Virus record (IMG/VR): IMGVR_UViG_3300044256_000031
Length of the DNA stretch: 37,775 bases
Origin: a virus
Reading direction: 5' to 3' (one strand)
Part shown: in pieces, positions 1 through 37,775 of the stretch
Numbering within the stretch: position 1 is the stretch's first letter
How the letters are laid out: every line of letters starts with the position of its first letter
Program-made: the position numbers and the translations under genes
The notes under the pieces: generated by a model
Database searches by the model: none
Told to the model about the DNA's origin: nothing
What the model saw: the letters and a program-made list of their open reading frames with translations, nothing else

Positions 1-127
1 CGAGTAACGACGTAGAGATATGCAAGACCAGCTCCAAAAATGGGTGGTCTTGCCACGGAGGTGGTCTTGTGGCCGATACGCAACTCGATCTGATGTCCTG
101 GTCTCCCCCCATGCAGCACACCGAGCG
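1..127. repeat. Terminal direct repeat identical to 37649..37775 (circular closure or terminal redundancy; unit length 37,648 bp)
   Basis: Base-for-base identity of 1-127 with 37649-37775, read directly. Confidence 0.95.
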
Positions 128-1712
128 CTTACGCCCGTATCAGCATGAGGCGGTCGAGGCCTGTCTGCTGGCCCTCGAGGATGGCGGCTCGCCGGTGCTG
201 GCCTTGCCCACGGGTAGCGGGAAAAGTCGGGTGATCGCCGCCCTGTGTGAACGGTTGCCAGGGCGTATGCTGGTCGCCACCCATCGCCAGGAGCTCCTGG
301 AACACAATGCCGCTCAGCTCACGGCCTATCAGGAGACCGCCGAGCATGGCATCTATTCCGCTGGGCTCAAGCGTCGGGACCGCGAGGCGCAGGTGATCTT
401 TGGCGGGATTCAGTCCATCTACCGCCAGATGGACCGGCTGCAGCAGGCAGGGGAGTTCTGGACGGTCATCGTTGATGAAGCACACCGTGTGCCCCCACCG
501 TCGGTGCGCTCTATGTATGGGCAGGTGTTCGAGGCCTGTCCTGGTGCCCAGCGTATCGGTCTCACCGCCACGCCGTACCGCCTCGACGATGGGTTGCTGC
601 ATGAGGGCGAGGATACCTGGTTCGATTGCATGCCCGTGCATGTGGGCATTCGAGATCTCACCCCACAGTGGCTCTCCCCTCTGGCGGGCGTCCTCACCGC
701 ACATGATATTGATGTGTCTCAGGTACGCAGCCGAGCCGGGGAGTTCGTCACCTCGGATCTCTCCCAGGCGGCGTGTGAAGAACAGGTGGTCCGTGGAGCG
801 GTGGATGAGCTGTGCCGCCTCGGTGCGTCCCGGCAGAAGTGGCTGGTGTTCTGTGTGGACGTCGCCCACACCCGGCTCGTTGGTCTCGCCCTTGGGGAGC
901 GTGGCATCACGGCTGCGGTGCTCCTTGGCGAGACACCGCAGGAGGAACGCCAGGCCATGCTCGCTCGTTTCCGGAGTGGGGAGATCCAGGCATTGGTCAA
1001 TTGTGAGGTCGCCACCACGGGCTTTGACATTCCCGACATTGATTGCGTGGTGCTCCTGCGTCCGACCCAAAGTAAAGCCCTGGTCGTACAGATGCTCGGG
1101 CGTGGCACACGTCAAGCCCCGGGGAAAGTCGATTGCCTCGTCCTGGACTTCGCGGGGAATCTCGATCGCCATACGCCCCTGGATGCACTCGCCACACTCG
1201 AGAAAAGTCCCGATCTCCAGGCGGTCGAGGCTGAGGAGGAAGAGCGACGTCAGGCCGAGGCGCGGGCCCGCGCGGCCCGGCATCTGGCACGGGCGAGTCT
1301 CCGCGATCCGATGGGCGAGCCCATGGCGCCCACCGTGGCAACCTACCGGGTGACGCAGGTCCACTACCGGGTGGTCACGTCGCACAATCCCAAGTATGCC
1401 GGGAAGCAGATGCTCCTGGTCAGTTATTTTTGTCCCGAGCGCCGTCCACAACGGTATGTGCCGCTCTATCTCTGTCTCGAGCATCAGGGGTGGGCGAGGG
1501 AACAGGCCATGGCGTGGTTTCAGCGGCGGCACCTCCCTGCACCACTCACCGCCAGGCAGGGCTTGCAGGTCGTGCAGGGCTGCGTAGACCCCACCCAGAT
1601 TGTCGTCAAAGAGGGTGAGAAATGGCCGCAGATTGTGATGGAACATCTCGAAGAACAGGCAGAGAAAAACCTGGCGCAGGAGGCATTTTTCAGTAGCACA
1701 GTCCAATGTTAA
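69..1712 (+). CDS. Superfamily 2 DEAD/DEAH-box DNA helicase
   Basis: 547-aa ORF with Walker A LALPTGSGKS, motif II VIVDEAH, motif III GLTATP and C-terminal helicase motifs (TTGFDIPD, GRGTR). The GTG start abuts the last origin iteron. Confidence 0.9.
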   Translation: MADTQLDLMSWSPPMQHTERLRPYQHEAVEACLLALEDGGSPVLALPTGSGKSRVIAALCERLPGRMLVATHRQELLEHNAAQLTAYQETAEHGIYSAGLKRRDREAQVIFGGIQSIYRQMDRLQQAGEFWTVIVDEAHRVPPPSVRSMYGQVFEACPGAQRIGLTATPYRLDDGLLHEGEDTWFDCMPVHVGIRDLTPQWLSPLAGVLTAHDIDVSQVRSRAGEFVTSDLSQAACEEQVVRGAVDELCRLGASRQKWLVFCVDVAHTRLVGLALGERGITAAVLLGETPQEERQAMLARFRSGEIQALVNCEVATTGFDIPDIDCVVLLRPTQSKALVVQMLGRGTRQAPGKVDCLVLDFAGNLDRHTPLDALATLEKSPDLQAVEAEEEERRQAEARARAARHLARASLRDPMGEPMAPTVATYRVTQVHYRVVTSHNPKYAGKQMLLVSYFCPERRPQRYVPLYLCLEHQGWAREQAMAWFQRRHLPAPLTARQGLQVVQGCVDPTQIVVKEGEKWPQIVMEHLEEQAEKNLAQEAFFSSTVQC

Positions 1713-1715
1713 TAT

Positions 1716-1737
1716 AGTACAATTATTGTATTGTACT
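1716..1737. terminator. AT-rich perfect 8-bp inverted repeat (AGTACAAT-TATTGT-ATTGTACT) right after the helicase stop; terminator or operator
   Basis: Palindrome read directly. No clear U-tract, so the function is uncertain. Confidence 0.3.
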
Positions 1738-1836
1738 TATGTAACAGTGTGACCCAGACACACGACAGGCCAGCCCTCCCCACCACTGAGTGAAGCTGGC
1801 CTGCTGGACTCCCTCACCTCAGCAAGAGAGTCGACG

Positions 1837-3054
1837 ATGATCTTACCTGCTACGAACGGAGTACACAAGGCTGTGGACGATCTCTACGGCGATCACTTTA
1901 CGGTGGCCCTGGCGCAGGCGATGACGCGCCTCGAATGTGCCCCCTACTGGCACGCGGAAGAGAAGGCCCCCTGTCGGCTGGTGCGGGCGGGCGAGTTGGT
2001 CCGCCTGAGTCGCGTGCAGCTCCATGACGACCGCACCGCCACCGTGCACGGCTCGACGAAGCCCTACGACATCACGGGGTTTCACTGCACCTGCCCGCAA
2101 AGCCAGAAAGGGCCGAGCAGGTGGTGCGTCCACGCCGTGGCGGTGAAGCTCGCCAGGACGATGGCCGAGAAGGCTCCGCAGGTCCTGGCCAGCGCCCCCG
2201 ATGACGAGGCCCTCGGCAACGGCTCCCCCGTCGATGACGAGACGCTGCCCTTGCCCTTACCCCCAACCACGATTGACGAACGTTTCGCCGTGTTACCCAT
2301 CCCAGCACCACAAGGAGACGTTATGCCCGCAGACGAGTATATCCCTGAGCCCGACACCGAGGACGCGCCTGTGGCAGTCGCAGAGGCCCCGAGAGCCACG
2401 CGCGCGCTGACCCCCGTCGCCCCCCAGGAGGACGACCTGGAGCGTGCCCTGACTGTGTGGACCACGCAACGCCAGGTGGTGCAACGCTTTCTCAAGCAGG
2501 AGCTGAAAGCCAACATCGACTATTACACGCTGCGCATCGGCGGCAAAGACTCGAAGCCGTCGCTGTCGAAAGCCGGCGCCGAAAAGGTCATGGGCTGGCT
2601 CAAAATCCAGGCGTCTTTCACCCCCGATACCGGCACCTGGGAGATGCTCGGCCGTCCGCAGGACCTCGTCTGCTATGTCTGCACATTGCGCACCCGCAGC
2701 GGGGAGATTGTGGGCGAAGGTCGCGGCGCCAGGTCCCTCAAGAAGGATGGCGGCGACGTCAACAAGGCGATCAAGATGGCGGAAAAGTCGGCCTGTGTGA
2801 GCGCGGTGCTGCGGACCGGCTGCTTGAGTGATGTGTTTACGCAAGATCTGGAAGAGATGCAGGAGACGGAGCCGGTGAAGCCCAACCCGCTCCATCCCGC
2901 CGCCGCGCTCCGCCAGCGCATCTGGCAGCTCGTCCAGGCACGGGCGCCCGAGGTGAAAAGCCGTGAGGCGGTGGAAACGTTCGTCAAGGCGCACACGGGC
3001 ATGGACCTGCACCCGGACTTCTATCAGGCCATTATGGAAAGACTTGAAAAATAA
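1837..3054 (+). CDS. SWIM zinc-finger protein with a C-terminal domain of uncertain function (possibly recombination/annealing related)
   Basis: 405-aa ORF. SWIM signature CTCPQSQKGPSRWCVH. A Pro/Asp/Glu-rich linker is followed by a conserved-looking C-terminal domain (KPSLSKAGAEKVMGWL ... DVNKAIKMAEKSACVSAVL). It lies in the replication module. Confidence 0.75.
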   Translation: MILPATNGVHKAVDDLYGDHFTVALAQAMTRLECAPYWHAEEKAPCRLVRAGELVRLSRVQLHDDRTATVHGSTKPYDITGFHCTCPQSQKGPSRWCVHAVAVKLARTMAEKAPQVLASAPDDEALGNGSPVDDETLPLPLPPTTIDERFAVLPIPAPQGDVMPADEYIPEPDTEDAPVAVAEAPRATRALTPVAPQEDDLERALTVWTTQRQVVQRFLKQELKANIDYYTLRIGGKDSKPSLSKAGAEKVMGWLKIQASFTPDTGTWEMLGRPQDLVCYVCTLRTRSGEIVGEGRGARSLKKDGGDVNKAIKMAEKSACVSAVLRTGCLSDVFTQDLEEMQETEPVKPNPLHPAAALRQRIWQLVQARAPEVKSREAVETFVKAHTGMDLHPDFYQAIMERLEK

Positions 3055-3072
3055 GCGGATATCGCGTCAGCA

Positions 3073-3408
3073 CCTCGCCCTGAAGGACGAGGCTTGCCGC
3101 TGGCTTACAACCGCGAGAGGGGAGCCCTCGCAGCACGCGCTACCACGGGAGCCGGTACCCAGCTCCGTTAGGGCAGACTGACAGTGCCCCAATTGCTCGC
3201 ATGCCTTTGAACTTGGAAAAAAGTATGGCGGCATAGACCAGAGCCCGACCGTTTTACCCCGCATGCGGGTGCCTTCAGCTCTGGATAGCGTGTACCAGTT
3301 GTTTTGTAACCTATGCTAGTGCAATGTGGCTCCGCCACACAAGGAATTGCCGCTCGTTGGCGGCAACCTCTTTTCCTCCCCGGCCTGAACGCCGGGGTTT
3401 CTCAGAGG
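3073..3408 (-). ncRNA. Structured repeat element, copy A (about 336 nt), RNA sense on the minus strand
   Basis: Its reverse complement aligns end to end with 19232-19587. At least 9 hairpins are retained through compensatory changes, and the G.U pairs occur only on this strand. Confidence 0.7.
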
Positions 3409-3415
3409 TTTTCTG

Positions 3416-3661
3416 ATGAGACGGGCTTCGCGCCCCCAGGCACGTACAGGAACGGGAGGACACGCCGTGAACGAGCGAACCCACCGCACCGAGGACCGGG
3501 ACTGTTGGTGTCAGCCCCGGGTTGAACAACCCTGTCGCCACTGCCAGAGCGAGAGCTGGTATGCCAGTTGTGTGTTCTGCGGGGGGCGTGGCTGGGAAGC
3601 TGCCTACGACCAAGAGACGCCAGCCGTGGTGATCCACGCGCCCCAGAAGGAGGCGCCATGA
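3416..3661 (+). CDS. Small Cys-rich (zinc-ribbon-like) hypothetical protein
   Basis: ORF with CWC...CRHC...CVFCGG. The more likely start is GTG 3467, preceded by GGGAGGA. The stop overlaps the next ATG (ATGA). Confidence 0.6.
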   Translation: MRRASRPQARTGTGGHAVNERTHRTEDRDCWCQPRVEQPCRHCQSESWYASCVFCGGRGWEAAYDQETPAVVIHAPQKEAP

Positions 3662-3879
3662 ACGACGCACAGACCCCCGGCCAGATCGCGTATGCGGCAT
3701 ACCGGCAGCATTGTATGGCGTATCAACACCATACCAGTGGCACCGTGATGCCGGAACCGTGGGCATCGCTGCCGCTCCTCGTCCAGATGTGCTGGGAGGT
3801 GGCTGCTGACGCCGTGCTCGACCACGCCGATTTTCCGCCCCTCGACCTGGGCGCACGCAAGGAGGACGCGCCATGCTAA
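3658..3879 (+). CDS. Hypothetical protein (73 aa)
   Basis: Internal ATG of track ORF 3568..3879, preceded by GAAGGAGG. Translationally coupled to its neighbours. Confidence 0.7.
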   Translation: MNDAQTPGQIAYAAYRQHCMAYQHHTSGTVMPEPWASLPLLVQMCWEVAADAVLDHADFPPLDLGARKEDAPC

Positions 3880-4172
3880 TCGCCGGTATCCGCAGCCCGG
3901 ACGCCCACGACACGCAGCACCACCCGCTGTCTGCGGCCCACAGCCCGACGGACGCGGCGTCCGGGCAGACGGTCTACGTCGTCTGCGGCTTTGGCGGGTG
4001 TCCGCAACGCCTGGCGGTGGACGCGGCGGTGTGGCGGGCGGAAGCGGCGCGCCGCGGGGCGCAGTCGCAGGGGGTGCAGGTGTGGCACGCGCGGGGAGAC
4101 ATCCTGGTGCCGGTGGCGCCCAACGTGGACGGGCTGGTGCCGTCAACGACTACTGGCACTGAAGTGCCGTAG
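3873..4172 (+). CDS. Hypothetical protein (99 aa)
   Basis: ATG overlaps the previous stop, and AAGGAGGA lies 6 nt upstream. Confidence 0.65.
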   Translation: MLIAGIRSPDAHDTQHHPLSAAHSPTDAASGQTVYVVCGFGGCPQRLAVDAAVWRAEAARRGAQSQGVQVWHARGDILVPVAPNVDGLVPSTTTGTEVP

Positions 4173-4217
4173 CTTGTCGCTGCCTTACAGGCAGCCAGTC
4201 CAGGAGGACTGACATCC

Positions 4218-4349
4218 ATGCGCGACCATCGGCTGGTTGACCGCAGCCGTAAGCACTCTCACGAGTGCGTGTGCAGTGATCCAGAGGCAGTCTATACGAC
4301 GGCGCCGGTGGACGATGGGAGTCCCTGTGGCCTGTTCTGTCACCGCTGA
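4218..4349 (+). CDS. Small Cys-rich hypothetical protein (43 aa, below the track cutoff)
   Basis: ATG preceded by CAGGAGGA. Translation is MRDHRLVDRSRKHSHECVCSDPEAVYTTAPVDDGSPCGLFCHR. Confidence 0.45.
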   Translation: MRDHRLVDRSRKHSHECVCSDPEAVYTTAPVDDGSPCGLFCHR

Positions 4350-4360
4350 GGAGAACAACC

Positions 4361-4567
4361 GTGCCTGAGCCCGAGCATACCTATCCGTCTCTCTACCCCC
4401 CCGGCTCGACCTGGGCGATCACCGAAGCCTGGGGCATCCTTGACCAGCTACGCCCTGGGCTGCTCGACGACGACACCCGTGCCTTCCTGGCCGGCAACAT
4501 TGCCGGTACGCTGATGCGTCTCGTGCAGAAGCACGCGCACGAGGACACGCCGTCAACCTCCCCATAG
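4361..4567 (+). CDS. Hypothetical protein (68 aa)
   Basis: GTG start preceded by GAGGAG. Same strand and spacing as the neighbouring genes. Confidence 0.6.
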   Translation: MPEPEHTYPSLYPPGSTWAITEAWGILDQLRPGLLDDDTRAFLAGNIAGTLMRLVQKHAHEDTPSTSP

Positions 4568-4599
4568 CTGAAGCAAGGGGTTTCTCGAAAGGACACGCC

Positions 4600-4914
4600 A
4601 TGACCACGCCGCGCCCCTACGCCACCCTGGAGACGCACCTGTGGTCTCCCGGCTGCACGACGTATCTCTCCTTGCCTGCCACTGACGGCTGGATGGACGT
4701 GTTCCGCGCCTGGCACTGTACGCGCTGTGGCCTGCACACGTGGGCCACGGGGGCAGTCGACGTCACGACGCGGCCGCTCTCCCCGGTCGAGTGGCAGACG
4801 CAGGCCACGGCGCAACAGGCCGGGGGTGATCTGTACGGACAGGCGGCGCGACAACAGGAACAATGGGAGCGGCAGCAGCGCGGGGTCAGCCGGCGGCTCC
4901 GGGAGGGACGGTGA
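4600..4914 (+). CDS. Hypothetical protein (104 aa)
   Basis: ATG preceded by GAAAGGA. Contains a CTRC motif and a Q-rich C-terminus. Confidence 0.65.
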   Translation: MTTPRPYATLETHLWSPGCTTYLSLPATDGWMDVFRAWHCTRCGLHTWATGAVDVTTRPLSPVEWQTQATAQQAGGDLYGQAARQQEQWERQQRGVSRRLREGR

Positions 4915-5147
4915 CGAAAAAAGCGTTGTTTTCTGCCCTCTGCGCCGTCGCAGACGCGCTCCAGGCGGAATGCGTGCGCCTGGACATTTCGCCGCACACG
5001 CTGGCGCTGGAGGCGATCGTGGAGAGTCTGGACGTGCTGTTAGACCAGATCCTGGAGGAAGGCGTGCAGGACGCCGCGCCGCCCAGACGCCCGGGGGAGG
5101 GCCGCTGGACGTTGCCGCCGACACCGGAGGACGAGGCGCATGGCTGA
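4911..5147 (+). CDS. Hypothetical protein (78 aa)
   Basis: GTGA start/stop overlap with the previous gene, with GGGAGGGA upstream. This is the internal part of track ORF 4863..5147. Confidence 0.6.
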   Translation: MTKKALFSALCAVADALQAECVRLDISPHTLALEAIVESLDVLLDQILEEGVQDAAPPRRPGEGRWTLPPTPEDEAHG

Positions 5148-5230
5148 GCCCCTGCGCCTCTACCGCCTGCTGTGTGGCTGAACCTTCCAGAACGCCACGC
5201 CTTCTTCAACGTGGGGAGGGACGAGGCTTG

Positions 5231-5258
5231 GGGCTTGTGTTGGGGTACGGGAGTGTGG
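5231..5258. repeat. 28-bp direct repeat, left copy (GGGCTTGTGTTGGGGTACGGGAGTGTGG)
   Basis: Exact repeat of 5955-5982, read directly. Confidence 0.9.
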
Positions 5259-5305
5259 GAGAGCTGTACCATAACACTTGGGAGTGTTGCGGTTAAATTA
5301 TAACC

Positions 5306-5659
5306 TCAGCATTCTTCCTTCCTGTTGATTGAAGCCTCAGTACTAAAAGCACTGCCATAACGTGACTGCAACTTCGCTATGTTTTGCGCTGCTACTGAGT
5401 TGAGGTTGAATCCAAGTGCACTACACAGCTCTGCAACATACCAGAGTACATCACCTATTTCATCGCTTAGTTTATCCAAGTTTGGTGAATCCAGGTGATA
5501 GACCATCTTCTTGATATGATCAGCAACTTCGCCTGCCTCGCCATTGAGACCTAGTGTTGCCATGAGCATGTTCTCACGTCTGTCAGTATTGTTGCGCGTG
5601 TCAATAGGTGCAAATGCACTGGTACGACGTGCCAGCTTTTGATACTCGTTAAGGTCCAT
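5306..5659 (-). CDS. mazG: MazG-like nucleoside triphosphate pyrophosphohydrolase
   Basis: 117 aa from the internal Met (MDLNEYQKLARRT...). Typical MazG helices are present: EAGEVADHIKK and EIGDVLWYVAELC. GC content is visibly low compared with the flanks. Confidence 0.85.
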   Translation of the reverse strand: MDLNEYQKLARRTSAFAPIDTRNNTDRRENMLMATLGLNGEAGEVADHIKKMVYHLDSPNLDKLSDEIGDVLWYVAELCSALGFNLNSVAAQNIAKLQSRYGSAFSTEASINRKEEC

Positions 5660-5760
5660 GCGTAGTTCTCCAGTGCTGAGGTTAGAAATTAACCTCACTA
5701 ACATCCCAAGGTTGAGGTACAGTGCTGGAGAGCACTTCTCAGTGCTCCCCTTGACAGGTT

Positions 5761-5807
5761 CCTCCTTGAACCTCCCCACGGCTAAAGCCGGGGGAGGTTC
5801 AAGGAGG
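5761..5807. repeat. 47-bp near-perfect hairpin with an IS-end-type core (CCTCCCC-N-TAAA-N-GGGGAGG) extended by a 10-bp outer stem
   Basis: CCTCCTTGAACCTCCCC ACGGCTAAAGCCG GGGGAGGTTCAAGGAGG, read directly. Confidence 0.8.
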
Positions 5808-5954
5808 CCATCACGGCGTCGGGCTCGACTTGTCACTCGATTATTTGACCAACATCGCCCGCGAGCGGCTGGGCCTGGCGGCGCTCAGGAGGTGGACTGA
5901 CGGCGCGGCCCCCCGGGTGGAGCACTACGAGGACTTGCCCTTGTTTGCGAGGTA

Positions 5955-5982
5955 GGGCTTGTGTTGGGGTACGGGAGTGTGG
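5955..5982. repeat. 28-bp direct repeat, right copy
   Basis: Exact repeat of 5231-5258. Confidence 0.9.
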
Positions 5983-6070
5983 TAGAAGGGGCGTCTACTG
6001 AGGCGGAACGGGCCGTGTTCAAAGCACAGCCCGATTCCTATGCACTCCCCTATCTGGACATAGGAGAGCC

Positions 6071-6541
6071 ATGTCAACACGCATTCTAGCAGCCATCCGG
6101 TCCTGTCCGCAACTCCACGGCAACCTGAAATTCACCGCCCTTGAAATTGCGCATCGTCTCAACGGTGCCGGGTATGGTCGTGTCGCCCACCAGTTTATGG
6201 CCCACAAAACGGGCTATTCCGTGCGTACTGCCTTCCGCCATGCGGGGAAGCTCGTCGCCATGGGCATCTTCGCCAAAACCGTCTATCGTACCGCCCACGG
6301 TTGCGGTATTAATCTCTACCGCTGCCTGCTGCCCATCCCAGCGTTTTATCGCGCAGCGCCAGCAACGACGCATAGTGACAGCGTGTCAGCGACTCTTCCT
6401 CCCCACGAGAAAGAAAAAGATACGAGCGTGCGTCAGGATCTCGATAACCAGCGCAAAGGCATCCGGTTCCTGACCGCTGGCAGCGATCGGTGGACCAGAG
6501 TGCTTGACGTCCTCCCACGACTAAAGTCGCGGGATTCCTAA
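6071..6541 (+). CDS. Winged-helix/HTH DNA-binding protein; the C-terminus runs into the IS right end
   Basis: The N-terminal 90 aa look like a winged-helix fold (FTALEIAHRLN...GYSVRTAFRHAGKLVAMGI). The last codons are read from the IS end hairpin at 6511-6538. RBS AGGAGAG is present. Confidence 0.6.
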   Translation: MSTRILAAIRSCPQLHGNLKFTALEIAHRLNGAGYGRVAHQFMAHKTGYSVRTAFRHAGKLVAMGIFAKTVYRTAHGCGINLYRCLLPIPAFYRAAPATTHSDSVSATLPPHEKEKDTSVRQDLDNQRKGIRFLTAGSDRWTRVLDVLPRLKSRDS

Positions 6542-6700
6542 GAGCGTTGCACGTCCGCAACGGAGTATATTATGCGCAGCATTGCGGTCCCGTTTATGCA
6601 CAGCACCACAACCAGCGCACGTCCATACTCTTACCCCCAGCGCACTCAGTCCACTCGGCCCGGTGCGAGCACCACAAGCCGAGCAAGTCACACTGGAGTA
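6495..6700 (-). ncRNA. Predicted TnpB guide RNA (omega/reRNA) scaffold overlapping the tnpB 3' end and the right end
   Basis: Placed from family knowledge only. Hairpins CGTTGC-ACGTCC-GCAACG (6545-6562) and 6511-6538 are visible. The extent is not determined. Confidence 0.35.
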
Positions 6701-7573
6701 GGATTCATTGACTTCGCCATAGATCACGCCAAGCCGCTTGGCTTTATATTCCAGGCATGTGCGAAGTTGGCCCCATCCGGCATCAAGCACAGATTTGGCC
6801 ATCCGAGTTTTGACCAACTTGGTACTGGAGACATTCCCGACAGCGATCAGCTTAGCGCGGTGCACAATGGCTGTCGTGGTCTTGTGCGTCCAGTCCTTGC
6901 GGCAATTGGCAATCTTGGCGTGGATAGCCTTGACGCGCTTCGTCTTGTTAGCTCTCTGTGCCATAGCCAGCGCGTCTTCATGCGTCCGCGTCAGGTTGTC
7001 TCTGGAGTAGGGCTCATCCATATCAGAGCACCAGAGCTGGTTGGTAAGCCCCAGGTCGATACCGATTTCTGTGTCCCCAACAGGTACGTTGGCGTCTTCA
7101 ACCTCGCACTGGAAGTTGACGTACCATCTGCCTCTCGCATCTTGCGTGAAGCTGCCAGTCTTCACTCTTCCAGTAATCGCACGCGAGAGCCAAAAGCGGA
7201 AACGGCGCTTCAAATATTTGATGGAGTCGTCGTCAATCTTCAGAAAGCGTGCCTTGAACGGTATCCATCCAAGCGACCGCTTCCGGCTACGCCACTTCAA
7301 GCGTCGTTTCCTGGCAGCCACACGCTTCGCAACGTACTCCCGGCATATCTCGCTGATCGTGTCAGAATGCAAACCAAGTTCAGCGCCAGCGCCAGCACAC
7401 AGGTTAATCAGTTCAAATGTAGACAGCCAGTGCTTGTCTCGACGCAGCGCCAGCATGGATACCTCGTTACAGAAGTTCCAGACGGTATTGACGGCCCAGC
7501 CAAGGCGCACAAGGTGCTTACTGCTTGTAGAGTCTTTGATCCTGTATTTGAAGGTCAGCATACTACTTGGCAT
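6521..7573 (-). CDS. tnpB: TnpB (IS605 OrfB-type RNA-guided nuclease family), non-canonical RuvC-II position
   Basis: 350 aa with RuvC-I GIDLG, the conserved block SVLDAGWGQL, zinc ribbon CSACG...CAGCG, and RuvC-III HKRDRNAAHNI. Confidence 0.9.
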   Translation of the reverse strand: MPSSMLTFKYRIKDSTSSKHLVRLGWAVNTVWNFCNEVSMLALRRDKHWLSTFELINLCAGAGAELGLHSDTISEICREYVAKRVAARKRRLKWRSRKRSLGWIPFKARFLKIDDDSIKYLKRRFRFWLSRAITGRVKTGSFTQDARGRWYVNFQCEVEDANVPVGDTEIGIDLGLTNQLWCSDMDEPYSRDNLTRTHEDALAMAQRANKTKRVKAIHAKIANCRKDWTHKTTTAIVHRAKLIAVGNVSSTKLVKTRMAKSVLDAGWGQLRTCLEYKAKRLGVIYGEVNESYSSVTCSACGARTGPSGLSALGVRVWTCAGCGAVHKRDRNAAHNILRCGRATLLGIPRL

Positions 7574-7973
7574 GGTGGCTCTCTTGCGCTTCGATGTACT
7601 TCTTTATCGTATCAGCAGAGACATGCCCAGCCGTGCCAACGTAATAGCTTGGAGCCCACAGCCTATCAGAGCGCGTGCGTTTGCGGAGCTGGGGATACAT
7701 CAAGCGGAGTTGGCGAGCAGAAATACCTTTGAAGAGCTTGACGGATTGCGCGATAGACATCGTAGGCGGCATAGAGACGAAGAGGTGTACGTGATCCGGT
7801 TGGACATCGACAGCCAAAACATCCATGTGGTTCTGGTGGGCAATCGTATGCAACAGATTCTCCAACGTCGTCTTGACTGGCTCTTGAAGCACATCACGAC
7901 GATACACCGGACGCCACACTATATGATATGCTGTCAGGTATACGCAACCTCTTGTATGTATAGGTTCATTCAT
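7563..7973 (-). CDS. tnpA: IS200-type Y1 (HUH) transposase TnpA
   Basis: 136 aa with YHIVWRPVYRR, the HUH motif HVHLFVSMPP, and the catalytic-Tyr region PSYYVGTAG. Confidence 0.9.
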   Translation of the reverse strand: MNEPIHTRGCVYLTAYHIVWRPVYRRDVLQEPVKTTLENLLHTIAHQNHMDVLAVDVQPDHVHLFVSMPPTMSIAQSVKLFKGISARQLRLMYPQLRKRTRSDRLWAPSYYVGTAGHVSADTIKKYIEAQESHHAK

Positions 7974-8101
7974 ATGTTAATGGTAGCACAAAACTGTTGC
8001 GTTTGCAACGCAACGTTGCTTTCCTCCCCGCACTGAAGTACGGGGTCTCCAGCAACGATTTCTTAGGAAGAGATCACCCGATTGGAGGGCCTGCTGATGC
8101 C

Positions 8102-8800
8102 CTAGCGCACCGTCACCTCGACGCGTCGATTCTTCGGCTCTGGCCGCTCTGGCGCATCAATCACCGGCTGACGCTCGCCACGGCCCGTCACGCGCACAAA
8201 CGTCGCGGTCAGCCCCCCCTGCACCAGCAGCGCACGCACCGCTTCTGCCCTGGCCAGCGACAGCGCATCATTCGCCGCGTCCGTCCCTACCTGGTCGCAG
8301 TGCCCTTCGATGACCACCTCCACCGGCCCACGCCGGTGGACCTCTGCCAGCAGGTGCCCCAGGGTGACACGCCCCTCGGCACTGAGGCCGGCCTTGCCCG
8401 TGGCGAACCGGAACGTATACGTGGCTGCCCCCTCTGGCGCCGTCGCAATGACCGCCCCATAGCGCTCCTGAATCGTCGCGGGCGGCAGCGTCCCGAGCAG
8501 GAGCTTCCCGCCCTTCCAGATGTTCGCCGTGCTGTCGGGCGCCGTGAGGGTGGTAGTACCCGTGGCCGTGGTCACGGTCAGTGCTTCCCCGGGCTCAGCG
8601 CCCAGCAGCACGATACGCTCGCGGGGTCCCGCACAGGCGCTGAGGAGCAGCAGCAGGAGGAGCAGCGTGGGGCTCAGAGAAGGAAGATACACGCGAGCGC
8701 GATAACGATGAGCATGCAGATCATCATGATCAGGATGCCAGACCAGTCGTCGAACCACGCCGTCCACCGCGCTAGCTGTCGCGCCATCCACCTGCCCCAC
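8102..8800 (-). CDS. OmpA/MotB-domain lipoprotein (peptidoglycan-binding)
   Basis: Lipobox LLLLSAC. The C-terminus reads VVIEGHCDQVGTDAANDALSLARAEAV...NRRVEVTV. The start is uncertain: GTG 8800, GTG 8791 or GTG about 8691. Confidence 0.8.
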   Translation of the reverse strand: MGQVDGATASAVDGVVRRLVWHPDHDDLHAHRYRARVYLPSLSPTLLLLLLLLSACAGPRERIVLLGAEPGEALTVTTATGTTTLTAPDSTANIWKGGKLLLGTLPPATIQERYGAVIATAPEGAATYTFRFATGKAGLSAEGRVTLGHLLAEVHRRGPVEVVIEGHCDQVGTDAANDALSLARAEAVRALLVQGGLTATFVRVTGRGERQPVIDAPERPEPKNRRVEVTVR

Positions 8801-8810
8801 TCCTCTTCAG

Positions 8811-9194
8811 TCACTTTTGTGTCACCTTCTCCACCGGCAAAGCCATCCACCTATAGATACTTGGCCACGCACCAACGTGATACCTGAGGAGCACATCCCC
8901 TGTCTGACTGCAGAGCGTCGCGCGCACGACAATCCCATGTGGCCCGTCAATTTCCCAGGTCCCCTGCTCCTGGATACACGCCAGGTTGCGCTGCCATAAG
9001 CGCTCCTGTTCCTGCACCAGCTGGAGTTCGGAGCGTGCCACGCCCAGCCTGAGCGCCTTATACTCCTCCCAGACGCGAGGGACGGCGGCAAACAGACTCG
9101 TCCCGAGGGCAGGATAGACGAGCGCCCATTGCCACCACTTCGTTGCGGAAGATGGCGCTGGACCTGGTGTGGTTGTCGCAGCTTCGTCAGCCAC
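8811..9194 (-). CDS. Membrane-anchored protein (N-terminal TM plus a coiled-coil-like segment)
   Basis: 127-aa ORF with a GTG start and TM segment WWQWALVYPALGTSLFAAV. Confidence 0.65.
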   Translation of the reverse strand: MADEAATTTPGPAPSSATKWWQWALVYPALGTSLFAAVPRVWEEYKALRLGVARSELQLVQEQERLWQRNLACIQEQGTWEIDGPHGIVVRATLCSQTGDVLLRYHVGAWPSIYRWMALPVEKVTQK

Positions 9195-9507
9195 GCCTCA
9201 GCGCCCCAGCGGGATGGCCCGCAGCAGCTCGATCACCACGAGCACCAGGGCTGCAATCCCCAGGAGCAAGAAGACCGTCACCACGGATGCTCTCCTCTGG
9301 CGCGGGACCGTCCGCAGACGCGTCCACCGGTTCGGGCGTTGCGAGCACTTCTTCCAGCACCTGCACCGCCCCAGCGATCCGCAGCAGCATCTCGCTGAGC
9401 ACGGTGCGCCGCGTCTCCAGCTGCGTGAGCGCGTCGTTCCCGGTGGCGAGTTCCTGGCGCAGCGTGGCCAGGCGGGCCTCGACGGCGGGGCGCAGGGCGG
9501 CGCTCAG
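9187..9507 (-). CDS. Coiled-coil-like hypothetical protein with a possible CTG start; the C-terminal part is doubtful
   Basis: The frame is open from 9585 with no ATG/GTG/TTG before 9402. CTG 9507 overlaps the upstream TGA (CTGA) and has GGGAGG 6 nt upstream. Translation ALRPAVEARLATLRQELATGNDALTQLETRRTVLSEMLLRIAG looks genuine. Confidence 0.35.
   Translation of the reverse strand: MSAALRPAVEARLATLRQELATGNDALTQLETRRTVLSEMLLRIAGAVQVLEEVLATPEPVDASADGPAPEESIRGDGLLAPGDCSPGARGDRAAAGHPAGALRRG
9198..9284 (-). CDS. 28-aa hydrophobic peptide (single TM)
   Basis: GTG start preceded by GAGGAG about 8 nt upstream. Translation is VVTVFLLLGIAALVLVVIELLRAIPLGR. Confidence 0.4.
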   Translation of the reverse strand: MVTVFLLLGIAALVLVVIELLRAIPLGR

Positions 9508-9863
9508 GCTTCGCCTCCCGTCGCCACCTGCGCGATCGAGTTCCAGTAAAAGGTGATAGCACTGCTCAGCGCCAGATCCGGCGCACTACTATCGACCAGC
9601 ATGGGGTCTTCGCTCGGCACCACCGTGCCCAAGATGACCCGCCCCGGCGCATTCGAGCGACAAATCGCCAGGGCAATCGTCGGTGCCGTCTGTGCCGGGT
9701 ACGTCAGAAACGTATGCGCCAGGTTGACCCGTGCCTCGTGCTCGGGCGTGGCCTGGTCTTCATCGACGACGCGCGCCGCCTCGTCCCAGGCCAGGTACTG
9801 CACGCGGGTGAGGAATGCGTCACTGGCGACCAGTTGCATCTGTTCGGTGGACGGTTCGGCCAT
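9504..9863 (-). CDS. Hypothetical protein (119 aa)
   Basis: Clean ORF with an ATG start and coding-like composition. No recognisable motif. Confidence 0.7.
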   Translation of the reverse strand: MAEPSTEQMQLVASDAFLTRVQYLAWDEAARVVDEDQATPEHEARVNLAHTFLTYPAQTAPTIALAICRSNAPGRVILGTVVPSEDPMLVDSSAPDLALSSAITFYWNSIAQVATGGEA

Positions 9864-9885
9864 ACTATCAATCTCGTTTCTAGTA

Positions 9886-10327
9886 CTCCACCTAGACCAC
9901 TTCCGAGTGGTTAGGTGGGGGTGAAGGAAACGTTGCCCCCCACGAGGGGCAATTCCCTATGCAGCGGAGCTGCACAAATCAGTTGCATAGGTCACAATAT
10001 ACAAGGTACGATTAGCACAGACCTTGTGTCTCCGTCCGTTGAGCTTCAATGCTGACGTGACGGCTTGCTCTTTGCACTTCGCATAGGGCGTTGTCCGGGG
10101 AAGTCCCGGACGTAAAATGTGAAACGTTGAGAGATACATTGCCATGCTGCTCCCTGGGCTCTGAGGCCGATGCGAAGGTGTCGCCCAACCCGGAGCGCTG
10201 GTTTGACAGCACCTGTCAGGAACTGGCAGCGGCCGTAATGATGTATCCAGAGAACCAATACCGTGTTGTCCGGTGGTTCTCCGGTGAGCCGGAATCTCCA
10301 TCGAGATCGCGTAGCGATTAGGTGGAG
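9886..10327 (+). ncRNA. Structured noncoding element, copy C (divergent relative of A/B, about 442 nt)
   Basis: A 468-bp gap with no credible ORF. The 5' roughly 110 nt share the A/B module (hairpin, UUGCCCC/GGGGCAA stem, CAAUUCCCU, UGCAGC/GCUGCA stem, UUGCAUAGGUCACAAUAUA). CTCCACCTA (9886-9894) is complementary to TAGGTGGAG (10319-10327). Confidence 0.5.
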
Positions 10328-10331
10328 AGGT

Positions 10332-11513
10332 TCACGTGCCTCCTTCCAGCGCCGCCAGACGTGTTTCAAGCTCGCTCATACGCGAGACCAATTGCTTCAG
10401 GGCTTCCACGGTGAGTCCTTCAAAGCCCTGGATTTCCAGTTGTAAATAGGTGTCTGGCCCGGTGGACACCCAGCCGGGGATGACCGGCTGCACCTCCTGG
10501 GCAATGAGGCCAAAGTATGAGCCGGTGCGTCCGCCGCGTTTGACTGGATCGCGCCAGCGGTAGGTGATGCCGTGGAGGGCCGTCAGGATGCCGAGCGCAT
10601 CCGGGATCTCCTGGATGGCGGTTTTGAGGCGCGCGTCGCTGCTATCCGCGAAAGGGCCGCCCCCGGGCTTGAACGCCTGCGTTTGCACAGAGAGGTTCCC
10701 GTAGCCAATCGTGACCTGATTGATGCCCGAGAGGTCGGGGGCCGTGCCACACCCGATGGGGCCATTGAGGCGGGACGCGCCGTTGGTATAGAAGCGGTCC
10801 GTCGCGAGGTCAAAGCCCGCCGGCACGGCGAGCATGACCCCGACCGGCCCGTTAAAGAGACTCGCACCGACGCCAGTCGTGAGGGCATAGCCCGCCACCG
10901 GAGCCGTGCCCAGGCCCACCGGGTACTGGAAGTGCGAGGCCCCGGCGGCGTAGAGCTGGTTCACGGTGAGCTGATACCCCGGCTCCGCCGTCCAGCCCAC
11001 CTGCGCCGTCGTCAAGGCCGCCGTCCCCCCCGTAATCGCCACCGCGTTCGCGTGCTGCGTCGCCATGGTGCCCAGGCCGCTCAGCGCCCGCCACGCCTCA
11101 GCGCGGGTCACGCCGGGGGCCGGGGTGACGGCGGTGATGATGCCGCCGGCGACCGTGCACGACGCGAACACGAGCAGGCCGTCCACGTCGGGCGGACGTG
11201 TCCCAGACAAACGCCAGACGTAGCTGCTGCCAGCTCTACGGGTCCAGCCAGCATAGGCGGTGGAAACATCGCGAGTCATACCCAACCAGTATGTTCCATC
11301 TGACCCAGAGAGAGGCACCGTAATAGAGGGTTGCTCTACATAGACCAGGGCGTGACCGTCCCTCACATATCCAAGAGTACCGAACGCCGCGAGCGTCATC
11401 GAGGACACGGGGACCGTGGGCCATGTCGTGCTCACGATACAGGCCGGCAGCAAATCTTCACAGGTCGCTTGCAGCTCATAGGCAAAATCTGCCACAGCGT
11501 GTGTATTTGGCAT
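10332..11513 (-). CDS. Tail fibre/spike protein with a C-terminal S74-type intramolecular chaperone domain
   Basis: The C-terminus reads SDARLKTAIQEIPDALGILTALHGITYRWRD...GLIAQEVQPVIPGWV...LTVEALKQL. RBS GGGGAGGA is present. Confidence 0.85.
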   Translation of the reverse strand: MPNTHAVADFAYELQATCEDLLPACIVSTTWPTVPVSSMTLAAFGTLGYVRDGHALVYVEQPSITVPLSGSDGTYWLGMTRDVSTAYAGWTRRAGSSYVWRLSGTRPPDVDGLLVFASCTVAGGIITAVTPAPGVTRAEAWRALSGLGTMATQHANAVAITGGTAALTTAQVGWTAEPGYQLTVNQLYAAGASHFQYPVGLGTAPVAGYALTTGVGASLFNGPVGVMLAVPAGFDLATDRFYTNGASRLNGPIGCGTAPDLSGINQVTIGYGNLSVQTQAFKPGGGPFADSSDARLKTAIQEIPDALGILTALHGITYRWRDPVKRGGRTGSYFGLIAQEVQPVIPGWVSTGPDTYLQLEIQGFEGLTVEALKQLVSRMSELETRLAALEGGT

Positions 11514-11525
11514 AGGGTTCCTCCC

Positions 11526-12590
11526 CTAGAGGGGCATCAGTGTGGACCAGTAGAGCGTCACCTGCAGTTGCCCGGTGGCATCGAACGTGCCGCCCTGCGC
11601 ACTCACCAGCACGGTATAGCCCGGCGGTGCGATGGGCTGCGTGTCACTGTGGAAATCGAGTTGATTGGTGGTCGTGTCGGGCGTCAGCGAGCCACTCACG
11701 CCCCAGCGATCACTCACGACCCCATCGCCCAGGATCAGGCCCGTGAGGCCCCGGGAGATGCCGAACTCCGTCACCACCGTCGTGGTCAGCCCGAGCAGCC
11801 GCGCATCGGCGGGCGCCAGGCCGCTCGCCGTGAGCACGCTGGCGCCATCACTCGCCGTCAGGGTGGCTTCGGTGGACCCGAACTCGACCATCGCCGGGTT
11901 CGTGCCAGGGGGTTCCGTCGTCCCCAGGAATTGCCAGTAGAGGCGCGCCGTGAGTTGGCCACTCCCGTCAAAGAGCCCGCCCGCCGCGCTCACCCGCAGT
12001 TCGTAGGGCACCGCCGTGCACACCTCCGTGTCGCTGTGAAAGTGTTGCTCACGCTGCACCGTGCCGACGGTGAGGGTGGGTTGGTCGCCCCAGCGGTCGA
12101 GCACCACCTGGTCCCCGAGGAGGAGCCCCGTCAGGCCGTGCGACGTGCCAAAGTCCTCGGTGATCTCCGTCGTCAGGCCGAGCAGGCGGTAGCCCGCCGG
12201 CGCCAGACCCGTGGCCGTGAGCACGGCCGCGCCGTCAATGGCGTCAATGGTGGCCTGCGCGGAGCCGACCTGCACCAGGCCGGGCGAGGGCGTAACGCCG
12301 CTTTGGTACGAAAAGCTATGAACTTCCCATATTAATACATCATCACTATCGTATAATCTGAGGTCATACACGCCGTCGAGATACACGAGTGCCGAGCCTT
12401 GATCCGAGAGCACCACGGGATTGCTATTGGGCGTAACCATGAATGGATCTATATAGGTTGATTTAGGAGTAGATGTGCTAGGAATAAATGAATATAATTT
12501 TGCCCCGATGGCCGCCTCAGAATCTACGAAGGCCTGGAAGACTGGCCATGGGACGATAACAATCGTTGTTGGCTCAATAACAGGGGCCAT
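11526..12590 (-). CDS. Tail fibre protein with two copies of a repeat domain of about 115 aa
   Basis: ATG 12590 (the track start 12608 is TTG). There is an internal duplication of ...GLAPAxxRLLGLTT...GLTGLxLGDxVVxDRWG.... The N-terminal part is low in GC. Confidence 0.8.
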   Translation of the reverse strand: MAPVIEPTTIVIVPWPVFQAFVDSEAAIGAKLYSFIPSTSTPKSTYIDPFMVTPNSNPVVLSDQGSALVYLDGVYDLRLYDSDDVLIWEVHSFSYQSGVTPSPGLVQVGSAQATIDAIDGAAVLTATGLAPAGYRLLGLTTEITEDFGTSHGLTGLLLGDQVVLDRWGDQPTLTVGTVQREQHFHSDTEVCTAVPYELRVSAAGGLFDGSGQLTARLYWQFLGTTEPPGTNPAMVEFGSTEATLTASDGASVLTASGLAPADARLLGLTTTVVTEFGISRGLTGLILGDGVVSDRWGVSGSLTPDTTTNQLDFHSDTQPIAPPGYTVLVSAQGGTFDATGQLQVTLYWSTLMPL

Positions 12591-12640
12591 ACGACACTTT
12601 CTGCTCAAGGTTTACGTATAAGGAACCGATAGGGTATACT

Positions 12641-12793
12641 ATGGACATGCAAACTGAGATCAAGACCATCACCTGCCAACGTTGTGGCCATACCTGGATC
12701 CCCCGCAAGGCGGAGATTCGGCAGTGTGCCAAATGTAAATCGGCGTACTTTGAGACGCCCAGACAGAAAGCCACGCATGTTGACCCTCGTTGA
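12641..12793 (+). CDS. Small zinc-ribbon protein (CxxC...CxxC)
   Basis: Translation is MDMQTEIKTITCQRCGHTWIPRKAEIRQCAKCKSAYFETPRQKATHVDPR. A TATACT box ends at 12640, so a leaderless start at ATG 12647 is possible. Confidence 0.55.
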   Translation: MDMQTEIKTITCQRCGHTWIPRKAEIRQCAKCKSAYFETPRQKATHVDPR

Positions 12794-12962
12794 CCGCATT
12801 ATGCTCGGCATCTATCTGGCCCGGGCTCTTTGCCTGCTCCTCGTCGCCGCACAGGCCATTGTTACCATGCGCGACATGAGCGTGTCGCTCCGCCAGACAC
12901 AGGTGCAGCATGCGCAGATGCTCAAAGACCATCAGGCGCAGATGCAGCGCCTGGCACGCTAG
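12777..12962 (+). CDS. Small membrane protein (N-terminal TM plus a polar helix)
   Basis: Internal ATG of track ORF 12684..12962. Translation begins MLTLVDRIMLGIYLARALCLLLVAAQAIV... Confidence 0.55.
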   Translation: MLTLVDRIMLGIYLARALCLLLVAAQAIVTMRDMSVSLRQTQVQHAQMLKDHQAQMQRLAR

Positions 12963-12970
12963 GAGCCCTG

Positions 12971-13234
12971 ATGGCACTGTTACAAGCCGAAACCTACACG
13001 GCATTCCTCGCTGCTGGCGCCCCAGAGCCCGAAGCCCGTCACGCCGCCATCGCTGCCGCCGATATCGACGTGCGGCATACCGTGATGGCCGAACGCCTCA
13101 ACGGCATTGACAGCAAGCTCACTCTCGTGATCGGCATTATGCTCGTCGGCTTTGGTGCCACCTTTGCGGCCTTGTGGCAAATCTTGCTGCGCTTGCCGCG
13201 CTCACCCACACCGCCCCTGGCTGCCGGGGGCTGA
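12971..13234 (+). CDS. Small membrane protein (C-terminal TM; XhlA/DUF1640-like architecture)
   Basis: ATG preceded by TAGGAG. Contains ...AERLNGIDSKLTLVIGIMLVGFGATFAALWQILL. Confidence 0.6.
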   Translation: MALLQAETYTAFLAAGAPEPEARHAAIAAADIDVRHTVMAERLNGIDSKLTLVIGIMLVGFGATFAALWQILLRLPRSPTPPLAAGG

Positions 13235-13245
13235 AGGAGTTGTCG

Positions 13246-13548
13246 ATGTACGTTGAACCATGGATCTTCTGGCTCATTCTTGGGCCTGTTGCCGCCGTCA
13301 TGGCCCTCGCTGTTGGCTACCTGGTGCTCCTGCTGCTGGGCCTGCTGTCCCTGACTGTCGGTCTGTGTCTCTCTGCGGCCGCTGACTGGCTGACGGTGCG
13401 GACGGCGCACGCAGCGACCTGGGGTCTCGGGCACGCCGGCCCCCTTGCGCAGCTCACCGGGCGACATGGCCCCTGGCTCGATTATGTGGTCATGGCTGGA
13501 CTGCTCGTCGCCCTGTCGCTCGGCGCGGTCCTCTGGCTCGCAGCCTAG
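13246..13548 (+). CDS. Multi-TM small membrane protein (holin candidate)
   Basis: ATG preceded by GAAGGAG. 100 aa with about 3 hydrophobic segments. Confidence 0.6.
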   Translation: MYVEPWIFWLILGPVAAVMALAVGYLVLLLLGLLSLTVGLCLSAAADWLTVRTAHAATWGLGHAGPLAQLTGRHGPWLDYVVMAGLLVALSLGAVLWLAA

Positions 13549-15227
13549 TCCGTACTCCGCCCCCGCCCGCCCGGGGCCTGTCGGGATTCCTGTGGGGCAC
13601 GAATCGGGCGATCCTCTGCCGCCTCTGGGGCCAATGCCCGCCGGCCCACATTGACCAAAAAGCCCACGGCGTTCGGTGACAACGTCCCCCGGCCTTCGGT
13701 CACGGCATCCTTGAACCATTGACGACCCCAATCCGTCAGGAGGATTTTCCCCAGGCCCTGCCGTACCCCCGCAATGACTGGCAGCCGCGAGATCCCTTGC
13801 ACATCGGTCATGGATAATTCAACATCCTGATACAGCCTGGAAATCTCCTGCATCTCCGTATTGAACCGATCACGTGCCCCCGGCGTGACATCCAGCGAGC
13901 GGTTGATGCTTTTGGTCGCTTCGCTGCGCCCACGGCGTATCTCATCGACAAAGCTACTCAGCCGGAGGGTCGCATCCCCCAGGTTCGGCGTGGAAGAAAT
14001 CTTGTTCTCGATCAGTTCGCCCATGTCATCGGCGGCAGCCTTGTTGGCCCAATCCCGCCGCGCCGTATGGAGCGTGTCTCTGATCTGCGGCGTCGAGGCG
14101 TGCATGGCCCCTGAAGTCAGCCCAAAGTCAATCGCATCATCGACGGCGCCTTGCAGGTCCTGGACAAGCTGCCTGGCTTCGGGAGACCCACTGCGGAGGT
14201 GTTCTGCCCGCTGCCGGAGATGGCTGCGCATGGTCTGCAAATCCCCGATACTGCTCCCTGCCATCCCACGGCCGGTCGTGAGATCATGGTAGAGTTGGAC
14301 ATAGCGGCCTCCGGTGCGGTGCTCCCGGTCTAAGCCCGTCAGAACATTGAGCGTATCGGCCTGTTTGCCGGGAGAAAGGGTCGTGAGATGGTTGGTAATG
14401 TCCTGCGTATCGATGGTCAGGCCCGTGCGGCGCACGTCCTCGAACGCATCGCTAATCTGGTCGGCTGGACGTGGCTGAAAGATCCGCCCTGGTGCGCCAC
14501 GGGCCTCCGCCGCCGCCTGCGCCCCACGGAGGATTTTGCCGCCCGGCGTCTCGCGGGCAAATTGCCGCACGGTCTGCCGGCCCACAGACTCCGCCGCTTC
14601 TGGGCCCGCAGACCAGATCGCTTCATTGGCCATCTTGCGCCAGTCCATGGGCTCGCCAGCGCCCCATTGCCTGATCCCTTCCCCGGCCCCGGCTGCCACC
14701 CCCGCCGCGACAGGTTTCAGCGGGCCAGGCACCGCGAGCGTGGCCACCCCTTCAAGGACATTCGATGGGCCGGCCATGGCTTCAATCACTCCACGCACTG
14801 GCGCTGGGATATACTTTTTTCCTGCCTCGACGACAAGCTGTGACGGATCGGTGCCGGCATCGGGTGGCGCCTGCTGCCAGGGGAGGCGTTGCGTGCCGGC
14901 AAAGGCGCCTTTCAGGGCTTCCCATGCGGAGGGCCCCTGGCCTGGCGCCCACTCTTGCGGAGGAGCTGACGCGGGAATCGTGTCGCCCGCGGACGTTGGC
15001 TGCGGCAGCGCCTGCATCCTCTGGAGCATGGTGGCACGGTCCTCCTCGCTCGTATCCTTATCCTGCCAGAGCGACAGCGCTTCCTTGCGCTTCACCTTCC
15101 CCTGGTCATCCTCCCAGGATTTCCACAGAGGCGTATCCATGAGCGGGGCAAAATCAACGGCTGGCATCCTTGCACCCCCTGAGTACCACAGTGTATTGTG
15201 GGGCAACCTCGCACGAAATAGAGCCAC
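13545..15227 (-). CDS. Large virion/internal (ejection-type) protein
   Basis: 560-aa ORF in the late operon. An alternative ATG start lies at 15167. No recognisable enzymatic motif. Confidence 0.75.
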   Translation of the reverse strand: MALFRARLPHNTLWYSGGARMPAVDFAPLMDTPLWKSWEDDQGKVKRKEALSLWQDKDTSEEDRATMLQRMQALPQPTSAGDTIPASAPPQEWAPGQGPSAWEALKGAFAGTQRLPWQQAPPDAGTDPSQLVVEAGKKYIPAPVRGVIEAMAGPSNVLEGVATLAVPGPLKPVAAGVAAGAGEGIRQWGAGEPMDWRKMANEAIWSAGPEAAESVGRQTVRQFARETPGGKILRGAQAAAEARGAPGRIFQPRPADQISDAFEDVRRTGLTIDTQDITNHLTTLSPGKQADTLNVLTGLDREHRTGGRYVQLYHDLTTGRGMAGSSIGDLQTMRSHLRQRAEHLRSGSPEARQLVQDLQGAVDDAIDFGLTSGAMHASTPQIRDTLHTARRDWANKAAADDMGELIENKISSTPNLGDATLRLSSFVDEIRRGRSEATKSINRSLDVTPGARDRFNTEMQEISRLYQDVELSMTDVQGISRLPVIAGVRQGLGKILLTDWGRQWFKDAVTEGRGTLSPNAVGFLVNVGRRALAPEAAEDRPIRAPQESRQAPGGRGRSTD

Positions 15228-15229
15228 AG

Positions 15230-17266
15230 CTATCGTGCAATGAGCTTTTCAAGTTTCTCGACGTTCGGACCAGGCCCGAGCGGTGTAAGATCTTCTATAG
15301 GCAAAAGTTGACTGAACTGAATATTGCCTTCTTTGGCCAGCGGTTCATACACCGCCGTCAGTTCCGTGCGTGCGGTCGTCAGTTTTTCCTTCGCCATGGC
15401 ATGTGCAAGCCGAAGAAAGCGCTGCCGATTCTCTGGCGTCAAGCGGTCTCCTGCAAAGAAACGTTGTGGCGAGTTGAACCAGCGCTCCAACTCACCCTGC
15501 GCTGTCTCCACATTCTTCGCCTCTCCCGACATAACCGTACTGTTTGGGTCGAGGATTTTTGCCATGCCGTTGATAATCGCCAGATCGCCCTGTCCGCTGT
15601 CTGTTGCCGCCCCAATACGCACGTTCTGATAGCCGTTGCGGACATCCTGATAGAGCTTGAAGGTCGGCTCGGCTCTGATGTCACTCCGCAGCCCGGTCAG
15701 CAACTTGCGGCGGTCCTCGGGCAGCAGGGGCTGTGTCTGGCGTTCGCGTTCCAGGCCAGTTTTTGCCCGGGTAATCTCGGTCTCTTTCTGCACCGCGCGG
15801 GGAATCTCCTCCTGTCTGTCGCGGTCCGTACGCAAGTCGTCAATGTGTCGGGTCAGGTTGTCGGCGAGGGTATTCATGCCAGGATTCCCCCCCGCCGCCG
15901 CGGCGGCCTTCGCGGCCATGTCCCGTTGGCGCGTCAGCTCCGCAATCTTTGCGTCAATCCGTTGTACCTGCGGCCCCGTGGCCGGTCCCCGGGCCGTGGC
16001 CCCCACCTGCGCCCGTTGGAGGACACTGGGCACGTAGTCTTGCGTCTCCTGGGTCAGCGCCTTGAGATCCCCCTTGGCCGCATCGACCCGTCCTGGCCCC
16101 GCGTTATACGCCGCGAGGGCTTGCTGTTCATCGCCGTCGTAGCGCGTCAACATTTTGTCATAATAGCCCACGCCGCCCAGGATGTTCTGGCGCGTATCAA
16201 AGGGGTCTTTGACGCCCATTTCACGCTGCGTGGCCGGCATGAGTTGCATGTAGCCCTGCGCGCCCACTTTGGAGACGGCCTGGCGATCAAAATTGGACTC
16301 TTGCGCGATGATCGCCCTGGCAATCTCCGGACGCACCCTGGGATACTGCTTGACCGCCTCCTGCACGGCCGTCTCCACCTCGGCGGGCGCGGGCGTCCCG
16401 GTCGTGGTCGGCGCGGATTCCCCCCCAGGGGCCGCGCCGGAGGGCTTCATGAGTTCTGGCAGGAACACCGTGCGGTTATACTGCTCCGTCTGCGCCTTCT
16501 GCTCAGCATGCGCGGCCTGGGCCTGCGCTAACGTCGTCTGGGCATTCTCCAGCATGCTCTGCCCACTCGCGCTTAACGTCTCCATCGCTTCTTTCGAGTA
16601 GAATTGCGGCAACCGGGCCGCGTACTGCGTCAGGCCCGACTGCTGGAGATCATGGCGCATCGCCTCCAGGTCCTCCTGATTCTTGACCCCCTGGGACCGT
16701 CGTGTCAGATAGCCTGCGACCTTCTCGCGCATGCTCAGTTGCTGCTCCTGGATCTTCCACTGCCGGTCCTGCTGCCCCTGGTGCAGTTTCAGGATCTGCA
16801 CGCCCGCGTCAGGATCTTGACGCATCAGCGCCTCGATGGGGTTCTGCCGGGGCTGGGGCGCCAGCCCGCCAAGCGTGGACTGCGGCCCGCCACCTGGCAT
16901 CCCGCCGGGCGGCGGCGTGGCGAAGCGGCTGAGGTCCTGCCCACCGGGCACCGTCTGGGGTGCGCCCGGGGGCTGCCCTGGCATGACGGTCTGCTGCGTC
17001 ATGGGGGCACCACCCTGCGGCATGGTCAACGCGGGGCTCGCCAGGGTACTCCCCCCACCGCCGAGCACCAGCCCTGGGTTCTCCTGGAGCGCCTGGCGCG
17101 TACGGGCCGCTGTCTCCTGCTGTCGCGTCAGTGCGGCGAGTTCCAGCAGGCCAGTCTGGTTCTGGAGGTTGCCACTCCGGATACGGTTCTCGATCAACTC
17201 TTGTTCGTTATAGGGTTTGATCCCTGTGTCCCCAAGTGCCAACATCAACGATCCCAGGGTGGACAT
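15230..17266 (-). CDS. Internal virion protein with a soluble lytic transglycosylase (SLT) domain
   Basis: SLT motifs AIIAQESNFD, GYMQLMP and AAYNAGPGRV are present. RBS AGGAGGGGG is present. Confidence 0.85.
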   Translation of the reverse strand: MSTLGSLMLALGDTGIKPYNEQELIENRIRSGNLQNQTGLLELAALTRQQETAARTRQALQENPGLVLGGGGSTLASPALTMPQGGAPMTQQTVMPGQPPGAPQTVPGGQDLSRFATPPPGGMPGGGPQSTLGGLAPQPRQNPIEALMRQDPDAGVQILKLHQGQQDRQWKIQEQQLSMREKVAGYLTRRSQGVKNQEDLEAMRHDLQQSGLTQYAARLPQFYSKEAMETLSASGQSMLENAQTTLAQAQAAHAEQKAQTEQYNRTVFLPELMKPSGAAPGGESAPTTTGTPAPAEVETAVQEAVKQYPRVRPEIARAIIAQESNFDRQAVSKVGAQGYMQLMPATQREMGVKDPFDTRQNILGGVGYYDKMLTRYDGDEQQALAAYNAGPGRVDAAKGDLKALTQETQDYVPSVLQRAQVGATARGPATGPQVQRIDAKIAELTRQRDMAAKAAAAAGGNPGMNTLADNLTRHIDDLRTDRDRQEEIPRAVQKETEITRAKTGLERERQTQPLLPEDRRKLLTGLRSDIRAEPTFKLYQDVRNGYQNVRIGAATDSGQGDLAIINGMAKILDPNSTVMSGEAKNVETAQGELERWFNSPQRFFAGDRLTPENRQRFLRLAHAMAKEKLTTARTELTAVYEPLAKEGNIQFSQLLPIEDLTPLGPGPNVEKLEKLIAR

Positions 17267-17275
17267 CGCCCCCTC

Positions 17276-19210
17276 CTAACGATTCAGGCTCGCCAGTAGA
17301 CTGGTCGCATTATTCGTGGCCCCGCCCAGGGCGCGTTGCCAGGACAACGCCGGCCCCAAGGCCCCCAGACCCTGCGCATTGCCGAGCTGCCCGAGCAGAC
17401 TCGCTTGCTGCTGGGCATAGTTCGCCCCCTGCGTGCCGAGTTGACCTACGCTTGTTTGCCCGATGTTCGCAAGCCCAGCGAGCCTGTTCCACTGCGTCTG
17501 CTGGTTCTGGAGCTGGCTGTTGTACTGCGCCAGCATGCGCTCATAGTCCGTGGCGTTTTGCGCCGTATCCCGCCCGTACTGCGTCTGCGACTGCTGCATC
17601 ATGCGGTCGTAGACACTCTGGTCATACGCCTGGCGCTGCTGCTGCTCCCACTGCTGCCCGGTGAGCCCTTGCTGCCAGGCCGTCTGCTGCCCCTGCAGGG
17701 CCTGCTGCCAGTTCTGGCTCCCGGCCTGCTGCGCCAGGTGTTCCCGCACGCCCGTCTCCCCCATGGCCCGCGACCAGTCGAACTGCTGCCCGGCCATCCC
17801 CTGCTGCCACTGCTGCCCTTGCGCGCCGAGCACCTGCGAGAAGCCCTGCTGCGACGCTTGCTGCGCCATCTGCTCACGGAAGGCGGCTTCGGTCTGGGCC
17901 TGCGACCAGCCCTGTTGGGTGGCAACGTGTTGGAGCTGCTCGCGGAGCTGCGCCGCACTCATGGCCTGGCCAAAGTTTTGCGCCGTGGCCTGTTGGCCCC
18001 ATTGTTCGCGCATCTGGGCTTCCTGCGCCGCCTGCCCAAACCCTTGCTGCGTGGCGTATTGGTTCCAGCCCTCGCGCATCTGCGCCTGCTGGCTGGCGCG
18101 CTCGAAGGCGTTGCCGTACTCCTGCGAGGAGAGTTCCTGCCCCTGGCGCTGGAGGGCGGCCAGCGCCGGCCCGGAGAGCGCGCCGCCCCGCGCGGCCGCC
18201 GAGGCCTCCATGGCGTTGCGGCCTTCCTGGAGCCGAAAAGCCACGCCCGGATCGTTCGCGAGCAGCTCCTGCCCGCTCAAGGTCGGCACGGCCCCCGGCG
18301 TGTACCGATAGTCGGCGGCCCGGGGCGCACTGCCCGGGGTGTAGCGGTACTGCGCCGCGTCGGGAGTCTGGCCCGGCGTGTAGCGATAGTCCTGCGCCCG
18401 CGGTCCCTGGCCTGGCGTCCAGCGGTAGTCCCCCGCCTGCACGGCCTGCGGCCCCTGATAGCCGTACTGGCTGGCCTGGGGAACGGCCCCCGGCGTGTAG
18501 CGGTAGGCGTCCGGGTTTGGCACGCCCCAGAGGCCACCGCCCCCCGTCCCTGTGGCAGGGTCGCCCGTCATCCCATGCGTCATCATGCCGCTCATGTCCC
18601 CGCCGCCTGGACGTTGGGGTCCCGCGTACGCCATCGGGCTCCAGGTCGGGGCGATCTGCGGCAAGGCGTACCCGGCCCCACTGATGGACGGCGGCGGCTG
18701 GAAGGCCGCCTGCGGCCCCTGCCCGGCGAGCTGCTGGAGCTGTGGCAAGGCCTGCTGTCCGGCCTGGAGCCATGGCGCCTGATTGGCCTGCTGCTGGAGC
18801 CACTGCGCCGTCTGGAGGTCCATGCCCCGGTTCAGGGCCGCCGCCTGCTGCCGGGCCGCGTCGGCGCTGGCGTTGCTGCCAATGGCGCCACCCGCCAGCG
18901 ACCCCGCGCCACTCACGAGCGGGCCGAGCACGCCGGCGTGCTGGCCGAGGAAGCCGCCGACACTGCCGAGCGCACCGAGGATCGTGTTCCACCAGTTGCC
19001 GCTGCCTTCTCCCGTCAAGCTCGGATCGCCACTGGAGCCCGGGCCATACGGGTCGTTCCAGCTGAGGAAATCCTCGGAGCCCCCCATGCCGCTGAAATTG
19101 GTATATTCCGGCCCCGCCCCGCCAAAGGCATCGCCCCACCCTGGCGCCATGACCGTGCCGTAGCCCTCGCCACTGCCCAGGTCGAGATTCAGCCAATCCC
19201 ACTCGCTCAT
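17276..19210 (-). CDS. Gly/Gln-rich repetitive internal (ejection-type) protein
   Basis: 644 aa. It carries five (Y/W)R(Y/W)TPG repeats (nt 18293-18508) and about five 22-aa AQMREqWxQxATQQGFGQA repeats (nt 17681-18088). Confidence 0.8.
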   Translation of the reverse strand: MSEWDWLNLDLGSGEGYGTVMAPGWGDAFGGAGPEYTNFSGMGGSEDFLSWNDPYGPGSSGDPSLTGEGSGNWWNTILGALGSVGGFLGQHAGVLGPLVSGAGSLAGGAIGSNASADAARQQAAALNRGMDLQTAQWLQQQANQAPWLQAGQQALPQLQQLAGQGPQAAFQPPPSISGAGYALPQIAPTWSPMAYAGPQRPGGGDMSGMMTHGMTGDPATGTGGGGLWGVPNPDAYRYTPGAVPQASQYGYQGPQAVQAGDYRWTPGQGPRAQDYRYTPGQTPDAAQYRYTPGSAPRAADYRYTPGAVPTLSGQELLANDPGVAFRLQEGRNAMEASAAARGGALSGPALAALQRQGQELSSQEYGNAFERASQQAQMREGWNQYATQQGFGQAAQEAQMREQWGQQATAQNFGQAMSAAQLREQLQHVATQQGWSQAQTEAAFREQMAQQASQQGFSQVLGAQGQQWQQGMAGQQFDWSRAMGETGVREHLAQQAGSQNWQQALQGQQTAWQQGLTGQQWEQQQRQAYDQSVYDRMMQQSQTQYGRDTAQNATDYERMLAQYNSQLQNQQTQWNRLAGLANIGQTSVGQLGTQGANYAQQQASLLGQLGNAQGLGALGPALSWQRALGGATNNATSLLASLNR

Positions 19211-19231
19211 CCTGCTCTCCCTTCACAGTAG

Positions 19232-19587
19232 CCTCCGGGAAACCCAGGCTCTTGGAGCTTGGGAGGGATAGGAGGTTGGCTCGTAGAGCCAATTCCCTGT
19301 TAGCGGGACGCCAATTCCCTCTGCGCGTAGCGCACATTCCCCTTGCTTAGGTTACAAAATACTAGATAGACTTTTACCAGAGCTGAAGGCACACCAGCGA
19401 TGGTGCTGAAACGGTTGGGCTCTGGTTGTGCCGCCATACTTCTTTCCCGAGTTAAAAGGCATCAAGGTACACAGGCCGCAGTCAATCGGCCTAACGCGAG
19501 AAGGTACTTCTCGTAAAGTAGCGCATCGAACAGGGCTACCCTCTGTGTCGTGTAAGCCAGCTACAAGCCCAAGGATTTATCCTTGGG
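19232..19587 (+). ncRNA. Structured repeat element, copy B (about 356 nt), RNA sense on the plus strand
   Basis: Homologous to the reverse complement of 3073-3408, with covarying stems. The terminal hairpin loop contains the stop codon of CDS 19577..20698. Confidence 0.7.
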
Positions 19588-20698
19588 TGGTTGACCTGTG
19601 CAGGTTCGCCAGGGTGGGCTGCCGCCGCCGGGCCAGTCCCTGCATGACGCCCTGCGTGACGCCTTTGGCGGCCCCGAGTAAGCCCTGCACGCCACTCCCC
19701 GCCTGCCCAAGTTGCCCCGCCAGCCCGAGATAGCGACTGGCCTGCTGGAGCGGGTCGGCCCCCGGGATGCGCCCCAGCGACCCCGTGATCCGCCCGGCAC
19801 TCTGCGCCAGGCGCGCCGCATCACTGAGCGAGTGGATGCCCCCGCCCAGCACGTTGGTCAGGCCGCCAATGCCCCCGGCCAGCCCGCCCGCGATGCCCAG
19901 CCCCAGGCCCAGGTTCCGCAACCACGGCTGGTTGGTGGCGTGCCCAAGGACGCCCGCCCCGGTGCCCGCGATGCCCGAGAGCGTGCCGAGGCTCCCGAGC
20001 GTGGTGGCCAGGCCCGCGCCCCCCGCAAACAAGGGAGCGGCGGCCAAGCCACCCGTGGCCCCCAGGCCCAGCACGCCGAGCGCGCCGATGAGGTTGTCGC
20101 CCAGCGGGTTAAAGGCATCACTCGCCTGCGGCACACTGGCCCGATAGTCCCAATCGCCCGCCATGCCCACAACCTTGCGGTACAAGTCGCGTTCCTGCGT
20201 GGAGGCCTTCCCGGCTTCGAGCTTGTCGCGCAAGGTGAGCACAATCCCGCCCACGTCCGGGCTGCCGGGATCGAGCGACGTCCACCAGTCTTTGTTGGCG
20301 TGCTCCCCGGCGTACTCCCCCTGCCAGCCGGCCTGTAACTGGCTGATGTCGCGAGTGGGAATCGCCCTGGCTTGCTGCTCCCACTGCTGATACTGCTCCC
20401 GCTCCCAGGGCTGCGCCTGCCCCGCACGGACCCGGTCCCGCAAGGCCAGGAGCTCCGTCACATAGCCCGGCGCGGTCTCCGGCATACTCCCCTGCCAGGC
20501 ACGGTGCTCCGGCGCCCACTGAAAGGCCTCGTGCCCATACTGCGCCGTATTGCGATACTCCGGCAGTTTCGTCGTGCCCTCGATACCCCAGGTGATCTTC
20601 TCGCCATTCGGCAAGGTGATCTCGCCAGGTTCAGGGATGTTCGCCCCTTCCTCGCTCTCGTCCACAATGCCCGTGCCAGGAACATACCACTTGGCCAC
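19577..20698 (-). CDS. Gly-rich membrane-active internal/ejection protein
   Basis: 373 aa. GTG start with AGGAGG upstream. The C-terminal half is made of G/A/L-rich hydrophobic repeats. Confidence 0.75.
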   Translation of the reverse strand: MAKWYVPGTGIVDESEEGANIPEPGEITLPNGEKITWGIEGTTKLPEYRNTAQYGHEAFQWAPEHRAWQGSMPETAPGYVTELLALRDRVRAGQAQPWEREQYQQWEQQARAIPTRDISQLQAGWQGEYAGEHANKDWWTSLDPGSPDVGGIVLTLRDKLEAGKASTQERDLYRKVVGMAGDWDYRASVPQASDAFNPLGDNLIGALGVLGLGATGGLAAAPLFAGGAGLATTLGSLGTLSGIAGTGAGVLGHATNQPWLRNLGLGLGIAGGLAGGIGGLTNVLGGGIHSLSDAARLAQSAGRITGSLGRIPGADPLQQASRYLGLAGQLGQAGSGVQGLLGAAKGVTQGVMQGLARRRQPTLANLHRSTTQG

Positions 20699-20708
20699 TC
20701 AGCACCTC

Positions 20709-21311
20709 CTACGGCGGCGGCAGCAGCGCCGGCCACCACGTACACTGACACGTCAGCGCCCCGGCCGCGCCGTACCCCGCGCCCACGGGCTGCGCCAGCA
20801 CCTGATACGCACTCGGCACCGTGAAACCGCCCTGGCCACGCCAGCCGGTGCTACTGCCCGTGGTGCCTGCGGTCACGGCAGCCGCAACGCCCCAGCGATC
20901 CGCCACGACGCTATCGCCTACCAGCAGCCCGGTCAGCGTGCCCGTGAACGTCGTGACTATGCGCCACGTGACCCCCACCACCTGCGCCCCAGCCGGGGCC
21001 ATGGCGGCGAACGTGAGCCCCGCCGCGCCACTCACGGCCACGGTAAGCGTCGTCGTCTGCGGCTGCACGAGGGCGGCCACCTGGGCGGCGAGCGCGTCCA
21101 GCTCGGCCTGGAGCGTGGCCACGAGGGCCTCGAAGGCGTCGAGATCGCTCCGCAGGGCGTCCACGTCCCGACGTAAGACGGCAAGGTCCACCTGCGCCTG
21201 GCCAAGCTGGCGCGCGACGTCCGAAAGCCACCGTTGCCAGGGAGGCGTGATGATGGCCCCAGGCTGGATGAGGGCTTCCCGGGCAGGGGCGGGCGCGAGG
21301 ATGTCGGCCAC
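20709..21311 (-). CDS. Coiled-coil tail needle-like protein with a C-terminal knob related to the fibre repeat domain
   Basis: 200 aa. The heptad-like segment is LGQAQVDLAVLRRDVDALRSDLDAFEALVATLQAELDALAAQVAALV. The C-terminus contains LTGLLVGDSVVADRWG. Its position after the gp10-like gene matches P22 gp26. Confidence 0.65.
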   Translation of the reverse strand: MADILAPAPAREALIQPGAIITPPWQRWLSDVARQLGQAQVDLAVLRRDVDALRSDLDAFEALVATLQAELDALAAQVAALVQPQTTTLTVAVSGAAGLTFAAMAPAGAQVVGVTWRIVTTFTGTLTGLLVGDSVVADRWGVAAAVTAGTTGSSTGWRGQGGFTVPSAYQVLAQPVGAGYGAAGALTCQCTWWPALLPPP

Positions 21312-21331
21312 TGGTATTCCACCTTAAACTA

Positions 21332-21410
21332 TGGTATACTTCTAGGGTATACTTCGCTTGTGGGACTAGGGATTGCAACCCGAAAGCGCGTTTCCGGCGC
21401 GTTGTCCCAC
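21332..21410 (+). promoter_or_regulatory. Promoter-like boxes (TGGTATACT, TAGGGTATACT) plus a structured 5' leader for HNH gene 1
   Basis: TATACT lies at 21335-21340 and 21348-21353. A stem GTGGGAC (21360-66) / GTCCCAC (21404-10) encloses the conserved TAGGGATTGCAACCCGAAAGC. Confidence 0.5.
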
Positions 21411-21445
21411 ACACCAAACCGGACCCATCGACGGAGGATGGACTC

Positions 21446-22210
21446 ATGCCGCATAAAGACCCTGAAGTTGCGCGTGCCTACAGTCGTGCCTATCGCCGTA
21501 CTCACAACCAAAAGACCACTGCCTATAATCGTGCCTATGCTGCCGAGCACAAAGAAGAACTTGCCGCAAAGGCCGTCGTCTATCGCGACGTGAACAGAGA
21601 AAAACTGCGCGCACAAAGCCGCGCCTACGAGGCAGCGAATAAAGAGACACGCCTTGCGAGGGCTCGTGCATACAAAAAAATCTCTCAGGCGAAAAATCGC
21701 GAACGACTTCAGGTGATTAGCAAAGCGTACTATCACTCCCATCAAGAAGAACGCAAGGCGAAGAATCGTGCGTATCGTGCGGCCCATAGAGACCATTTCA
21801 ATGCTATCAGTAAAGCGTATTATGAAGCGCATAAAGACGATCCAATTGCTCGCGCCAAAAGACGTGCTGCACTTTCAGCATGGCAGAAAGCCAATCCTGA
21901 AAAAGTCATAGCAGCTACACATCGACGGAGAGCCCGCAAAGCTGGAGCCACCATCAATGACCTGACCGCCGCCCAATGGCGTGAGATGAAAGAGCATTAC
22001 GGCTACCGTTGCGTCTATTGTAGCCGTAAGATGCAACGCCTCACGCAAGATCACATCACTCCCGTAGGACCTGAAGGGCCACATACCGTACACAACGTTG
22101 TCCCTGCCTGCGGCTCCTGTAACTCAAAGAAGGGGCGAAAAGCTCCGCTGTGCCCTGTTCAGCCGTTGTTCTTGACCATTACACCACCAAGGAAAAAGAA
22201 AACCTCATGA
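21446..22210 (+). CDS. Free-standing HNH endonuclease with an N-terminal array of AY-rich helical repeats
   Basis: The C-terminus reads CVYCSRKMQRLTQDHITPV...HNVVPACGSCNSKKG. The N-terminus has repeated RAYxxAxKE-type units. GC content is low, and the gene is antisense to the late operon. Confidence 0.85.
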   Translation: MPHKDPEVARAYSRAYRRTHNQKTTAYNRAYAAEHKEELAAKAVVYRDVNREKLRAQSRAYEAANKETRLARARAYKKISQAKNRERLQVISKAYYHSHQEERKAKNRAYRAAHRDHFNAISKAYYEAHKDDPIARAKRRAALSAWQKANPEKVIAATHRRRARKAGATINDLTAAQWREMKEHYGYRCVYCSRKMQRLTQDHITPVGPEGPHTVHNVVPACGSCNSKKGRKAPLCPVQPLFLTITPPRKKKTS

Positions 22211-22213
22211 AAC

Positions 22214-23641
22214 CTATAGGTACGCTGCTAAGAATGCTATTTTGACTGGATCAGTGACCGTAATCTCGAAAACCATGTCGCGGCTCTGACCAAGCCCATA
22301 CCAGACGGCCTGCTGGCGCCTCGCTCCGATCTTGCCAGCAGAGCGCCATCTCCCGTGGCCAAACGAATGCCCTGCATCGGTGCTTGTTCGCAGCATGATT
22401 TGCGGATCTGCGCCTGGAATTTGACCGCCATCCAAGCCAACACCCATTTCAGCGTCAAGACGAAATTGGTTGTAGCGGAGACGGTTGTGTTCATGTCTCA
22501 CATGCGGAGAGGTACGCCTGCATACGCGGGTGCTCTGGCCAAACTTATGGTAATCTATGTCCCACAGATACAGAGCGCCAGTGTTTCTATCACCCCAAAG
22601 ATGCTCAGAAAAAGCCGAGCAATGCGTGTGACTCGGGTACTGTCCGAAAGACCCATCCTCCAGGAGACACGGCCATTCTGCCCATGCCTGGGTGGCTGTG
22701 TCATACGCCCATGTTTGATTGCCACTGAGAAACGACAACACGTACCAGGCGTGCCCGCCGTGCCTGGCGGTGCAGGCGATGGCATCGCCTACAGTCGGCA
22801 TGCGGCTCATGGCGGATTCGAGCGCATGCGTCGAGATCCGCTCTGGGGCGTACCCGTTCAGGCGCCAAACAGGGCCTTCACCGCGGGGACTGCCGCCCAG
22901 GAAATACACCTGATTATCCAGCGCGGCCAGCGTGTACGGCGTCTCGATGCCCTGCTCCAGAAAGACGTTGTTCATGCGCGCATAGGGGCCAATGCCCGCC
23001 GGATCGGGGAAGGGGCGGCCTGTCGACTGCCAGAACTCGATACTTTGCGTGCCGCCGACGACGACGTCGCGGTGATCGCTGATGAGCGTCATCACGTCAT
23101 CCGCCCTGCCCTCGGCCTCGTAGAAGGCCAGGGGGTCCCAGACCAGGGCATTGAAGTGGCCACTAAACCACCAGTGGCGCGTGCCCGGTTCATGGACGAG
23201 GATCCTGCCATCGAGATACGCCACCTGCCCAAACGTCTGCGGCCCGGTGAGCGGCAGCGGCGTCAGCGCGTCGGTCGCGAACGCATACCCGTAGCCGACG
23301 CCGTCCACGGTGAAGACCATGTGCACGCCGTCATCGCTGAAGCTAGCAGGAGTTGTTCCAGTATGAATAGTCCCTCTACTCAAAAAGCTCCAACCACTAA
23401 AAATCTCGAAAAGCCCAGTAGATGTAGCACAGAATACCCTACCATTTGTAGCCTCGTATAATCCTCGTATCGGGCCTGAAGGTAGAAGCGCCACTTGACG
23501 CAGACCCGGCATAGAGTATAAGACGTACCGCTTCCTATCAGACTCTACCTGTTCGACATACATATTTAAAAGACGGTCACAGGCAGCATTAGGAGACCTA
23601 ACAGTACCAGTAGGCCCACAAAACCCCGGAAGCTCGGCCAT
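22214..23641 (-). CDS. P22 gp10-like tail hub / packaged-DNA stabilisation protein
   Basis: 475 aa (P22 gp10 is 472 aa, from memory). The C-terminal pattern RYNQFRLDAEMGVG...MLRTSTDAGHSFGHGRWRSAGKIGARRQQAVWYGLGQSRDMVFEITV resembles the gp10 C-terminus. It lies after the adaptor gene, as in P22. Confidence 0.6.
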   Translation of the reverse strand: MAELPGFCGPTGTVRSPNAACDRLLNMYVEQVESDRKRYVLYSMPGLRQVALLPSGPIRGLYEATNGRVFCATSTGLFEIFSGWSFLSRGTIHTGTTPASFSDDGVHMVFTVDGVGYGYAFATDALTPLPLTGPQTFGQVAYLDGRILVHEPGTRHWWFSGHFNALVWDPLAFYEAEGRADDVMTLISDHRDVVVGGTQSIEFWQSTGRPFPDPAGIGPYARMNNVFLEQGIETPYTLAALDNQVYFLGGSPRGEGPVWRLNGYAPERISTHALESAMSRMPTVGDAIACTARHGGHAWYVLSFLSGNQTWAYDTATQAWAEWPCLLEDGSFGQYPSHTHCSAFSEHLWGDRNTGALYLWDIDYHKFGQSTRVCRRTSPHVRHEHNRLRYNQFRLDAEMGVGLDGGQIPGADPQIMLRTSTDAGHSFGHGRWRSAGKIGARRQQAVWYGLGQSRDMVFEITVTDPVKIAFLAAYL

Positions 23642-23688
23642 CGCTTTTATCCCACCACTAGGATATAATTACCTAAACCCTCGTGTGC

Positions 23689-23753
23689 TATACTTGCACA
23701 CGGTACGGCTAGCGATTGCAACGCGAACGCCTGTCTCAGCAGGTTGCCGTACC
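23689..23753 (+). promoter_or_regulatory. TATACT promoter-like box plus a structured 5' leader for HNH gene 2
   Basis: TATACT lies at 23689-23694. A stem GGTACGGC (23702-09) / GCCGTACC (23746-53) encloses TAGCGATTGCAACGCGAACGC. The architecture matches 21348-21410. Confidence 0.5.
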
Positions 23754-23786
23754 ACATCATGAGACTCTCATCTGAGGGAGAGGCCC

Positions 23787-24503
23787 ATGTCCTACAGAGG
23801 CTCTGAAGCCCAGAAAGCCTACAATCGCGCCTTTAGCCGTGCCTACTATGCGCATCTGCGTGAACAAGAAGCCCTTGATCCTGCCTTGAAAGAGGCTCAT
23901 CGGGCTCAGAAGCGTGCTTATGATCTGATCTACCATGCCGCCAATCGTGTGAAAAGACAGGAACAACAACGCCTTAAACGCCTTGCTGATCCTAAACAAA
24001 GACTCACGCATGATGCTACCTATCGCCTGCGACATGCGGAAGAGATCGCTGTGCGTCGTCTTGCCTATGGACTCGCCAATCCTGAAAAACGGCGTCAAAC
24101 TGTACGCACCTATGACCTTACACCTCCTGAATACGTTATCTTGAAGGCCGAGCGCCGCCGTGCACGCAAACGTGGTCTCCCTGACACTTTCACCGTGATA
24201 GAGCAAGCCTTCTGTCGGCAGTATTTTCACTACTCCTGCGCCATCTGTAAGCGAGAAGAGGGTTTTGAATGGATCGTCTCTATGGATCATTGGATACCCA
24301 TAACCTCGACAGCCTGTCCTGGCACTATCGCTACCAATATGATTCCTCTGGGCCACGGCCTTGGTGGCTGTAACAACTCCAAGTCAGATAAAGACCCTGA
24401 GCCCTGGCTGACCAAGCGCTTCGGGAAACGGAAAGCCGCCGTGATCCTCAAGCGTATTCACGCCTATTTCGCCCTCGTTGCCGCGAAGGAGCAAGCCTCA
24501 TGA
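23787..24503 (+). CDS. Free-standing HNH endonuclease (second copy, divergent)
   Basis: Contains CAICKREEGFEWIVSMDHWIPIT...GHGLGGCNNSKSDKD and N-terminal AY-type helical repeats. GC content is low, and the gene is antisense to the late operon. Confidence 0.8.
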   Translation: MSYRGSEAQKAYNRAFSRAYYAHLREQEALDPALKEAHRAQKRAYDLIYHAANRVKRQEQQRLKRLADPKQRLTHDATYRLRHAEEIAVRRLAYGLANPEKRRQTVRTYDLTPPEYVILKAERRRARKRGLPDTFTVIEQAFCRQYFHYSCAICKREEGFEWIVSMDHWIPITSTACPGTIATNMIPLGHGLGGCNNSKSDKDPEPWLTKRFGKRKAAVILKRIHAYFALVAAKEQAS

Positions 24504-24649
24504 CCATCGATACCCTGACCCTCGTCTTCCTGTTCGCCATCCTTGGCGCCATGCTCTGGGACATCCACCGTGTTGGCCTGCGTGCGCATGAGCGCAGCCA
24601 GGAGATGCTCAAGGAGATCGCCCGCTTTCTCGGCACGGATCGGCGCTAA
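24500..24649 (+). CDS. 49-aa single-TM peptide translationally coupled (ATGA) to HNH gene 2
   Basis: Translation is MTIDTLTLVFLFAILGAMLWDIHRVGLRAHERSQEMLKEIARFLGTDRR. This ORF is below the track cutoff. Confidence 0.45.
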   Translation: MTIDTLTLVFLFAILGAMLWDIHRVGLRAHERSQEMLKEIARFLGTDRR

Positions 24650-25383
24650 GACGGTCTCCCACTCTGAAATGCGGCCCAGCCACTACTTCGCGCCGCCTGC
24701 CCGGGGTAGAGCGACAGCCGCCCGACGCGCGCGTTCACCACCGCCAGATCGCGCTTCGTCTGCTCGGCAATGCGTTGCACGGTGGGCGAGGCCTCGATGC
24801 CGTACTCCAGCCCCAGCTCCACGGCCAGATTGAAGCTGAAGGTCCGTAGGTATCCGTTCGGCCACTCCAGCCCTTCATCCCAATGCGTGTACTGCGGCTG
24901 TGCCGGCCACGGCAGGAGCTGCAGCGTGGTGCCGGGGTAGTGCGGCACCGGCCACACGTACAACAGTTTTACCGGCTGCGTATCCTCCAGATACACGTAC
25001 TCGACGTAGGTCGATGGCATGGCCTTGAGCCACACGGAGGTCTGATACTGGTCCTGGTCGAGCACCGTGACCTGCCAGTCCTGCACGGGCTCCCCGCCAA
25101 TATCCAAGAGGCACAGGTCGAGGCGCACGGGGGGAATGCCCGGGATGTCGCAGGGGGGCACGGTGTCCCCCCACGTGTAGACCTGCTGGCCTGGAAGAAG
25201 GGCCAATGGGATTTTTGGCCGTGTCCAACTGAGGAGGTTGTCCGTCGACCACGCGTCAAGAAGGCTATTCAGCGCGGACAAAGCGCGGTCGGCTTGGTCG
25301 GCATCGATCGGCTGCTCTGCCGCCGCAACCCCTAAAAGTCTTAACGCTGTTGTGCACGGCTGCCTCGCGTATATCGTTGGCAT
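24646..25383 (-). CDS. P22 gp4-like head-to-tail adaptor
   Basis: Internal ATG preceded by AGGAGGG. The N-terminus TALRLLGVAAAEQPIDADQADRALSALNSLLDAW resembles the gp4 N-terminal helices. It lies between the coat and hub genes. Confidence 0.6.
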   Translation of the reverse strand: MPTIYARQPCTTALRLLGVAAAEQPIDADQADRALSALNSLLDAWSTDNLLSWTRPKIPLALLPGQQVYTWGDTVPPCDIPGIPPVRLDLCLLDIGGEPVQDWQVTVLDQDQYQTSVWLKAMPSTYVEYVYLEDTQPVKLLYVWPVPHYPGTTLQLLPWPAQPQYTHWDEGLEWPNGYLRTFSFNLAVELGLEYGIEASPTVQRIAEQTKRDLAVVNARVGRLSLYPGQAARSSGWAAFQSGRPS

Positions 25384-25391
25384 ACGCCCTC

Positions 25392-25763
25392 CTAGCGCAC
25401 CAGCGAGAGCGTCCCCTTGACCTTCGCCCCGGCGGGCGCGCCCTGCGTGGGGATCGCCAGCCCGAGCACCCCGCCGGCGTCGAGCGGCGGCACACTGCCC
25501 GTCAGCGCAAACGCCTCGCCGTCGGTAGCCACCAGGCGCGGCCCCGTCTGGAACACGGCCGTGCCCGGATCGCCGCGCTCGGTGCCCGGAGCGCAGAGCT
25601 GCACGGCGCATTCCAGCGGGCTGGGTGCCCCGGTGATAGTCAGCGTACACTGGCTCGGGATCAGCTGGACGCCGGCGGGCAGGTCAGCCAGGGGGAGAAA
25701 GACGGGCGACACCAGGGCCGCCTCGACAAGACAGGATACGCTACGCGTTTCGTGAATGTTCAT
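25392..25763 (-). CDS. Hypothetical head-associated protein (123 aa)
   Basis: ATG preceded by AGGAGG. The composition is beta-rich. Confidence 0.7.
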   Translation of the reverse strand: MNIHETRSVSCLVEAALVSPVFLPLADLPAGVQLIPSQCTLTITGAPSPLECAVQLCAPGTERGDPGTAVFQTGPRLVATDGEAFALTGSVPPLDAGGVLGLAIPTQGAPAGAKVKGTLSLVR

Positions 25764-25765
25764 GG

Positions 25766-26089
25766 CTACCTCCTGCTCGGGGGGCGTGGGGGGGCCGTAG
25801 AGCCCATATCCTCACCGCCTGGTGGCGGATCGGGGGGCACGGGCGGCTCCAGCGCGGCCGCTTCGGCTTCCTGTGGGGTGCATTTCCACACCGCCTGGCC
25901 ACCCGCCGCGTCAAATTCTTCCTTCGTCTCAAACAGGCGGCCGCCGTAATTCTCGCCGCCAACATTCTGGGAAGAAAAGTACCATTTTGGAAAGGTCAAC
26001 TCCTCAGCCATCGGGGGACCTCCTGGGGGCGGCGGGTCAGGCTCGGGAGCCGAGACCAGGCCGCCAGATGTTAAGATGGTGTTCGCCAT
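25766..26089 (-). CDS. Pro-rich hypothetical protein
   Basis: An alternative start at ATG 26011 (MAEELTFPKWYF) has CAGGAGG upstream and may be the true start. Confidence 0.55.
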   Translation of the reverse strand: MANTILTSGGLVSAPEPDPPPPGGPPMAEELTFPKWYFSSQNVGGENYGGRLFETKEEFDAAGGQAVWKCTPQEAEAAALEPPVPPDPPPGGEDMGSTAPPRPPSRR

Positions 26090-26090
26090 A

Positions 26091-27332
26091 CTAGGTACCT
26101 GATACTGTTGAAAGGACACGTACTGCCCATTGGGGCCGCGTCACGGCAAAGCCAAAGGCCTCGTCGGCGCGACTCGCGTGCATGTCCGTCGAGATATCAG
26201 ACGCTTTCCAGGTACGAATAGCCACGCCGACATCACTATCGACGGCATACGCACTTTGACCTGAAAAGGGCTCCTGCAAGCGGCACATGGCCATCGCAAA
26301 CGCCTGCTCCTGATGCACGAGGTTTTGATAATAGGCCGTATTGGCCGTCATGAGAAAGGTCAGCGGCGGGTTCCCCGTGGGCAGGGCCGCCACCGTCTGG
26401 CGCGGGTTCGCCGGCGTGGCTGGCCCGATGATGGGCGGGGAGATCGGGATGGTCGCCGTGCCGTCAGCGGCGCTGTTCACATCAGCCGTGACGGTGAACT
26501 GGCGCAGCTTGCCCGTACTCGCCAGGGAGACGGGATTGACCGCATTGACGCCCGCCATGGTGAAGATGTCGCCCTTGTTCGCGCGCAGGGCCGCCGCGGC
26601 CGTAAAGCCCGTGACGGTGATACTCGCGCCGCCGGCGACGGTCGTGGCATGGAGGGGGGCTCCACCTAACGGCCCGCTGGTATGCACGGCCACATTTTGA
26701 TCGGAGAACCAATCGAGGCCCCCGCTGGTCCCCATCACGCCGCGCTCATACTGTTGTTTAATCTTCTCGCTCGACTGAAAGAGCCCTTTGAGTTCATTGA
26801 CGACCTCAACTTCCTCCCACTGGTTGAGTATCGCCCGCCAGGTCCCATCCTCGGGCGTCCCGTTGTCGGCCAGGATCGCCTTCGCCTGGAGGTAGGCCTT
26901 CCACTTACTCACCGTGGGCGAGGAGGGCGGCGAGATGATCGCGTTGGGGATGGCCCAATACTGCGCCAGGCCAAAGGCGTCCACCTTGTTCGCCAGGACA
27001 ATGCCGGAGGGTCGGCCAATGCGCCGCCGCCAATCGTCCAAACTGAGCGTCATCTCGAAGGAACTGAACTGGAGATCGACGTGCTCTTGTTGGTCAATCG
27101 TCAGGGGCACGAACTGCTCCTCATAGTCCTGCGCCTGGAGGTTTGGGCCGCTCGTGGTGCGGAGTTGGGCCGGGAGCCGAATGTTCAGGGTCGGCCCTAT
27201 TTTGTTCCCAGGAACCGCGAACTCGCTGGAGTATTGCCGCATGATCCCTTTGCAGAACACGAGGTTATTCTCGAAACAGTCAAGCAATTCGTAGGTAATA
27301 GCGCCAATCGTCAAGAGGGTGTTGTTCGCCAC
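26091..27332 (-). CDS. Major capsid protein, P22 coat-protein family
   Basis: 413 aa. Its position after the scaffold gene is typical. The local match RRRIGRPSGIVLANKVDAFG resembles P22 RRRIQSAARKLANNVELK (from memory). Confidence 0.75.
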   Translation of the reverse strand: MANNTLLTIGAITYELLDCFENNLVFCKGIMRQYSSEFAVPGNKIGPTLNIRLPAQLRTTSGPNLQAQDYEEQFVPLTIDQQEHVDLQFSSFEMTLSLDDWRRRIGRPSGIVLANKVDAFGLAQYWAIPNAIISPPSSPTVSKWKAYLQAKAILADNGTPEDGTWRAILNQWEEVEVVNELKGLFQSSEKIKQQYERGVMGTSGGLDWFSDQNVAVHTSGPLGGAPLHATTVAGGASITVTGFTAAAALRANKGDIFTMAGVNAVNPVSLASTGKLRQFTVTADVNSAADGTATIPISPPIIGPATPANPRQTVAALPTGNPPLTFLMTANTAYYQNLVHQEQAFAMAMCRLQEPFSGQSAYAVDSDVGVAIRTWKASDISTDMHASRADEAFGFAVTRPQWAVRVLSTVSGT

Positions 27333-27429
27333 AATAGCACCAATCTAGGCGGCACGAGTAGTTGTAGATCATGGCGGCGTAGCCTTGCACGGTGTGTGCA
27401 GTGGCGGCATCGTCTGGCGGCAATGGTCC

Positions 27430-28443
27430 TTAGCGTGTCCCCTGCCTGCGGGCACGCATCTGTCTATAGTCGGCGAGGGACATCCCCTCTCGAAAGGCCG
27501 GCGGCGGCGCACTCCCGTTCCCCCCCACCGGTCGCATGGGCTCCGGCAACGGTGGTGTGGGGGCCTGCCCATTCGTCGGCGCGGGGGGCGTGCCGGCGGG
27601 GGCACTGCCGTGCGCGCCTGGCACCAGCGACCCCGGCATGAGCCGGCCCAGTTCCGCAAACACCAGCGGCGGCGGCAGCGTGTTCAGGCGACTCACGAGG
27701 TCCTGCTGCTGCGCCAACTGATAGGCCAGGGCCGGTCCCTCGGGCAGCAGCATCAGGGCCTGCTGGACATGCGGGGCGACCCTCCCGGCTAAGCCACTCC
27801 GGACCACGTCGTCAAAATCCGGGTGGGCCTGCTTAAAGGCCGCCTCGCGCTCCATGAGCTGCTGCTGCATCTGGCGTATCTGTTCCTGCTGGCGCTGCGC
27901 CTGCGTCTGCTGATCGCGCGCCTGCAACTCTTGCTGCGCCTCGTAGCGGGCTGCAGCGCGGACGTAGGCGTCGTGCGAGTCAAATTGCTCGGCCTGCGGC
28001 GCTCCTGTGGGCTGCGTGGGCGTCTGGGGCAGCTCAGGCGCGGCCCCTTGCAAGAGCCGGGTGACGACATCGAGCTTGGCGTTGGCTTCGGCGAGCTCGC
28101 GTTGGTGCTGCTGCTGGTCGGCTTCGCGGCGACGCTGTTCAGCACGCCAACGGCCATTGAGTTGGTTGATGCGGCGGCGTGAGGCGGCAAACTCCTCGGG
28201 AGTCATGGCGGCGGCTTCGTCGAGATCGGTCTCCCCCTCCCCCGCGTCCGGCGCCGCCAAGCCCGAATCTGGGGGAGGAGAAGCCTGTGGAGGTGCTGGG
28301 GCTCCATTGACAGCAGGCGGCTCGGTTTGGGCCGGTGCGGCAGCGTCCTGCACGCCCGTGCCACGGGTCGAACCGTCACCCGTACTCACCGGGATATGCG
28401 TCCCGTCCTGTTCCGAGATCGTGTAGGCTTCAATCGGTGGCAT
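27430..28443 (-). CDS. Scaffolding protein
   Basis: 337 aa, rich in A/Q/E/R/P and helical. It lies between the portal and coat genes and overlaps the portal stop by 14 nt. Confidence 0.75.
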   Translation of the reverse strand: MPPIEAYTISEQDGTHIPVSTGDGSTRGTGVQDAAAPAQTEPPAVNGAPAPPQASPPPDSGLAAPDAGEGETDLDEAAAMTPEEFAASRRRINQLNGRWRAEQRRREADQQQHQRELAEANAKLDVVTRLLQGAAPELPQTPTQPTGAPQAEQFDSHDAYVRAAARYEAQQELQARDQQTQAQRQQEQIRQMQQQLMEREAAFKQAHPDFDDVVRSGLAGRVAPHVQQALMLLPEGPALAYQLAQQQDLVSRLNTLPPPLVFAELGRLMPGSLVPGAHGSAPAGTPPAPTNGQAPTPPLPEPMRPVGGNGSAPPPAFREGMSLADYRQMRARRQGTR

Positions 28444-30511
28444 GGGGTACTCCTGCCCCGTTCACAGCCTGCTGCTGCATCTGGGCCATCTCCATGAGGA
28501 GCTTCTGTTCTTCCAGGTGCAACTTGGCCATGTTAAACTCGTGGGCCTGCTGATTTTTCTGAGCGTCTAATTGATTTTCCTGCTGCTTATCTGCGAGGCG
28601 GGCTTGTGATGTGGCTACTTGCTGTTCTAAAAGCTTCACTTGCTGAACAGCAGCGTCCTGCGTGACTTTATCCTGCTGCATTTGTTGCTGAAGTTGTTGG
28701 AACTGCGTTCCCAATTGCTGGAGTTGAGTTTGTAACTGTGCGACGCGGGTTTCCGGGTCTTTATCCTGGGTGGCAGCAATCGCCTGTGGCGGAACCGCAG
28801 TCTTTAAGCGGGCCGAAATCTCTTCTGAATGGGCCACATCCATATTCCCAGCCCACAGATCAGCAAAAAAGGGCACTAAGTCAGGCTGGGCTGTGGCGAG
28901 TATCCCTAACTTCTCAACCGCCATTTCGCGCTGCGTCGAGAACGCAGGACCGGCATCGACCACCACGTCATAGTGCCCTTGCCCGAGCATGTGCTGCTGC
29001 TCGCTGCCGTCCTCCTGCCGAATCGGCTGGTTCACCTTCGCCATGCTGACCTGCCCATCCGTGGCCACCTGGCGCAGCTCCGTGGGGCCGGCGTGCAGCT
29101 TGCGGAGGAGGTCGACCAACTGAATCCCGCAGGCACGGATACTCCAGGCCAAATTATCGGGGTAGTTGTACGTCGCCTGATCGCCGGTGATCTTCTCGGT
29201 GCGAATGGCTACCCCACTCTGATCGCCCTGGGGCTGGCCCACGCTCGGCGCGTACATCCCGAGTGAGGCGCGTATCGCTTCGTCTGCCGTGCCCAGCGCG
29301 GCTGTTATGGCTTGTATGGCTGGCTCAACCGTGGCGCGTTGGGGCGGGGGCAAGAGTTGACCATTGATGCTGACGGCCTTGTGCAGGAGGTACGGCTGAT
29401 ACGCATCGTTGGCGCGGTTCCAGTACTGCTCATAGCCGGCGATTTGCTCCGCGTAGACGAGCCAGGGGGCTTTGGGCGCGAGGGCAATCGCTTCGGTCTG
29501 GGCACTGAAAAAGTAATCATAGGCGAGCGCGGGCGTCATACTCGCCTGCACCATGCCGGTGCGCTGCATCTGGCCGTCCAGCACGAGGCGGTCGCCCTCG
29601 ACGCGGATGACGGGAATGTAGGCGCCCTTCCAGCGTTCCTTGGCGAGGATGGCGTGGCCGCAGAGTTGTACCCACCACACGTGCGGGATACGGGTGATCC
29701 GCTTCGGCCAGGTCGGGTCGAGGTCGTCGAGGCCTGTCGTGGGCAGCACCGTGCCATCGGGCATACGGACAAGTTCGGCGCGCTCCCAGGTGCGGTAATA
29801 GTAGTCGGCCACCTGGACTTCATCCCCGGTGTACCACTCGCGGTCATTGCCCAGGGCCACCCACTCGGCCACGGACGGCGGCTGTTTGTTGTGCTCGGCC
29901 ATGAAGGCATCACGCTGCATCATGGCGGTCACAAAGCACCAGTTGGCGTCGAGGGCAGCCGGATGGCGGGCGTCCGAGTCCATAAACACGGCGAAGCGGT
30001 TGTAGAGCGGCTCGATCTTCACGGTCTGCTCAAACGACCACGGGTCGGGATAGTCGATCACCAGGCGGAAGTAGCCCGTGCCAACCGAGGCGGCATTATC
30101 AAGCGCATTTGTATAACTAATTGAACTTTCACTCTCTTGCTCGATGCTTCTGATGTGTCCTTCGAGCAGCTCTGCAACGTGCTTCGTGGCACCACCAGAT
30201 TTCGGCCGAATCCTAATTGAAAGAGGATTTTTTCTATACGAATTTATGACGTGATTTACGTGCTGGCGTACGCGGTCAACCGTGAGGAGTGGGGCCTGGT
30301 ACACTTCCCCGGTGCCAGGACGCTGCGGCGCCAGATGTTCTCCCCCACGAAACCGTACCGCGTGGAGTTGCTGTTCCCGTTCGTCGTCCTCAGCATCAGC
30401 AGCGGCACGAAAGCGAGCAAGGGCGGTCGCAAGTATGTGCTCGTCGCCCTCAGGCGCAATGGCCTCACGGTCGACGCTGGTCAGCGGAGCGAGCGTTGTC
30501 GTGTCGGCCAT
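28430..30511 (-). CDS. Portal protein (P22 gp1-like, with a C-terminal Q-rich coiled-coil barrel)
   Basis: 693 aa. It follows terL. The C-terminus reads QLQTQLQQLGTQFQQLQQQMQQDK...LLEQQVATSQARL. Confidence 0.85.
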   Translation of the reverse strand: MADTTTLAPLTSVDREAIAPEGDEHILATALARFRAAADAEDDEREQQLHAVRFRGGEHLAPQRPGTGEVYQAPLLTVDRVRQHVNHVINSYRKNPLSIRIRPKSGGATKHVAELLEGHIRSIEQESESSISYTNALDNAASVGTGYFRLVIDYPDPWSFEQTVKIEPLYNRFAVFMDSDARHPAALDANWCFVTAMMQRDAFMAEHNKQPPSVAEWVALGNDREWYTGDEVQVADYYYRTWERAELVRMPDGTVLPTTGLDDLDPTWPKRITRIPHVWWVQLCGHAILAKERWKGAYIPVIRVEGDRLVLDGQMQRTGMVQASMTPALAYDYFFSAQTEAIALAPKAPWLVYAEQIAGYEQYWNRANDAYQPYLLHKAVSINGQLLPPPQRATVEPAIQAITAALGTADEAIRASLGMYAPSVGQPQGDQSGVAIRTEKITGDQATYNYPDNLAWSIRACGIQLVDLLRKLHAGPTELRQVATDGQVSMAKVNQPIRQEDGSEQQHMLGQGHYDVVVDAGPAFSTQREMAVEKLGILATAQPDLVPFFADLWAGNMDVAHSEEISARLKTAVPPQAIAATQDKDPETRVAQLQTQLQQLGTQFQQLQQQMQQDKVTQDAAVQQVKLLEQQVATSQARLADKQQENQLDAQKNQQAHEFNMAKLHLEEQKLLMEMAQMQQQAVNGAGVPHATD

Positions 30512-30514
30512 GGC

Positions 30515-31822
30515 CTAGCGTCCTCTCCCGTGCTGCCGCCAAAAACGCTCCCGCGCCCAGGGCGGTCCCTGCGGCAGCTGCGGCATGACCACCGCAGGCG
30601 TGTCCTCCTGGTAGGCGCGAGCGAAGGTGCGCAGGGCGTCCGCCGCGTGACTCGAAAAGTCGTGCAGCGGGTGCTCCATCCACGCCTTGCGCGTCTCACT
30701 CCACTCGCGGCGGTACGCCTTCAGGCACTCGAGGCCCTCGTAGCACTTCTCGCTGTCGAACACGAAGCGCGGAAAGAGGGTACGCACGGCCTGAATACCG
30801 TCCGCGACATCGCCCCTGGGGACCACCACGGCGGGCTTCAGGCCTAACTGCTCGGCCATGGCCAGGCGCGTGCGGCCGTCACTGCTAAAGTCCCTGGCCT
30901 CGATGTCATGCGGGAAGTAGTGCCGGCCGTACGTGTACGGCTTCTCGCGCAACGCTTTCGCGTACCACTCCAGGCCGTGGTCGCTGGCTTCGAGGTAGTC
31001 GATCACGTGGAGCATGCGGCCCACCGGTTGCAGGAACCAGATCGCGGTGGCGTCACTGATCCCCAGATCCCAGCTCGTGTGCACCGGCGTCTGGGGTTCC
31101 CACGGCACGCGGGTAATGCGATCTTCCGCGGTCGCGGTCTCGAGGTAGGAGCCGTAGTACGACCCCACGAGGGCGCTCTCAAAGCTACAGAGAAACTCTT
31201 GCGCATATTGTTCGGGCGCCATCACCTGGCGGGCGGCGTCAAGTTCAGCGTCAGGCAGAATCCCCGTCTCGTCAGCACGGTAGAGCGCCGTGGACCAATC
31301 GGGCCGGGCCTGCGCCTGCTGGTAGAGGTCGTAAAAGTGGTTGTGGCCCATGGGCGTGCCGATGAACACGGCCCAACCCTGGCGATCCGTGAGTGCCGGG
31401 CGCACCACTTCAGCCCAGGTGCGCGGGCGAATCTGGGCATACTCATCGAAAACCACCCCATCAAGATACATGCCGCGCAAGGCATCGGGGTTATCGGCAC
31501 CGAAGAGTTGGATACGTCCGCCATTCGGGAGGTCCAGCCGTAACTCCGCTTCGTTGGGAACAAAGGCGCGCACCGTCGCCGCAAGGGCTTTGAGATAATC
31601 CCATACCACGGCTTTCGCTTGCTTATAGATCGGGGCAATATAGGCATACCGGGGTCGTACACGCTGGTTCAGCAGCGCGTCATCGAGGAGTGCATAGAGG
31701 CACAACACGGTCTTCCCAAAGCGGCGATGACAGACCCACACGTTAAAGCGCTGGCGCCCATCAAAGAGCTGCTGCTGTAAGGGCCGGAGGTCCGGCGCTA
31801 GGATGGGGATTTGGACAGCCAT
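30515..31822 (-). CDS. terL: Terminase large subunit
   Basis: 435 aa with a Walker A-like motif CHRRFGKTV, a Walker B motif GVVFDEY, and a C-terminal nuclease region SWDLGISDATAIWF. Confidence 0.9.
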   Translation of the reverse strand: MAVQIPILAPDLRPLQQQLFDGRQRFNVWVCHRRFGKTVLCLYALLDDALLNQRVRPRYAYIAPIYKQAKAVVWDYLKALAATVRAFVPNEAELRLDLPNGGRIQLFGADNPDALRGMYLDGVVFDEYAQIRPRTWAEVVRPALTDRQGWAVFIGTPMGHNHFYDLYQQAQARPDWSTALYRADETGILPDAELDAARQVMAPEQYAQEFLCSFESALVGSYYGSYLETATAEDRITRVPWEPQTPVHTSWDLGISDATAIWFLQPVGRMLHVIDYLEASDHGLEWYAKALREKPYTYGRHYFPHDIEARDFSSDGRTRLAMAEQLGLKPAVVVPRGDVADGIQAVRTLFPRFVFDSEKCYEGLECLKAYRREWSETRKAWMEHPLHDFSSHAADALRTFARAYQEDTPAVVMPQLPQGPPWARERFWRQHGRGR

Positions 31823-32313
31823 GTGAGCACATACTGTGTAAGGTTGACGTCAGCCTGCGCACCCTTCCACAGGCCCAGGTGCTCCCCAAGTTTTTCCAAC
31901 GCCTGCAACTTATTGTGCAGCTTCAGGCGTATCGTGCCGCCATGTTCGGTCGTCGTTTCCGAGACTTCCGCGACCACGCGGCGCTGCGCCGGCGTCAGGC
32001 TCGCAGAATCCTTCAGACGCACCCCATCTCCCCCCCACCGCATGTAGGTACTCATATCGGCAAAGCCCACATGCGCCAGTTCGGTCACCACCCGTTCTTG
32101 CGTCACCGCACAGGCGGCCTGGAGGGCCTGCTGGCGGGCGGCGATGGCCTCGGCAATGTAGGGTTTTGTGAGGTTTTCATAGCCGATGAACCGCGCGGTT
32201 GTCGCACTATAGCCGGCACGGATAGCCGCTTGCGTCGCGTTCAGATCGATGAGGTACTCATCGACAAAGCGCTGTTGCAGGGGCCTGAGCGTGCGTGTGG
32301 TCGTGCGCGGCAT
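31798..32313 (-). CDS. terS: Terminase small subunit (Terminase_2-like HTH)
   Basis: Contains LRPLQQRFVDEYLIDLNATQAAIRAGYSATTARFIGYENLTKPYIAEAI. The start is uncertain (32313, 32325 or 32352). Confidence 0.85.
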   Translation of the reverse strand: MPRTTTRTLRPLQQRFVDEYLIDLNATQAAIRAGYSATTARFIGYENLTKPYIAEAIAARQQALQAACAVTQERVVTELAHVGFADMSTYMRWGGDGVRLKDSASLTPAQRRVVAEVSETTTEHGGTIRLKLHNKLQALEKLGEHLGLWKGAQADVNLTQYVLTWLSKSPS

Positions 32314-32397
32314 AGCGTCCCCCATCCGTGTGCCGGGGGTGAGGCGGCACACGGCGGGTGTGGTAATTCAGAGAGTCTGATGGCATGCACAGGAGAT

Positions 32398-32491
32398 CGT
32401 AGAGGATGGAACTACCGGGGAGTAGACGCAGGTAGTTCCATCAGAAACATACATACTATACTCATATGTATGTATCCTCTACGAACTACCT
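32398..32491. promoter_or_regulatory. AT-rich nested inverted repeats upstream of terS (late-operon control region)
   Basis: A 10-bp closing stem CGTAGAGGAT/ATCCTCTACG encloses the hairpins GGAACTACC/GGTAGTTCC and ACATACAT/ATGTATGT. A second GAACTACC copy lies at 32483-32490. TATAGT is present on the minus strand. Confidence 0.5.
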
Positions 32492-32555
32492 ACACGAGCG
32501 TGAAGGTAAATGAGCGTGTGAGGCATGTCAAGCGGAAAAGTTCAGGCGTCGTCCG

Positions 32556-32762
32556 TCAGGCAGAGGCGCCCTCCTCTGACAGGGGGACCAGCCACCGCAG
32601 ATGGCCGCTGCTGGTCGTCTCCGTCCGCCACATGGCGGCCCGCAGCAGGGCCTGACAGCCGGTGCACGTGTAGATCGCCCCTTGACGCAGGTCGTAGGCG
32701 GTGAGCGGGGCGGTGCCCCGGCAGGAGGGGCAGGTGATGGGCCAGCGGACGATGGGAAGCAC
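32556..32762 (-). CDS. Small zinc-ribbon protein (CPSC...CTGC)
   Basis: GTG 32762 is preceded by AGGAGGG. The product is 68 aa. Confidence 0.55.
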   Translation of the reverse strand: MLPIVRWPITCPSCRGTAPLTAYDLRQGAIYTCTGCQALLRAAMWRTETTSSGHLRWLVPLSEEGASA

Positions 32763-32872
32763 GAGCGGCCCTCCTGGATGGCGCGCATCTGCGCATGGCG
32801 CGTGGGCCAACGCGAAAGGAGACGACGGTCAGCACCGCTGCCTCTACAGAGGCGCGGCTGGAAGCGGAGAGA

Positions 32873-32917
32873 GCAGACCCGCACATGCCCGGATCCTTCA
32901 CCGGGTACCGGGTCTGC
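32873..32917 (-). terminator. Strong stem-loop downstream of the CI-like gene (candidate terminator)
   Basis: GCAGACCCG / CGGGTCTGC 9-bp stem with inner pairing, followed on the minus strand by the pyrimidine-rich UCUCUCCGCUUCC. Confidence 0.4.
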
Positions 32918-32974
32918 CATCACACCGCCGCGCCTGCGGAGGCGTGCTGCGCCGGATGCTGGCGGCGCCATAGT

Positions 32975-33496
32975 TCACGCTGGGGCAGGTGGCCCAGCGT
33001 CTGGGCTGGGTGCGGAAGGTCCGTCGAGAGGTCCACCCACACGCAGCTCCTCGCCCGCGTCACGCGCCCGGAAGAAGGACACAAACACCCGGCGCGTGAC
33101 GCGCTCGACCTCGGCCACCACCTGCGCCAGGTGCGCCGCCAATTCTTCCCGCACCATGTCCCGCAGGGCCGCCTGCACGTCCTCCGACTGCGCCAGCAGC
33201 CCCTCGACATGCTGATACACCGTCTGGTGGTCCCCGTTCGCATTGTTGGTAATATGCGCCGTCCCGGCACTCTGTTCCCCCACCAGCTGGCTCACCCCGA
33301 TCCCCAATTGAATCGCAATATCCATCAGCTTTTCGACGGACGGCGCCTTTTCCCCCGCCTCGATCGCTGAAATCGTCGCGCCACTCGCAAACCCTACCCG
33401 GGTGGCCAGGTCATCCTGCGTCACCCCGATCTGGTCCCGGTACATACGAATATTTTTGCCAATACGCTGCACCCGCGTTGACCCTGGCACACCCAC
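32975..33496 (-). CDS. XRE-family HTH regulator (CI-like repressor)
   Basis: HTH region IRMYRDQIGVTQDDLATRVGFASGATISAIEAGEKAPSVEKL. The gene is divergent from a Cro-like gene. Confidence 0.85.
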   Translation of the reverse strand: MGVPGSTRVQRIGKNIRMYRDQIGVTQDDLATRVGFASGATISAIEAGEKAPSVEKLMDIAIQLGIGVSQLVGEQSAGTAHITNNANGDHQTVYQHVEGLLAQSEDVQAALRDMVREELAAHLAQVVAEVERVTRRVFVSFFRARDAGEELRVGGPLDGPSAPSPDAGPPAPA

Positions 33497-33544
33497 TCCT
33501 TTCCTGTGTCCCCCCGCTGCACAAAAAAATCGTCCAGGTCCTCC

Positions 33545-33559
33545 GGTAAGAATATTACC
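33545..33559. promoter_or_regulatory. Operator-like palindrome GGTAA-N5-TTACC (site 1)
   Basis: GGTAAGAATATTACC in the CI/Cro intergenic region. Confidence 0.6.
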
Positions 33560-33608
33560 ACAACAGAAAAACTCCCAGAACTATTACAGTTTTTTAGATA
33601 GCGAAAAT

Positions 33609-33623
33609 GGTAACAATATTACC
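33609..33623. promoter_or_regulatory. Operator-like palindrome GGTAA-N5-TTACC (site 2)
   Basis: GGTAACAATATTACC. Confidence 0.6.
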
Positions 33624-33687
33624 AACACCAGCATGGCCAAATTTGTTCCCCTCATTTCTTTTCTGTTCACGTGCCCTTTTTGTTTAT

Positions 33688-33702
33688 GGTAAGGTGGTTG
33701 CC
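33688..33702. promoter_or_regulatory. Degenerate operator-like site 3
   Basis: GGTAAGGTGGTTGCC; half-site conserved. Confidence 0.35.
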
Positions 33703-33736
33703 ATACATGAGAAACACTGAAGGAGAGGGGGACCTC

Positions 33737-33970
33737 ATGCTCCTGCGTGTGCGAGAATTCCGGCAACGGGCTCGCCTCAGTCAAGCCGCTCTGGCCACCC
33801 AATCACATTGTTCCCGAGAGCTTATTTCGGCCATCGAAAACGACCGCCATAGCCCGAACGTCAGACTGCTGTACCGCATCGCCGGTGCCCTGCACGTCCC
33901 ACTCTGGAGCCTCTTTAACGACCAGGAACCGGATGACCACCTCCCCCACACGGGCTCCCGTGCCTCATGA
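33737..33970 (+). CDS. XRE-family HTH regulator (Cro-like)
   Basis: 77 aa. Contains LRVREFRQRARLSQAALATQSHCSRELISAIENDRHSPNVRLL. RBS GAAGGAGAGGGGG is present. Confidence 0.85.
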   Translation: MLLRVREFRQRARLSQAALATQSHCSRELISAIENDRHSPNVRLLYRIAGALHVPLWSLFNDQEPDDHLPHTGSRAS

Positions 33971-34158
33971 CTGCTGCTCGTCGCCCGGTGGGCGGCCCCC
34001 ACGCTGCTGCTGCTGGTGGCGTAGGATGCACTTCTGATAGACGCGTTTATGTCAACTTTGCCTCGACGGCGTTGCACGCCGCGAGAATGGGACCCCGCAT
34101 GCATGCTGTCTCGCGCATCATCCCTGCGGTATTGCCCCGCGCTGAGGAGGGTCTGTTC

Positions 34159-34395
34159 ATGCTTGTGTGCAGTATTTGTGCTGACCCGTATCCCTGGCAC
34201 CGTGCCTGCGACCAGAGCCATGCGGGGCTCTGCCATAGCTGTGCCGTGCTGAACTTCGGCAGCACCCCGACGGACAATCCCCCGCACCCCGCCCCCATGG
34301 AGACCGTCCCGCACCTCACAGCGTATGCCCGACGGGTGCTGCAGCAGGTCCCCGAGGTGCGCCACGTGTGGCTGGAAGGGGACGATCGTGGCTGA
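34159..34395 (+). CDS. Small Cys/His-rich protein
   Basis: ATG preceded by GAGGAGGG. Contains CSICADPYPWHRACDQSHAGLCHSC. Confidence 0.6.
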   Translation: MLVCSICADPYPWHRACDQSHAGLCHSCAVLNFGSTPTDNPPHPAPMETVPHLTAYARRVLQQVPEVRHVWLEGDDRG

Positions 34396-34597
34396 GCTGG
34401 TCCCCATCACCTTCCTCTCCACCCTCGGGCAACGGGTGCGCTGGGCGCTGGAGCCGGACGGCCGCTGGCGCGTCATGGCGCGGCTCGACGAGCAGAGCCG
34501 GCTCCGGAGCGGCGTGCGCTACCAGTTGCGGGCCATGAACGATACCCAGGACGTCAGCGCGTCTGAGCCCGATCTGACGCCGGCGAAGGACGCCTAG
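34388..34597 (+). CDS. Hypothetical protein (69 aa)
   Basis: GTG overlaps the previous stop (GTGGCTGA). Confidence 0.55.
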   Translation: MAELVPITFLSTLGQRVRWALEPDGRWRVMARLDEQSRLRSGVRYQLRAMNDTQDVSASEPDLTPAKDA

Positions 34598-34999
34598 ATG
34601 CGCGGCTGTACCTGTACCGGGATGACCCTGTGCCCCACGTGCCATGTCCTTGCCGTCCGTGCCGGGGTGGTGGTGCCCGAGGCCGCGCCAGCGATCACGG
34701 AGCGGGCGTTCCAGACCGCTGTCCTGCGCGTGGCAAAGTCCTCTGGCTGGGCTGGCTATTTTACGAAGGACAGTCGCAGAAGCCCCAGTGGCTTTCCGGA
34801 TCTTGTCCTTGTCCGACCCCCACACGCAGACCAGCCTGGCACGGCGCTCTTTTGGGAACTCAAGAGTGCTGATGGCGTGCTGACGCTCCAACAAGCGCAC
34901 TGGTTGCGCCTGCTCAGTGCGGTGACGCAGGTCGAGGCGGGGATGTATCGGCCCGAGGCGTGGGACAGCATGGTGGCGCGATTGCGCGGGGAGACGTAG
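34598..34999 (+). CDS. VRR-NUC domain nuclease
   Basis: Contains ERAFQTAVLRVAKSSGWAGYFTKDSRRSPSGFPDLVLVRP...ALFWELKSADGVLTLQQAHWL. Confidence 0.8.
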   Translation: MRGCTCTGMTLCPTCHVLAVRAGVVVPEAAPAITERAFQTAVLRVAKSSGWAGYFTKDSRRSPSGFPDLVLVRPPHADQPGTALFWELKSADGVLTLQQAHWLRLLSAVTQVEAGMYRPEAWDSMVARLRGET

Positions 35000-35002
35000 G
35001 GC

Positions 35003-35185
35003 ATGCCGAGCGCCGTGGATCGCCAGGTGGTGCTGGAGCAAGGCCGGTGTGCCATAGAAATCGCCGCACAATTGGGGACCTCGCGATGCGCCACGAACGC
35101 CACCGATGGCAGCACCGACAACGCAATATCTTGGGGCAGCAAGGGAGCACCCATTACGCGTGCTCCGATACCTGCGCCGTCATGA
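35003..35185 (+). CDS. Hypothetical small protein (possible HTH)
   Basis: Contains IEIAAQLGTSR. The C-terminal half is low in complexity and overlaps the convergent RHH gene. Confidence 0.35.
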   Translation: MPSAVDRQVVLEQGRCAIEIAAQLGTSRCATNATDGSTDNAISWGSKGAPITRAPIPAPS

Positions 35186-35360
35186 CCTCATGCAAGGCGG
35201 GGTCCGTGTGCTCACGCAAGCGCGTCGTGGTCTCTGTCAGCAACGTCACCAAGAATTGCTGCATACTCGTATCGTATTGATTAGCAAGCCGTTTCAACGT
35301 TTTGCGGAGATCGTCAGGTAAAAAGATTTGCAGTTTATACGGCATTGTCACGCTGGCCAT
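35154..35360 (-). CDS. Ribbon-helix-helix (CopG/Arc-like) DNA-binding protein
   Basis: YKLQIFLPDDLRKTLKRLANQYDTSMQQFLVTLL has a beta-strand, helix, helix pattern. The gene is divergent from the primase gene. Confidence 0.7.
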   Translation of the reverse strand: MASVTMPYKLQIFLPDDLRKTLKRLANQYDTSMQQFLVTLLTETTTRLREHTDPALHEVMTAQVSEHA

Positions 35361-35382
35361 AGCACCTCCTGTGAGGAAAGAG

Positions 35383-35450
35383 AGTTACTTGAATATACCT
35401 AGTGACGCTGCTCTCGTCAAGTTATTGTAGTATAATGACTGTAGTTACTT
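35383..35450. promoter_or_regulatory. Divergent promoter region with a TATAAT box (35431-35436) and an 8-bp direct repeat AGTTACTT (35383, 35443)
   Basis: Read directly. AT-rich region between the RHH and primase genes. Confidence 0.45.
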
Positions 35451-35487
35451 AGTTTATGAAGATAGTGTGGCACATTGAGGAGCGAGC

Positions 35488-37419
35488 ATGCTGACCTCAG
35501 CCCATCACGACCAACTCAGACAATCGGCCCTCACGCCAACGATCATCCAACAGCGCGGCTATGCGTCCCTCGACCACCCGGGCGAGGCCCTCGATTGTCA
35601 GTTCAGTAAAACCCAATCCCGGCTGGTGCCAGGTCTCCTGATTCCTCTCTGGAATGTGCACGGTGCCCAGGCAGGGGTCTCCCTCCGGCCGAATGCTCCC
35701 CGCCAGTATAAAGATGGGAAGATCAATAAGTACGAATTGCCCCCTGGTGTCACCCTCACCCTCGACTGCCATCCTGCAGTCCAAGCGGATCTCGGCAACC
35801 CCCACGTCCCCCTCTTTCTCACCGAAGGCGTCAAAAAAGGCGATGCGCTGGCATCCATCGGCGCCTGTACCATCGCCCTCAATGGCGTGTGGGGCTTCCG
35901 TGGGAAGAATGGCCACGGCGGACAGGTCATCCTCCCCGAATGGGAGTATGTCGCGTTGAACGAGCGCACGGTGTACATCGTCTATGACAACGATGTCAGC
36001 CGCAAGACCACTGTGCAACACGCCTTACACGCCCTGCGCCGCTTCCTCCAGGACCGCCAAGCGCTGCCCCAGGTGATTTATCTGCCGGACAGCGAGCACA
36101 AGCTGGGCGTCGATGATTTTCTCGCCCAGGGCCATACGCTCGAGGATCTCCTCGCCCTGGCCGAACCGCAGACACAACGCCGTGTCCGCAGCCGCGAGCA
36201 CATCCGTGACGATCACGCCTGGCGGCGACAGCTCGAATACAGCGTGAGTGGTACACTCAAACCCACATATTTTAATGTGGGCATGTTCCTCAAGCATCAC
36301 CACTTCTGGAAGGAGCGCTTCTGGCTCGATGTCCTGCACAACCGCCCGATGCTCGGCGATCTCCCCGTCGATGACGTCACCATCACGCGAATTACCCAGT
36401 GGTTTGGGGAACAGGAAGCGCTGCCACTGATGCAGACCAGGCAGGTCAAAGATGCCCTCGCTGCAGAATGTGCCGAGCATCCCAGGGACCTCTTGCGGGA
36501 AGAACTGCTGGCCCTCCCTCCCTGGGATGAGACGCCGCGCCTCACCTCATGGCTCACACAGGTGGCCCACACGAGCCCGGATGCCTACGGCCAGGCCGTC
36601 TCCAGGCTGCTCCCCGTCTCGATGGTCGCCCGGGCCATGGACCCGGGGCAACTCTACCGCTTCGTCGTCATTCTCCAGGGACCGCAAGAGGCAGGCAAAA
36701 GCGAACTGGTCCGGCTGCTCGCCAGTGACGAGTGGTACGGCGAACTGATGCAGGACCTCGAGAGCAAAGAGGCCCAGATGCGCCTCCAGGGGAAATGGGT
36801 GGTCGAACTCGCCGAACTCCATGCACTTTCACGGACGCAGGAGACGCGCATGAAAGCGTTTATTAGTCTCCGCGAGGATGTCTTTATCCCCAAGTACAGC
36901 AATAGTGAGGTACGGCATCCCCGGCGCTGCATCTTTGTGGGCACCACGAACCAGCATGCCTATCTCCGCGATGCCACAGGCAATACACGCTATCTCCCCA
37001 TTGAGACCGGGGCACAGATCGACCTCGAGGCGCTCGAACTCCTGCGCACGCAACTCCTGGCGGAGGCGCTGGCATACTACAAGGCACATCCGAAAGACTG
37101 GTGGCGCCTCTCGGATGAGGCCCACGTCTTGGCGGAGACGCGTCGCGAGGATGTGCGGGAAGTCAAAGTCTATCAAGAACGCTTGGCCGAATGGATTCCC
37201 CACTGGCTCGATGATCCGCTACACATCCTCACATGGGATGCGATCGCAGAGCATTGTCTCCAGATCCGTCCAGAAGGATGGAAGGAGAAGTCCCTGCAAA
37301 TGGAGATCACGAGTACCTTGCAACTCATGGGCTATCGGCGTCGCCCGCGTATCTGGCTCGAGGGCAAACAGGTGCGGCCCTGGGTTCTTGAGCGGCCTGA
37401 GCCTGGCAGCGAGGGCTAG
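35488..37419 (+). CDS. Primase/helicase-type replication protein (N-terminal Toprim/DUF3854-like, C-terminal VirE/D5-like P-loop)
   Basis: Contains TEGVKKGDALAS and VYIVYDNDV (Toprim), and a P-loop VVILQGPQEAGKSELV followed by KWVVELAELHAL...FIPKYSNS...RRCIFVGTTN. Confidence 0.85.
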   Translation: MLTSAHHDQLRQSALTPTIIQQRGYASLDHPGEALDCQFSKTQSRLVPGLLIPLWNVHGAQAGVSLRPNAPRQYKDGKINKYELPPGVTLTLDCHPAVQADLGNPHVPLFLTEGVKKGDALASIGACTIALNGVWGFRGKNGHGGQVILPEWEYVALNERTVYIVYDNDVSRKTTVQHALHALRRFLQDRQALPQVIYLPDSEHKLGVDDFLAQGHTLEDLLALAEPQTQRRVRSREHIRDDHAWRRQLEYSVSGTLKPTYFNVGMFLKHHHFWKERFWLDVLHNRPMLGDLPVDDVTITRITQWFGEQEALPLMQTRQVKDALAAECAEHPRDLLREELLALPPWDETPRLTSWLTQVAHTSPDAYGQAVSRLLPVSMVARAMDPGQLYRFVVILQGPQEAGKSELVRLLASDEWYGELMQDLESKEAQMRLQGKWVVELAELHALSRTQETRMKAFISLREDVFIPKYSNSEVRHPRRCIFVGTTNQHAYLRDATGNTRYLPIETGAQIDLEALELLRTQLLAEALAYYKAHPKDWWRLSDEAHVLAETRREDVREVKVYQERLAEWIPHWLDDPLHILTWDAIAEHCLQIRPEGWKEKSLQMEITSTLQLMGYRRRPRIWLEGKQVRPWVLERPEPGSEG

Positions 37420-37436
37420 GGGGCCAGAAGACACGA

Positions 37437-37717
37437 GGTGGTCTTGTGGTGGTCTTGGGTGGTCTTGGCAGTTGAACCGCTATTTTCCTTCTCCAAGACC
37501 ACTAAGACCACTAAGACCACATAAAAGGAGAAAAGATATATAAAACGGAAACACCATCATCGTCGATAACGTCGATAACGTCGATAACGGGGGTGAATAC
37601 TATAGTAGTACGGGAAATGGTGTGCTTTGTGGTCTTGGTGGTCTTTCGCGAGTAACGACGTAGAGATATGCAAGACCAGCTCCAAAAATGGGTGGTCTTG
37701 CCACGGAGGTGGTCTTG
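37437..37717. promoter_or_regulatory. Iteron-type replication origin
   Basis: GGTGGTCTTG occurs three times in tandem (37437-37467). The inverted motif (C/T)AAGACCAC occurs three times (37494-37520). An AT-rich stretch follows (37521-37545), then CGTCGATAA three times in tandem (37561-37587). Further GGTCTT(G/T) copies lie at 37628-37646, 37691-37700 and 37708-37717. Confidence 0.7.
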
Positions 37718-37775
37718 TGGCCGATACGCAACTCGATCTGATGTCCTGGTCTCCCCCCATGCAGCACACCGAGCG
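37649..37775. repeat. Terminal direct repeat, second copy (includes the helicase 5' end)
   Basis: Identical to 1-127. Confidence 0.95.

Follow-up and report, generated by a model that had tools for sequence, protein, structure and literature searches.

Diverged copies of a pseudoknotted RNA in a P22-like phage genome and their organization as a candidate portable cassette

Described phage elements and the organization of copies A and B

Morons are autonomous units of promoter, gene and terminator that lie between the conserved genes of lambdoid phages of the HK97/HK022 type. The cis-encoded antisense RNAs oop and paQ of phage lambda and sar of phage P22 have their own promoters; they are simple hairpins of about 70 nt and act by complementarity to one specific mRNA. 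The putL and putR RNAs of phage HK022, also about 70 nt long, are composed of two stems and lead into the operons they antiterminate. In addition, phages encode structured RNAs such as ROOL and GOLLD, the function of which is puzzling.

In the window analyzed here, a stretch of 37,775 nucleotides of viral DNA (IMG/VR record IMGVR_UViG_3300044256_000031), the elements A (3066-3408, minus strand) and B (19232-19595, plus strand) are real, diverged paralogous copies of an undescribed structured RNA of P22-like phages. Aligned over their full lengths, B and the reverse complement of A are 65.5% identical (222 identities in 339 aligned columns, with 28 gap columns including a 22-nt duplication in B), in agreement with the two-thirds that a preliminary description of the sequence had estimated by eye. 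The insertion of about 22 nt noted there in B corresponds to this internal duplication, CAATTCCCT...CAATTCCCT, at about 19290-19320. Within the window, B was retrieved by BLASTN with A as query (E=9e-23) and both copies were retrieved by nhmmer (E<1e-90). The end-to-end match thus stands, but the 3' limit had been placed 7 nt too far inward; since the 3' tail takes part in a pseudoknot, the element reaches as far as 3066 in A and 19595 in B. Similarly, the two diverged copies are not the sole members they were taken to be, since the window also contains an element C and two fragments, D and E. The source genome is complete and compact (38 kb) and belongs to a temperate phage with a CI/Cro switch.

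In the reading that we favor with middling confidence, A and B represent a portable, moron-like RNA-gene cassette of P22-like and related phages, which is composed of three parts and the RNA of which acts in trans. The first part would be a module of three Watson-Crick hairpins (P1/P1a, P2 and P3), with an outer edge from which the neighboring gene, on the other strand, derives its Shine-Dalgarno sequence and often also its ATG. The second part, the J box, would serve as a sigma-70-type promoter with a spacer containing TAGGTTACAAA as putative operator. The third part, the payload, would be an RNA starting at the base of P4, continuing through P5, P6, P7, P10/P8 and P9, and closed when GUCAR in the P6 loop pairs with YUGAC in the 3' tail to form a pseudoknot.

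Such a cassette resembles phage morons in being self-contained between conserved genes, in its variable presence and in having a candidate promoter of its own. It differs in that the payload is a structured non-coding RNA instead of a protein gene and lies mostly antisense, and in that one conserved promoter/hairpin module serves at least two unrelated payload RNAs. With oop, paQ and sar it would share an own promoter, the direction against the operon and the temperate lifestyle with a CI/Cro switch, whereas its payload, at about 220 nt, is built from eight helices and a pseudoknot and has conserved loops, and it lies beside unrelated genes without coding-sequence overlap (the payload overlaps the 3' end of the upstream gene by at most about 12 nt, in B). 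Like putL and putR, it occurs as two diverged paralogues in one genome, downstream of a (here predicted) promoter and with compensatory changes, yet no genes follow the cassette RNA on its strand. HEARO, IS605-orfB, ROOL, GOLLD and raiA are likewise multi-helix, pseudoknotted RNAs of phages or mobile DNA that are recognized by covariation, but the cassette RNA matches none of them in sequence or structure, lacks an IscB, TnpB or tRNA neighborhood and is smaller than ROOL and GOLLD. By analogy, the 5' module may be compared to T7-type RNase III hairpins, as it forms a two-tier hairpin with a conserved internal loop (GAGAAA / AGGAAA) around P1a and is placed intergenically, immediately 5' of a ribosome-binding site; it differs in being strand-symmetric and in occurring also by itself, as fragment E, where the late operon ends.

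Fold and strand of the payload RNA

The payload of A extends from 3066 to 3284 on the minus strand, as indicated by matches to two covariance models (R2, 70.8 bits; R1, 123.8 bits), covariation, an excess of G.U pairs and a lower folding energy. Its counterpart in B (19377-19595, plus strand) is delineated by sequence, matches to R2 and R1, and covariation. The helices of the two copies are placed as follows. P4 pairs 3277-3284 with 3238-3245 in A, where it carries the apical hairpin P4a, and 19377-19384 with 19418-19425 in B; it contains a conserved, asymmetric internal loop (GAAGGCAC / AAACGGUUGG). P5 (A, 3230-3234 with 3201-3205; B, 19428-19432 with 19458-19462), P6 (A, 3185-3189 with 3171-3175; B, 19474-19478 with 19487-19491) and P7 (A, 3159-3166 with 3148-3155; B, 19497-19503 with 19507-19513) are followed by P10 (A, 3139-3143 with 3096-3100; B, 19518-19522 with 19560-19564), which encloses P8 (A, 3125-3131 with 3113-3120; B, 19530-19535 with 19540-19546). 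The last helix, P9, pairs 3085-3093 with 3072-3080 in A and 19567-19575 with 19580-19588 in B. In B, the P9 loop (19577-19579) holds the stop codon of a minus-strand gene of 373 amino acids. The pseudoknot joins GUCAG (3178-3182) to CUGAC (3066-3070) in A and GUCAA (19481-19485) to UUGAC (19591-19595) in B.

This fold is based on structural alignments of A, B and another 8-10 homologues on contigs from phages and metagenomes. A single match from Clostridia (L023) in a scan of genome contigs was discarded, its membership of the family not being confirmed by nhmmer. Over all domains, 87-92% of the cells at the proposed pairs are standard pairs and 45 of the 76 pairs show compensatory changes, while none of 500 shuffles reached the observed value on any of five measures and only 27-56% of the cells were paired in slid-partner controls of all three domains. 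The 3' domain is paired in 91.9% of the cells, with changes on both sides in 23 of its 39 pairs; for P4 these values are 86.6% and 9 of 12. A conserved multi-helix family with compensatory changes, as proposed in the preliminary description, is thus confirmed, and the ten helices listed there are all complementary in both copies at equivalent positions. P10, P8b and the covarying pseudoknot between P6 loop and 3' tail were missing from that list and are added here. The pseudoknot is paired in 98% of the cells and occurs in five variants (GUCAG/CUGAC, GUCAA/UUGAC, GUAAC/GUUAC, GUAAAC/GUUUAC and GUAAGC/GCUUAC); its recognition supersedes a reading of GUUGAC after P9 as a -35 box.

The functional strand had been deduced from G.U positions on the minus strand of A and the plus strand of B. 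This holds for the 3' two-thirds of the element, where G.U pairs outnumber A.C pairs on the proposed strand by 43:7 in the 3' domain, 19:4 in P4 and 62:11 for everything downstream of J, but not for the 5' hairpins, for which the count based on the covariance model is 12:12. Folding energies follow the same pattern: downstream of J the proposed strand folds better in all 12 sequences, by 3-23 kcal/mol, whereas upstream of J it does so weakly and in 9 of 12. The payload is probably an RNA of about 215-270 nt that starts at the base of P4 and comprises P4 to P9 and the pseudoknot. A scan of A and B detected no intrinsic terminator (no U-tract) 3' of P9 or of the pseudoknot tail; the pseudoknotted 3' end may shield the RNA from 3' exonucleases.

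The RNA does not belong to a family that we could recognize. No Rfam 15 family was matched at the gathering threshold in the whole window and ARAGORN found no tRNA or tmRNA gene in it, consistent with the earlier impression that the element is no tRNA, tmRNA, 6S RNA, RNase P RNA or group I/II intron. The analogy to omega, HEARO or ROOL-type RNAs, in contrast, failed the covariance-model tests, and the flanking ORFs are neither IscB nor TnpB. E.g., HEARO (RF02033) reached at best 11.6 bits in A (E=6.7, opposite strand; gathering score 83 bits) and had no match in B, and no ORF for IscB (RuvC plus HNH) lies downstream on the same strand beside either copy. IS605-orfB models have no match in A or B, neither of which has a same-strand tnpB 3' end, and ROOL, GOLLD and raiA have none at E<=10. 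The only TnpB of the window (6521-7573, minus strand) is part of a lower-GC tnpA-tnpB insertion of the IS605 family, 3.1 kb from A and 11.6 kb from B. A TnpB/omega-RNA arrangement downstream of the opposite-strand ORFs of 370-405 amino acids was rejected, as these encode a SWIM-like protein and a Gly-rich virion protein and the strand test is contrary to it. Likewise rejected was a group I intron dividing a single virion gene at B: in addition to the missing Rfam match for group I/II introns, the flanking ORFs have their own stop or their own Shine-Dalgarno sequence and start, and the payload strand is opposite to the flanking genes, contrary to what is expected of an intron.

The 5' hairpin module and the J box

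The 5' hairpin module of A (3325-3408, minus strand) is defined by sequence, a match of 140 bits to covariance model R3 and covariation counts, and that of B (19232-19334, plus strand) by sequence, the A/B alignment, R3 and covariation. Here, P1 (A, 3404-3408 with 3367-3371; B, 19232-19236 with 19271-19275) encloses P1a (A, 3391-3397 with 3378-3384; B, 19243-19251 with 19255-19263) and is followed by P2 (A, 3360-3366 with 3347-3353; B, 19276-19282 with 19286-19292) and P3 (A, 3334-3339 with 3325-3330; B, 19322-19326 with 19330-19334). In B, the 22-nt duplication occupies about 19299-19320, between P2 and P3. The J box, located between this module and the payload, consists of a TTGCAT-like and a TAYACT-like hexamer, in this order, separated by an 18-nt spacer that contains the invariant TAGGTTACAAA. 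In A (3289-3318, minus strand) these are TAGCAT (3313-3318), TAGGTTACAAA (3303-3313) and TACACG (3289-3294); in B (19343-19372, plus strand) they are TTGCTT (19343-19348), TAGGTTACAAA (19348-19358) and TAGACT (19367-19372).

The preliminary description considered the whole element of about 340 nt as one RNA. In its full form, this interpretation takes the 340-400 nt from P1 to the pseudoknot tail as a single ornate RNA in which J (UAGGUUACAAAA...) is a conserved single-stranded hub or binding site, and in which C-type elements share the 5' half and differ in the 3' half. It would be in line with the covariation of the 5' hairpins, which are paired in 88.0% of the cells with changes on both sides in 13 of 25 pairs (none of 500 shuffles being as high) and must therefore be transcribed on some strand. 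Hand inspection of P1a on the payload strand also found three G.U pairs and no A.C pair, and the module accompanies J in 18 of 22 cassettes. Against it, the 5' third lacks the strand asymmetry of the payload, with 25 of 25 pairs being Watson-Crick in A, and it is swapped for another sequence in 4 of the 22 cassettes; in L031, L036/L038 and one L039 copy the usual module is absent or replaced and the payload is intact. A scan for long-range covarying helices found none between the 5' module or J and the remainder of the element, and pairing of J with UGUAAGCC, CCUAAC or other conserved strands was rejected, since these partners vary and J does not. Finally, no conserved promoter is present 5' of P1, where the homology between copies stops at the start codon of a divergent, unrelated gene. 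We consider the single-RNA interpretation unlikely. The 340 nt are probably not one RNA, and the earlier interpretation needs revision because the element is a composite of hairpin module, J box and payload.

The J box is probably a sigma-70-type promoter, judging from its sequence pattern. The spacing of the hexamers is fixed at 18 bp in all 22 cassettes, the -10-like hexamer follows the pattern T-A-n-A-n-T, and the homology between the payload types of A/B and C stops 4-7 nt past it. We infer promoter activity and transcript ends accordingly placed, with predicted starts near 3281-3284 in A and near 19377-19380 in B. No other conserved promoter candidate was found, the flanks being unrelated between loci. 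Also in favor, other promoters of these phages are of the sigma-70 consensus type, such as TTGACA-17-TAAAAT upstream of terS. Against it, the hexamers of A (TAGCAT and TACACG) are a poor promoter match and a consensus promoter scan called nothing at A or B. Two features of J speak for the single-RNA interpretation instead: the 11-mer is more conserved than the candidate hexamers, and the full pairing of P4 comes as close as 4 nt to the -10-like hexamer, so that a canonical start would lose 1-3 of its pairs. An invariant 11-mer within a promoter spacer is unusual, and an RNA motif is an alternative.

The strand AUAGGUUACAAAA, listed earlier among the best conserved joining strands, is indeed conserved. 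It is, however, likelier part of a promoter/operator than an RNA junction because it sits in the 18-nt spacer between -35- and -10-like hexamers and is common to cassettes with unrelated RNAs. The invariant TAGGTTACAAA is probably an operator for a shared regulator, and the invariance of the J box predicts a dedicated DNA-binding regulator. Literature searches returned no relevant report on the J sequence or on comparable phage RNAs. Other readings of this region were rejected. A sigma-54 promoter (GGCAC...TTGCA) has a spacing that is off by 2, and its GGCAC is a covarying strand of P3; a promoter for a single-subunit RNA polymerase (TAGGTACACTAT, resembling SP6/K11) lacks a polymerase-sized ORF and conservation of the motif in A and B; and a small ORF from the Shine-Dalgarno-like AAGGAGGU-UUG has, by inspection, neither conserved frames nor conserved stops.

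Genomic context, modularity and possible function

About 18 of the 22 cassettes are oriented antisense to the genes on both sides, which differ from locus to locus and are unrelated. The neighbors of A and B are a SWIM-like protein of 405 amino acids (phrog_10048), a DNA-ejection protein (phrog_598) and a Gly-rich virion protein. No consistent partner gene emerges: the 81-aa ORF at 3416-3661 has no GC3 signal and opposite-strand ORFs are unrelated between loci, whereas both an IS110 association (Transposase_20 beside L030, E=5e-4, below cutoff) and an HNH gene association (L021, L032 and L033) are inconsistent across loci. According to the cassette reading, these are insertions between phage genes; with their antisense placement, the cassette promoter does not drive the surrounding operon and the structures do not interrupt it.

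The same orientation bias could point to a cis-antisense regulator that tunes the flanking genes by annealing to the operon mRNA between cistrons, either generating a substrate for RNase III or covering the ribosome-binding site of the downstream gene. The cassette fills the whole intergenic space, and the adjacent gene takes its Shine-Dalgarno sequence from the complement of the 5' strand of P1, beyond which an ATG often lies at 7-9 nt. This ribosome-binding site lies under P1, though, and would be on the antisense transcript only if the RNA started upstream of J; with J as promoter the RNA misses it, and the sole mRNA sequence available for pairing is the complement of the cassette itself. 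Moreover, the flanking genes are unrelated between loci, payload types are swapped at one site and three copies (L014b, L021 and L033) are in sense orientation. Pairing to a perfect complement needs no conserved loops, G.U pairs or pseudoknot, nor would a purely cis-antisense function call for the conservation of unpaired motifs that is seen across unrelated gene contexts. We therefore regard it as improbable.

Even less credit is given to a functional operon-sense strand, acting as a structured intercistronic leader in translation or termination, or to a repeat at the DNA level (a recombination boundary or MITE-like mobile DNA), although the sense strand is certainly transcribed within the operon, P1' would sequester the Shine-Dalgarno sequence, pyrimidine-rich tracts after P2' and P1a' were flagged as terminator-like by the scan, the 5' hairpins are nearly all Watson-Crick, as expected if both strands matter, and an IS200/IS605 element is present in the genome. 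Both versions are very improbable: on the antisense strand the payload has six-fold more G.U than A.C pairs and the better folding energy, and the copies, at 65-80% identity with compensatory changes and without near-identity, are unlike products of recent transposition, lack terminal inverted repeats and target duplications, and show covariation that a double-stranded DNA site cannot explain.

The modularity of the cassette is well-illustrated by element C (9879-10331, plus strand; R3, 87.5 bits), which is antisense to the minus-strand genes on either side of it, 9504-9863 and 10332-11513 (tail fiber). Its 5' hairpin module and J box (9879-10019, with TAGGTCACAAT at 9988-9998) precede a structured payload (about 10020-10331) that has no Rfam match. 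Homologues of this payload with covarying helices occur in L032, L035 (two copies), L036/L038 and L037. The A/B-type and C-type payloads are unrelated, yet both are found behind the same 5' module and J box. They are also exchanged at orthologous sites: the interval between the g373 and g644 homologues carries an A/B-type payload in the window, a C-type payload in L032 and none in L037, while the site beside the tail-fiber gene carries a C-type payload in the window and an A/B-type payload in L040. L034, a portal relative, has no cassette by covariance model or nhmmer. Presence or absence between collinear genes of related phages is thus of the moron type. If the cassette reading is correct, these naturally occurring exchanges of the payload and the variable presence of the cassette suggest that the RNA functions in trans.

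In the cassette reading, the RNA would work through its fold, serving as a scaffold or decoy that binds protein, or possibly as a ribozyme, and not by pairing with local mRNA. A bolder proposal, which is possible though somewhat unlikely, is that P22-like phages carry 'RNA morons', i.e. that a J-box cassette deploys interchangeable ornate RNAs with at least two unrelated folds, several per genome and antisense in essential operons, under the joint control of one factor, and that the A/B RNA is a new pseudoknotted class acting as a ribozyme or as a decoy or scaffold against a host or defense protein. If true, this would establish a well-supported new class of structured RNA, and an organization undescribed for phages, in which one promoter/hairpin cassette is re-used for different ornate RNAs and inserted backwards, in several copies per 38-kb genome, into early and late operons. 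With about 220 nt, the RNA is small enough for direct biochemistry and structure determination.

Partial copies are present as well. Fragment D (4141-4259, minus strand) consists of the 3' domain only, with a P6-like hairpin, a P10/P8 variant, P9 and the pseudoknot tail, and is 93.5% identical to the 3' domain of L014a, a full copy that a related phage carries at the orthologous site. Fragment E (7950-8069, minus strand; core about 8010-8062) comprises only the hairpin module, similar to P1/P1a/P2 (R3, 33.5 bits, E=2.5e-5; direct repeat D18). It lies a short distance downstream of the last late gene (8102-8800) and borders directly on the IS200/IS605 insertion.

A structured RNA family and a second payload type

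Elements A (3066-3408, minus strand) and B (19232-19595, plus strand) are paralogous copies of one structured element. The end-to-end alignment of the reverse complement of A with B, reported by eye in the preliminary description, amounts to 65.5% identity over 339 aligned columns, with a 22-nt internal duplication in B, and all ten helix pairs named there are present. Based on pattern scans of IMG/VR, JGI metagenomes and contigs with related portal genes, followed by confirmation with nhmmer and covariance models, we have identified full-length relatives on phage or metagenome contigs L020 (= L019), L014 (two copies), L027, L022 (= L024, L026), L021 (= L025), L030, L028 and L031, and more divergent full-length ones on L033, L039 (two copies) and L040. 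A scan of 185,579 representative genomes yielded no confirmed member. Two partial copies lie in the window as well. Fragment D (4141-4259, minus) comprises the 3' domain only and is 93.5% identical to a full copy at the orthologous site in phage L014, and fragment E (7950-8069, minus) consists of a P1/P1a/P2-like hairpin module alone, after the last late gene.

A third element, C, has the same 5' hairpins (P1-P3) and the same following J box as A and B (9879-10019, plus), and then continues with an unrelated structured sequence to ~10331. The same J box precedes this C-type payload in L032 (16930-17241, minus), L035 (twice, ~3000-3470 and ~4460-4930, plus), L036/L038 (~8880-9340 in L036, minus) and L037 (~11770-12257, plus). 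Its own helices covary, and Rfam has no match for it. The sister cassettes carry another RNA, and the C type is a second structured RNA family. Its conserved cores are GCUCUGAGGCCGAUGCGAAGGUGUCGC and GGAAUCUCC...GGUGGAGAG; a 'AUAGGGCGUU-hairpin-GUAAAAU' module is common to the C-type payload and some A/B-type members (L031, L040).

Searching the whole window against Rfam 15 gave nothing at gathering thresholds, A and B each returned only noise at E<=10, and ARAGORN found no tRNA or tmRNA. The defining features of HEARO/IscB omega RNA, TnpB omega RNA, ROOL/GOLLD/raiA, introns, tRNA and tmRNA are absent, and our literature searches found the element nowhere described. Thousands of computational predictions in IMG/VR are still unnamed (PMC10690425), and the element may be one of these.

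Fold and strand

Three covariance models were used, covering the 5' hairpins with J (R3), helix P4 (R2) and the 3' domain (R1), and pairs were counted on the resulting alignments. In the 3' domain 91.9% of cells are paired and 23 of 39 pairs have changed on both sides; the corresponding values are 86.6% and 9 of 12 for P4, and 88.0% and 13 of 25 for the 5' hairpins. None of 500 shuffles reached any of five measures in each of the three domains, and sliding the partner columns as a control lowered pairing to 27-56% and the covariation score three- to eight-fold. Fitting the alignments to the model somewhat inflates pairing; an earlier, unfitted MAFFT/RNAalifold run gave compensatory changes in 27 of 40 pairs.

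Beyond the ten helices, the fold includes P8b, an outer extension of P8, and P10 (GUAGC/GCUAC), which covaries to GUAAC/GUUAC, GCAGC/GCUGC and GUCGC/GCGAC. In addition, the P6 loop forms a pseudoknot with the tail after P9, as GUCAG/CUGAC (A, L027, L030, L039, L040), GUCAA/UUGAC (B, L022, L014a, D, L033), GUAAC/GUUAC (L031), GUAAAC/GUUUAC (L028) or GUAAGC/GCUUAC (L014b). In a hand-made alignment 98% of its cells are paired, with compensatory changes at two positions. The conserved GUUGAC is thus one side of an RNA pairing, which puts the end of the element at 3066 in A and 19595 in B.

The functional strand had been assigned to the entire element from G.U versus A.C positions. In the model-aligned helices this ratio is 43:7 for the 3' domain and 19:4 for P4, and downstream of J all 12 of 12 sequences have a better minimum free energy on the proposed strand, with a margin of 3-23 kcal/mol. 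The 5' hairpins are nearly all Watson-Crick (25/25 pairs in A); here the ratio is 12:12 and the proposed strand folds better in only 9 of 12 sequences (mean ~3 kcal/mol). Consequently, the assignment holds for the 3' two-thirds, and in the 5' third neither strand is clearly favoured.

A putative promoter box and an insertion-like cassette

Between P3 and P4 lies AUAGGUUACAAAA, initially described as a joining single strand. Across 22 non-redundant cassettes this J box consists of a TTGCAT-like hexamer, exactly 18 nt with an invariant TAGGTTACAAA, and TAYACT, in which TA is invariant, the fourth A occurs in 21/22, and the final T in 21/22, being absent only from element A. Homology among the different downstream sequences stops 4-7 nt past the TAYACT hexamer, and the well-supported part of P4 starts 7-8 nt past it. 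Upstream of P1 there is no conservation, homology ending where the opposite-strand gene starts, and no covarying helix was found between the remainder of the element and either J or the 5' hairpins. Elsewhere these phages use ordinary consensus sigma-70 promoters. From this combined pattern we infer that a ~215-270-nt RNA starting at P4 has J as its promoter, the J spacer containing an operator. Against this stand the weak hexamers of A, the invariant spacer, atypical for promoters, and the closeness of the outer P4 pairs to the hexamer; a simple promoter scan made no call at A or B. The strongest rival is the one originally proposed, a single continuous RNA of ~340-400 nt, which has the missing linking helix against it. 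The preliminary description was partly right: the structured RNA family is genuine, new and strand-specific, but its anatomy would now read as 5' hairpins, a putative promoter box and a ~220-nt RNA with a pseudoknot.

About 18 of 22 cassettes are opposed to both flanking genes, and three (L014b, L021, L033) run in the direction of those genes. Within the early operon, on the plus strand, A and D are antisense, as are B and C within the minus-strand late operon. The cassette usually takes up the whole intergenic gap, and the complement of the P1 5' strand (GGAGG) serves as Shine-Dalgarno of the adjacent gene, with the ATG often 7-9 nt further. The genes concerned are unrelated (ejection protein, portal, small Cys-rich proteins and others). 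Between homologues of g373 and g644, the genes flanking B, the window has an A/B-type cassette, L032 a C-type and L037 none; the tail-fibre gene neighbours a C-type cassette (C) in the window and an A/B-type in L040. In L034, a portal relative, no cassette was detected by covariance model or nhmmer. With its payload swaps and its presence or absence at orthologous sites, the cassette thus behaves like an insertion/deletion unit whose payload is independent of position.

A moron-like RNA gene fits the combined observations best. Antisense placement would keep an unregulated promoter from driving neighbouring genes and the RNA from being buried within operon mRNA, the Shine-Dalgarno at the cassette edge would preserve translation of the gene beside the insertion, and the pseudoknotted 3' end would stabilize the RNA. 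In functional terms the element comes closest to phage morons and to promoter-bearing antisense RNAs such as oop and sar, from both of which it differs in payload, size, fold and shared cassette. Several conserved unpaired motifs (CCUAAC, UAAGCCAGC and, in the internal loop of P4, GAAGGCAC / AAACGGUUGG) suggest that a protein or ligand recognizes the folded RNA, or that the RNA is catalytic. A cis-antisense regulator, the second rival, would suit the prevailing orientation, yet pairing with local mRNA is an unlikely function because the unpaired motifs are kept across unrelated contexts and payloads are swapped. A sense-strand or DNA-level element ranks last, being compatible with the symmetric 5' hairpins and at odds with the G.U excess of the 3' two-thirds. 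Within the moron-like RNA gene, the 5' hairpins could insulate the promoter and/or act in the sense mRNA by sequestering the Shine-Dalgarno or as an RNase III-type processing site.

The phage genome and its other elements

Bases 1-127 exactly repeat 37649-37775 (127 bp, terminal); the window is therefore a complete circular assembly of ~37.65 kb, with 62% GC, of a P22-like podophage. Its minus strand encodes coat (26091-27332), portal (28430-30511), large (30515-31822) and small terminase (31798-32352), scaffold, head-closure, SLT-domain and DNA-ejection proteins, and a tail fibre whose chaperone domain is of the S74 type. The early genes, on the plus strand, encode a VRR-NUC nuclease, a primase/helicase, a helicase (69-1712) and a 405-aa SWIM-like protein (1837-3054); adjoining them is a divergent gene pair, CI-like on the minus strand (32975-33496) and Cro-like on the plus strand (33671-33970). 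The portal shares only ~33% identity with the closest named phages, with many closer relatives (75-87%) in metagenomes.

Between the CI-like and Cro-like genes a 15-bp palindrome, GGTAATATT(G/C)TTACC, occurs twice (33609-33623, 33545-33559); the two sites are probably the immunity operators. The half-site of the palindrome, TTGTTACC, agrees at 7/8 positions with the reverse complement of the J-box core (TTGTAACC), which may be coincidence. Upstream of terS, a conserved promoter-like 'GAACTTTTC..TTGACA' (window 32526-32531, minus; L021 2190-2230) is probably a late or packaging-operon promoter; it reads TTGACA-17-TAAAAT in L021, hence the sigma-70 usage.

An IS200/IS605-family insertion of lower GC (~6400-8010; Y1 transposase tnpA 7563-7973 and tnpB 6521-7573, both minus) sits between the late-operon end and the MazG region and directly abuts fragment E; Rfam found no omega-RNA family there. 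Direct repeats of 32 nt (5231-5262 / 5955-5986, 97% identical) flank the MazG-like gene, which is on the minus strand at 5306-5836 and has low GC3. The region also has a 24-nt inverted repeat pair (5288-5311 / 5674-5697), and the whole arrangement suggests a separately acquired cassette. Tandem 39-nt repeats (18294-18436) within the 644-aa DNA-ejection protein gene encode a repeated (D/Q)YRYTPG motif.

In the related phages L021 (1167-1556), L032 (5754-6383) and L033 (14766-15380), genes for free-standing HNH endonucleases lie close to those for terminase, portal or coat; the L021 gene stops exactly where the RNA cassette has its 5' edge, both being on the same strand. In L030 a 388-aa ORF (984-2150) that is convergent with the cassette matches the Pfam domain Transposase_20 of the IS110 family below threshold (E=5e-4); it has no homology to the 405-aa protein encoded beside A. 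Finally, 3409-3567, upstream of the A 5' edge, and L014 958-1342, between two divergent copies, have no codon-position GC signal in any frame and appear to be additional non-coding sequence.

Follow-up and report, generated by a model that had tools for sequence, protein, structure and literature searches.

Does a phage-borne TnpB that lacks the canonical glutamate of its RuvC-II motif retain a nuclease active site, or does it bind DNA without cutting it? This question is raised by a gene in a viral DNA of 37,775 nucleotides (IMG/VR record IMGVR_UViG_3300044256_000031; the whole stretch is hereafter referred to as the window). An earlier note on this DNA had left both answers standing, and its description of the gene as phage-borne was borne out by the portal, large terminase, head-closure, tail-fiber and ejection proteins encoded in the window. 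The protein contains TnpB domains (Pfam PF07282, E 5.7e-22; PF01385, E 3.9e-8) and was matched by phmmer to ISDra2 TnpB (8bf8/8h1j/8exa; E 1.5e-23), its best sequence match among natural proteins of solved structure; the AI-designed nuclease 9yyg scores higher. The gene and the residues that bear on the question are as follows.

6521-7573, minus strand: tnpB, 350 aa, predicted RNA-guided nuclease with a rearranged RuvC-II
7055-7057, minus strand: RuvC-I Asp D173 (GIDLG), aligned with ISDra2 D191
6833-6838, minus strand: canonical RuvC-II position, G246-N247 instead of Glu, aligned with ISDra2 E278-H279
6704-6706, minus strand: predicted alternative RuvC-II Glu E290 (VNESY), E-x6-CxxC, codon GAA
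6608-6685, minus strand: C4 zinc finger C297/C300/C319/C322, read in the translation
6587-6589, minus strand: RuvC-III Asp D329 (HKRDRN), aligned with ISDra2 D361

We observed that phmmer aligns ISDra2 E278 with G246 (codon 6836-6838), placing LIAVGNV under IIGTEHL with N247 next, in agreement with the earlier claim that the canonical RuvC-II glutamate is missing. The pairing of SVLDAGWGQL with ISDra2 SISDAGWGEF, on which that manual alignment had been anchored, recurs in the phmmer alignment. Because the glycine is conserved across close homologues (120/121) and representatives of 50%-identity clusters (133/135), it is neither a chance feature nor a private mutation of this phage; the adjoining position 247 is Asn or Asp in the family. 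The RuvC-I aspartate, the RuvC-III aspartate and the CxxC/CxxC pair, which the note had called intact, correspond to conserved residues. D173 is found in 121/121 close homologues, among which the DLG of RuvC-I is invariant, and in 132/134 representatives; D329 is found in 121/121 and 116/124, respectively; and C297xxC300 / C319xxC322, which lie under the ISDra2 zinc finger, are kept in at least 120 of the 121 close homologues.

Forty-four residues after G246 lies E290, the E of VNESYSS that had been put forward as a candidate for a relocated glutamate and that our analysis supports as the right residue. It is followed by SYSSVT and C297xxC300, placing it six residues ahead of the first CxxC, and is aligned with a proline of ISDra2 (VSPYF). 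This glutamate is invariant among close homologues (121/121) and kept by 125/131 of the 50%-identity cluster representatives, 99 of those that cover all four columns having the pattern D-G-E-D. The two glutamate positions are mutually exclusive, as the distant canonical TnpBs L019, L021 and L023 have Glu in the G246 column (VEALN, IEDLN and VETLN) and Pro or Arg in the E290 column. In published work, Ealt is defined as the Glu that precedes the first CxxC by six residues (PMC10711439), and it is through this E-x6-CxxC definition that we equate E290 with the Fanzor2 glutamate. The alternative Glu of TnpB2 and Fanzor lies ~45 residues downstream of the lost one (PMC10530073), an offset that matches ours and agrees with the note's remark that relocation had been reported for Fanzor and some TnpB clades, and RIIr-5, the largest rearranged clade, combines an E-to-G replacement with a compensating Glu (PMC10691335). 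The spacing from RuvC-I to the Ealt position is 114 residues, slightly under the 120-160 set in a published pattern for finding Fanzor-like TnpBs, and a short-motif query against solved structures returned unrelated zinc-finger proteins only. At the level of sequence, the assignment of E290 as the relocated RuvC-II glutamate is strongly supported.

The AF2 model of the protein (pLDDT 83) has the expected RNase H topology, and its top Foldseek matches are 8h1j, 8iaz, Cas12f and Fanzor2 9b0l. In this model D173 is at the end of strand 168-174, G246 at the end of strand 240-247, and E290 directly after strand 284-289, which precedes the zinc finger, with D329 at the start of helix 328-342. D173, G246 and E290 are located at the ends of neighboring strands, as expected, a placement read from secondary structure, and residues 249-264, adjoining the active site, have a pLDDT below 50.

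From these data, we consider it about 85% probable that the RuvC active site of this TnpB is rearranged, not destroyed, with a predicted triad of D173, E290 and D329. As a documented substitute glutamate lies 44 residues downstream of the missing one, the protein does not appear to be a dead enzyme. Loss of the canonical Glu with a downstream substitute has been documented for very large clades of TnpBs, described as the RIIr clades of rearranged-RuvC-II TnpBs (Altae-Tran et al. 2023, PMC10691335), as TnpB2 (Jiang et al. 2023, PMC10530073) and as 'Ealt' TnpBs (Yoon et al. 2023, PMC10711439). We found no difference in kind between these proteins and the phage TnpB, which shares with them the Glu-to-Gly change, the Glu ~45 residues downstream and six before the zinc finger, the intact RuvC-I and RuvC-III Asp, the C4 zinc finger, the Y1 TnpA partner and the small size (350 aa). 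It resembles RIIr-5 in its E-to-G character (PMC10691335), a likeness by character and not by tree, and its RuvC-III motif is the (H)xRDxN of 'typical' TnpBs. The phage TnpB is an ordinary member of this known 'rearranged active site' class.

Members and relatives of the class are known to be active. TvTnpB, encoded by an IS605 element of Thermoplasma volcanium and carrying the alternative Glu E323, is an RNA-guided, TAM-dependent dsDNA nuclease with no collateral ssDNA cleavage (PMC10530073). As judged from its published description, it is like the phage TnpB in its tnpA-bearing IS605 element and rearranged RuvC-II, but it is archaeal and has the TAM NTGAC, where TCCT is inferred for the phage protein. 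Cryo-EM of the Fanzor2 ApmFz2 (mimivirus L79; PDB 9B0L) defined the triad D324/E467/D501 (PMC11832414), and ApmFz E467A is inactive (PMC10530073). Fanzor2 has the same fold as the phage TnpB (Foldseek E 1.8e-14; profile E 4.8e-15) and likewise a relocated Glu. However, Fanzors, Fanzor1 as well as Fanzor2, occur in eukaryotes or giant viruses, have DPG at RuvC-I and extended N-termini, and are partnered by IS607 or other transposons, whereas the phage TnpB has DLG, no such extension and a Y1 TnpA in place of an IS607 serine recombinase, and it is therefore not a pro-Fanzor. ISDra2 TnpB (8H1J, 8EXA, 8BF8) is the top fold match and agrees in domain order, zinc finger, RuvC-I and RuvC-III, but unlike the phage TnpB it has the canonical E278, a Pro at the Ealt position and the TAM TTGAT.

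The tnpB gene lies within a complete transposon, whose parts are given below.

6504-8064, minus strand: complete IS200/IS605-family element, 1,561 bp, in the order LE, tnpA, tnpB/omegaRNA, RE
8065-8068, minus strand: candidate target/TAM TCCT, directly 5' of LE
8026-8045, minus strand: LE subterminal hairpin, CCCCGTAC-TTCA-GTGCGGGG
7563-7973, minus strand: tnpA, 136-aa Y1 (HUH) transposase, with an 11-nt overlap with the start of tnpB
6514-6533, minus strand: RE subterminal hairpin, CCCGCGAC-TTTA-GTCGTGGG, with the tnpB stop TAG in the loop
6504-6508, minus strand: RE terminus GTCAA, predicted right cleavage site, directly after which the sequence diverges

Assignment to the IS200/IS605 family follows from a Y1 HUH TnpA next to a TnpB (PF01797; PF07282 and PF01385), subterminal hairpins at both ends with no terminal inverted repeats, and integration on the 3' side of a short, specific sequence with no target duplication. 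The tnpA product matches the full-length Pfam model PF01797 (Y1_Tnp; E 7.5e-39; 1-121/121) and has a readable HVH motif, and tnpA and tnpB are both full length without frameshifts. At the right boundary, similarity among 20 related loci stops after ...GGAGGAYGTCAA, and the terminus GTCAA is found in nearly all of them. The left boundary is defined by YTCCT followed by AARAA at the junction, which is kept in five independent insertions (TTCCT precedes LE here, CTCCT in the other four), as well as by the interrupted phage gene, which rejoins in frame. We rejected an alternative left target of YTCC, with the element starting TAAGAA, because it puts the restored gene out of frame. The LE hairpin is kept with compensatory changes in L041, L042, L045 and L001, and the RE hairpin is conserved in position, also with compensatory changes (18-21 loci). 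GC content is 0.50-0.56 in the element and 0.60-0.70 in its flanks.

IS608 of Helicobacter pylori, the reference IS200/IS605 element, reportedly has subterminal hairpins, a right end TCAA ~10 nt after the hairpin, GAAT before the RE hairpin, and a target site 5' of the element that is a tetranucleotide and is not duplicated. The phage element shares with it the hairpins, the TCAA end at this distance, the GAAT before the RE hairpin and the mode of insertion, but has TCCT as its left target and GAGA before the LE hairpin; its relatives in Aquaspirillum serpens use TTAC...AAAG, like IS608. As described in the literature, the RE of ISDra2 runs well past the tnpB stop codon; that of the phage element ends 17 nt after it; the two elements are alike in having an omegaRNA that overlaps the tnpB 3' end. 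The TnpB of IS608 belongs to the typical, canonical-Glu clade (PMC10691335).

The insertion follows TCCT and interrupts a conserved phage gene, whose last 13 codons it replaced.

6071-6503, plus strand: 5' part of the interrupted phage gene, 144 codons, with 25 homologues
8065-8105, plus strand: its displaced 3' end, …QEEITRLEGLLMP and the stop

As it now stands, the 5' part runs 12 codons into the element and stops at 6541. When 6503 is joined to 8065, the C-terminus aligns without gaps with the homologues P0291 (QEEIARLEGLLTC) and P0292 (CEEITRLEGLLRC), and it was by such protein homologues that the element boundary was settled. The empty-site junction pattern had no match in viral or metagenome contigs, a protein-based locus search of viral contigs revealed neither a vacant site nor a relative of the phage, and GenBank phages yielded no megablast hit to the element region. 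We take the element to be intact and recently inserted.

The RNA partner of TnpB is predicted to come from the right end of the same element.

6504-6700, minus strand: predicted omegaRNA scaffold, all but the last 17 nt inside the tnpB coding sequence
6545-6562, minus strand: covarying hairpin inside the coding sequence, CGTTGCG-GAC-GTGCAACG
6488-6503, minus strand: predicted omegaRNA guide, the first 16 nt of the flank after RE, GCACTCTGGTCCACCG

The predicted scaffold, for which 6700 is a provisional 5' end, folds with an MFE of -96 kcal/mol (z = -5.3 versus shuffles), and its DNA is near-invariant, third codon positions included. A consensus fold of 18 loci has compensatory changes at 19/40 pairs, and six of the seven pairs of the hairpin inside the coding sequence show both-sided, pair-keeping changes in 6-12 of the 18 sequences. 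The guide is placed next to RE on the basis of how IS200/IS605 TnpBs work, and its length of 16 nt is assumed. Compared with the window, this predicted guide matched well only its own flank. An Rfam scan of the window at gathering thresholds returned nothing, and a tRNA scan found none there.

With the locus described, the second reading of the earlier note can be weighed, namely that this is a nuclease-dead, RNA-guided DNA-binding protein (a TldR-like repressor or otherwise exapted TnpB) put to regulatory use by the phage. The absence of the canonical RuvC-II glutamate would fit such a protein, as would the location in a phage, since TldRs have a TnpB-derived fold and some are phage-encoded (10.1101/2023.11.30.569447). 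However, the DED motif of TldRs is deteriorated, and the zinc finger and RuvC C-terminus are often missing from them, whereas here one of three canonical positions is changed, an invariant compensating Glu is present, and the zinc finger, RuvC-III and an untruncated C-terminus are retained. TldR genes are located outside transposon ends and linked to fliC or oppF; the phage gene lies between the two ends of a complete IS with tnpA that disrupts a phage gene, has no fixed partner of the fliC/oppF type, and belongs to a family found in unrelated genomic contexts with multiple copies per genome, as in Aquaspirillum serpens, where a relative that shares the G/Ealt pattern has at least seven copies. 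The predicted guide, too, matches in the window only its own flank, and the authors who described TldRs left out alternative-Glu TnpBs as false 'inactive' calls (10.1101/2023.11.30.569447). We regard this reading as unsupported and very improbable.

It is also very unlikely that the IS is decaying and that selection on its TnpB has ceased, a reading that the single copy in the phage genome might suggest. Both genes are full length and free of frameshifts, every catalytic and zinc-finger residue is in place, both ends and both hairpins are intact, and a cluster of 100%-identical proteins exists elsewhere (P0001, 13 member sequences).

There is a slim chance that the active site is completed by a compensating residue other than E290, either at position 247 (Asp in 65 representatives, Asn in 49) or E287, which is found in 117/121 close homologues. 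Because position 247 is Asn here and in 105/121 close homologues, it is not the essential carboxylate of the family, and E287 is lost in more distant G/Ealt relatives such as L005 (VCKVVNEAC) and L037 (MCVLVNEAY), which keep E290. It is the E290 position that has been validated in Fanzor2 and TvTnpB (PMC10530073, PMC11832414).

Finally, a canonical Glu hidden by a shifted manual alignment is already refuted at the sequence level, because the Glu of canonical TnpBs in the same alignments falls in the G246 column, G246 stays under E278 when the protein is aligned independently by phmmer and by profile to three ISDra2 structure sequences, and strand 240-247 contains no Glu or Asp, the N/D position 247 being Asn here.

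Returning to a rearranged, E290-dependent active site, we propose the following mechanism by analogy with characterized relatives, from which E290 catalysis, RNA guidance, the role of TCCT as TAM and homing are all extrapolated. TnpA would excise and insert the element in single-stranded form via the LE and RE hairpins, inserting 3' of TCCT and cutting after GTCAA. The omegaRNA scaffold would be a transcript of the tnpB 3' end and the next 17 nt in RE, and the flank that follows (GCACTCTGGTCC...) would act as its guide. The TnpB-omegaRNA complex, its second catalytic carboxylate supplied by E290 and not by the G246 position, would cut copies of the phage genome that have TCCT directly before the guide sequence. 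As TCCT followed by the guide sequence is the empty or excised site, the element would thereby be restored by recombination (homing/retention). A more speculative and rather unlikely extension is that in a lytic phage the element acts as a phage-to-phage gene drive, with co-infecting sibling genomes being cut and converted by recombination. This extends the known TnpB homing model and invokes no new mechanism. If it holds, the target of the drive would be the uninterrupted gene, with TCCT then GCACTCTGG..., and the relocated Glu, linked in published work to absent collateral ssDNA cleavage, might make the nuclease tolerable to a phage replicating through single-stranded intermediates.

The element is compact, its whole guide-RNA scaffold lying within a 350-aa ORF, and could be of minor interest as a small editor scaffold, many such proteins being already catalogued. 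The phage TnpB adds a member to the described RIIr/TnpB2/Ealt class, which is itself already known, and the phage probably carries a functional, recently inserted RNA-guided transposon. In a TnpB, a missing canonical RuvC-II glutamate should count as evidence of nuclease death only where the E-x6-CxxC position is vacant as well, and screens for exapted or inactive TnpBs, like first readings of a sequence, need to check both glutamate positions.

The TnpB of this phage sequence lacks the canonical RuvC-II glutamate and, by analogy with characterised relatives, probably uses E290 for catalysis. Its gene lies in a tailed-phage genome fragment that encodes a portal protein, a large terminase and a head-closure protein, together with a tail fibre, an ejection protein, a lytic tail protein, helicases and a primase. 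The transposase gene tnpA is directly upstream of tnpB, with an overlap of 11 nt, and both belong to a complete IS200/IS605 element with left (LE) and right (RE) ends. The features are:

6521-7573, minus: tnpB, 350 aa (Cas12f1-like_TNB, PF07282, E 5.7e-22; OrfB_IS605, PF01385, E 3.9e-8)
7563-7973, minus: tnpA, Y1 transposase, 136 aa (PF01797, E 7.5e-39, full-length match)
6504-8064, minus: complete IS200/IS605 element, 1,561 bp, from comparison with related loci and the interrupted gene
6514-6533, minus: RE hairpin, with the tnpB stop codon in its loop
8026-8045: LE hairpin, similar to that of RE, with compensatory changes in relatives
6071-6503 and 8065-8105, plus: interrupted phage gene (25 homologues; no Pfam match)
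6545-6562, minus: seven-pair hairpin in the coding region (covariation, 18 loci)
6488-6503, minus: predicted guide, flank GCACTCTGGTCCACCG
5306-5836, minus: MazG-like pyrophosphohydrolase near the element (PF03819, E 9.5e-12)
8102-8800, minus: OmpA-domain protein near the element (PF00691, E 9.3e-17)

The TnpB gene of Acinetobacter phage HFM1 likewise adjoins a MazG-like gene.

The earlier note had read a Gly at the RuvC-II position with the other catalytic elements intact, and every one of its residue correspondences was recovered in a phmmer alignment to ISDra2 TnpB (8bf8, 8h1j and 8exa; E 1.5e-23 against PDB sequences). The anchor block SVLDAGWGQL lies beneath SISDAGWGEF, D173 of GIDLG corresponds to D191 (RuvC-I), G246 to E278 (RuvC-II, LIAVGNV beneath IIGTEHL) and D329 of HKRDRN to D361 (RuvC-III), with C297xxC300/C319xxC322 beneath the ISDra2 zinc finger. 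An HMM comparison had been proposed in the same note, and a profile of 67 family members gave the identical registration. The Glu of VNESYSS, named there as a candidate for relocation, is E290, which lies 44 residues downstream of G246 and beneath an ISDra2 Pro (VNESY beneath VSPYF). The alternative RuvC-II glutamate, Ealt, is defined as a Glu six residues before the first CxxC (Yoon et al. 2023, PMC10711439), and E290-SYSSVT-C297 fits this definition exactly.

The family is large, with more than 7,500 proteins at E <= 1e-5 among 8,000 candidates tested (90% clusters), and 12,792 at E <= 1e-3 and 271 at E <= 1e-30 in a 50%-identity representative library. Conservation was counted over non-gap cells in a close set (the query and its 120 closest homologues, 65-100% identical) and in 150 distant representatives (34-63% identical), and is given with the position of each residue in an AlphaFold2 model:

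D173: close set 121/121, representatives 132/134; end of strand 168-174
G246: close set 120/121, representatives 133/135; end of strand 240-247
Position 247: close set N 105 / D 14, representatives D 65 / N 49; end of strand 240-247
E290: close set 121/121, representatives 125/131; right behind strand 284-289
D329: close set 121/121, representatives 116/124; start of helix 328-342

Among representatives spanning all four columns, 99 have D-G-E-D jointly, and the VG[ND] ... [NSD]E pattern is kept down to 42% identity in genome and viral-contig loci. In three distant TnpBs (~31% identity; Planosporangium, VEALN; Massilia, IEDLN; Nocardia, VETLN), the G246 column holds the canonical Glu and the E290 column Pro or Arg, so the two Glu positions exclude one another. 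These three serve as an internal control, and a shifted manual alignment is refuted by the phmmer, profile and family alignments alike. It is unlikely that a residue other than E290 compensates for the lost Glu, since the window TnpB and most of its close relatives have Asn at position 247, and distant G/Ealt relatives retain E290 but have lost E287.

Relatives with the G/Ealt pattern, 40-47% identical, occur in GenBank phages: Ralstonia phage Heva (annotated ISPa83), Acinetobacter phage HFM1, Bacillus phage Dartukuta and Salmonella phage LPSTLL. One GenBank record labels the LPSTLL protein (MN737551.1; L049:1501-2592; 40% identical, VGD ... DEAY) 'putative head morphogenesis protein', and the RefSeq copy calls it 'transposase'. 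Two metagenomic contigs with close homologues of the window TnpB each have another, distinct TnpB gene of 386-387 aa no more than 2 kb away (L041:1029-2189, L045:5250-6413), indicating that IS200/IS605 elements cluster there.

In the secondary structure of the AlphaFold2 model (67 sequences; mean pLDDT 83.3, pTM 0.70), the four key residues take up the RNase H-like arrangement that a rearranged site should have. Foldseek matched it in the PDB to ISDra2 TnpB (E 1.6e-18), Fanzor2 9B0L (E 1.8e-14), ISFba1 TnpB and Cas12f proteins. Internally, pLDDT falls below 50 only at residues 249-264 (6740-6820, minus), directly after the G246/N247 strand, which may form a flexible 'lid' above the RuvC site.

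The RE consensus, GGAAT-(8-bp stem)-loop-(stem)-AGGA-N-GTCAA with minor variants, was present in all 20 related loci whose right end was correctly located, and similarity among them ends directly past GTCAA. The right end is accordingly at 6504, and the tnpB stop codon precedes it by only 17 nt. One piece of DNA (6504-6533, minus) therefore serves as TnpA-binding hairpin, last omegaRNA stem and C-terminal codons (…GIPRL*). Most relatives keep this arrangement, with the stop codon 14-21 nt from the end in 15/20 loci. At the other end, YTCCT-AARAA is conserved before LE in 5 independent insertions. Joining 6503 to 8065 recovers the phage C-terminus ...RVQEEITRLEGLLMP*, which aligns without gaps to the uninterrupted homologues P0291 (...GQEEIARLEGLLTC) and P0292 (...CEEITRLEGLLRC), making the left boundary exact. 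The element sits 3' of TCCT, with no duplication of the target. The final 13 codons of a conserved phage protein are replaced by it and displaced to its far side, and the truncated ORF (6071-6541, plus) enters RE and gains 12 codons from it. The protein P0271 from ENA (95% identical) has this same C-terminus fused to the IS, so the insertion is common to at least one other assembled contig. The restored gene and the OmpA-domain gene, which lies on the opposite strand, overlap at their stop codons.

The final ~197 nt of the element (6504-6700, minus) fold at -96 kcal/mol (z = -5.3 relative to dinucleotide-shuffled sequences), and DNA conservation there reaches third codon positions. Of the 40 pairs in a consensus fold built from 18 loci, 19 show compensatory double changes, and the RE hairpin is among the covarying parts; in the hairpin at 6545-6562, 6-12 sequences changed on both sides at 6/7 pairs. 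The predicted omegaRNA scaffold thus lies nearly all within the tnpB ORF. Rfam gave no matching family at gathering thresholds, and the predicted guide had no second good match within the window.

Evidence of mobility includes the GC content (0.50-0.56 in the element, 0.60-0.70 in the flanks) and a related element that carries only tnpB and occurs seven or more times in Aquaspirillum serpens DSM 68 (L012, L018, L020, L027, L028, L032 and L034). The TnpB of this element is 43% identical and retains the G/Ealt pattern. Here TTAC opens the conserved left-end stretch and the LE hairpin is preceded by AAAG, as with the target and guide tetranucleotides of IS608, whereas the window element has TCCT and GAGA in the corresponding places; this looks like natural retargeting inside one family.

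By analogy with characterised relatives, TnpA would excise the single-stranded element and insert it at TCCT, the putative target-adjacent motif (TAM). TnpB, with the candidate triad D173/E290/D329, would bind an omegaRNA derived from the tnpB 3' end, and the complex would cut TCCT plus guide-matching DNA, either at the site emptied by excision or in the uninterrupted genome of a sibling phage. Recombination would then restore the element, amounting to homing.

A rearranged RuvC-II in TnpB is an already documented state. 'RuvC-II rearranged' clades were defined by Altae-Tran et al. 2023 (PMC10691335), the Fanzor2 cryo-EM triad is D324/E467/D501 (PMC11832414), and ApmFNuc E467A is inactive (Jiang et al., PMC10530073). 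TvTnpB, which belongs to IS605 and is rearranged in RuvC-II, was shown to be a DNA nuclease that requires both a TAM and a guide and has no collateral activity (Jiang et al., PMC10530073). The window protein has the sequence-level features that define TnpBs published as Ealt, TnpB2 or RIIr, and its element has those of IS200/IS605. Pro-Fanzors differ in having DPG and a serine recombinase partner, where the window protein has DLG and a Y1 partner. The earlier note's other reading, a nuclease-dead repressor of the TldR type, is very improbable, as the protein lacks the defining TldR features, only one canonical position is altered and that one is compensated, both the zinc finger and RuvC-III are preserved, and the gene lies within a mobile IS without fixed linkage to a partner gene. 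We conclude that the missing canonical Glu was correctly observed and is a known property, so that this TnpB adds a member to an existing class; its chief value is as a reminder to inspect the E-x6-CxxC position before declaring any TnpB inactive.

Follow-up and report, generated by a model that had tools for sequence, protein, structure and literature searches.

Gene-less, non-autonomous derivatives of IS200/IS605 elements are known as PATEs and were first named in Haloquadratum (PMC3119063). They often encode guide-RNA genes, whose use requires action in trans, as in the case of Geobacillus stearothermophilus (PMC10055086). In the guide RNA of ISDra2, positions -2..-6 form a pseudoknot with positions -102..-106 directly before the guide, and conservation of this pseudoknot extends to all Cas12 guide RNAs (PMC10097598). 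The scaffolds of IscB are derived from the right end of the element and have a 5' guide (PMC10055086). The cleavage geometry is described for IS608, with about 19 nt between the left cleavage/target site and the hairpin foot downstream of it, right cleavage 10 nt 3' of the right-end hairpin, and TTAC as target motif (PMC3201880).

The window analyzed here, i.e., the whole stretch of 37,775 nucleotides of the IMG/VR virus record IMGVR_UViG_3300044256_000031, is a circularly closed contig, with bases 1-127 repeated at 37649-37775. It has a G+C content of 62% and encodes a P22-type portal, coat, and large and small terminase, as well as a VapE-type primase and a helicase. Since circular closure and a P22-type gene set coincide, the window is a complete, circular P22-like podophage genome of about 37.6 kb. 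Two of its elements, A and B, are probably gene-less non-autonomous IS200/IS605 derivatives (PATEs) with a TnpB-type guide-RNA scaffold, whose expression, use in trans and mobility we infer. Gene-less derivatives that carry guide RNAs are a class already described in bacteria (PMC10055086); A and B represent a new family in a new setting.

Element A (3066..3415, minus strand) is a complete copy of 350 nt. It is composed of the left-end hairpin (3367-3408), the hairpins P2 and P3, a block reading TAGCATAGGTTACAAAA..TACACG, a structured RNA body, a pseudoknot hairpin (about 3170-3192), and a right-end hairpin (3072-3093) followed by the terminal GCTGAC. The flank motif TCAT adjoins its left end (3416..3419, minus strand), and the complement ATGA contains the start codon of ORF 3416-3661 (plus strand). 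The 3' flank of A (3046..3065, minus strand) reads GCGATATCCGCTTATTTTTC and would supply the guide if the transcript continues past the right end, as is the case for TnpB guide RNAs. Element B (19224..19595, plus strand) is likewise complete and gene-less, with 372 nt, a left-end hairpin at 19232-19275, a pseudoknot hairpin at about 19471-19493, a right-end hairpin at 19567-19588 and the terminal GTTGAC. Its left flank CCTT (19220-19223) is atypical, and its 3' flank reads CTGTGCAGGTTCGCCAGGGT. A and B share 78% identity, and the positions at which they differ leave the helices intact.

Further family members were collected by motif scans of viral and metagenome contigs and subsequent nhmmer searches. 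This yielded 11 distinct members, all located on phage-like contigs, with some phages harboring two copies; the element-bearing contigs include IMGVR_UViG_3300044726_000244, 3300045884_000239, 3300009610_000057, 3300017437_000075 and Ga0268265_10000298. The members are mosaics of exchangeable modules. A scan of 185,579 reference genomes with TAGGTTACAAA..AAGGCAC returned 109 chance matches and no family member, and phage records searched by BLAST with B returned nothing. Outside viral and metagenome contigs, the core RNA was not seen. Comparison with Rfam, at gathering and E-value thresholds, gave noise only (HgcC 0.9, sot0042 0.76, HEARO 6), and the putative guide-RNA scaffold family of A and B is outside Rfam.

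The strand that carries the structure was determined by consensus folding. For the full type-1 set, folding energy was -108 kcal/mol on the strand proposed in the sequence-only reading as compared to -88 kcal/mol on the complement, and the 3' part also folded better on the proposed strand (-45 versus -28 kcal/mol). On this strand, G.U pairs exceeded A.C mismatches by 36 to 6 in the full set and by 42 to 5 in the 3' part. In every copy, the structured strand is antisense to the flanking phage genes; thus, a reading as leader, terminator or intron on the gene strand is excluded, and this candidate was rejected on the basis of folding energy and G.U excess. An identity as IscB/IsrB (HEARO) RNA was also discarded since there was no Rfam match and the structured strand ends at the right end. 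The earlier suggestion that guide RNAs of the IscB type begin at the left end did not hold either: their scaffold derives from the right end (PMC10055086), and the structured strand excludes the orientation.

The same genome harbors a resident autonomous IS200/IS605 element (6504..8072, minus strand), the ends of which were mapped by comparison with L157, L163, L164, L192 and L193. Relatives of this element were fetched via TnpA homologues in bacterial contexts. The element carries tnpA (7563-7973, minus strand; Pfam Y1_Tnp, 7.5e-39) and tnpB (6521-7573, minus strand; Pfam Cas12f1-like_TNB, 5.7e-22). Its right-end hairpin lies at 6513-6534 (minus strand), and the element terminates with ...GGACGTCAA at 6504. 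On the left, its boundary falls within 8068-8072; the first bases of the conserved left end are TCCTAAGAAATC, and GTGAT at 8073-8077 is a candidate flank motif. The 3' end of tnpB together with the right end (scaffold 6504-6716) is 70-74% conserved in distant plasmids. A BLAST search of phage records with the resident IS returned nothing.

The left end of the resident IS forms a two-tier hairpin (8015..8056, minus strand) with the sequence GTTGCT-GGAGA-CCCCGTAC-TTCA-GTGCGGGG-AGGAAA-GCAAC. Its inner, TnpA-type hairpin (8026-8045) has the loop TTCA and one T.G wobble. This architecture is kept in the relatives L163, L164, L192, L193 and L182, and among the relatives compared the outer stem covaries (GTTGC/GCAAC, GGGCA/TGCCC, GTGT/ACAC). 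A second left-end hairpin (7996..8014, minus strand; GTTGCGT-TGCAA-ACGCAAC, then AGTTTTG) looks terminator-like in the tnpA sense, and its stem covaries in L164 and L192 (GTTACCAT/ATGGTAAC).

According to the sequence-only reading, the 5' ends of A and B have the same architecture as the IS left end. The hairpin sequences it quoted were all found at their places; the 5' hairpins of A (3367-3408, minus strand) and B (19232-19275, plus strand) matched exactly, with 0 matches expected in shuffles. Folding as single-stranded DNA confirmed the common architecture, since all three left ends adopt a two-tier minimum-energy fold on the element strand, in which 5-6 bp form the outer and 7-9 bp the inner helix, capped by the loop TTCA or TTG. 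The internal loops are purine-rich, with GGAGA or GAGAAA in the 5' arm and AGGAAA in the 3' arm. The z-scores of the folds were -3.45 (IS), -3.26 (A) and -1.84 (B). When the opposite strand was folded, the inner stem of the IS left end became shorter. In a census of the window for GC-rich hairpins of at least 7 bp with the loops TTCA, TTTA or TTG, the only matches were the left and right ends of the IS and both ends of A and B, and every one of these hairpins was on the strand that is sense for its element. The G.T wobbles are located on the tnpA/tnpB-sense or element strand. Thus, the claim that the imperfect pair is always G.U or G.T on this strand stood for the ends of the IS and of A and B, but not for the solo hairpin at 5761-5807, where a T is bulged.

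Hairpins of this kind might be generic terminators or 5'-leader structures of phage genes, with a coincidental likeness to IS ends. Read in the gene sense, the 5' hairpin indeed has TTTCTC behind it, with a Shine-Dalgarno sequence and ATG following closely. However, a scan of both strands for intrinsic terminators (GC-rich stem plus T run) called none of the IS- and element-end hairpins, and terminator-like sites were not enriched in the window (15 observed versus 10.1 ± 3.0), so that a generic-terminator origin, which had been named as a check, was not borne out as the cause. Moreover, the hairpin type is confined to IS and element ends, the strand test favors the antisense strand, and left and right ends of IS elements elsewhere gave significant matches. 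This explanation therefore has next to no probability. The recurrence of the hairpin is real and reflects common descent.

The statistical support for this descent came from the left ends of related IS copies, with matches that run to the next hairpin and a TTCC motif. In nhmmer searches, a profile of the 11 A/B-like elements matched the IS left ends of L196 (1e-9), L182 (4e-6) and L193 (1.5e-5). L196 comes from Salmonella/Citrobacter plasmids and represents a TnpB IS, whereas L182 and L193 are TnpA relatives of the resident IS, their TnpA being 78% and 76% identical to the resident TnpA, respectively. In these relatives, the similarity to A and B extends through the next hairpin and the TTCC motif. 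A tnpA/tnpB element of Rhizobium (L197) was matched with 8e-4, the similarity being located at the edge of the tnpA/tnpB pair in the replicon. BLAST of A against plasmids returned 41 records, in which the first 53 nt were 86-89% identical (E 2e-9). In Salmonella NZ_CP022492.1, the A-like stretch lies 60 nt upstream of a gene annotated as "RNA-guided endonuclease TnpB family protein". The 5' portion of the family, about 55-90 nt, is thus homologous to the left ends of TnpB- or TnpA-encoding elements, and, as judged from these alignments, the left end of A and B is a true IS200/IS605 left end. The left-end hairpin of the resident IS alone matched the A/B profile only with an E-value of 0.62; therefore, the link to the resident IS is one of lineage and not of near identity. 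Association of A/B-like elements with IS200/IS605 genes was found, in that homologous ends occur at tnpA/tnpB loci. In the fetched flanks of other A/B-bearing loci neither tnpA nor tnpB was seen. Pattern-based scans of low sensitivity found no TnpA and no TnpB-X (a TnpB lineage described below) on the element-bearing contigs, and beyond structural genes no protein was common to the element-bearing loci.

The right end of the elements was analyzed with the covariance model R1, which was built from the last 130 nt of three family members. R1 matched all family members and, over its whole length, L182:1403-1513 (37 bits, E about 1e-7; E 4e-8 for L182/L199). This match comprises the last ~105 nt of a Pfam-confirmed TnpB ORF of 402 aa plus 4 nt and ends with GTCGTTGAC. 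Four further homologues of this TnpB, 83, 80, 65 and 65% identical to the L182 protein and located on contigs of 82-194 kb, define with it the TnpB-X lineage. R1 also matched L200, L201, L202 and L203-205 (E 2.5e-7 to 3.9e-5), giving five independent loci in total. Every TnpB-X match covers the last ~105 nt of a Pfam-confirmed TnpB of 395-402 aa plus 4 nt and ends with GTCGTTGAC; in A and B, the R1 module ends at the element boundary. By plain alignment, the region common to A/B and TnpB-X extends to about 170 nt, and ATGCCGCCATAC of A/B aligns with the NIAAKY codons of the TnpB-X genes. These alignments identify the 3' 130 nt, and probably about 170 nt, of A and B as a putative guide-RNA (omega RNA) scaffold of the TnpB-X lineage. 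The source names of the TnpB-X homologues with ~65% identity, Roseiflexaceae and Chloroflexales MAGs, are the sole hint of the host, and the lineage probably belongs to Chloroflexota. A TnpB-X gene is not present in this phage.

The fold of the 3' domain is under selection, as seen in a model-guided alignment of 11 copies, where 94.8% of cells paired as compared to 71.5% in shuffles and 38-46% with slid partners. Compensatory changes were observed in 26 of the 36 pairs. The pseudoknot joins the terminal six bases of the element to a hairpin loop located about 110 nt further 5'. Its cells were paired in 54 of 54 cases in nine copies, a value reached by 0.15% of permutations, and GTCAG/CTGAC and GTCAA/TTGAC covary. 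In L153, one pseudoknot base pair was co-deleted (GTAAC with GTTAC), and L023 has one A.C in the pseudoknot. Since the loop covaries with the tail, the tail was assigned to the pseudoknot, and a nested tail helix CAGC/GYTG was rejected in its favor. A predicted long-range pair GGTTAC/GTAGC did not show covariation. The match of the 3' 130 nt to five TnpB-X loci and the pseudoknot adjoining the element boundary support the earlier suggestion that the internal structured RNA may be an orphan guide-RNA scaffold.

Upstream of the scaffold, the elements contain a 5' RNA domain (CCAGAGC-TGAAGGCAC-hairpin-AAACGGTTG-GGCTCTGG), which together with an invariant 30-nt block is their most conserved part. 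This domain, with TAGGTTACAAA and CCAGAGCTGAAGGCAC, has no significant counterpart in the TnpB-X loci. The 30-nt block (TTGCAT-AGGTTACAAA..-TAYACT) shows no indel in 12 copies and, from its sequence, looks like a promoter. Its homology to the promoter region of tnpB-X (TTGCATATGGTAcAAT versus TTGCATAGGTTACAAA, by eye) was unsupported by nhmmer and was dismissed.

The insertion flanks of the copies share a motif, a point that the sequence-only reading had proposed to check. Of 11 copies, 8 have TCAT as left flank and the others CCAT, TTAT or CCTT, and the motif YCAT lies 18 nt from the foot of the inner hairpin. The terminal YTGAC is found on the right side, 7-8 nt past the right-end hairpin. 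The left ends of TnpB-X elements have the same two-tier design with a CCAT flank (four of five elements) and 18 nt to the hairpin foot. Under the IS608 rule (PMC3201880), AGAA in the 5' internal loop could by eye match TCAT; consistent covariation across copies was not observed. The left end of A and B has its nearest counterparts in left ends of the Salmonella and IS605 types, whereas its similarity to that of TnpB-X is weak (E 5). Thus, the elements are mosaic, with a left end that resembles one IS lineage and a scaffold that resembles another. Together, left-end homology, YCAT flank and R1 matches substantiated the proposal that A and B are non-autonomous IS200/IS605-type elements (PATEs) with TnpA-type hairpins.

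The presence of nuclease, TnpA and elements in one genome raises the question whether the resident TnpB (6521-7573) uses the RNAs of A and B in trans as extra guides, the more so as both RNA types end in a hairpin with a short tail able to pair upstream. However, the resident TnpB is only 27% identical to TnpB-X, and its own 3' scaffold (6504-6716) showed no similarity to A and B by nhmmer or R1. The terminal motifs (GTCAA versus YTGAC) and the candidate flank motifs (GTGAT versus YCAT) differ as well. Hence, a contribution of the resident TnpB is very improbable, and a partnership between it and the A/B RNAs is not the likely one.

On the opposite strand, YCAT reads ATGR, so that many junctions fall on a start codon. 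Of 12 junctions, 8-9 have an ATG that opens an ORF of 57-451 aa; these ORFs include trbC of a Salmonella plasmid and a verified homologue of the window ORF 20709-21311 in L145. GGAGG, AGAGG or TGAGG, complementary to the outer stem, precedes the junction ATG by 5-8 nt, and in A the complement AGAGG lies 7 nt upstream of the start of ORF 3416-3661. The left end appears to donate a ribosome-binding site to the adjoining gene, which would explain both the antisense orientation and the position exactly at gene starts.

These junctions bear on the view that A and B are true IS200/IS605 derivatives of which the RNA was co-opted for a phage function, such as antisense control of ribosome binding, TldR-like repression or a decoy for host TnpB, with the ends indicating ancestry only. 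All copies run antisense to the genes that flank them, and the 5' end of each overlaps the start region of its neighbor. In addition, the most conserved 5' RNA domain is absent from the TnpB-X loci, and the phage has kept two full copies and fragments. On the other hand, the neighbors differ (an 81-aa ORF, a 644-aa structural protein and plasmid trbC), so that antisense control would have no common target. The antisense placement is explained more simply by insertion at YCAT, i.e., ATGR, and survival of the harmless insertions, and the structural selection on pseudoknot and right-end hairpin is expected of a working guide-RNA scaffold. Co-option is thus unlikely.

Besides A and B, the window contains partial copies. 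Fragment H (4142..4290, minus strand) is a 3' half with the putative guide-RNA scaffold and the right end, terminating with GTCGTTGAC; the corresponding half of element C in L014, at a syntenic site, shows 93.5% identity to it. Fragment N (9864..10024, plus strand) is a 5' part with a variant P1, P2, P3 and the conserved block, and it adjoins CCAT, which contains the start codon of ORF 9504-9863 (minus strand). A minimal one-hairpin element of 48 nt (4552..4599, minus strand) consists of TCAT, 19 nt, CCCCTTGC-TTCA-GCTATGGGG and then AGGTTGAC; its TCAT flank (4600-4603) contains the start codon of ORF 4600-4914 (plus strand). Fragments H and N and the 48-nt element probably represent further non-autonomous IS200/IS605 elements of this phage. 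A solo long hairpin of the resident-IS type that resembles a right end (5761..5807, minus strand) reads CCCCCGGC-TTTA-GCCG(T)GGGG, then AGGTTCAAG; it had a z-score of -10.3, and its imperfection is a one-base bulge (T, minus strand). This solo hairpin is comparable to the right end of the resident IS, ...GGGAGGACGTCAAG.

The copies occupy different sites in related phages. The related phages L145 and L146 lack an element at the B site, whereas the site at the HNH gene of this phage carries a full element copy in L150 and a truncated copy in L145. In the comparison of filled and empty sites, the flanks were ~77% identical and rearranged at the junction. The relatives with which the A and B sites were mapped were only 60-77% identical, and a clean empty site of high identity was not found.

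The truncated copies H and N and the remnant in L145 would also fit decaying relics of a TnpB-X-type IS that arose by internal deletion and retain neither expression nor mobility. The shuffling of modules among copies and the failure to find the cognate tnpB nearby point in the same direction. However, copies of 70-80% identity keep ~95% of their pairs by compensatory change, pseudoknot included, and the 30-nt block is free of indels in 12 copies; neutral decay is not expected to give such conservation. Moreover, no TnpB coding remnant was detectable by tblastn inside the elements, which are 350-420 nt long. Taken together, it is quite improbable that the copies are mere relics, and the reading as non-autonomous elements with a guide-RNA scaffold is preferred.

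For these non-autonomous elements, the following mode of action is proposed. A full copy consists of four parts. First, the inner stem-loop of the two-tier left end would serve as a TnpA-type binding hairpin, 18 nt from YCAT. Second, two more left-end hairpins and the invariant promoter-like 30-nt block follow. Third, a structured RNA of ~230 nt contains the putative TnpB-X scaffold in its 3' part, with the pseudoknot at the terminal six bases. Fourth, the right-end hairpin and the terminal YTGAC close the element. A Y1 TnpA, either that of the resident IS (6504-8072) or one of the host, may mobilize the elements as single strands into YCAT sites. Transcripts that cross the right end would turn the flank into the guide. 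A TnpB-X from the host, probably a member of the Chloroflexota, could then load the RNA in trans and cut element-free sites composed of YCAT and the flank. Recombination after cleavage would restore or spread the element.

It is proposed, tentatively and with the weight of probability on the other side, that the elements borrow the host TnpB as an RNA-guided homing nuclease: every copy would make the guide for its own empty site, and co-infecting phages that lack the element would be cut at YCAT plus flank and converted by recombination. As part of this proposal, the complement of the outer stem (CCTCC/GGAGG) would function as ribosome-binding site, so that insertion at ATGR start codons would be harmless; trbC on enterobacterial plasmids shows the same arrangement. 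The locus offers a concrete case of putative guide-RNA-only transposon derivatives in a virus, with a matching nuclease lineage in likely host genomes. If the RNAs are loaded in trans, phages would exchange selfish elements by host-dependent RNA-guided homing. Furthermore, the analysis defines a candidate scaffold family with its TnpB clade, the candidate target motif YCAT, which is useful for mining compact nucleases, and a type of left end that would provide the adjoining gene with a ribosome-binding site.

As compared to known systems, A and B share with IS608 (PMC3201880) the subterminal imperfect hairpins on the top strand and a similar spacing on the left (19 nt in IS608, 18 nt in A/B) and on the right (10 versus 7-8 nt). 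They differ from IS608 in the motif (YCAT versus TTAC) and in the outer helix with purine-rich internal loops that encloses the left-end hairpin. The guide RNA of ISDra2 (omega/reRNA; PMC8612924, PMC10097598) likewise has its scaffold at the 3' end, and in ISDra2 the guide is the flank beyond the right end. The pseudoknot of A and B, between -1..-6 and about -110, has the topology of that in ISDra2, and in both cases a hairpin directly precedes the 3' strand of the pseudoknot. In contrast, sequence similarity to ISDra2 is absent, the flank is YCAT instead of TTGAT, and the A/B scaffold lies outside a tnpB reading frame. HEARO/IsrB-IscB RNAs (RF02033; PMC10055086) are, like those of A and B, large structured RNAs of elements of the IS200/IS605 superfamily, many copies of which are gene-less. 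However, the best Rfam E-value was 6, on the wrong strand, and the strand of the IscB scaffold is opposite to the structured strand of A and B. REP elements, which are associated with RAYT transposases, are short extragenic hairpins akin to IS200/IS605 ends, and 4552-4599 and 5761-5807 look similar to them. The one-hairpin elements here differ from REP elements, as they occur as single copies only, lack a RAYT gene and have clear A/B-type flank and terminal motifs.

PATEs with a guide RNA (PMC10055086) resemble A and B in that they are gene-less, have end hairpins on one strand and a left flank motif, and carry the scaffold adjoining the right end. Unlike those PATEs, A and B are phage-borne, with two full and three partial copies in 37.6 kb, and their conserved 5' RNA domain and promoter-like block come in addition. 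Moreover, their left end and scaffold resemble different IS lineages, and the complement of their outer stem would provide a Shine-Dalgarno sequence for the adjoining gene.

The contig is closed as a circle of 37,648 bp, since positions 1-127 and 37649-37775 of the window form an identical 127-bp overlap at the two ends, and it is the whole genome of a P22-like podophage.

The right end (6504-6541) of the resident IS, the autonomous IS200/IS605 element of this phage, is overlapped by a plus-strand ORF of 156 aa (6071-6541). The ORF enters the transposon, from which its last ~12 codons are thus derived, and its gene was probably truncated or extended by the IS. The same IS was found elsewhere (locus L157, and also L158-L162), with TnpA being 99% and the DNA 91% identical. 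The L157-type copy lies in a different phage-like context, adjoining an Endonuclease_7 gene. In the region L157 1700-1830, this copy has an unrelated 16-nt palindrome (GTACAGCATGCTGTAC) in place of the left-end hairpin, and it is therefore probably immobile. On a single viral contig (IMGVR_UViG_3300011009_000012; L182/L199), two elements are separated by about 870 nt. One is an IS encoding only TnpB-X, the TnpB lineage matching the scaffold of the gene-less elements A and B, and its scaffold is of the A/B type; the other is an IS605 element that bears tnpA and is related to the resident IS.

Two free-standing HNH-type endonuclease genes (21446-22210 and 23787-24503, both plus) lie antisense within the structural operon. 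They have a common repeated N-terminal motif (40-nt repeats at 21450, 21828 and 23791), and the intergenic site of the first is occupied by an A/B-type element in the related phages L150 and L145. A tandem GGTATACTT motif (ggtatacttctagggtatactt; 21325-21356) lies upstream of ORF 20709-21311 and recurs in L150 where the element joins its flank; a role as operator or late promoter is possible. Adjoining the element B site, the N-terminal ~76 residues of the 644-aa protein of ORF 17276-19210 differ wholly from those of its L145 homologue; three tandem units of 39 nt (13-residue repeats; 18294-18436) lie inside this ORF. The MazG gene region is flanked by a 32-nt direct repeat (GGGCTTGTGTTGGGGTACGGGAGTGTGG.AGA; 5231-5262 and 5955-5986, 724 nt apart, 97% identical), which may act as promoter or operator. 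The MazG-like gene (5306-5651) is bracketed by a 24-nt inverted repeat (5288-5311 and 5674-5697; 88% complementary).

A/B-type elements also occurred in smaller and variant forms. The one-hairpin element at 4552-4599 (48 nt, minus) is preceded by TCAT, has its hairpin foot 19 nt further in and ends with AGGTTGAC, as A/B-type elements do. It could represent either the minimal unit that can be mobilised or a solo recombination product. In element F (L023:1900-1965), a second hairpin (AGATCGCTTCTTAGCGATT) is inserted within the loop of the right-end hairpin, and the terminal tail GCTGAC is retained.

In most A/B-type copies, the complement of YCAT, the motif abutting the left end, is the start codon ATG (window 3416-3419, 4600-4603 and 9860-9863; L196:301-304, on an enterobacterial plasmid; L145:~2017-2023). 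The outer stem of the left-end hairpin has GGAGG as its complement, located 5-8 nt upstream of this ATG. Thus, the neighbouring gene seems to receive its ribosome-binding site from the transposon end. The identical arrangement of YCAT/ATG and GGAGG occurs at trbC on IncF plasmids.
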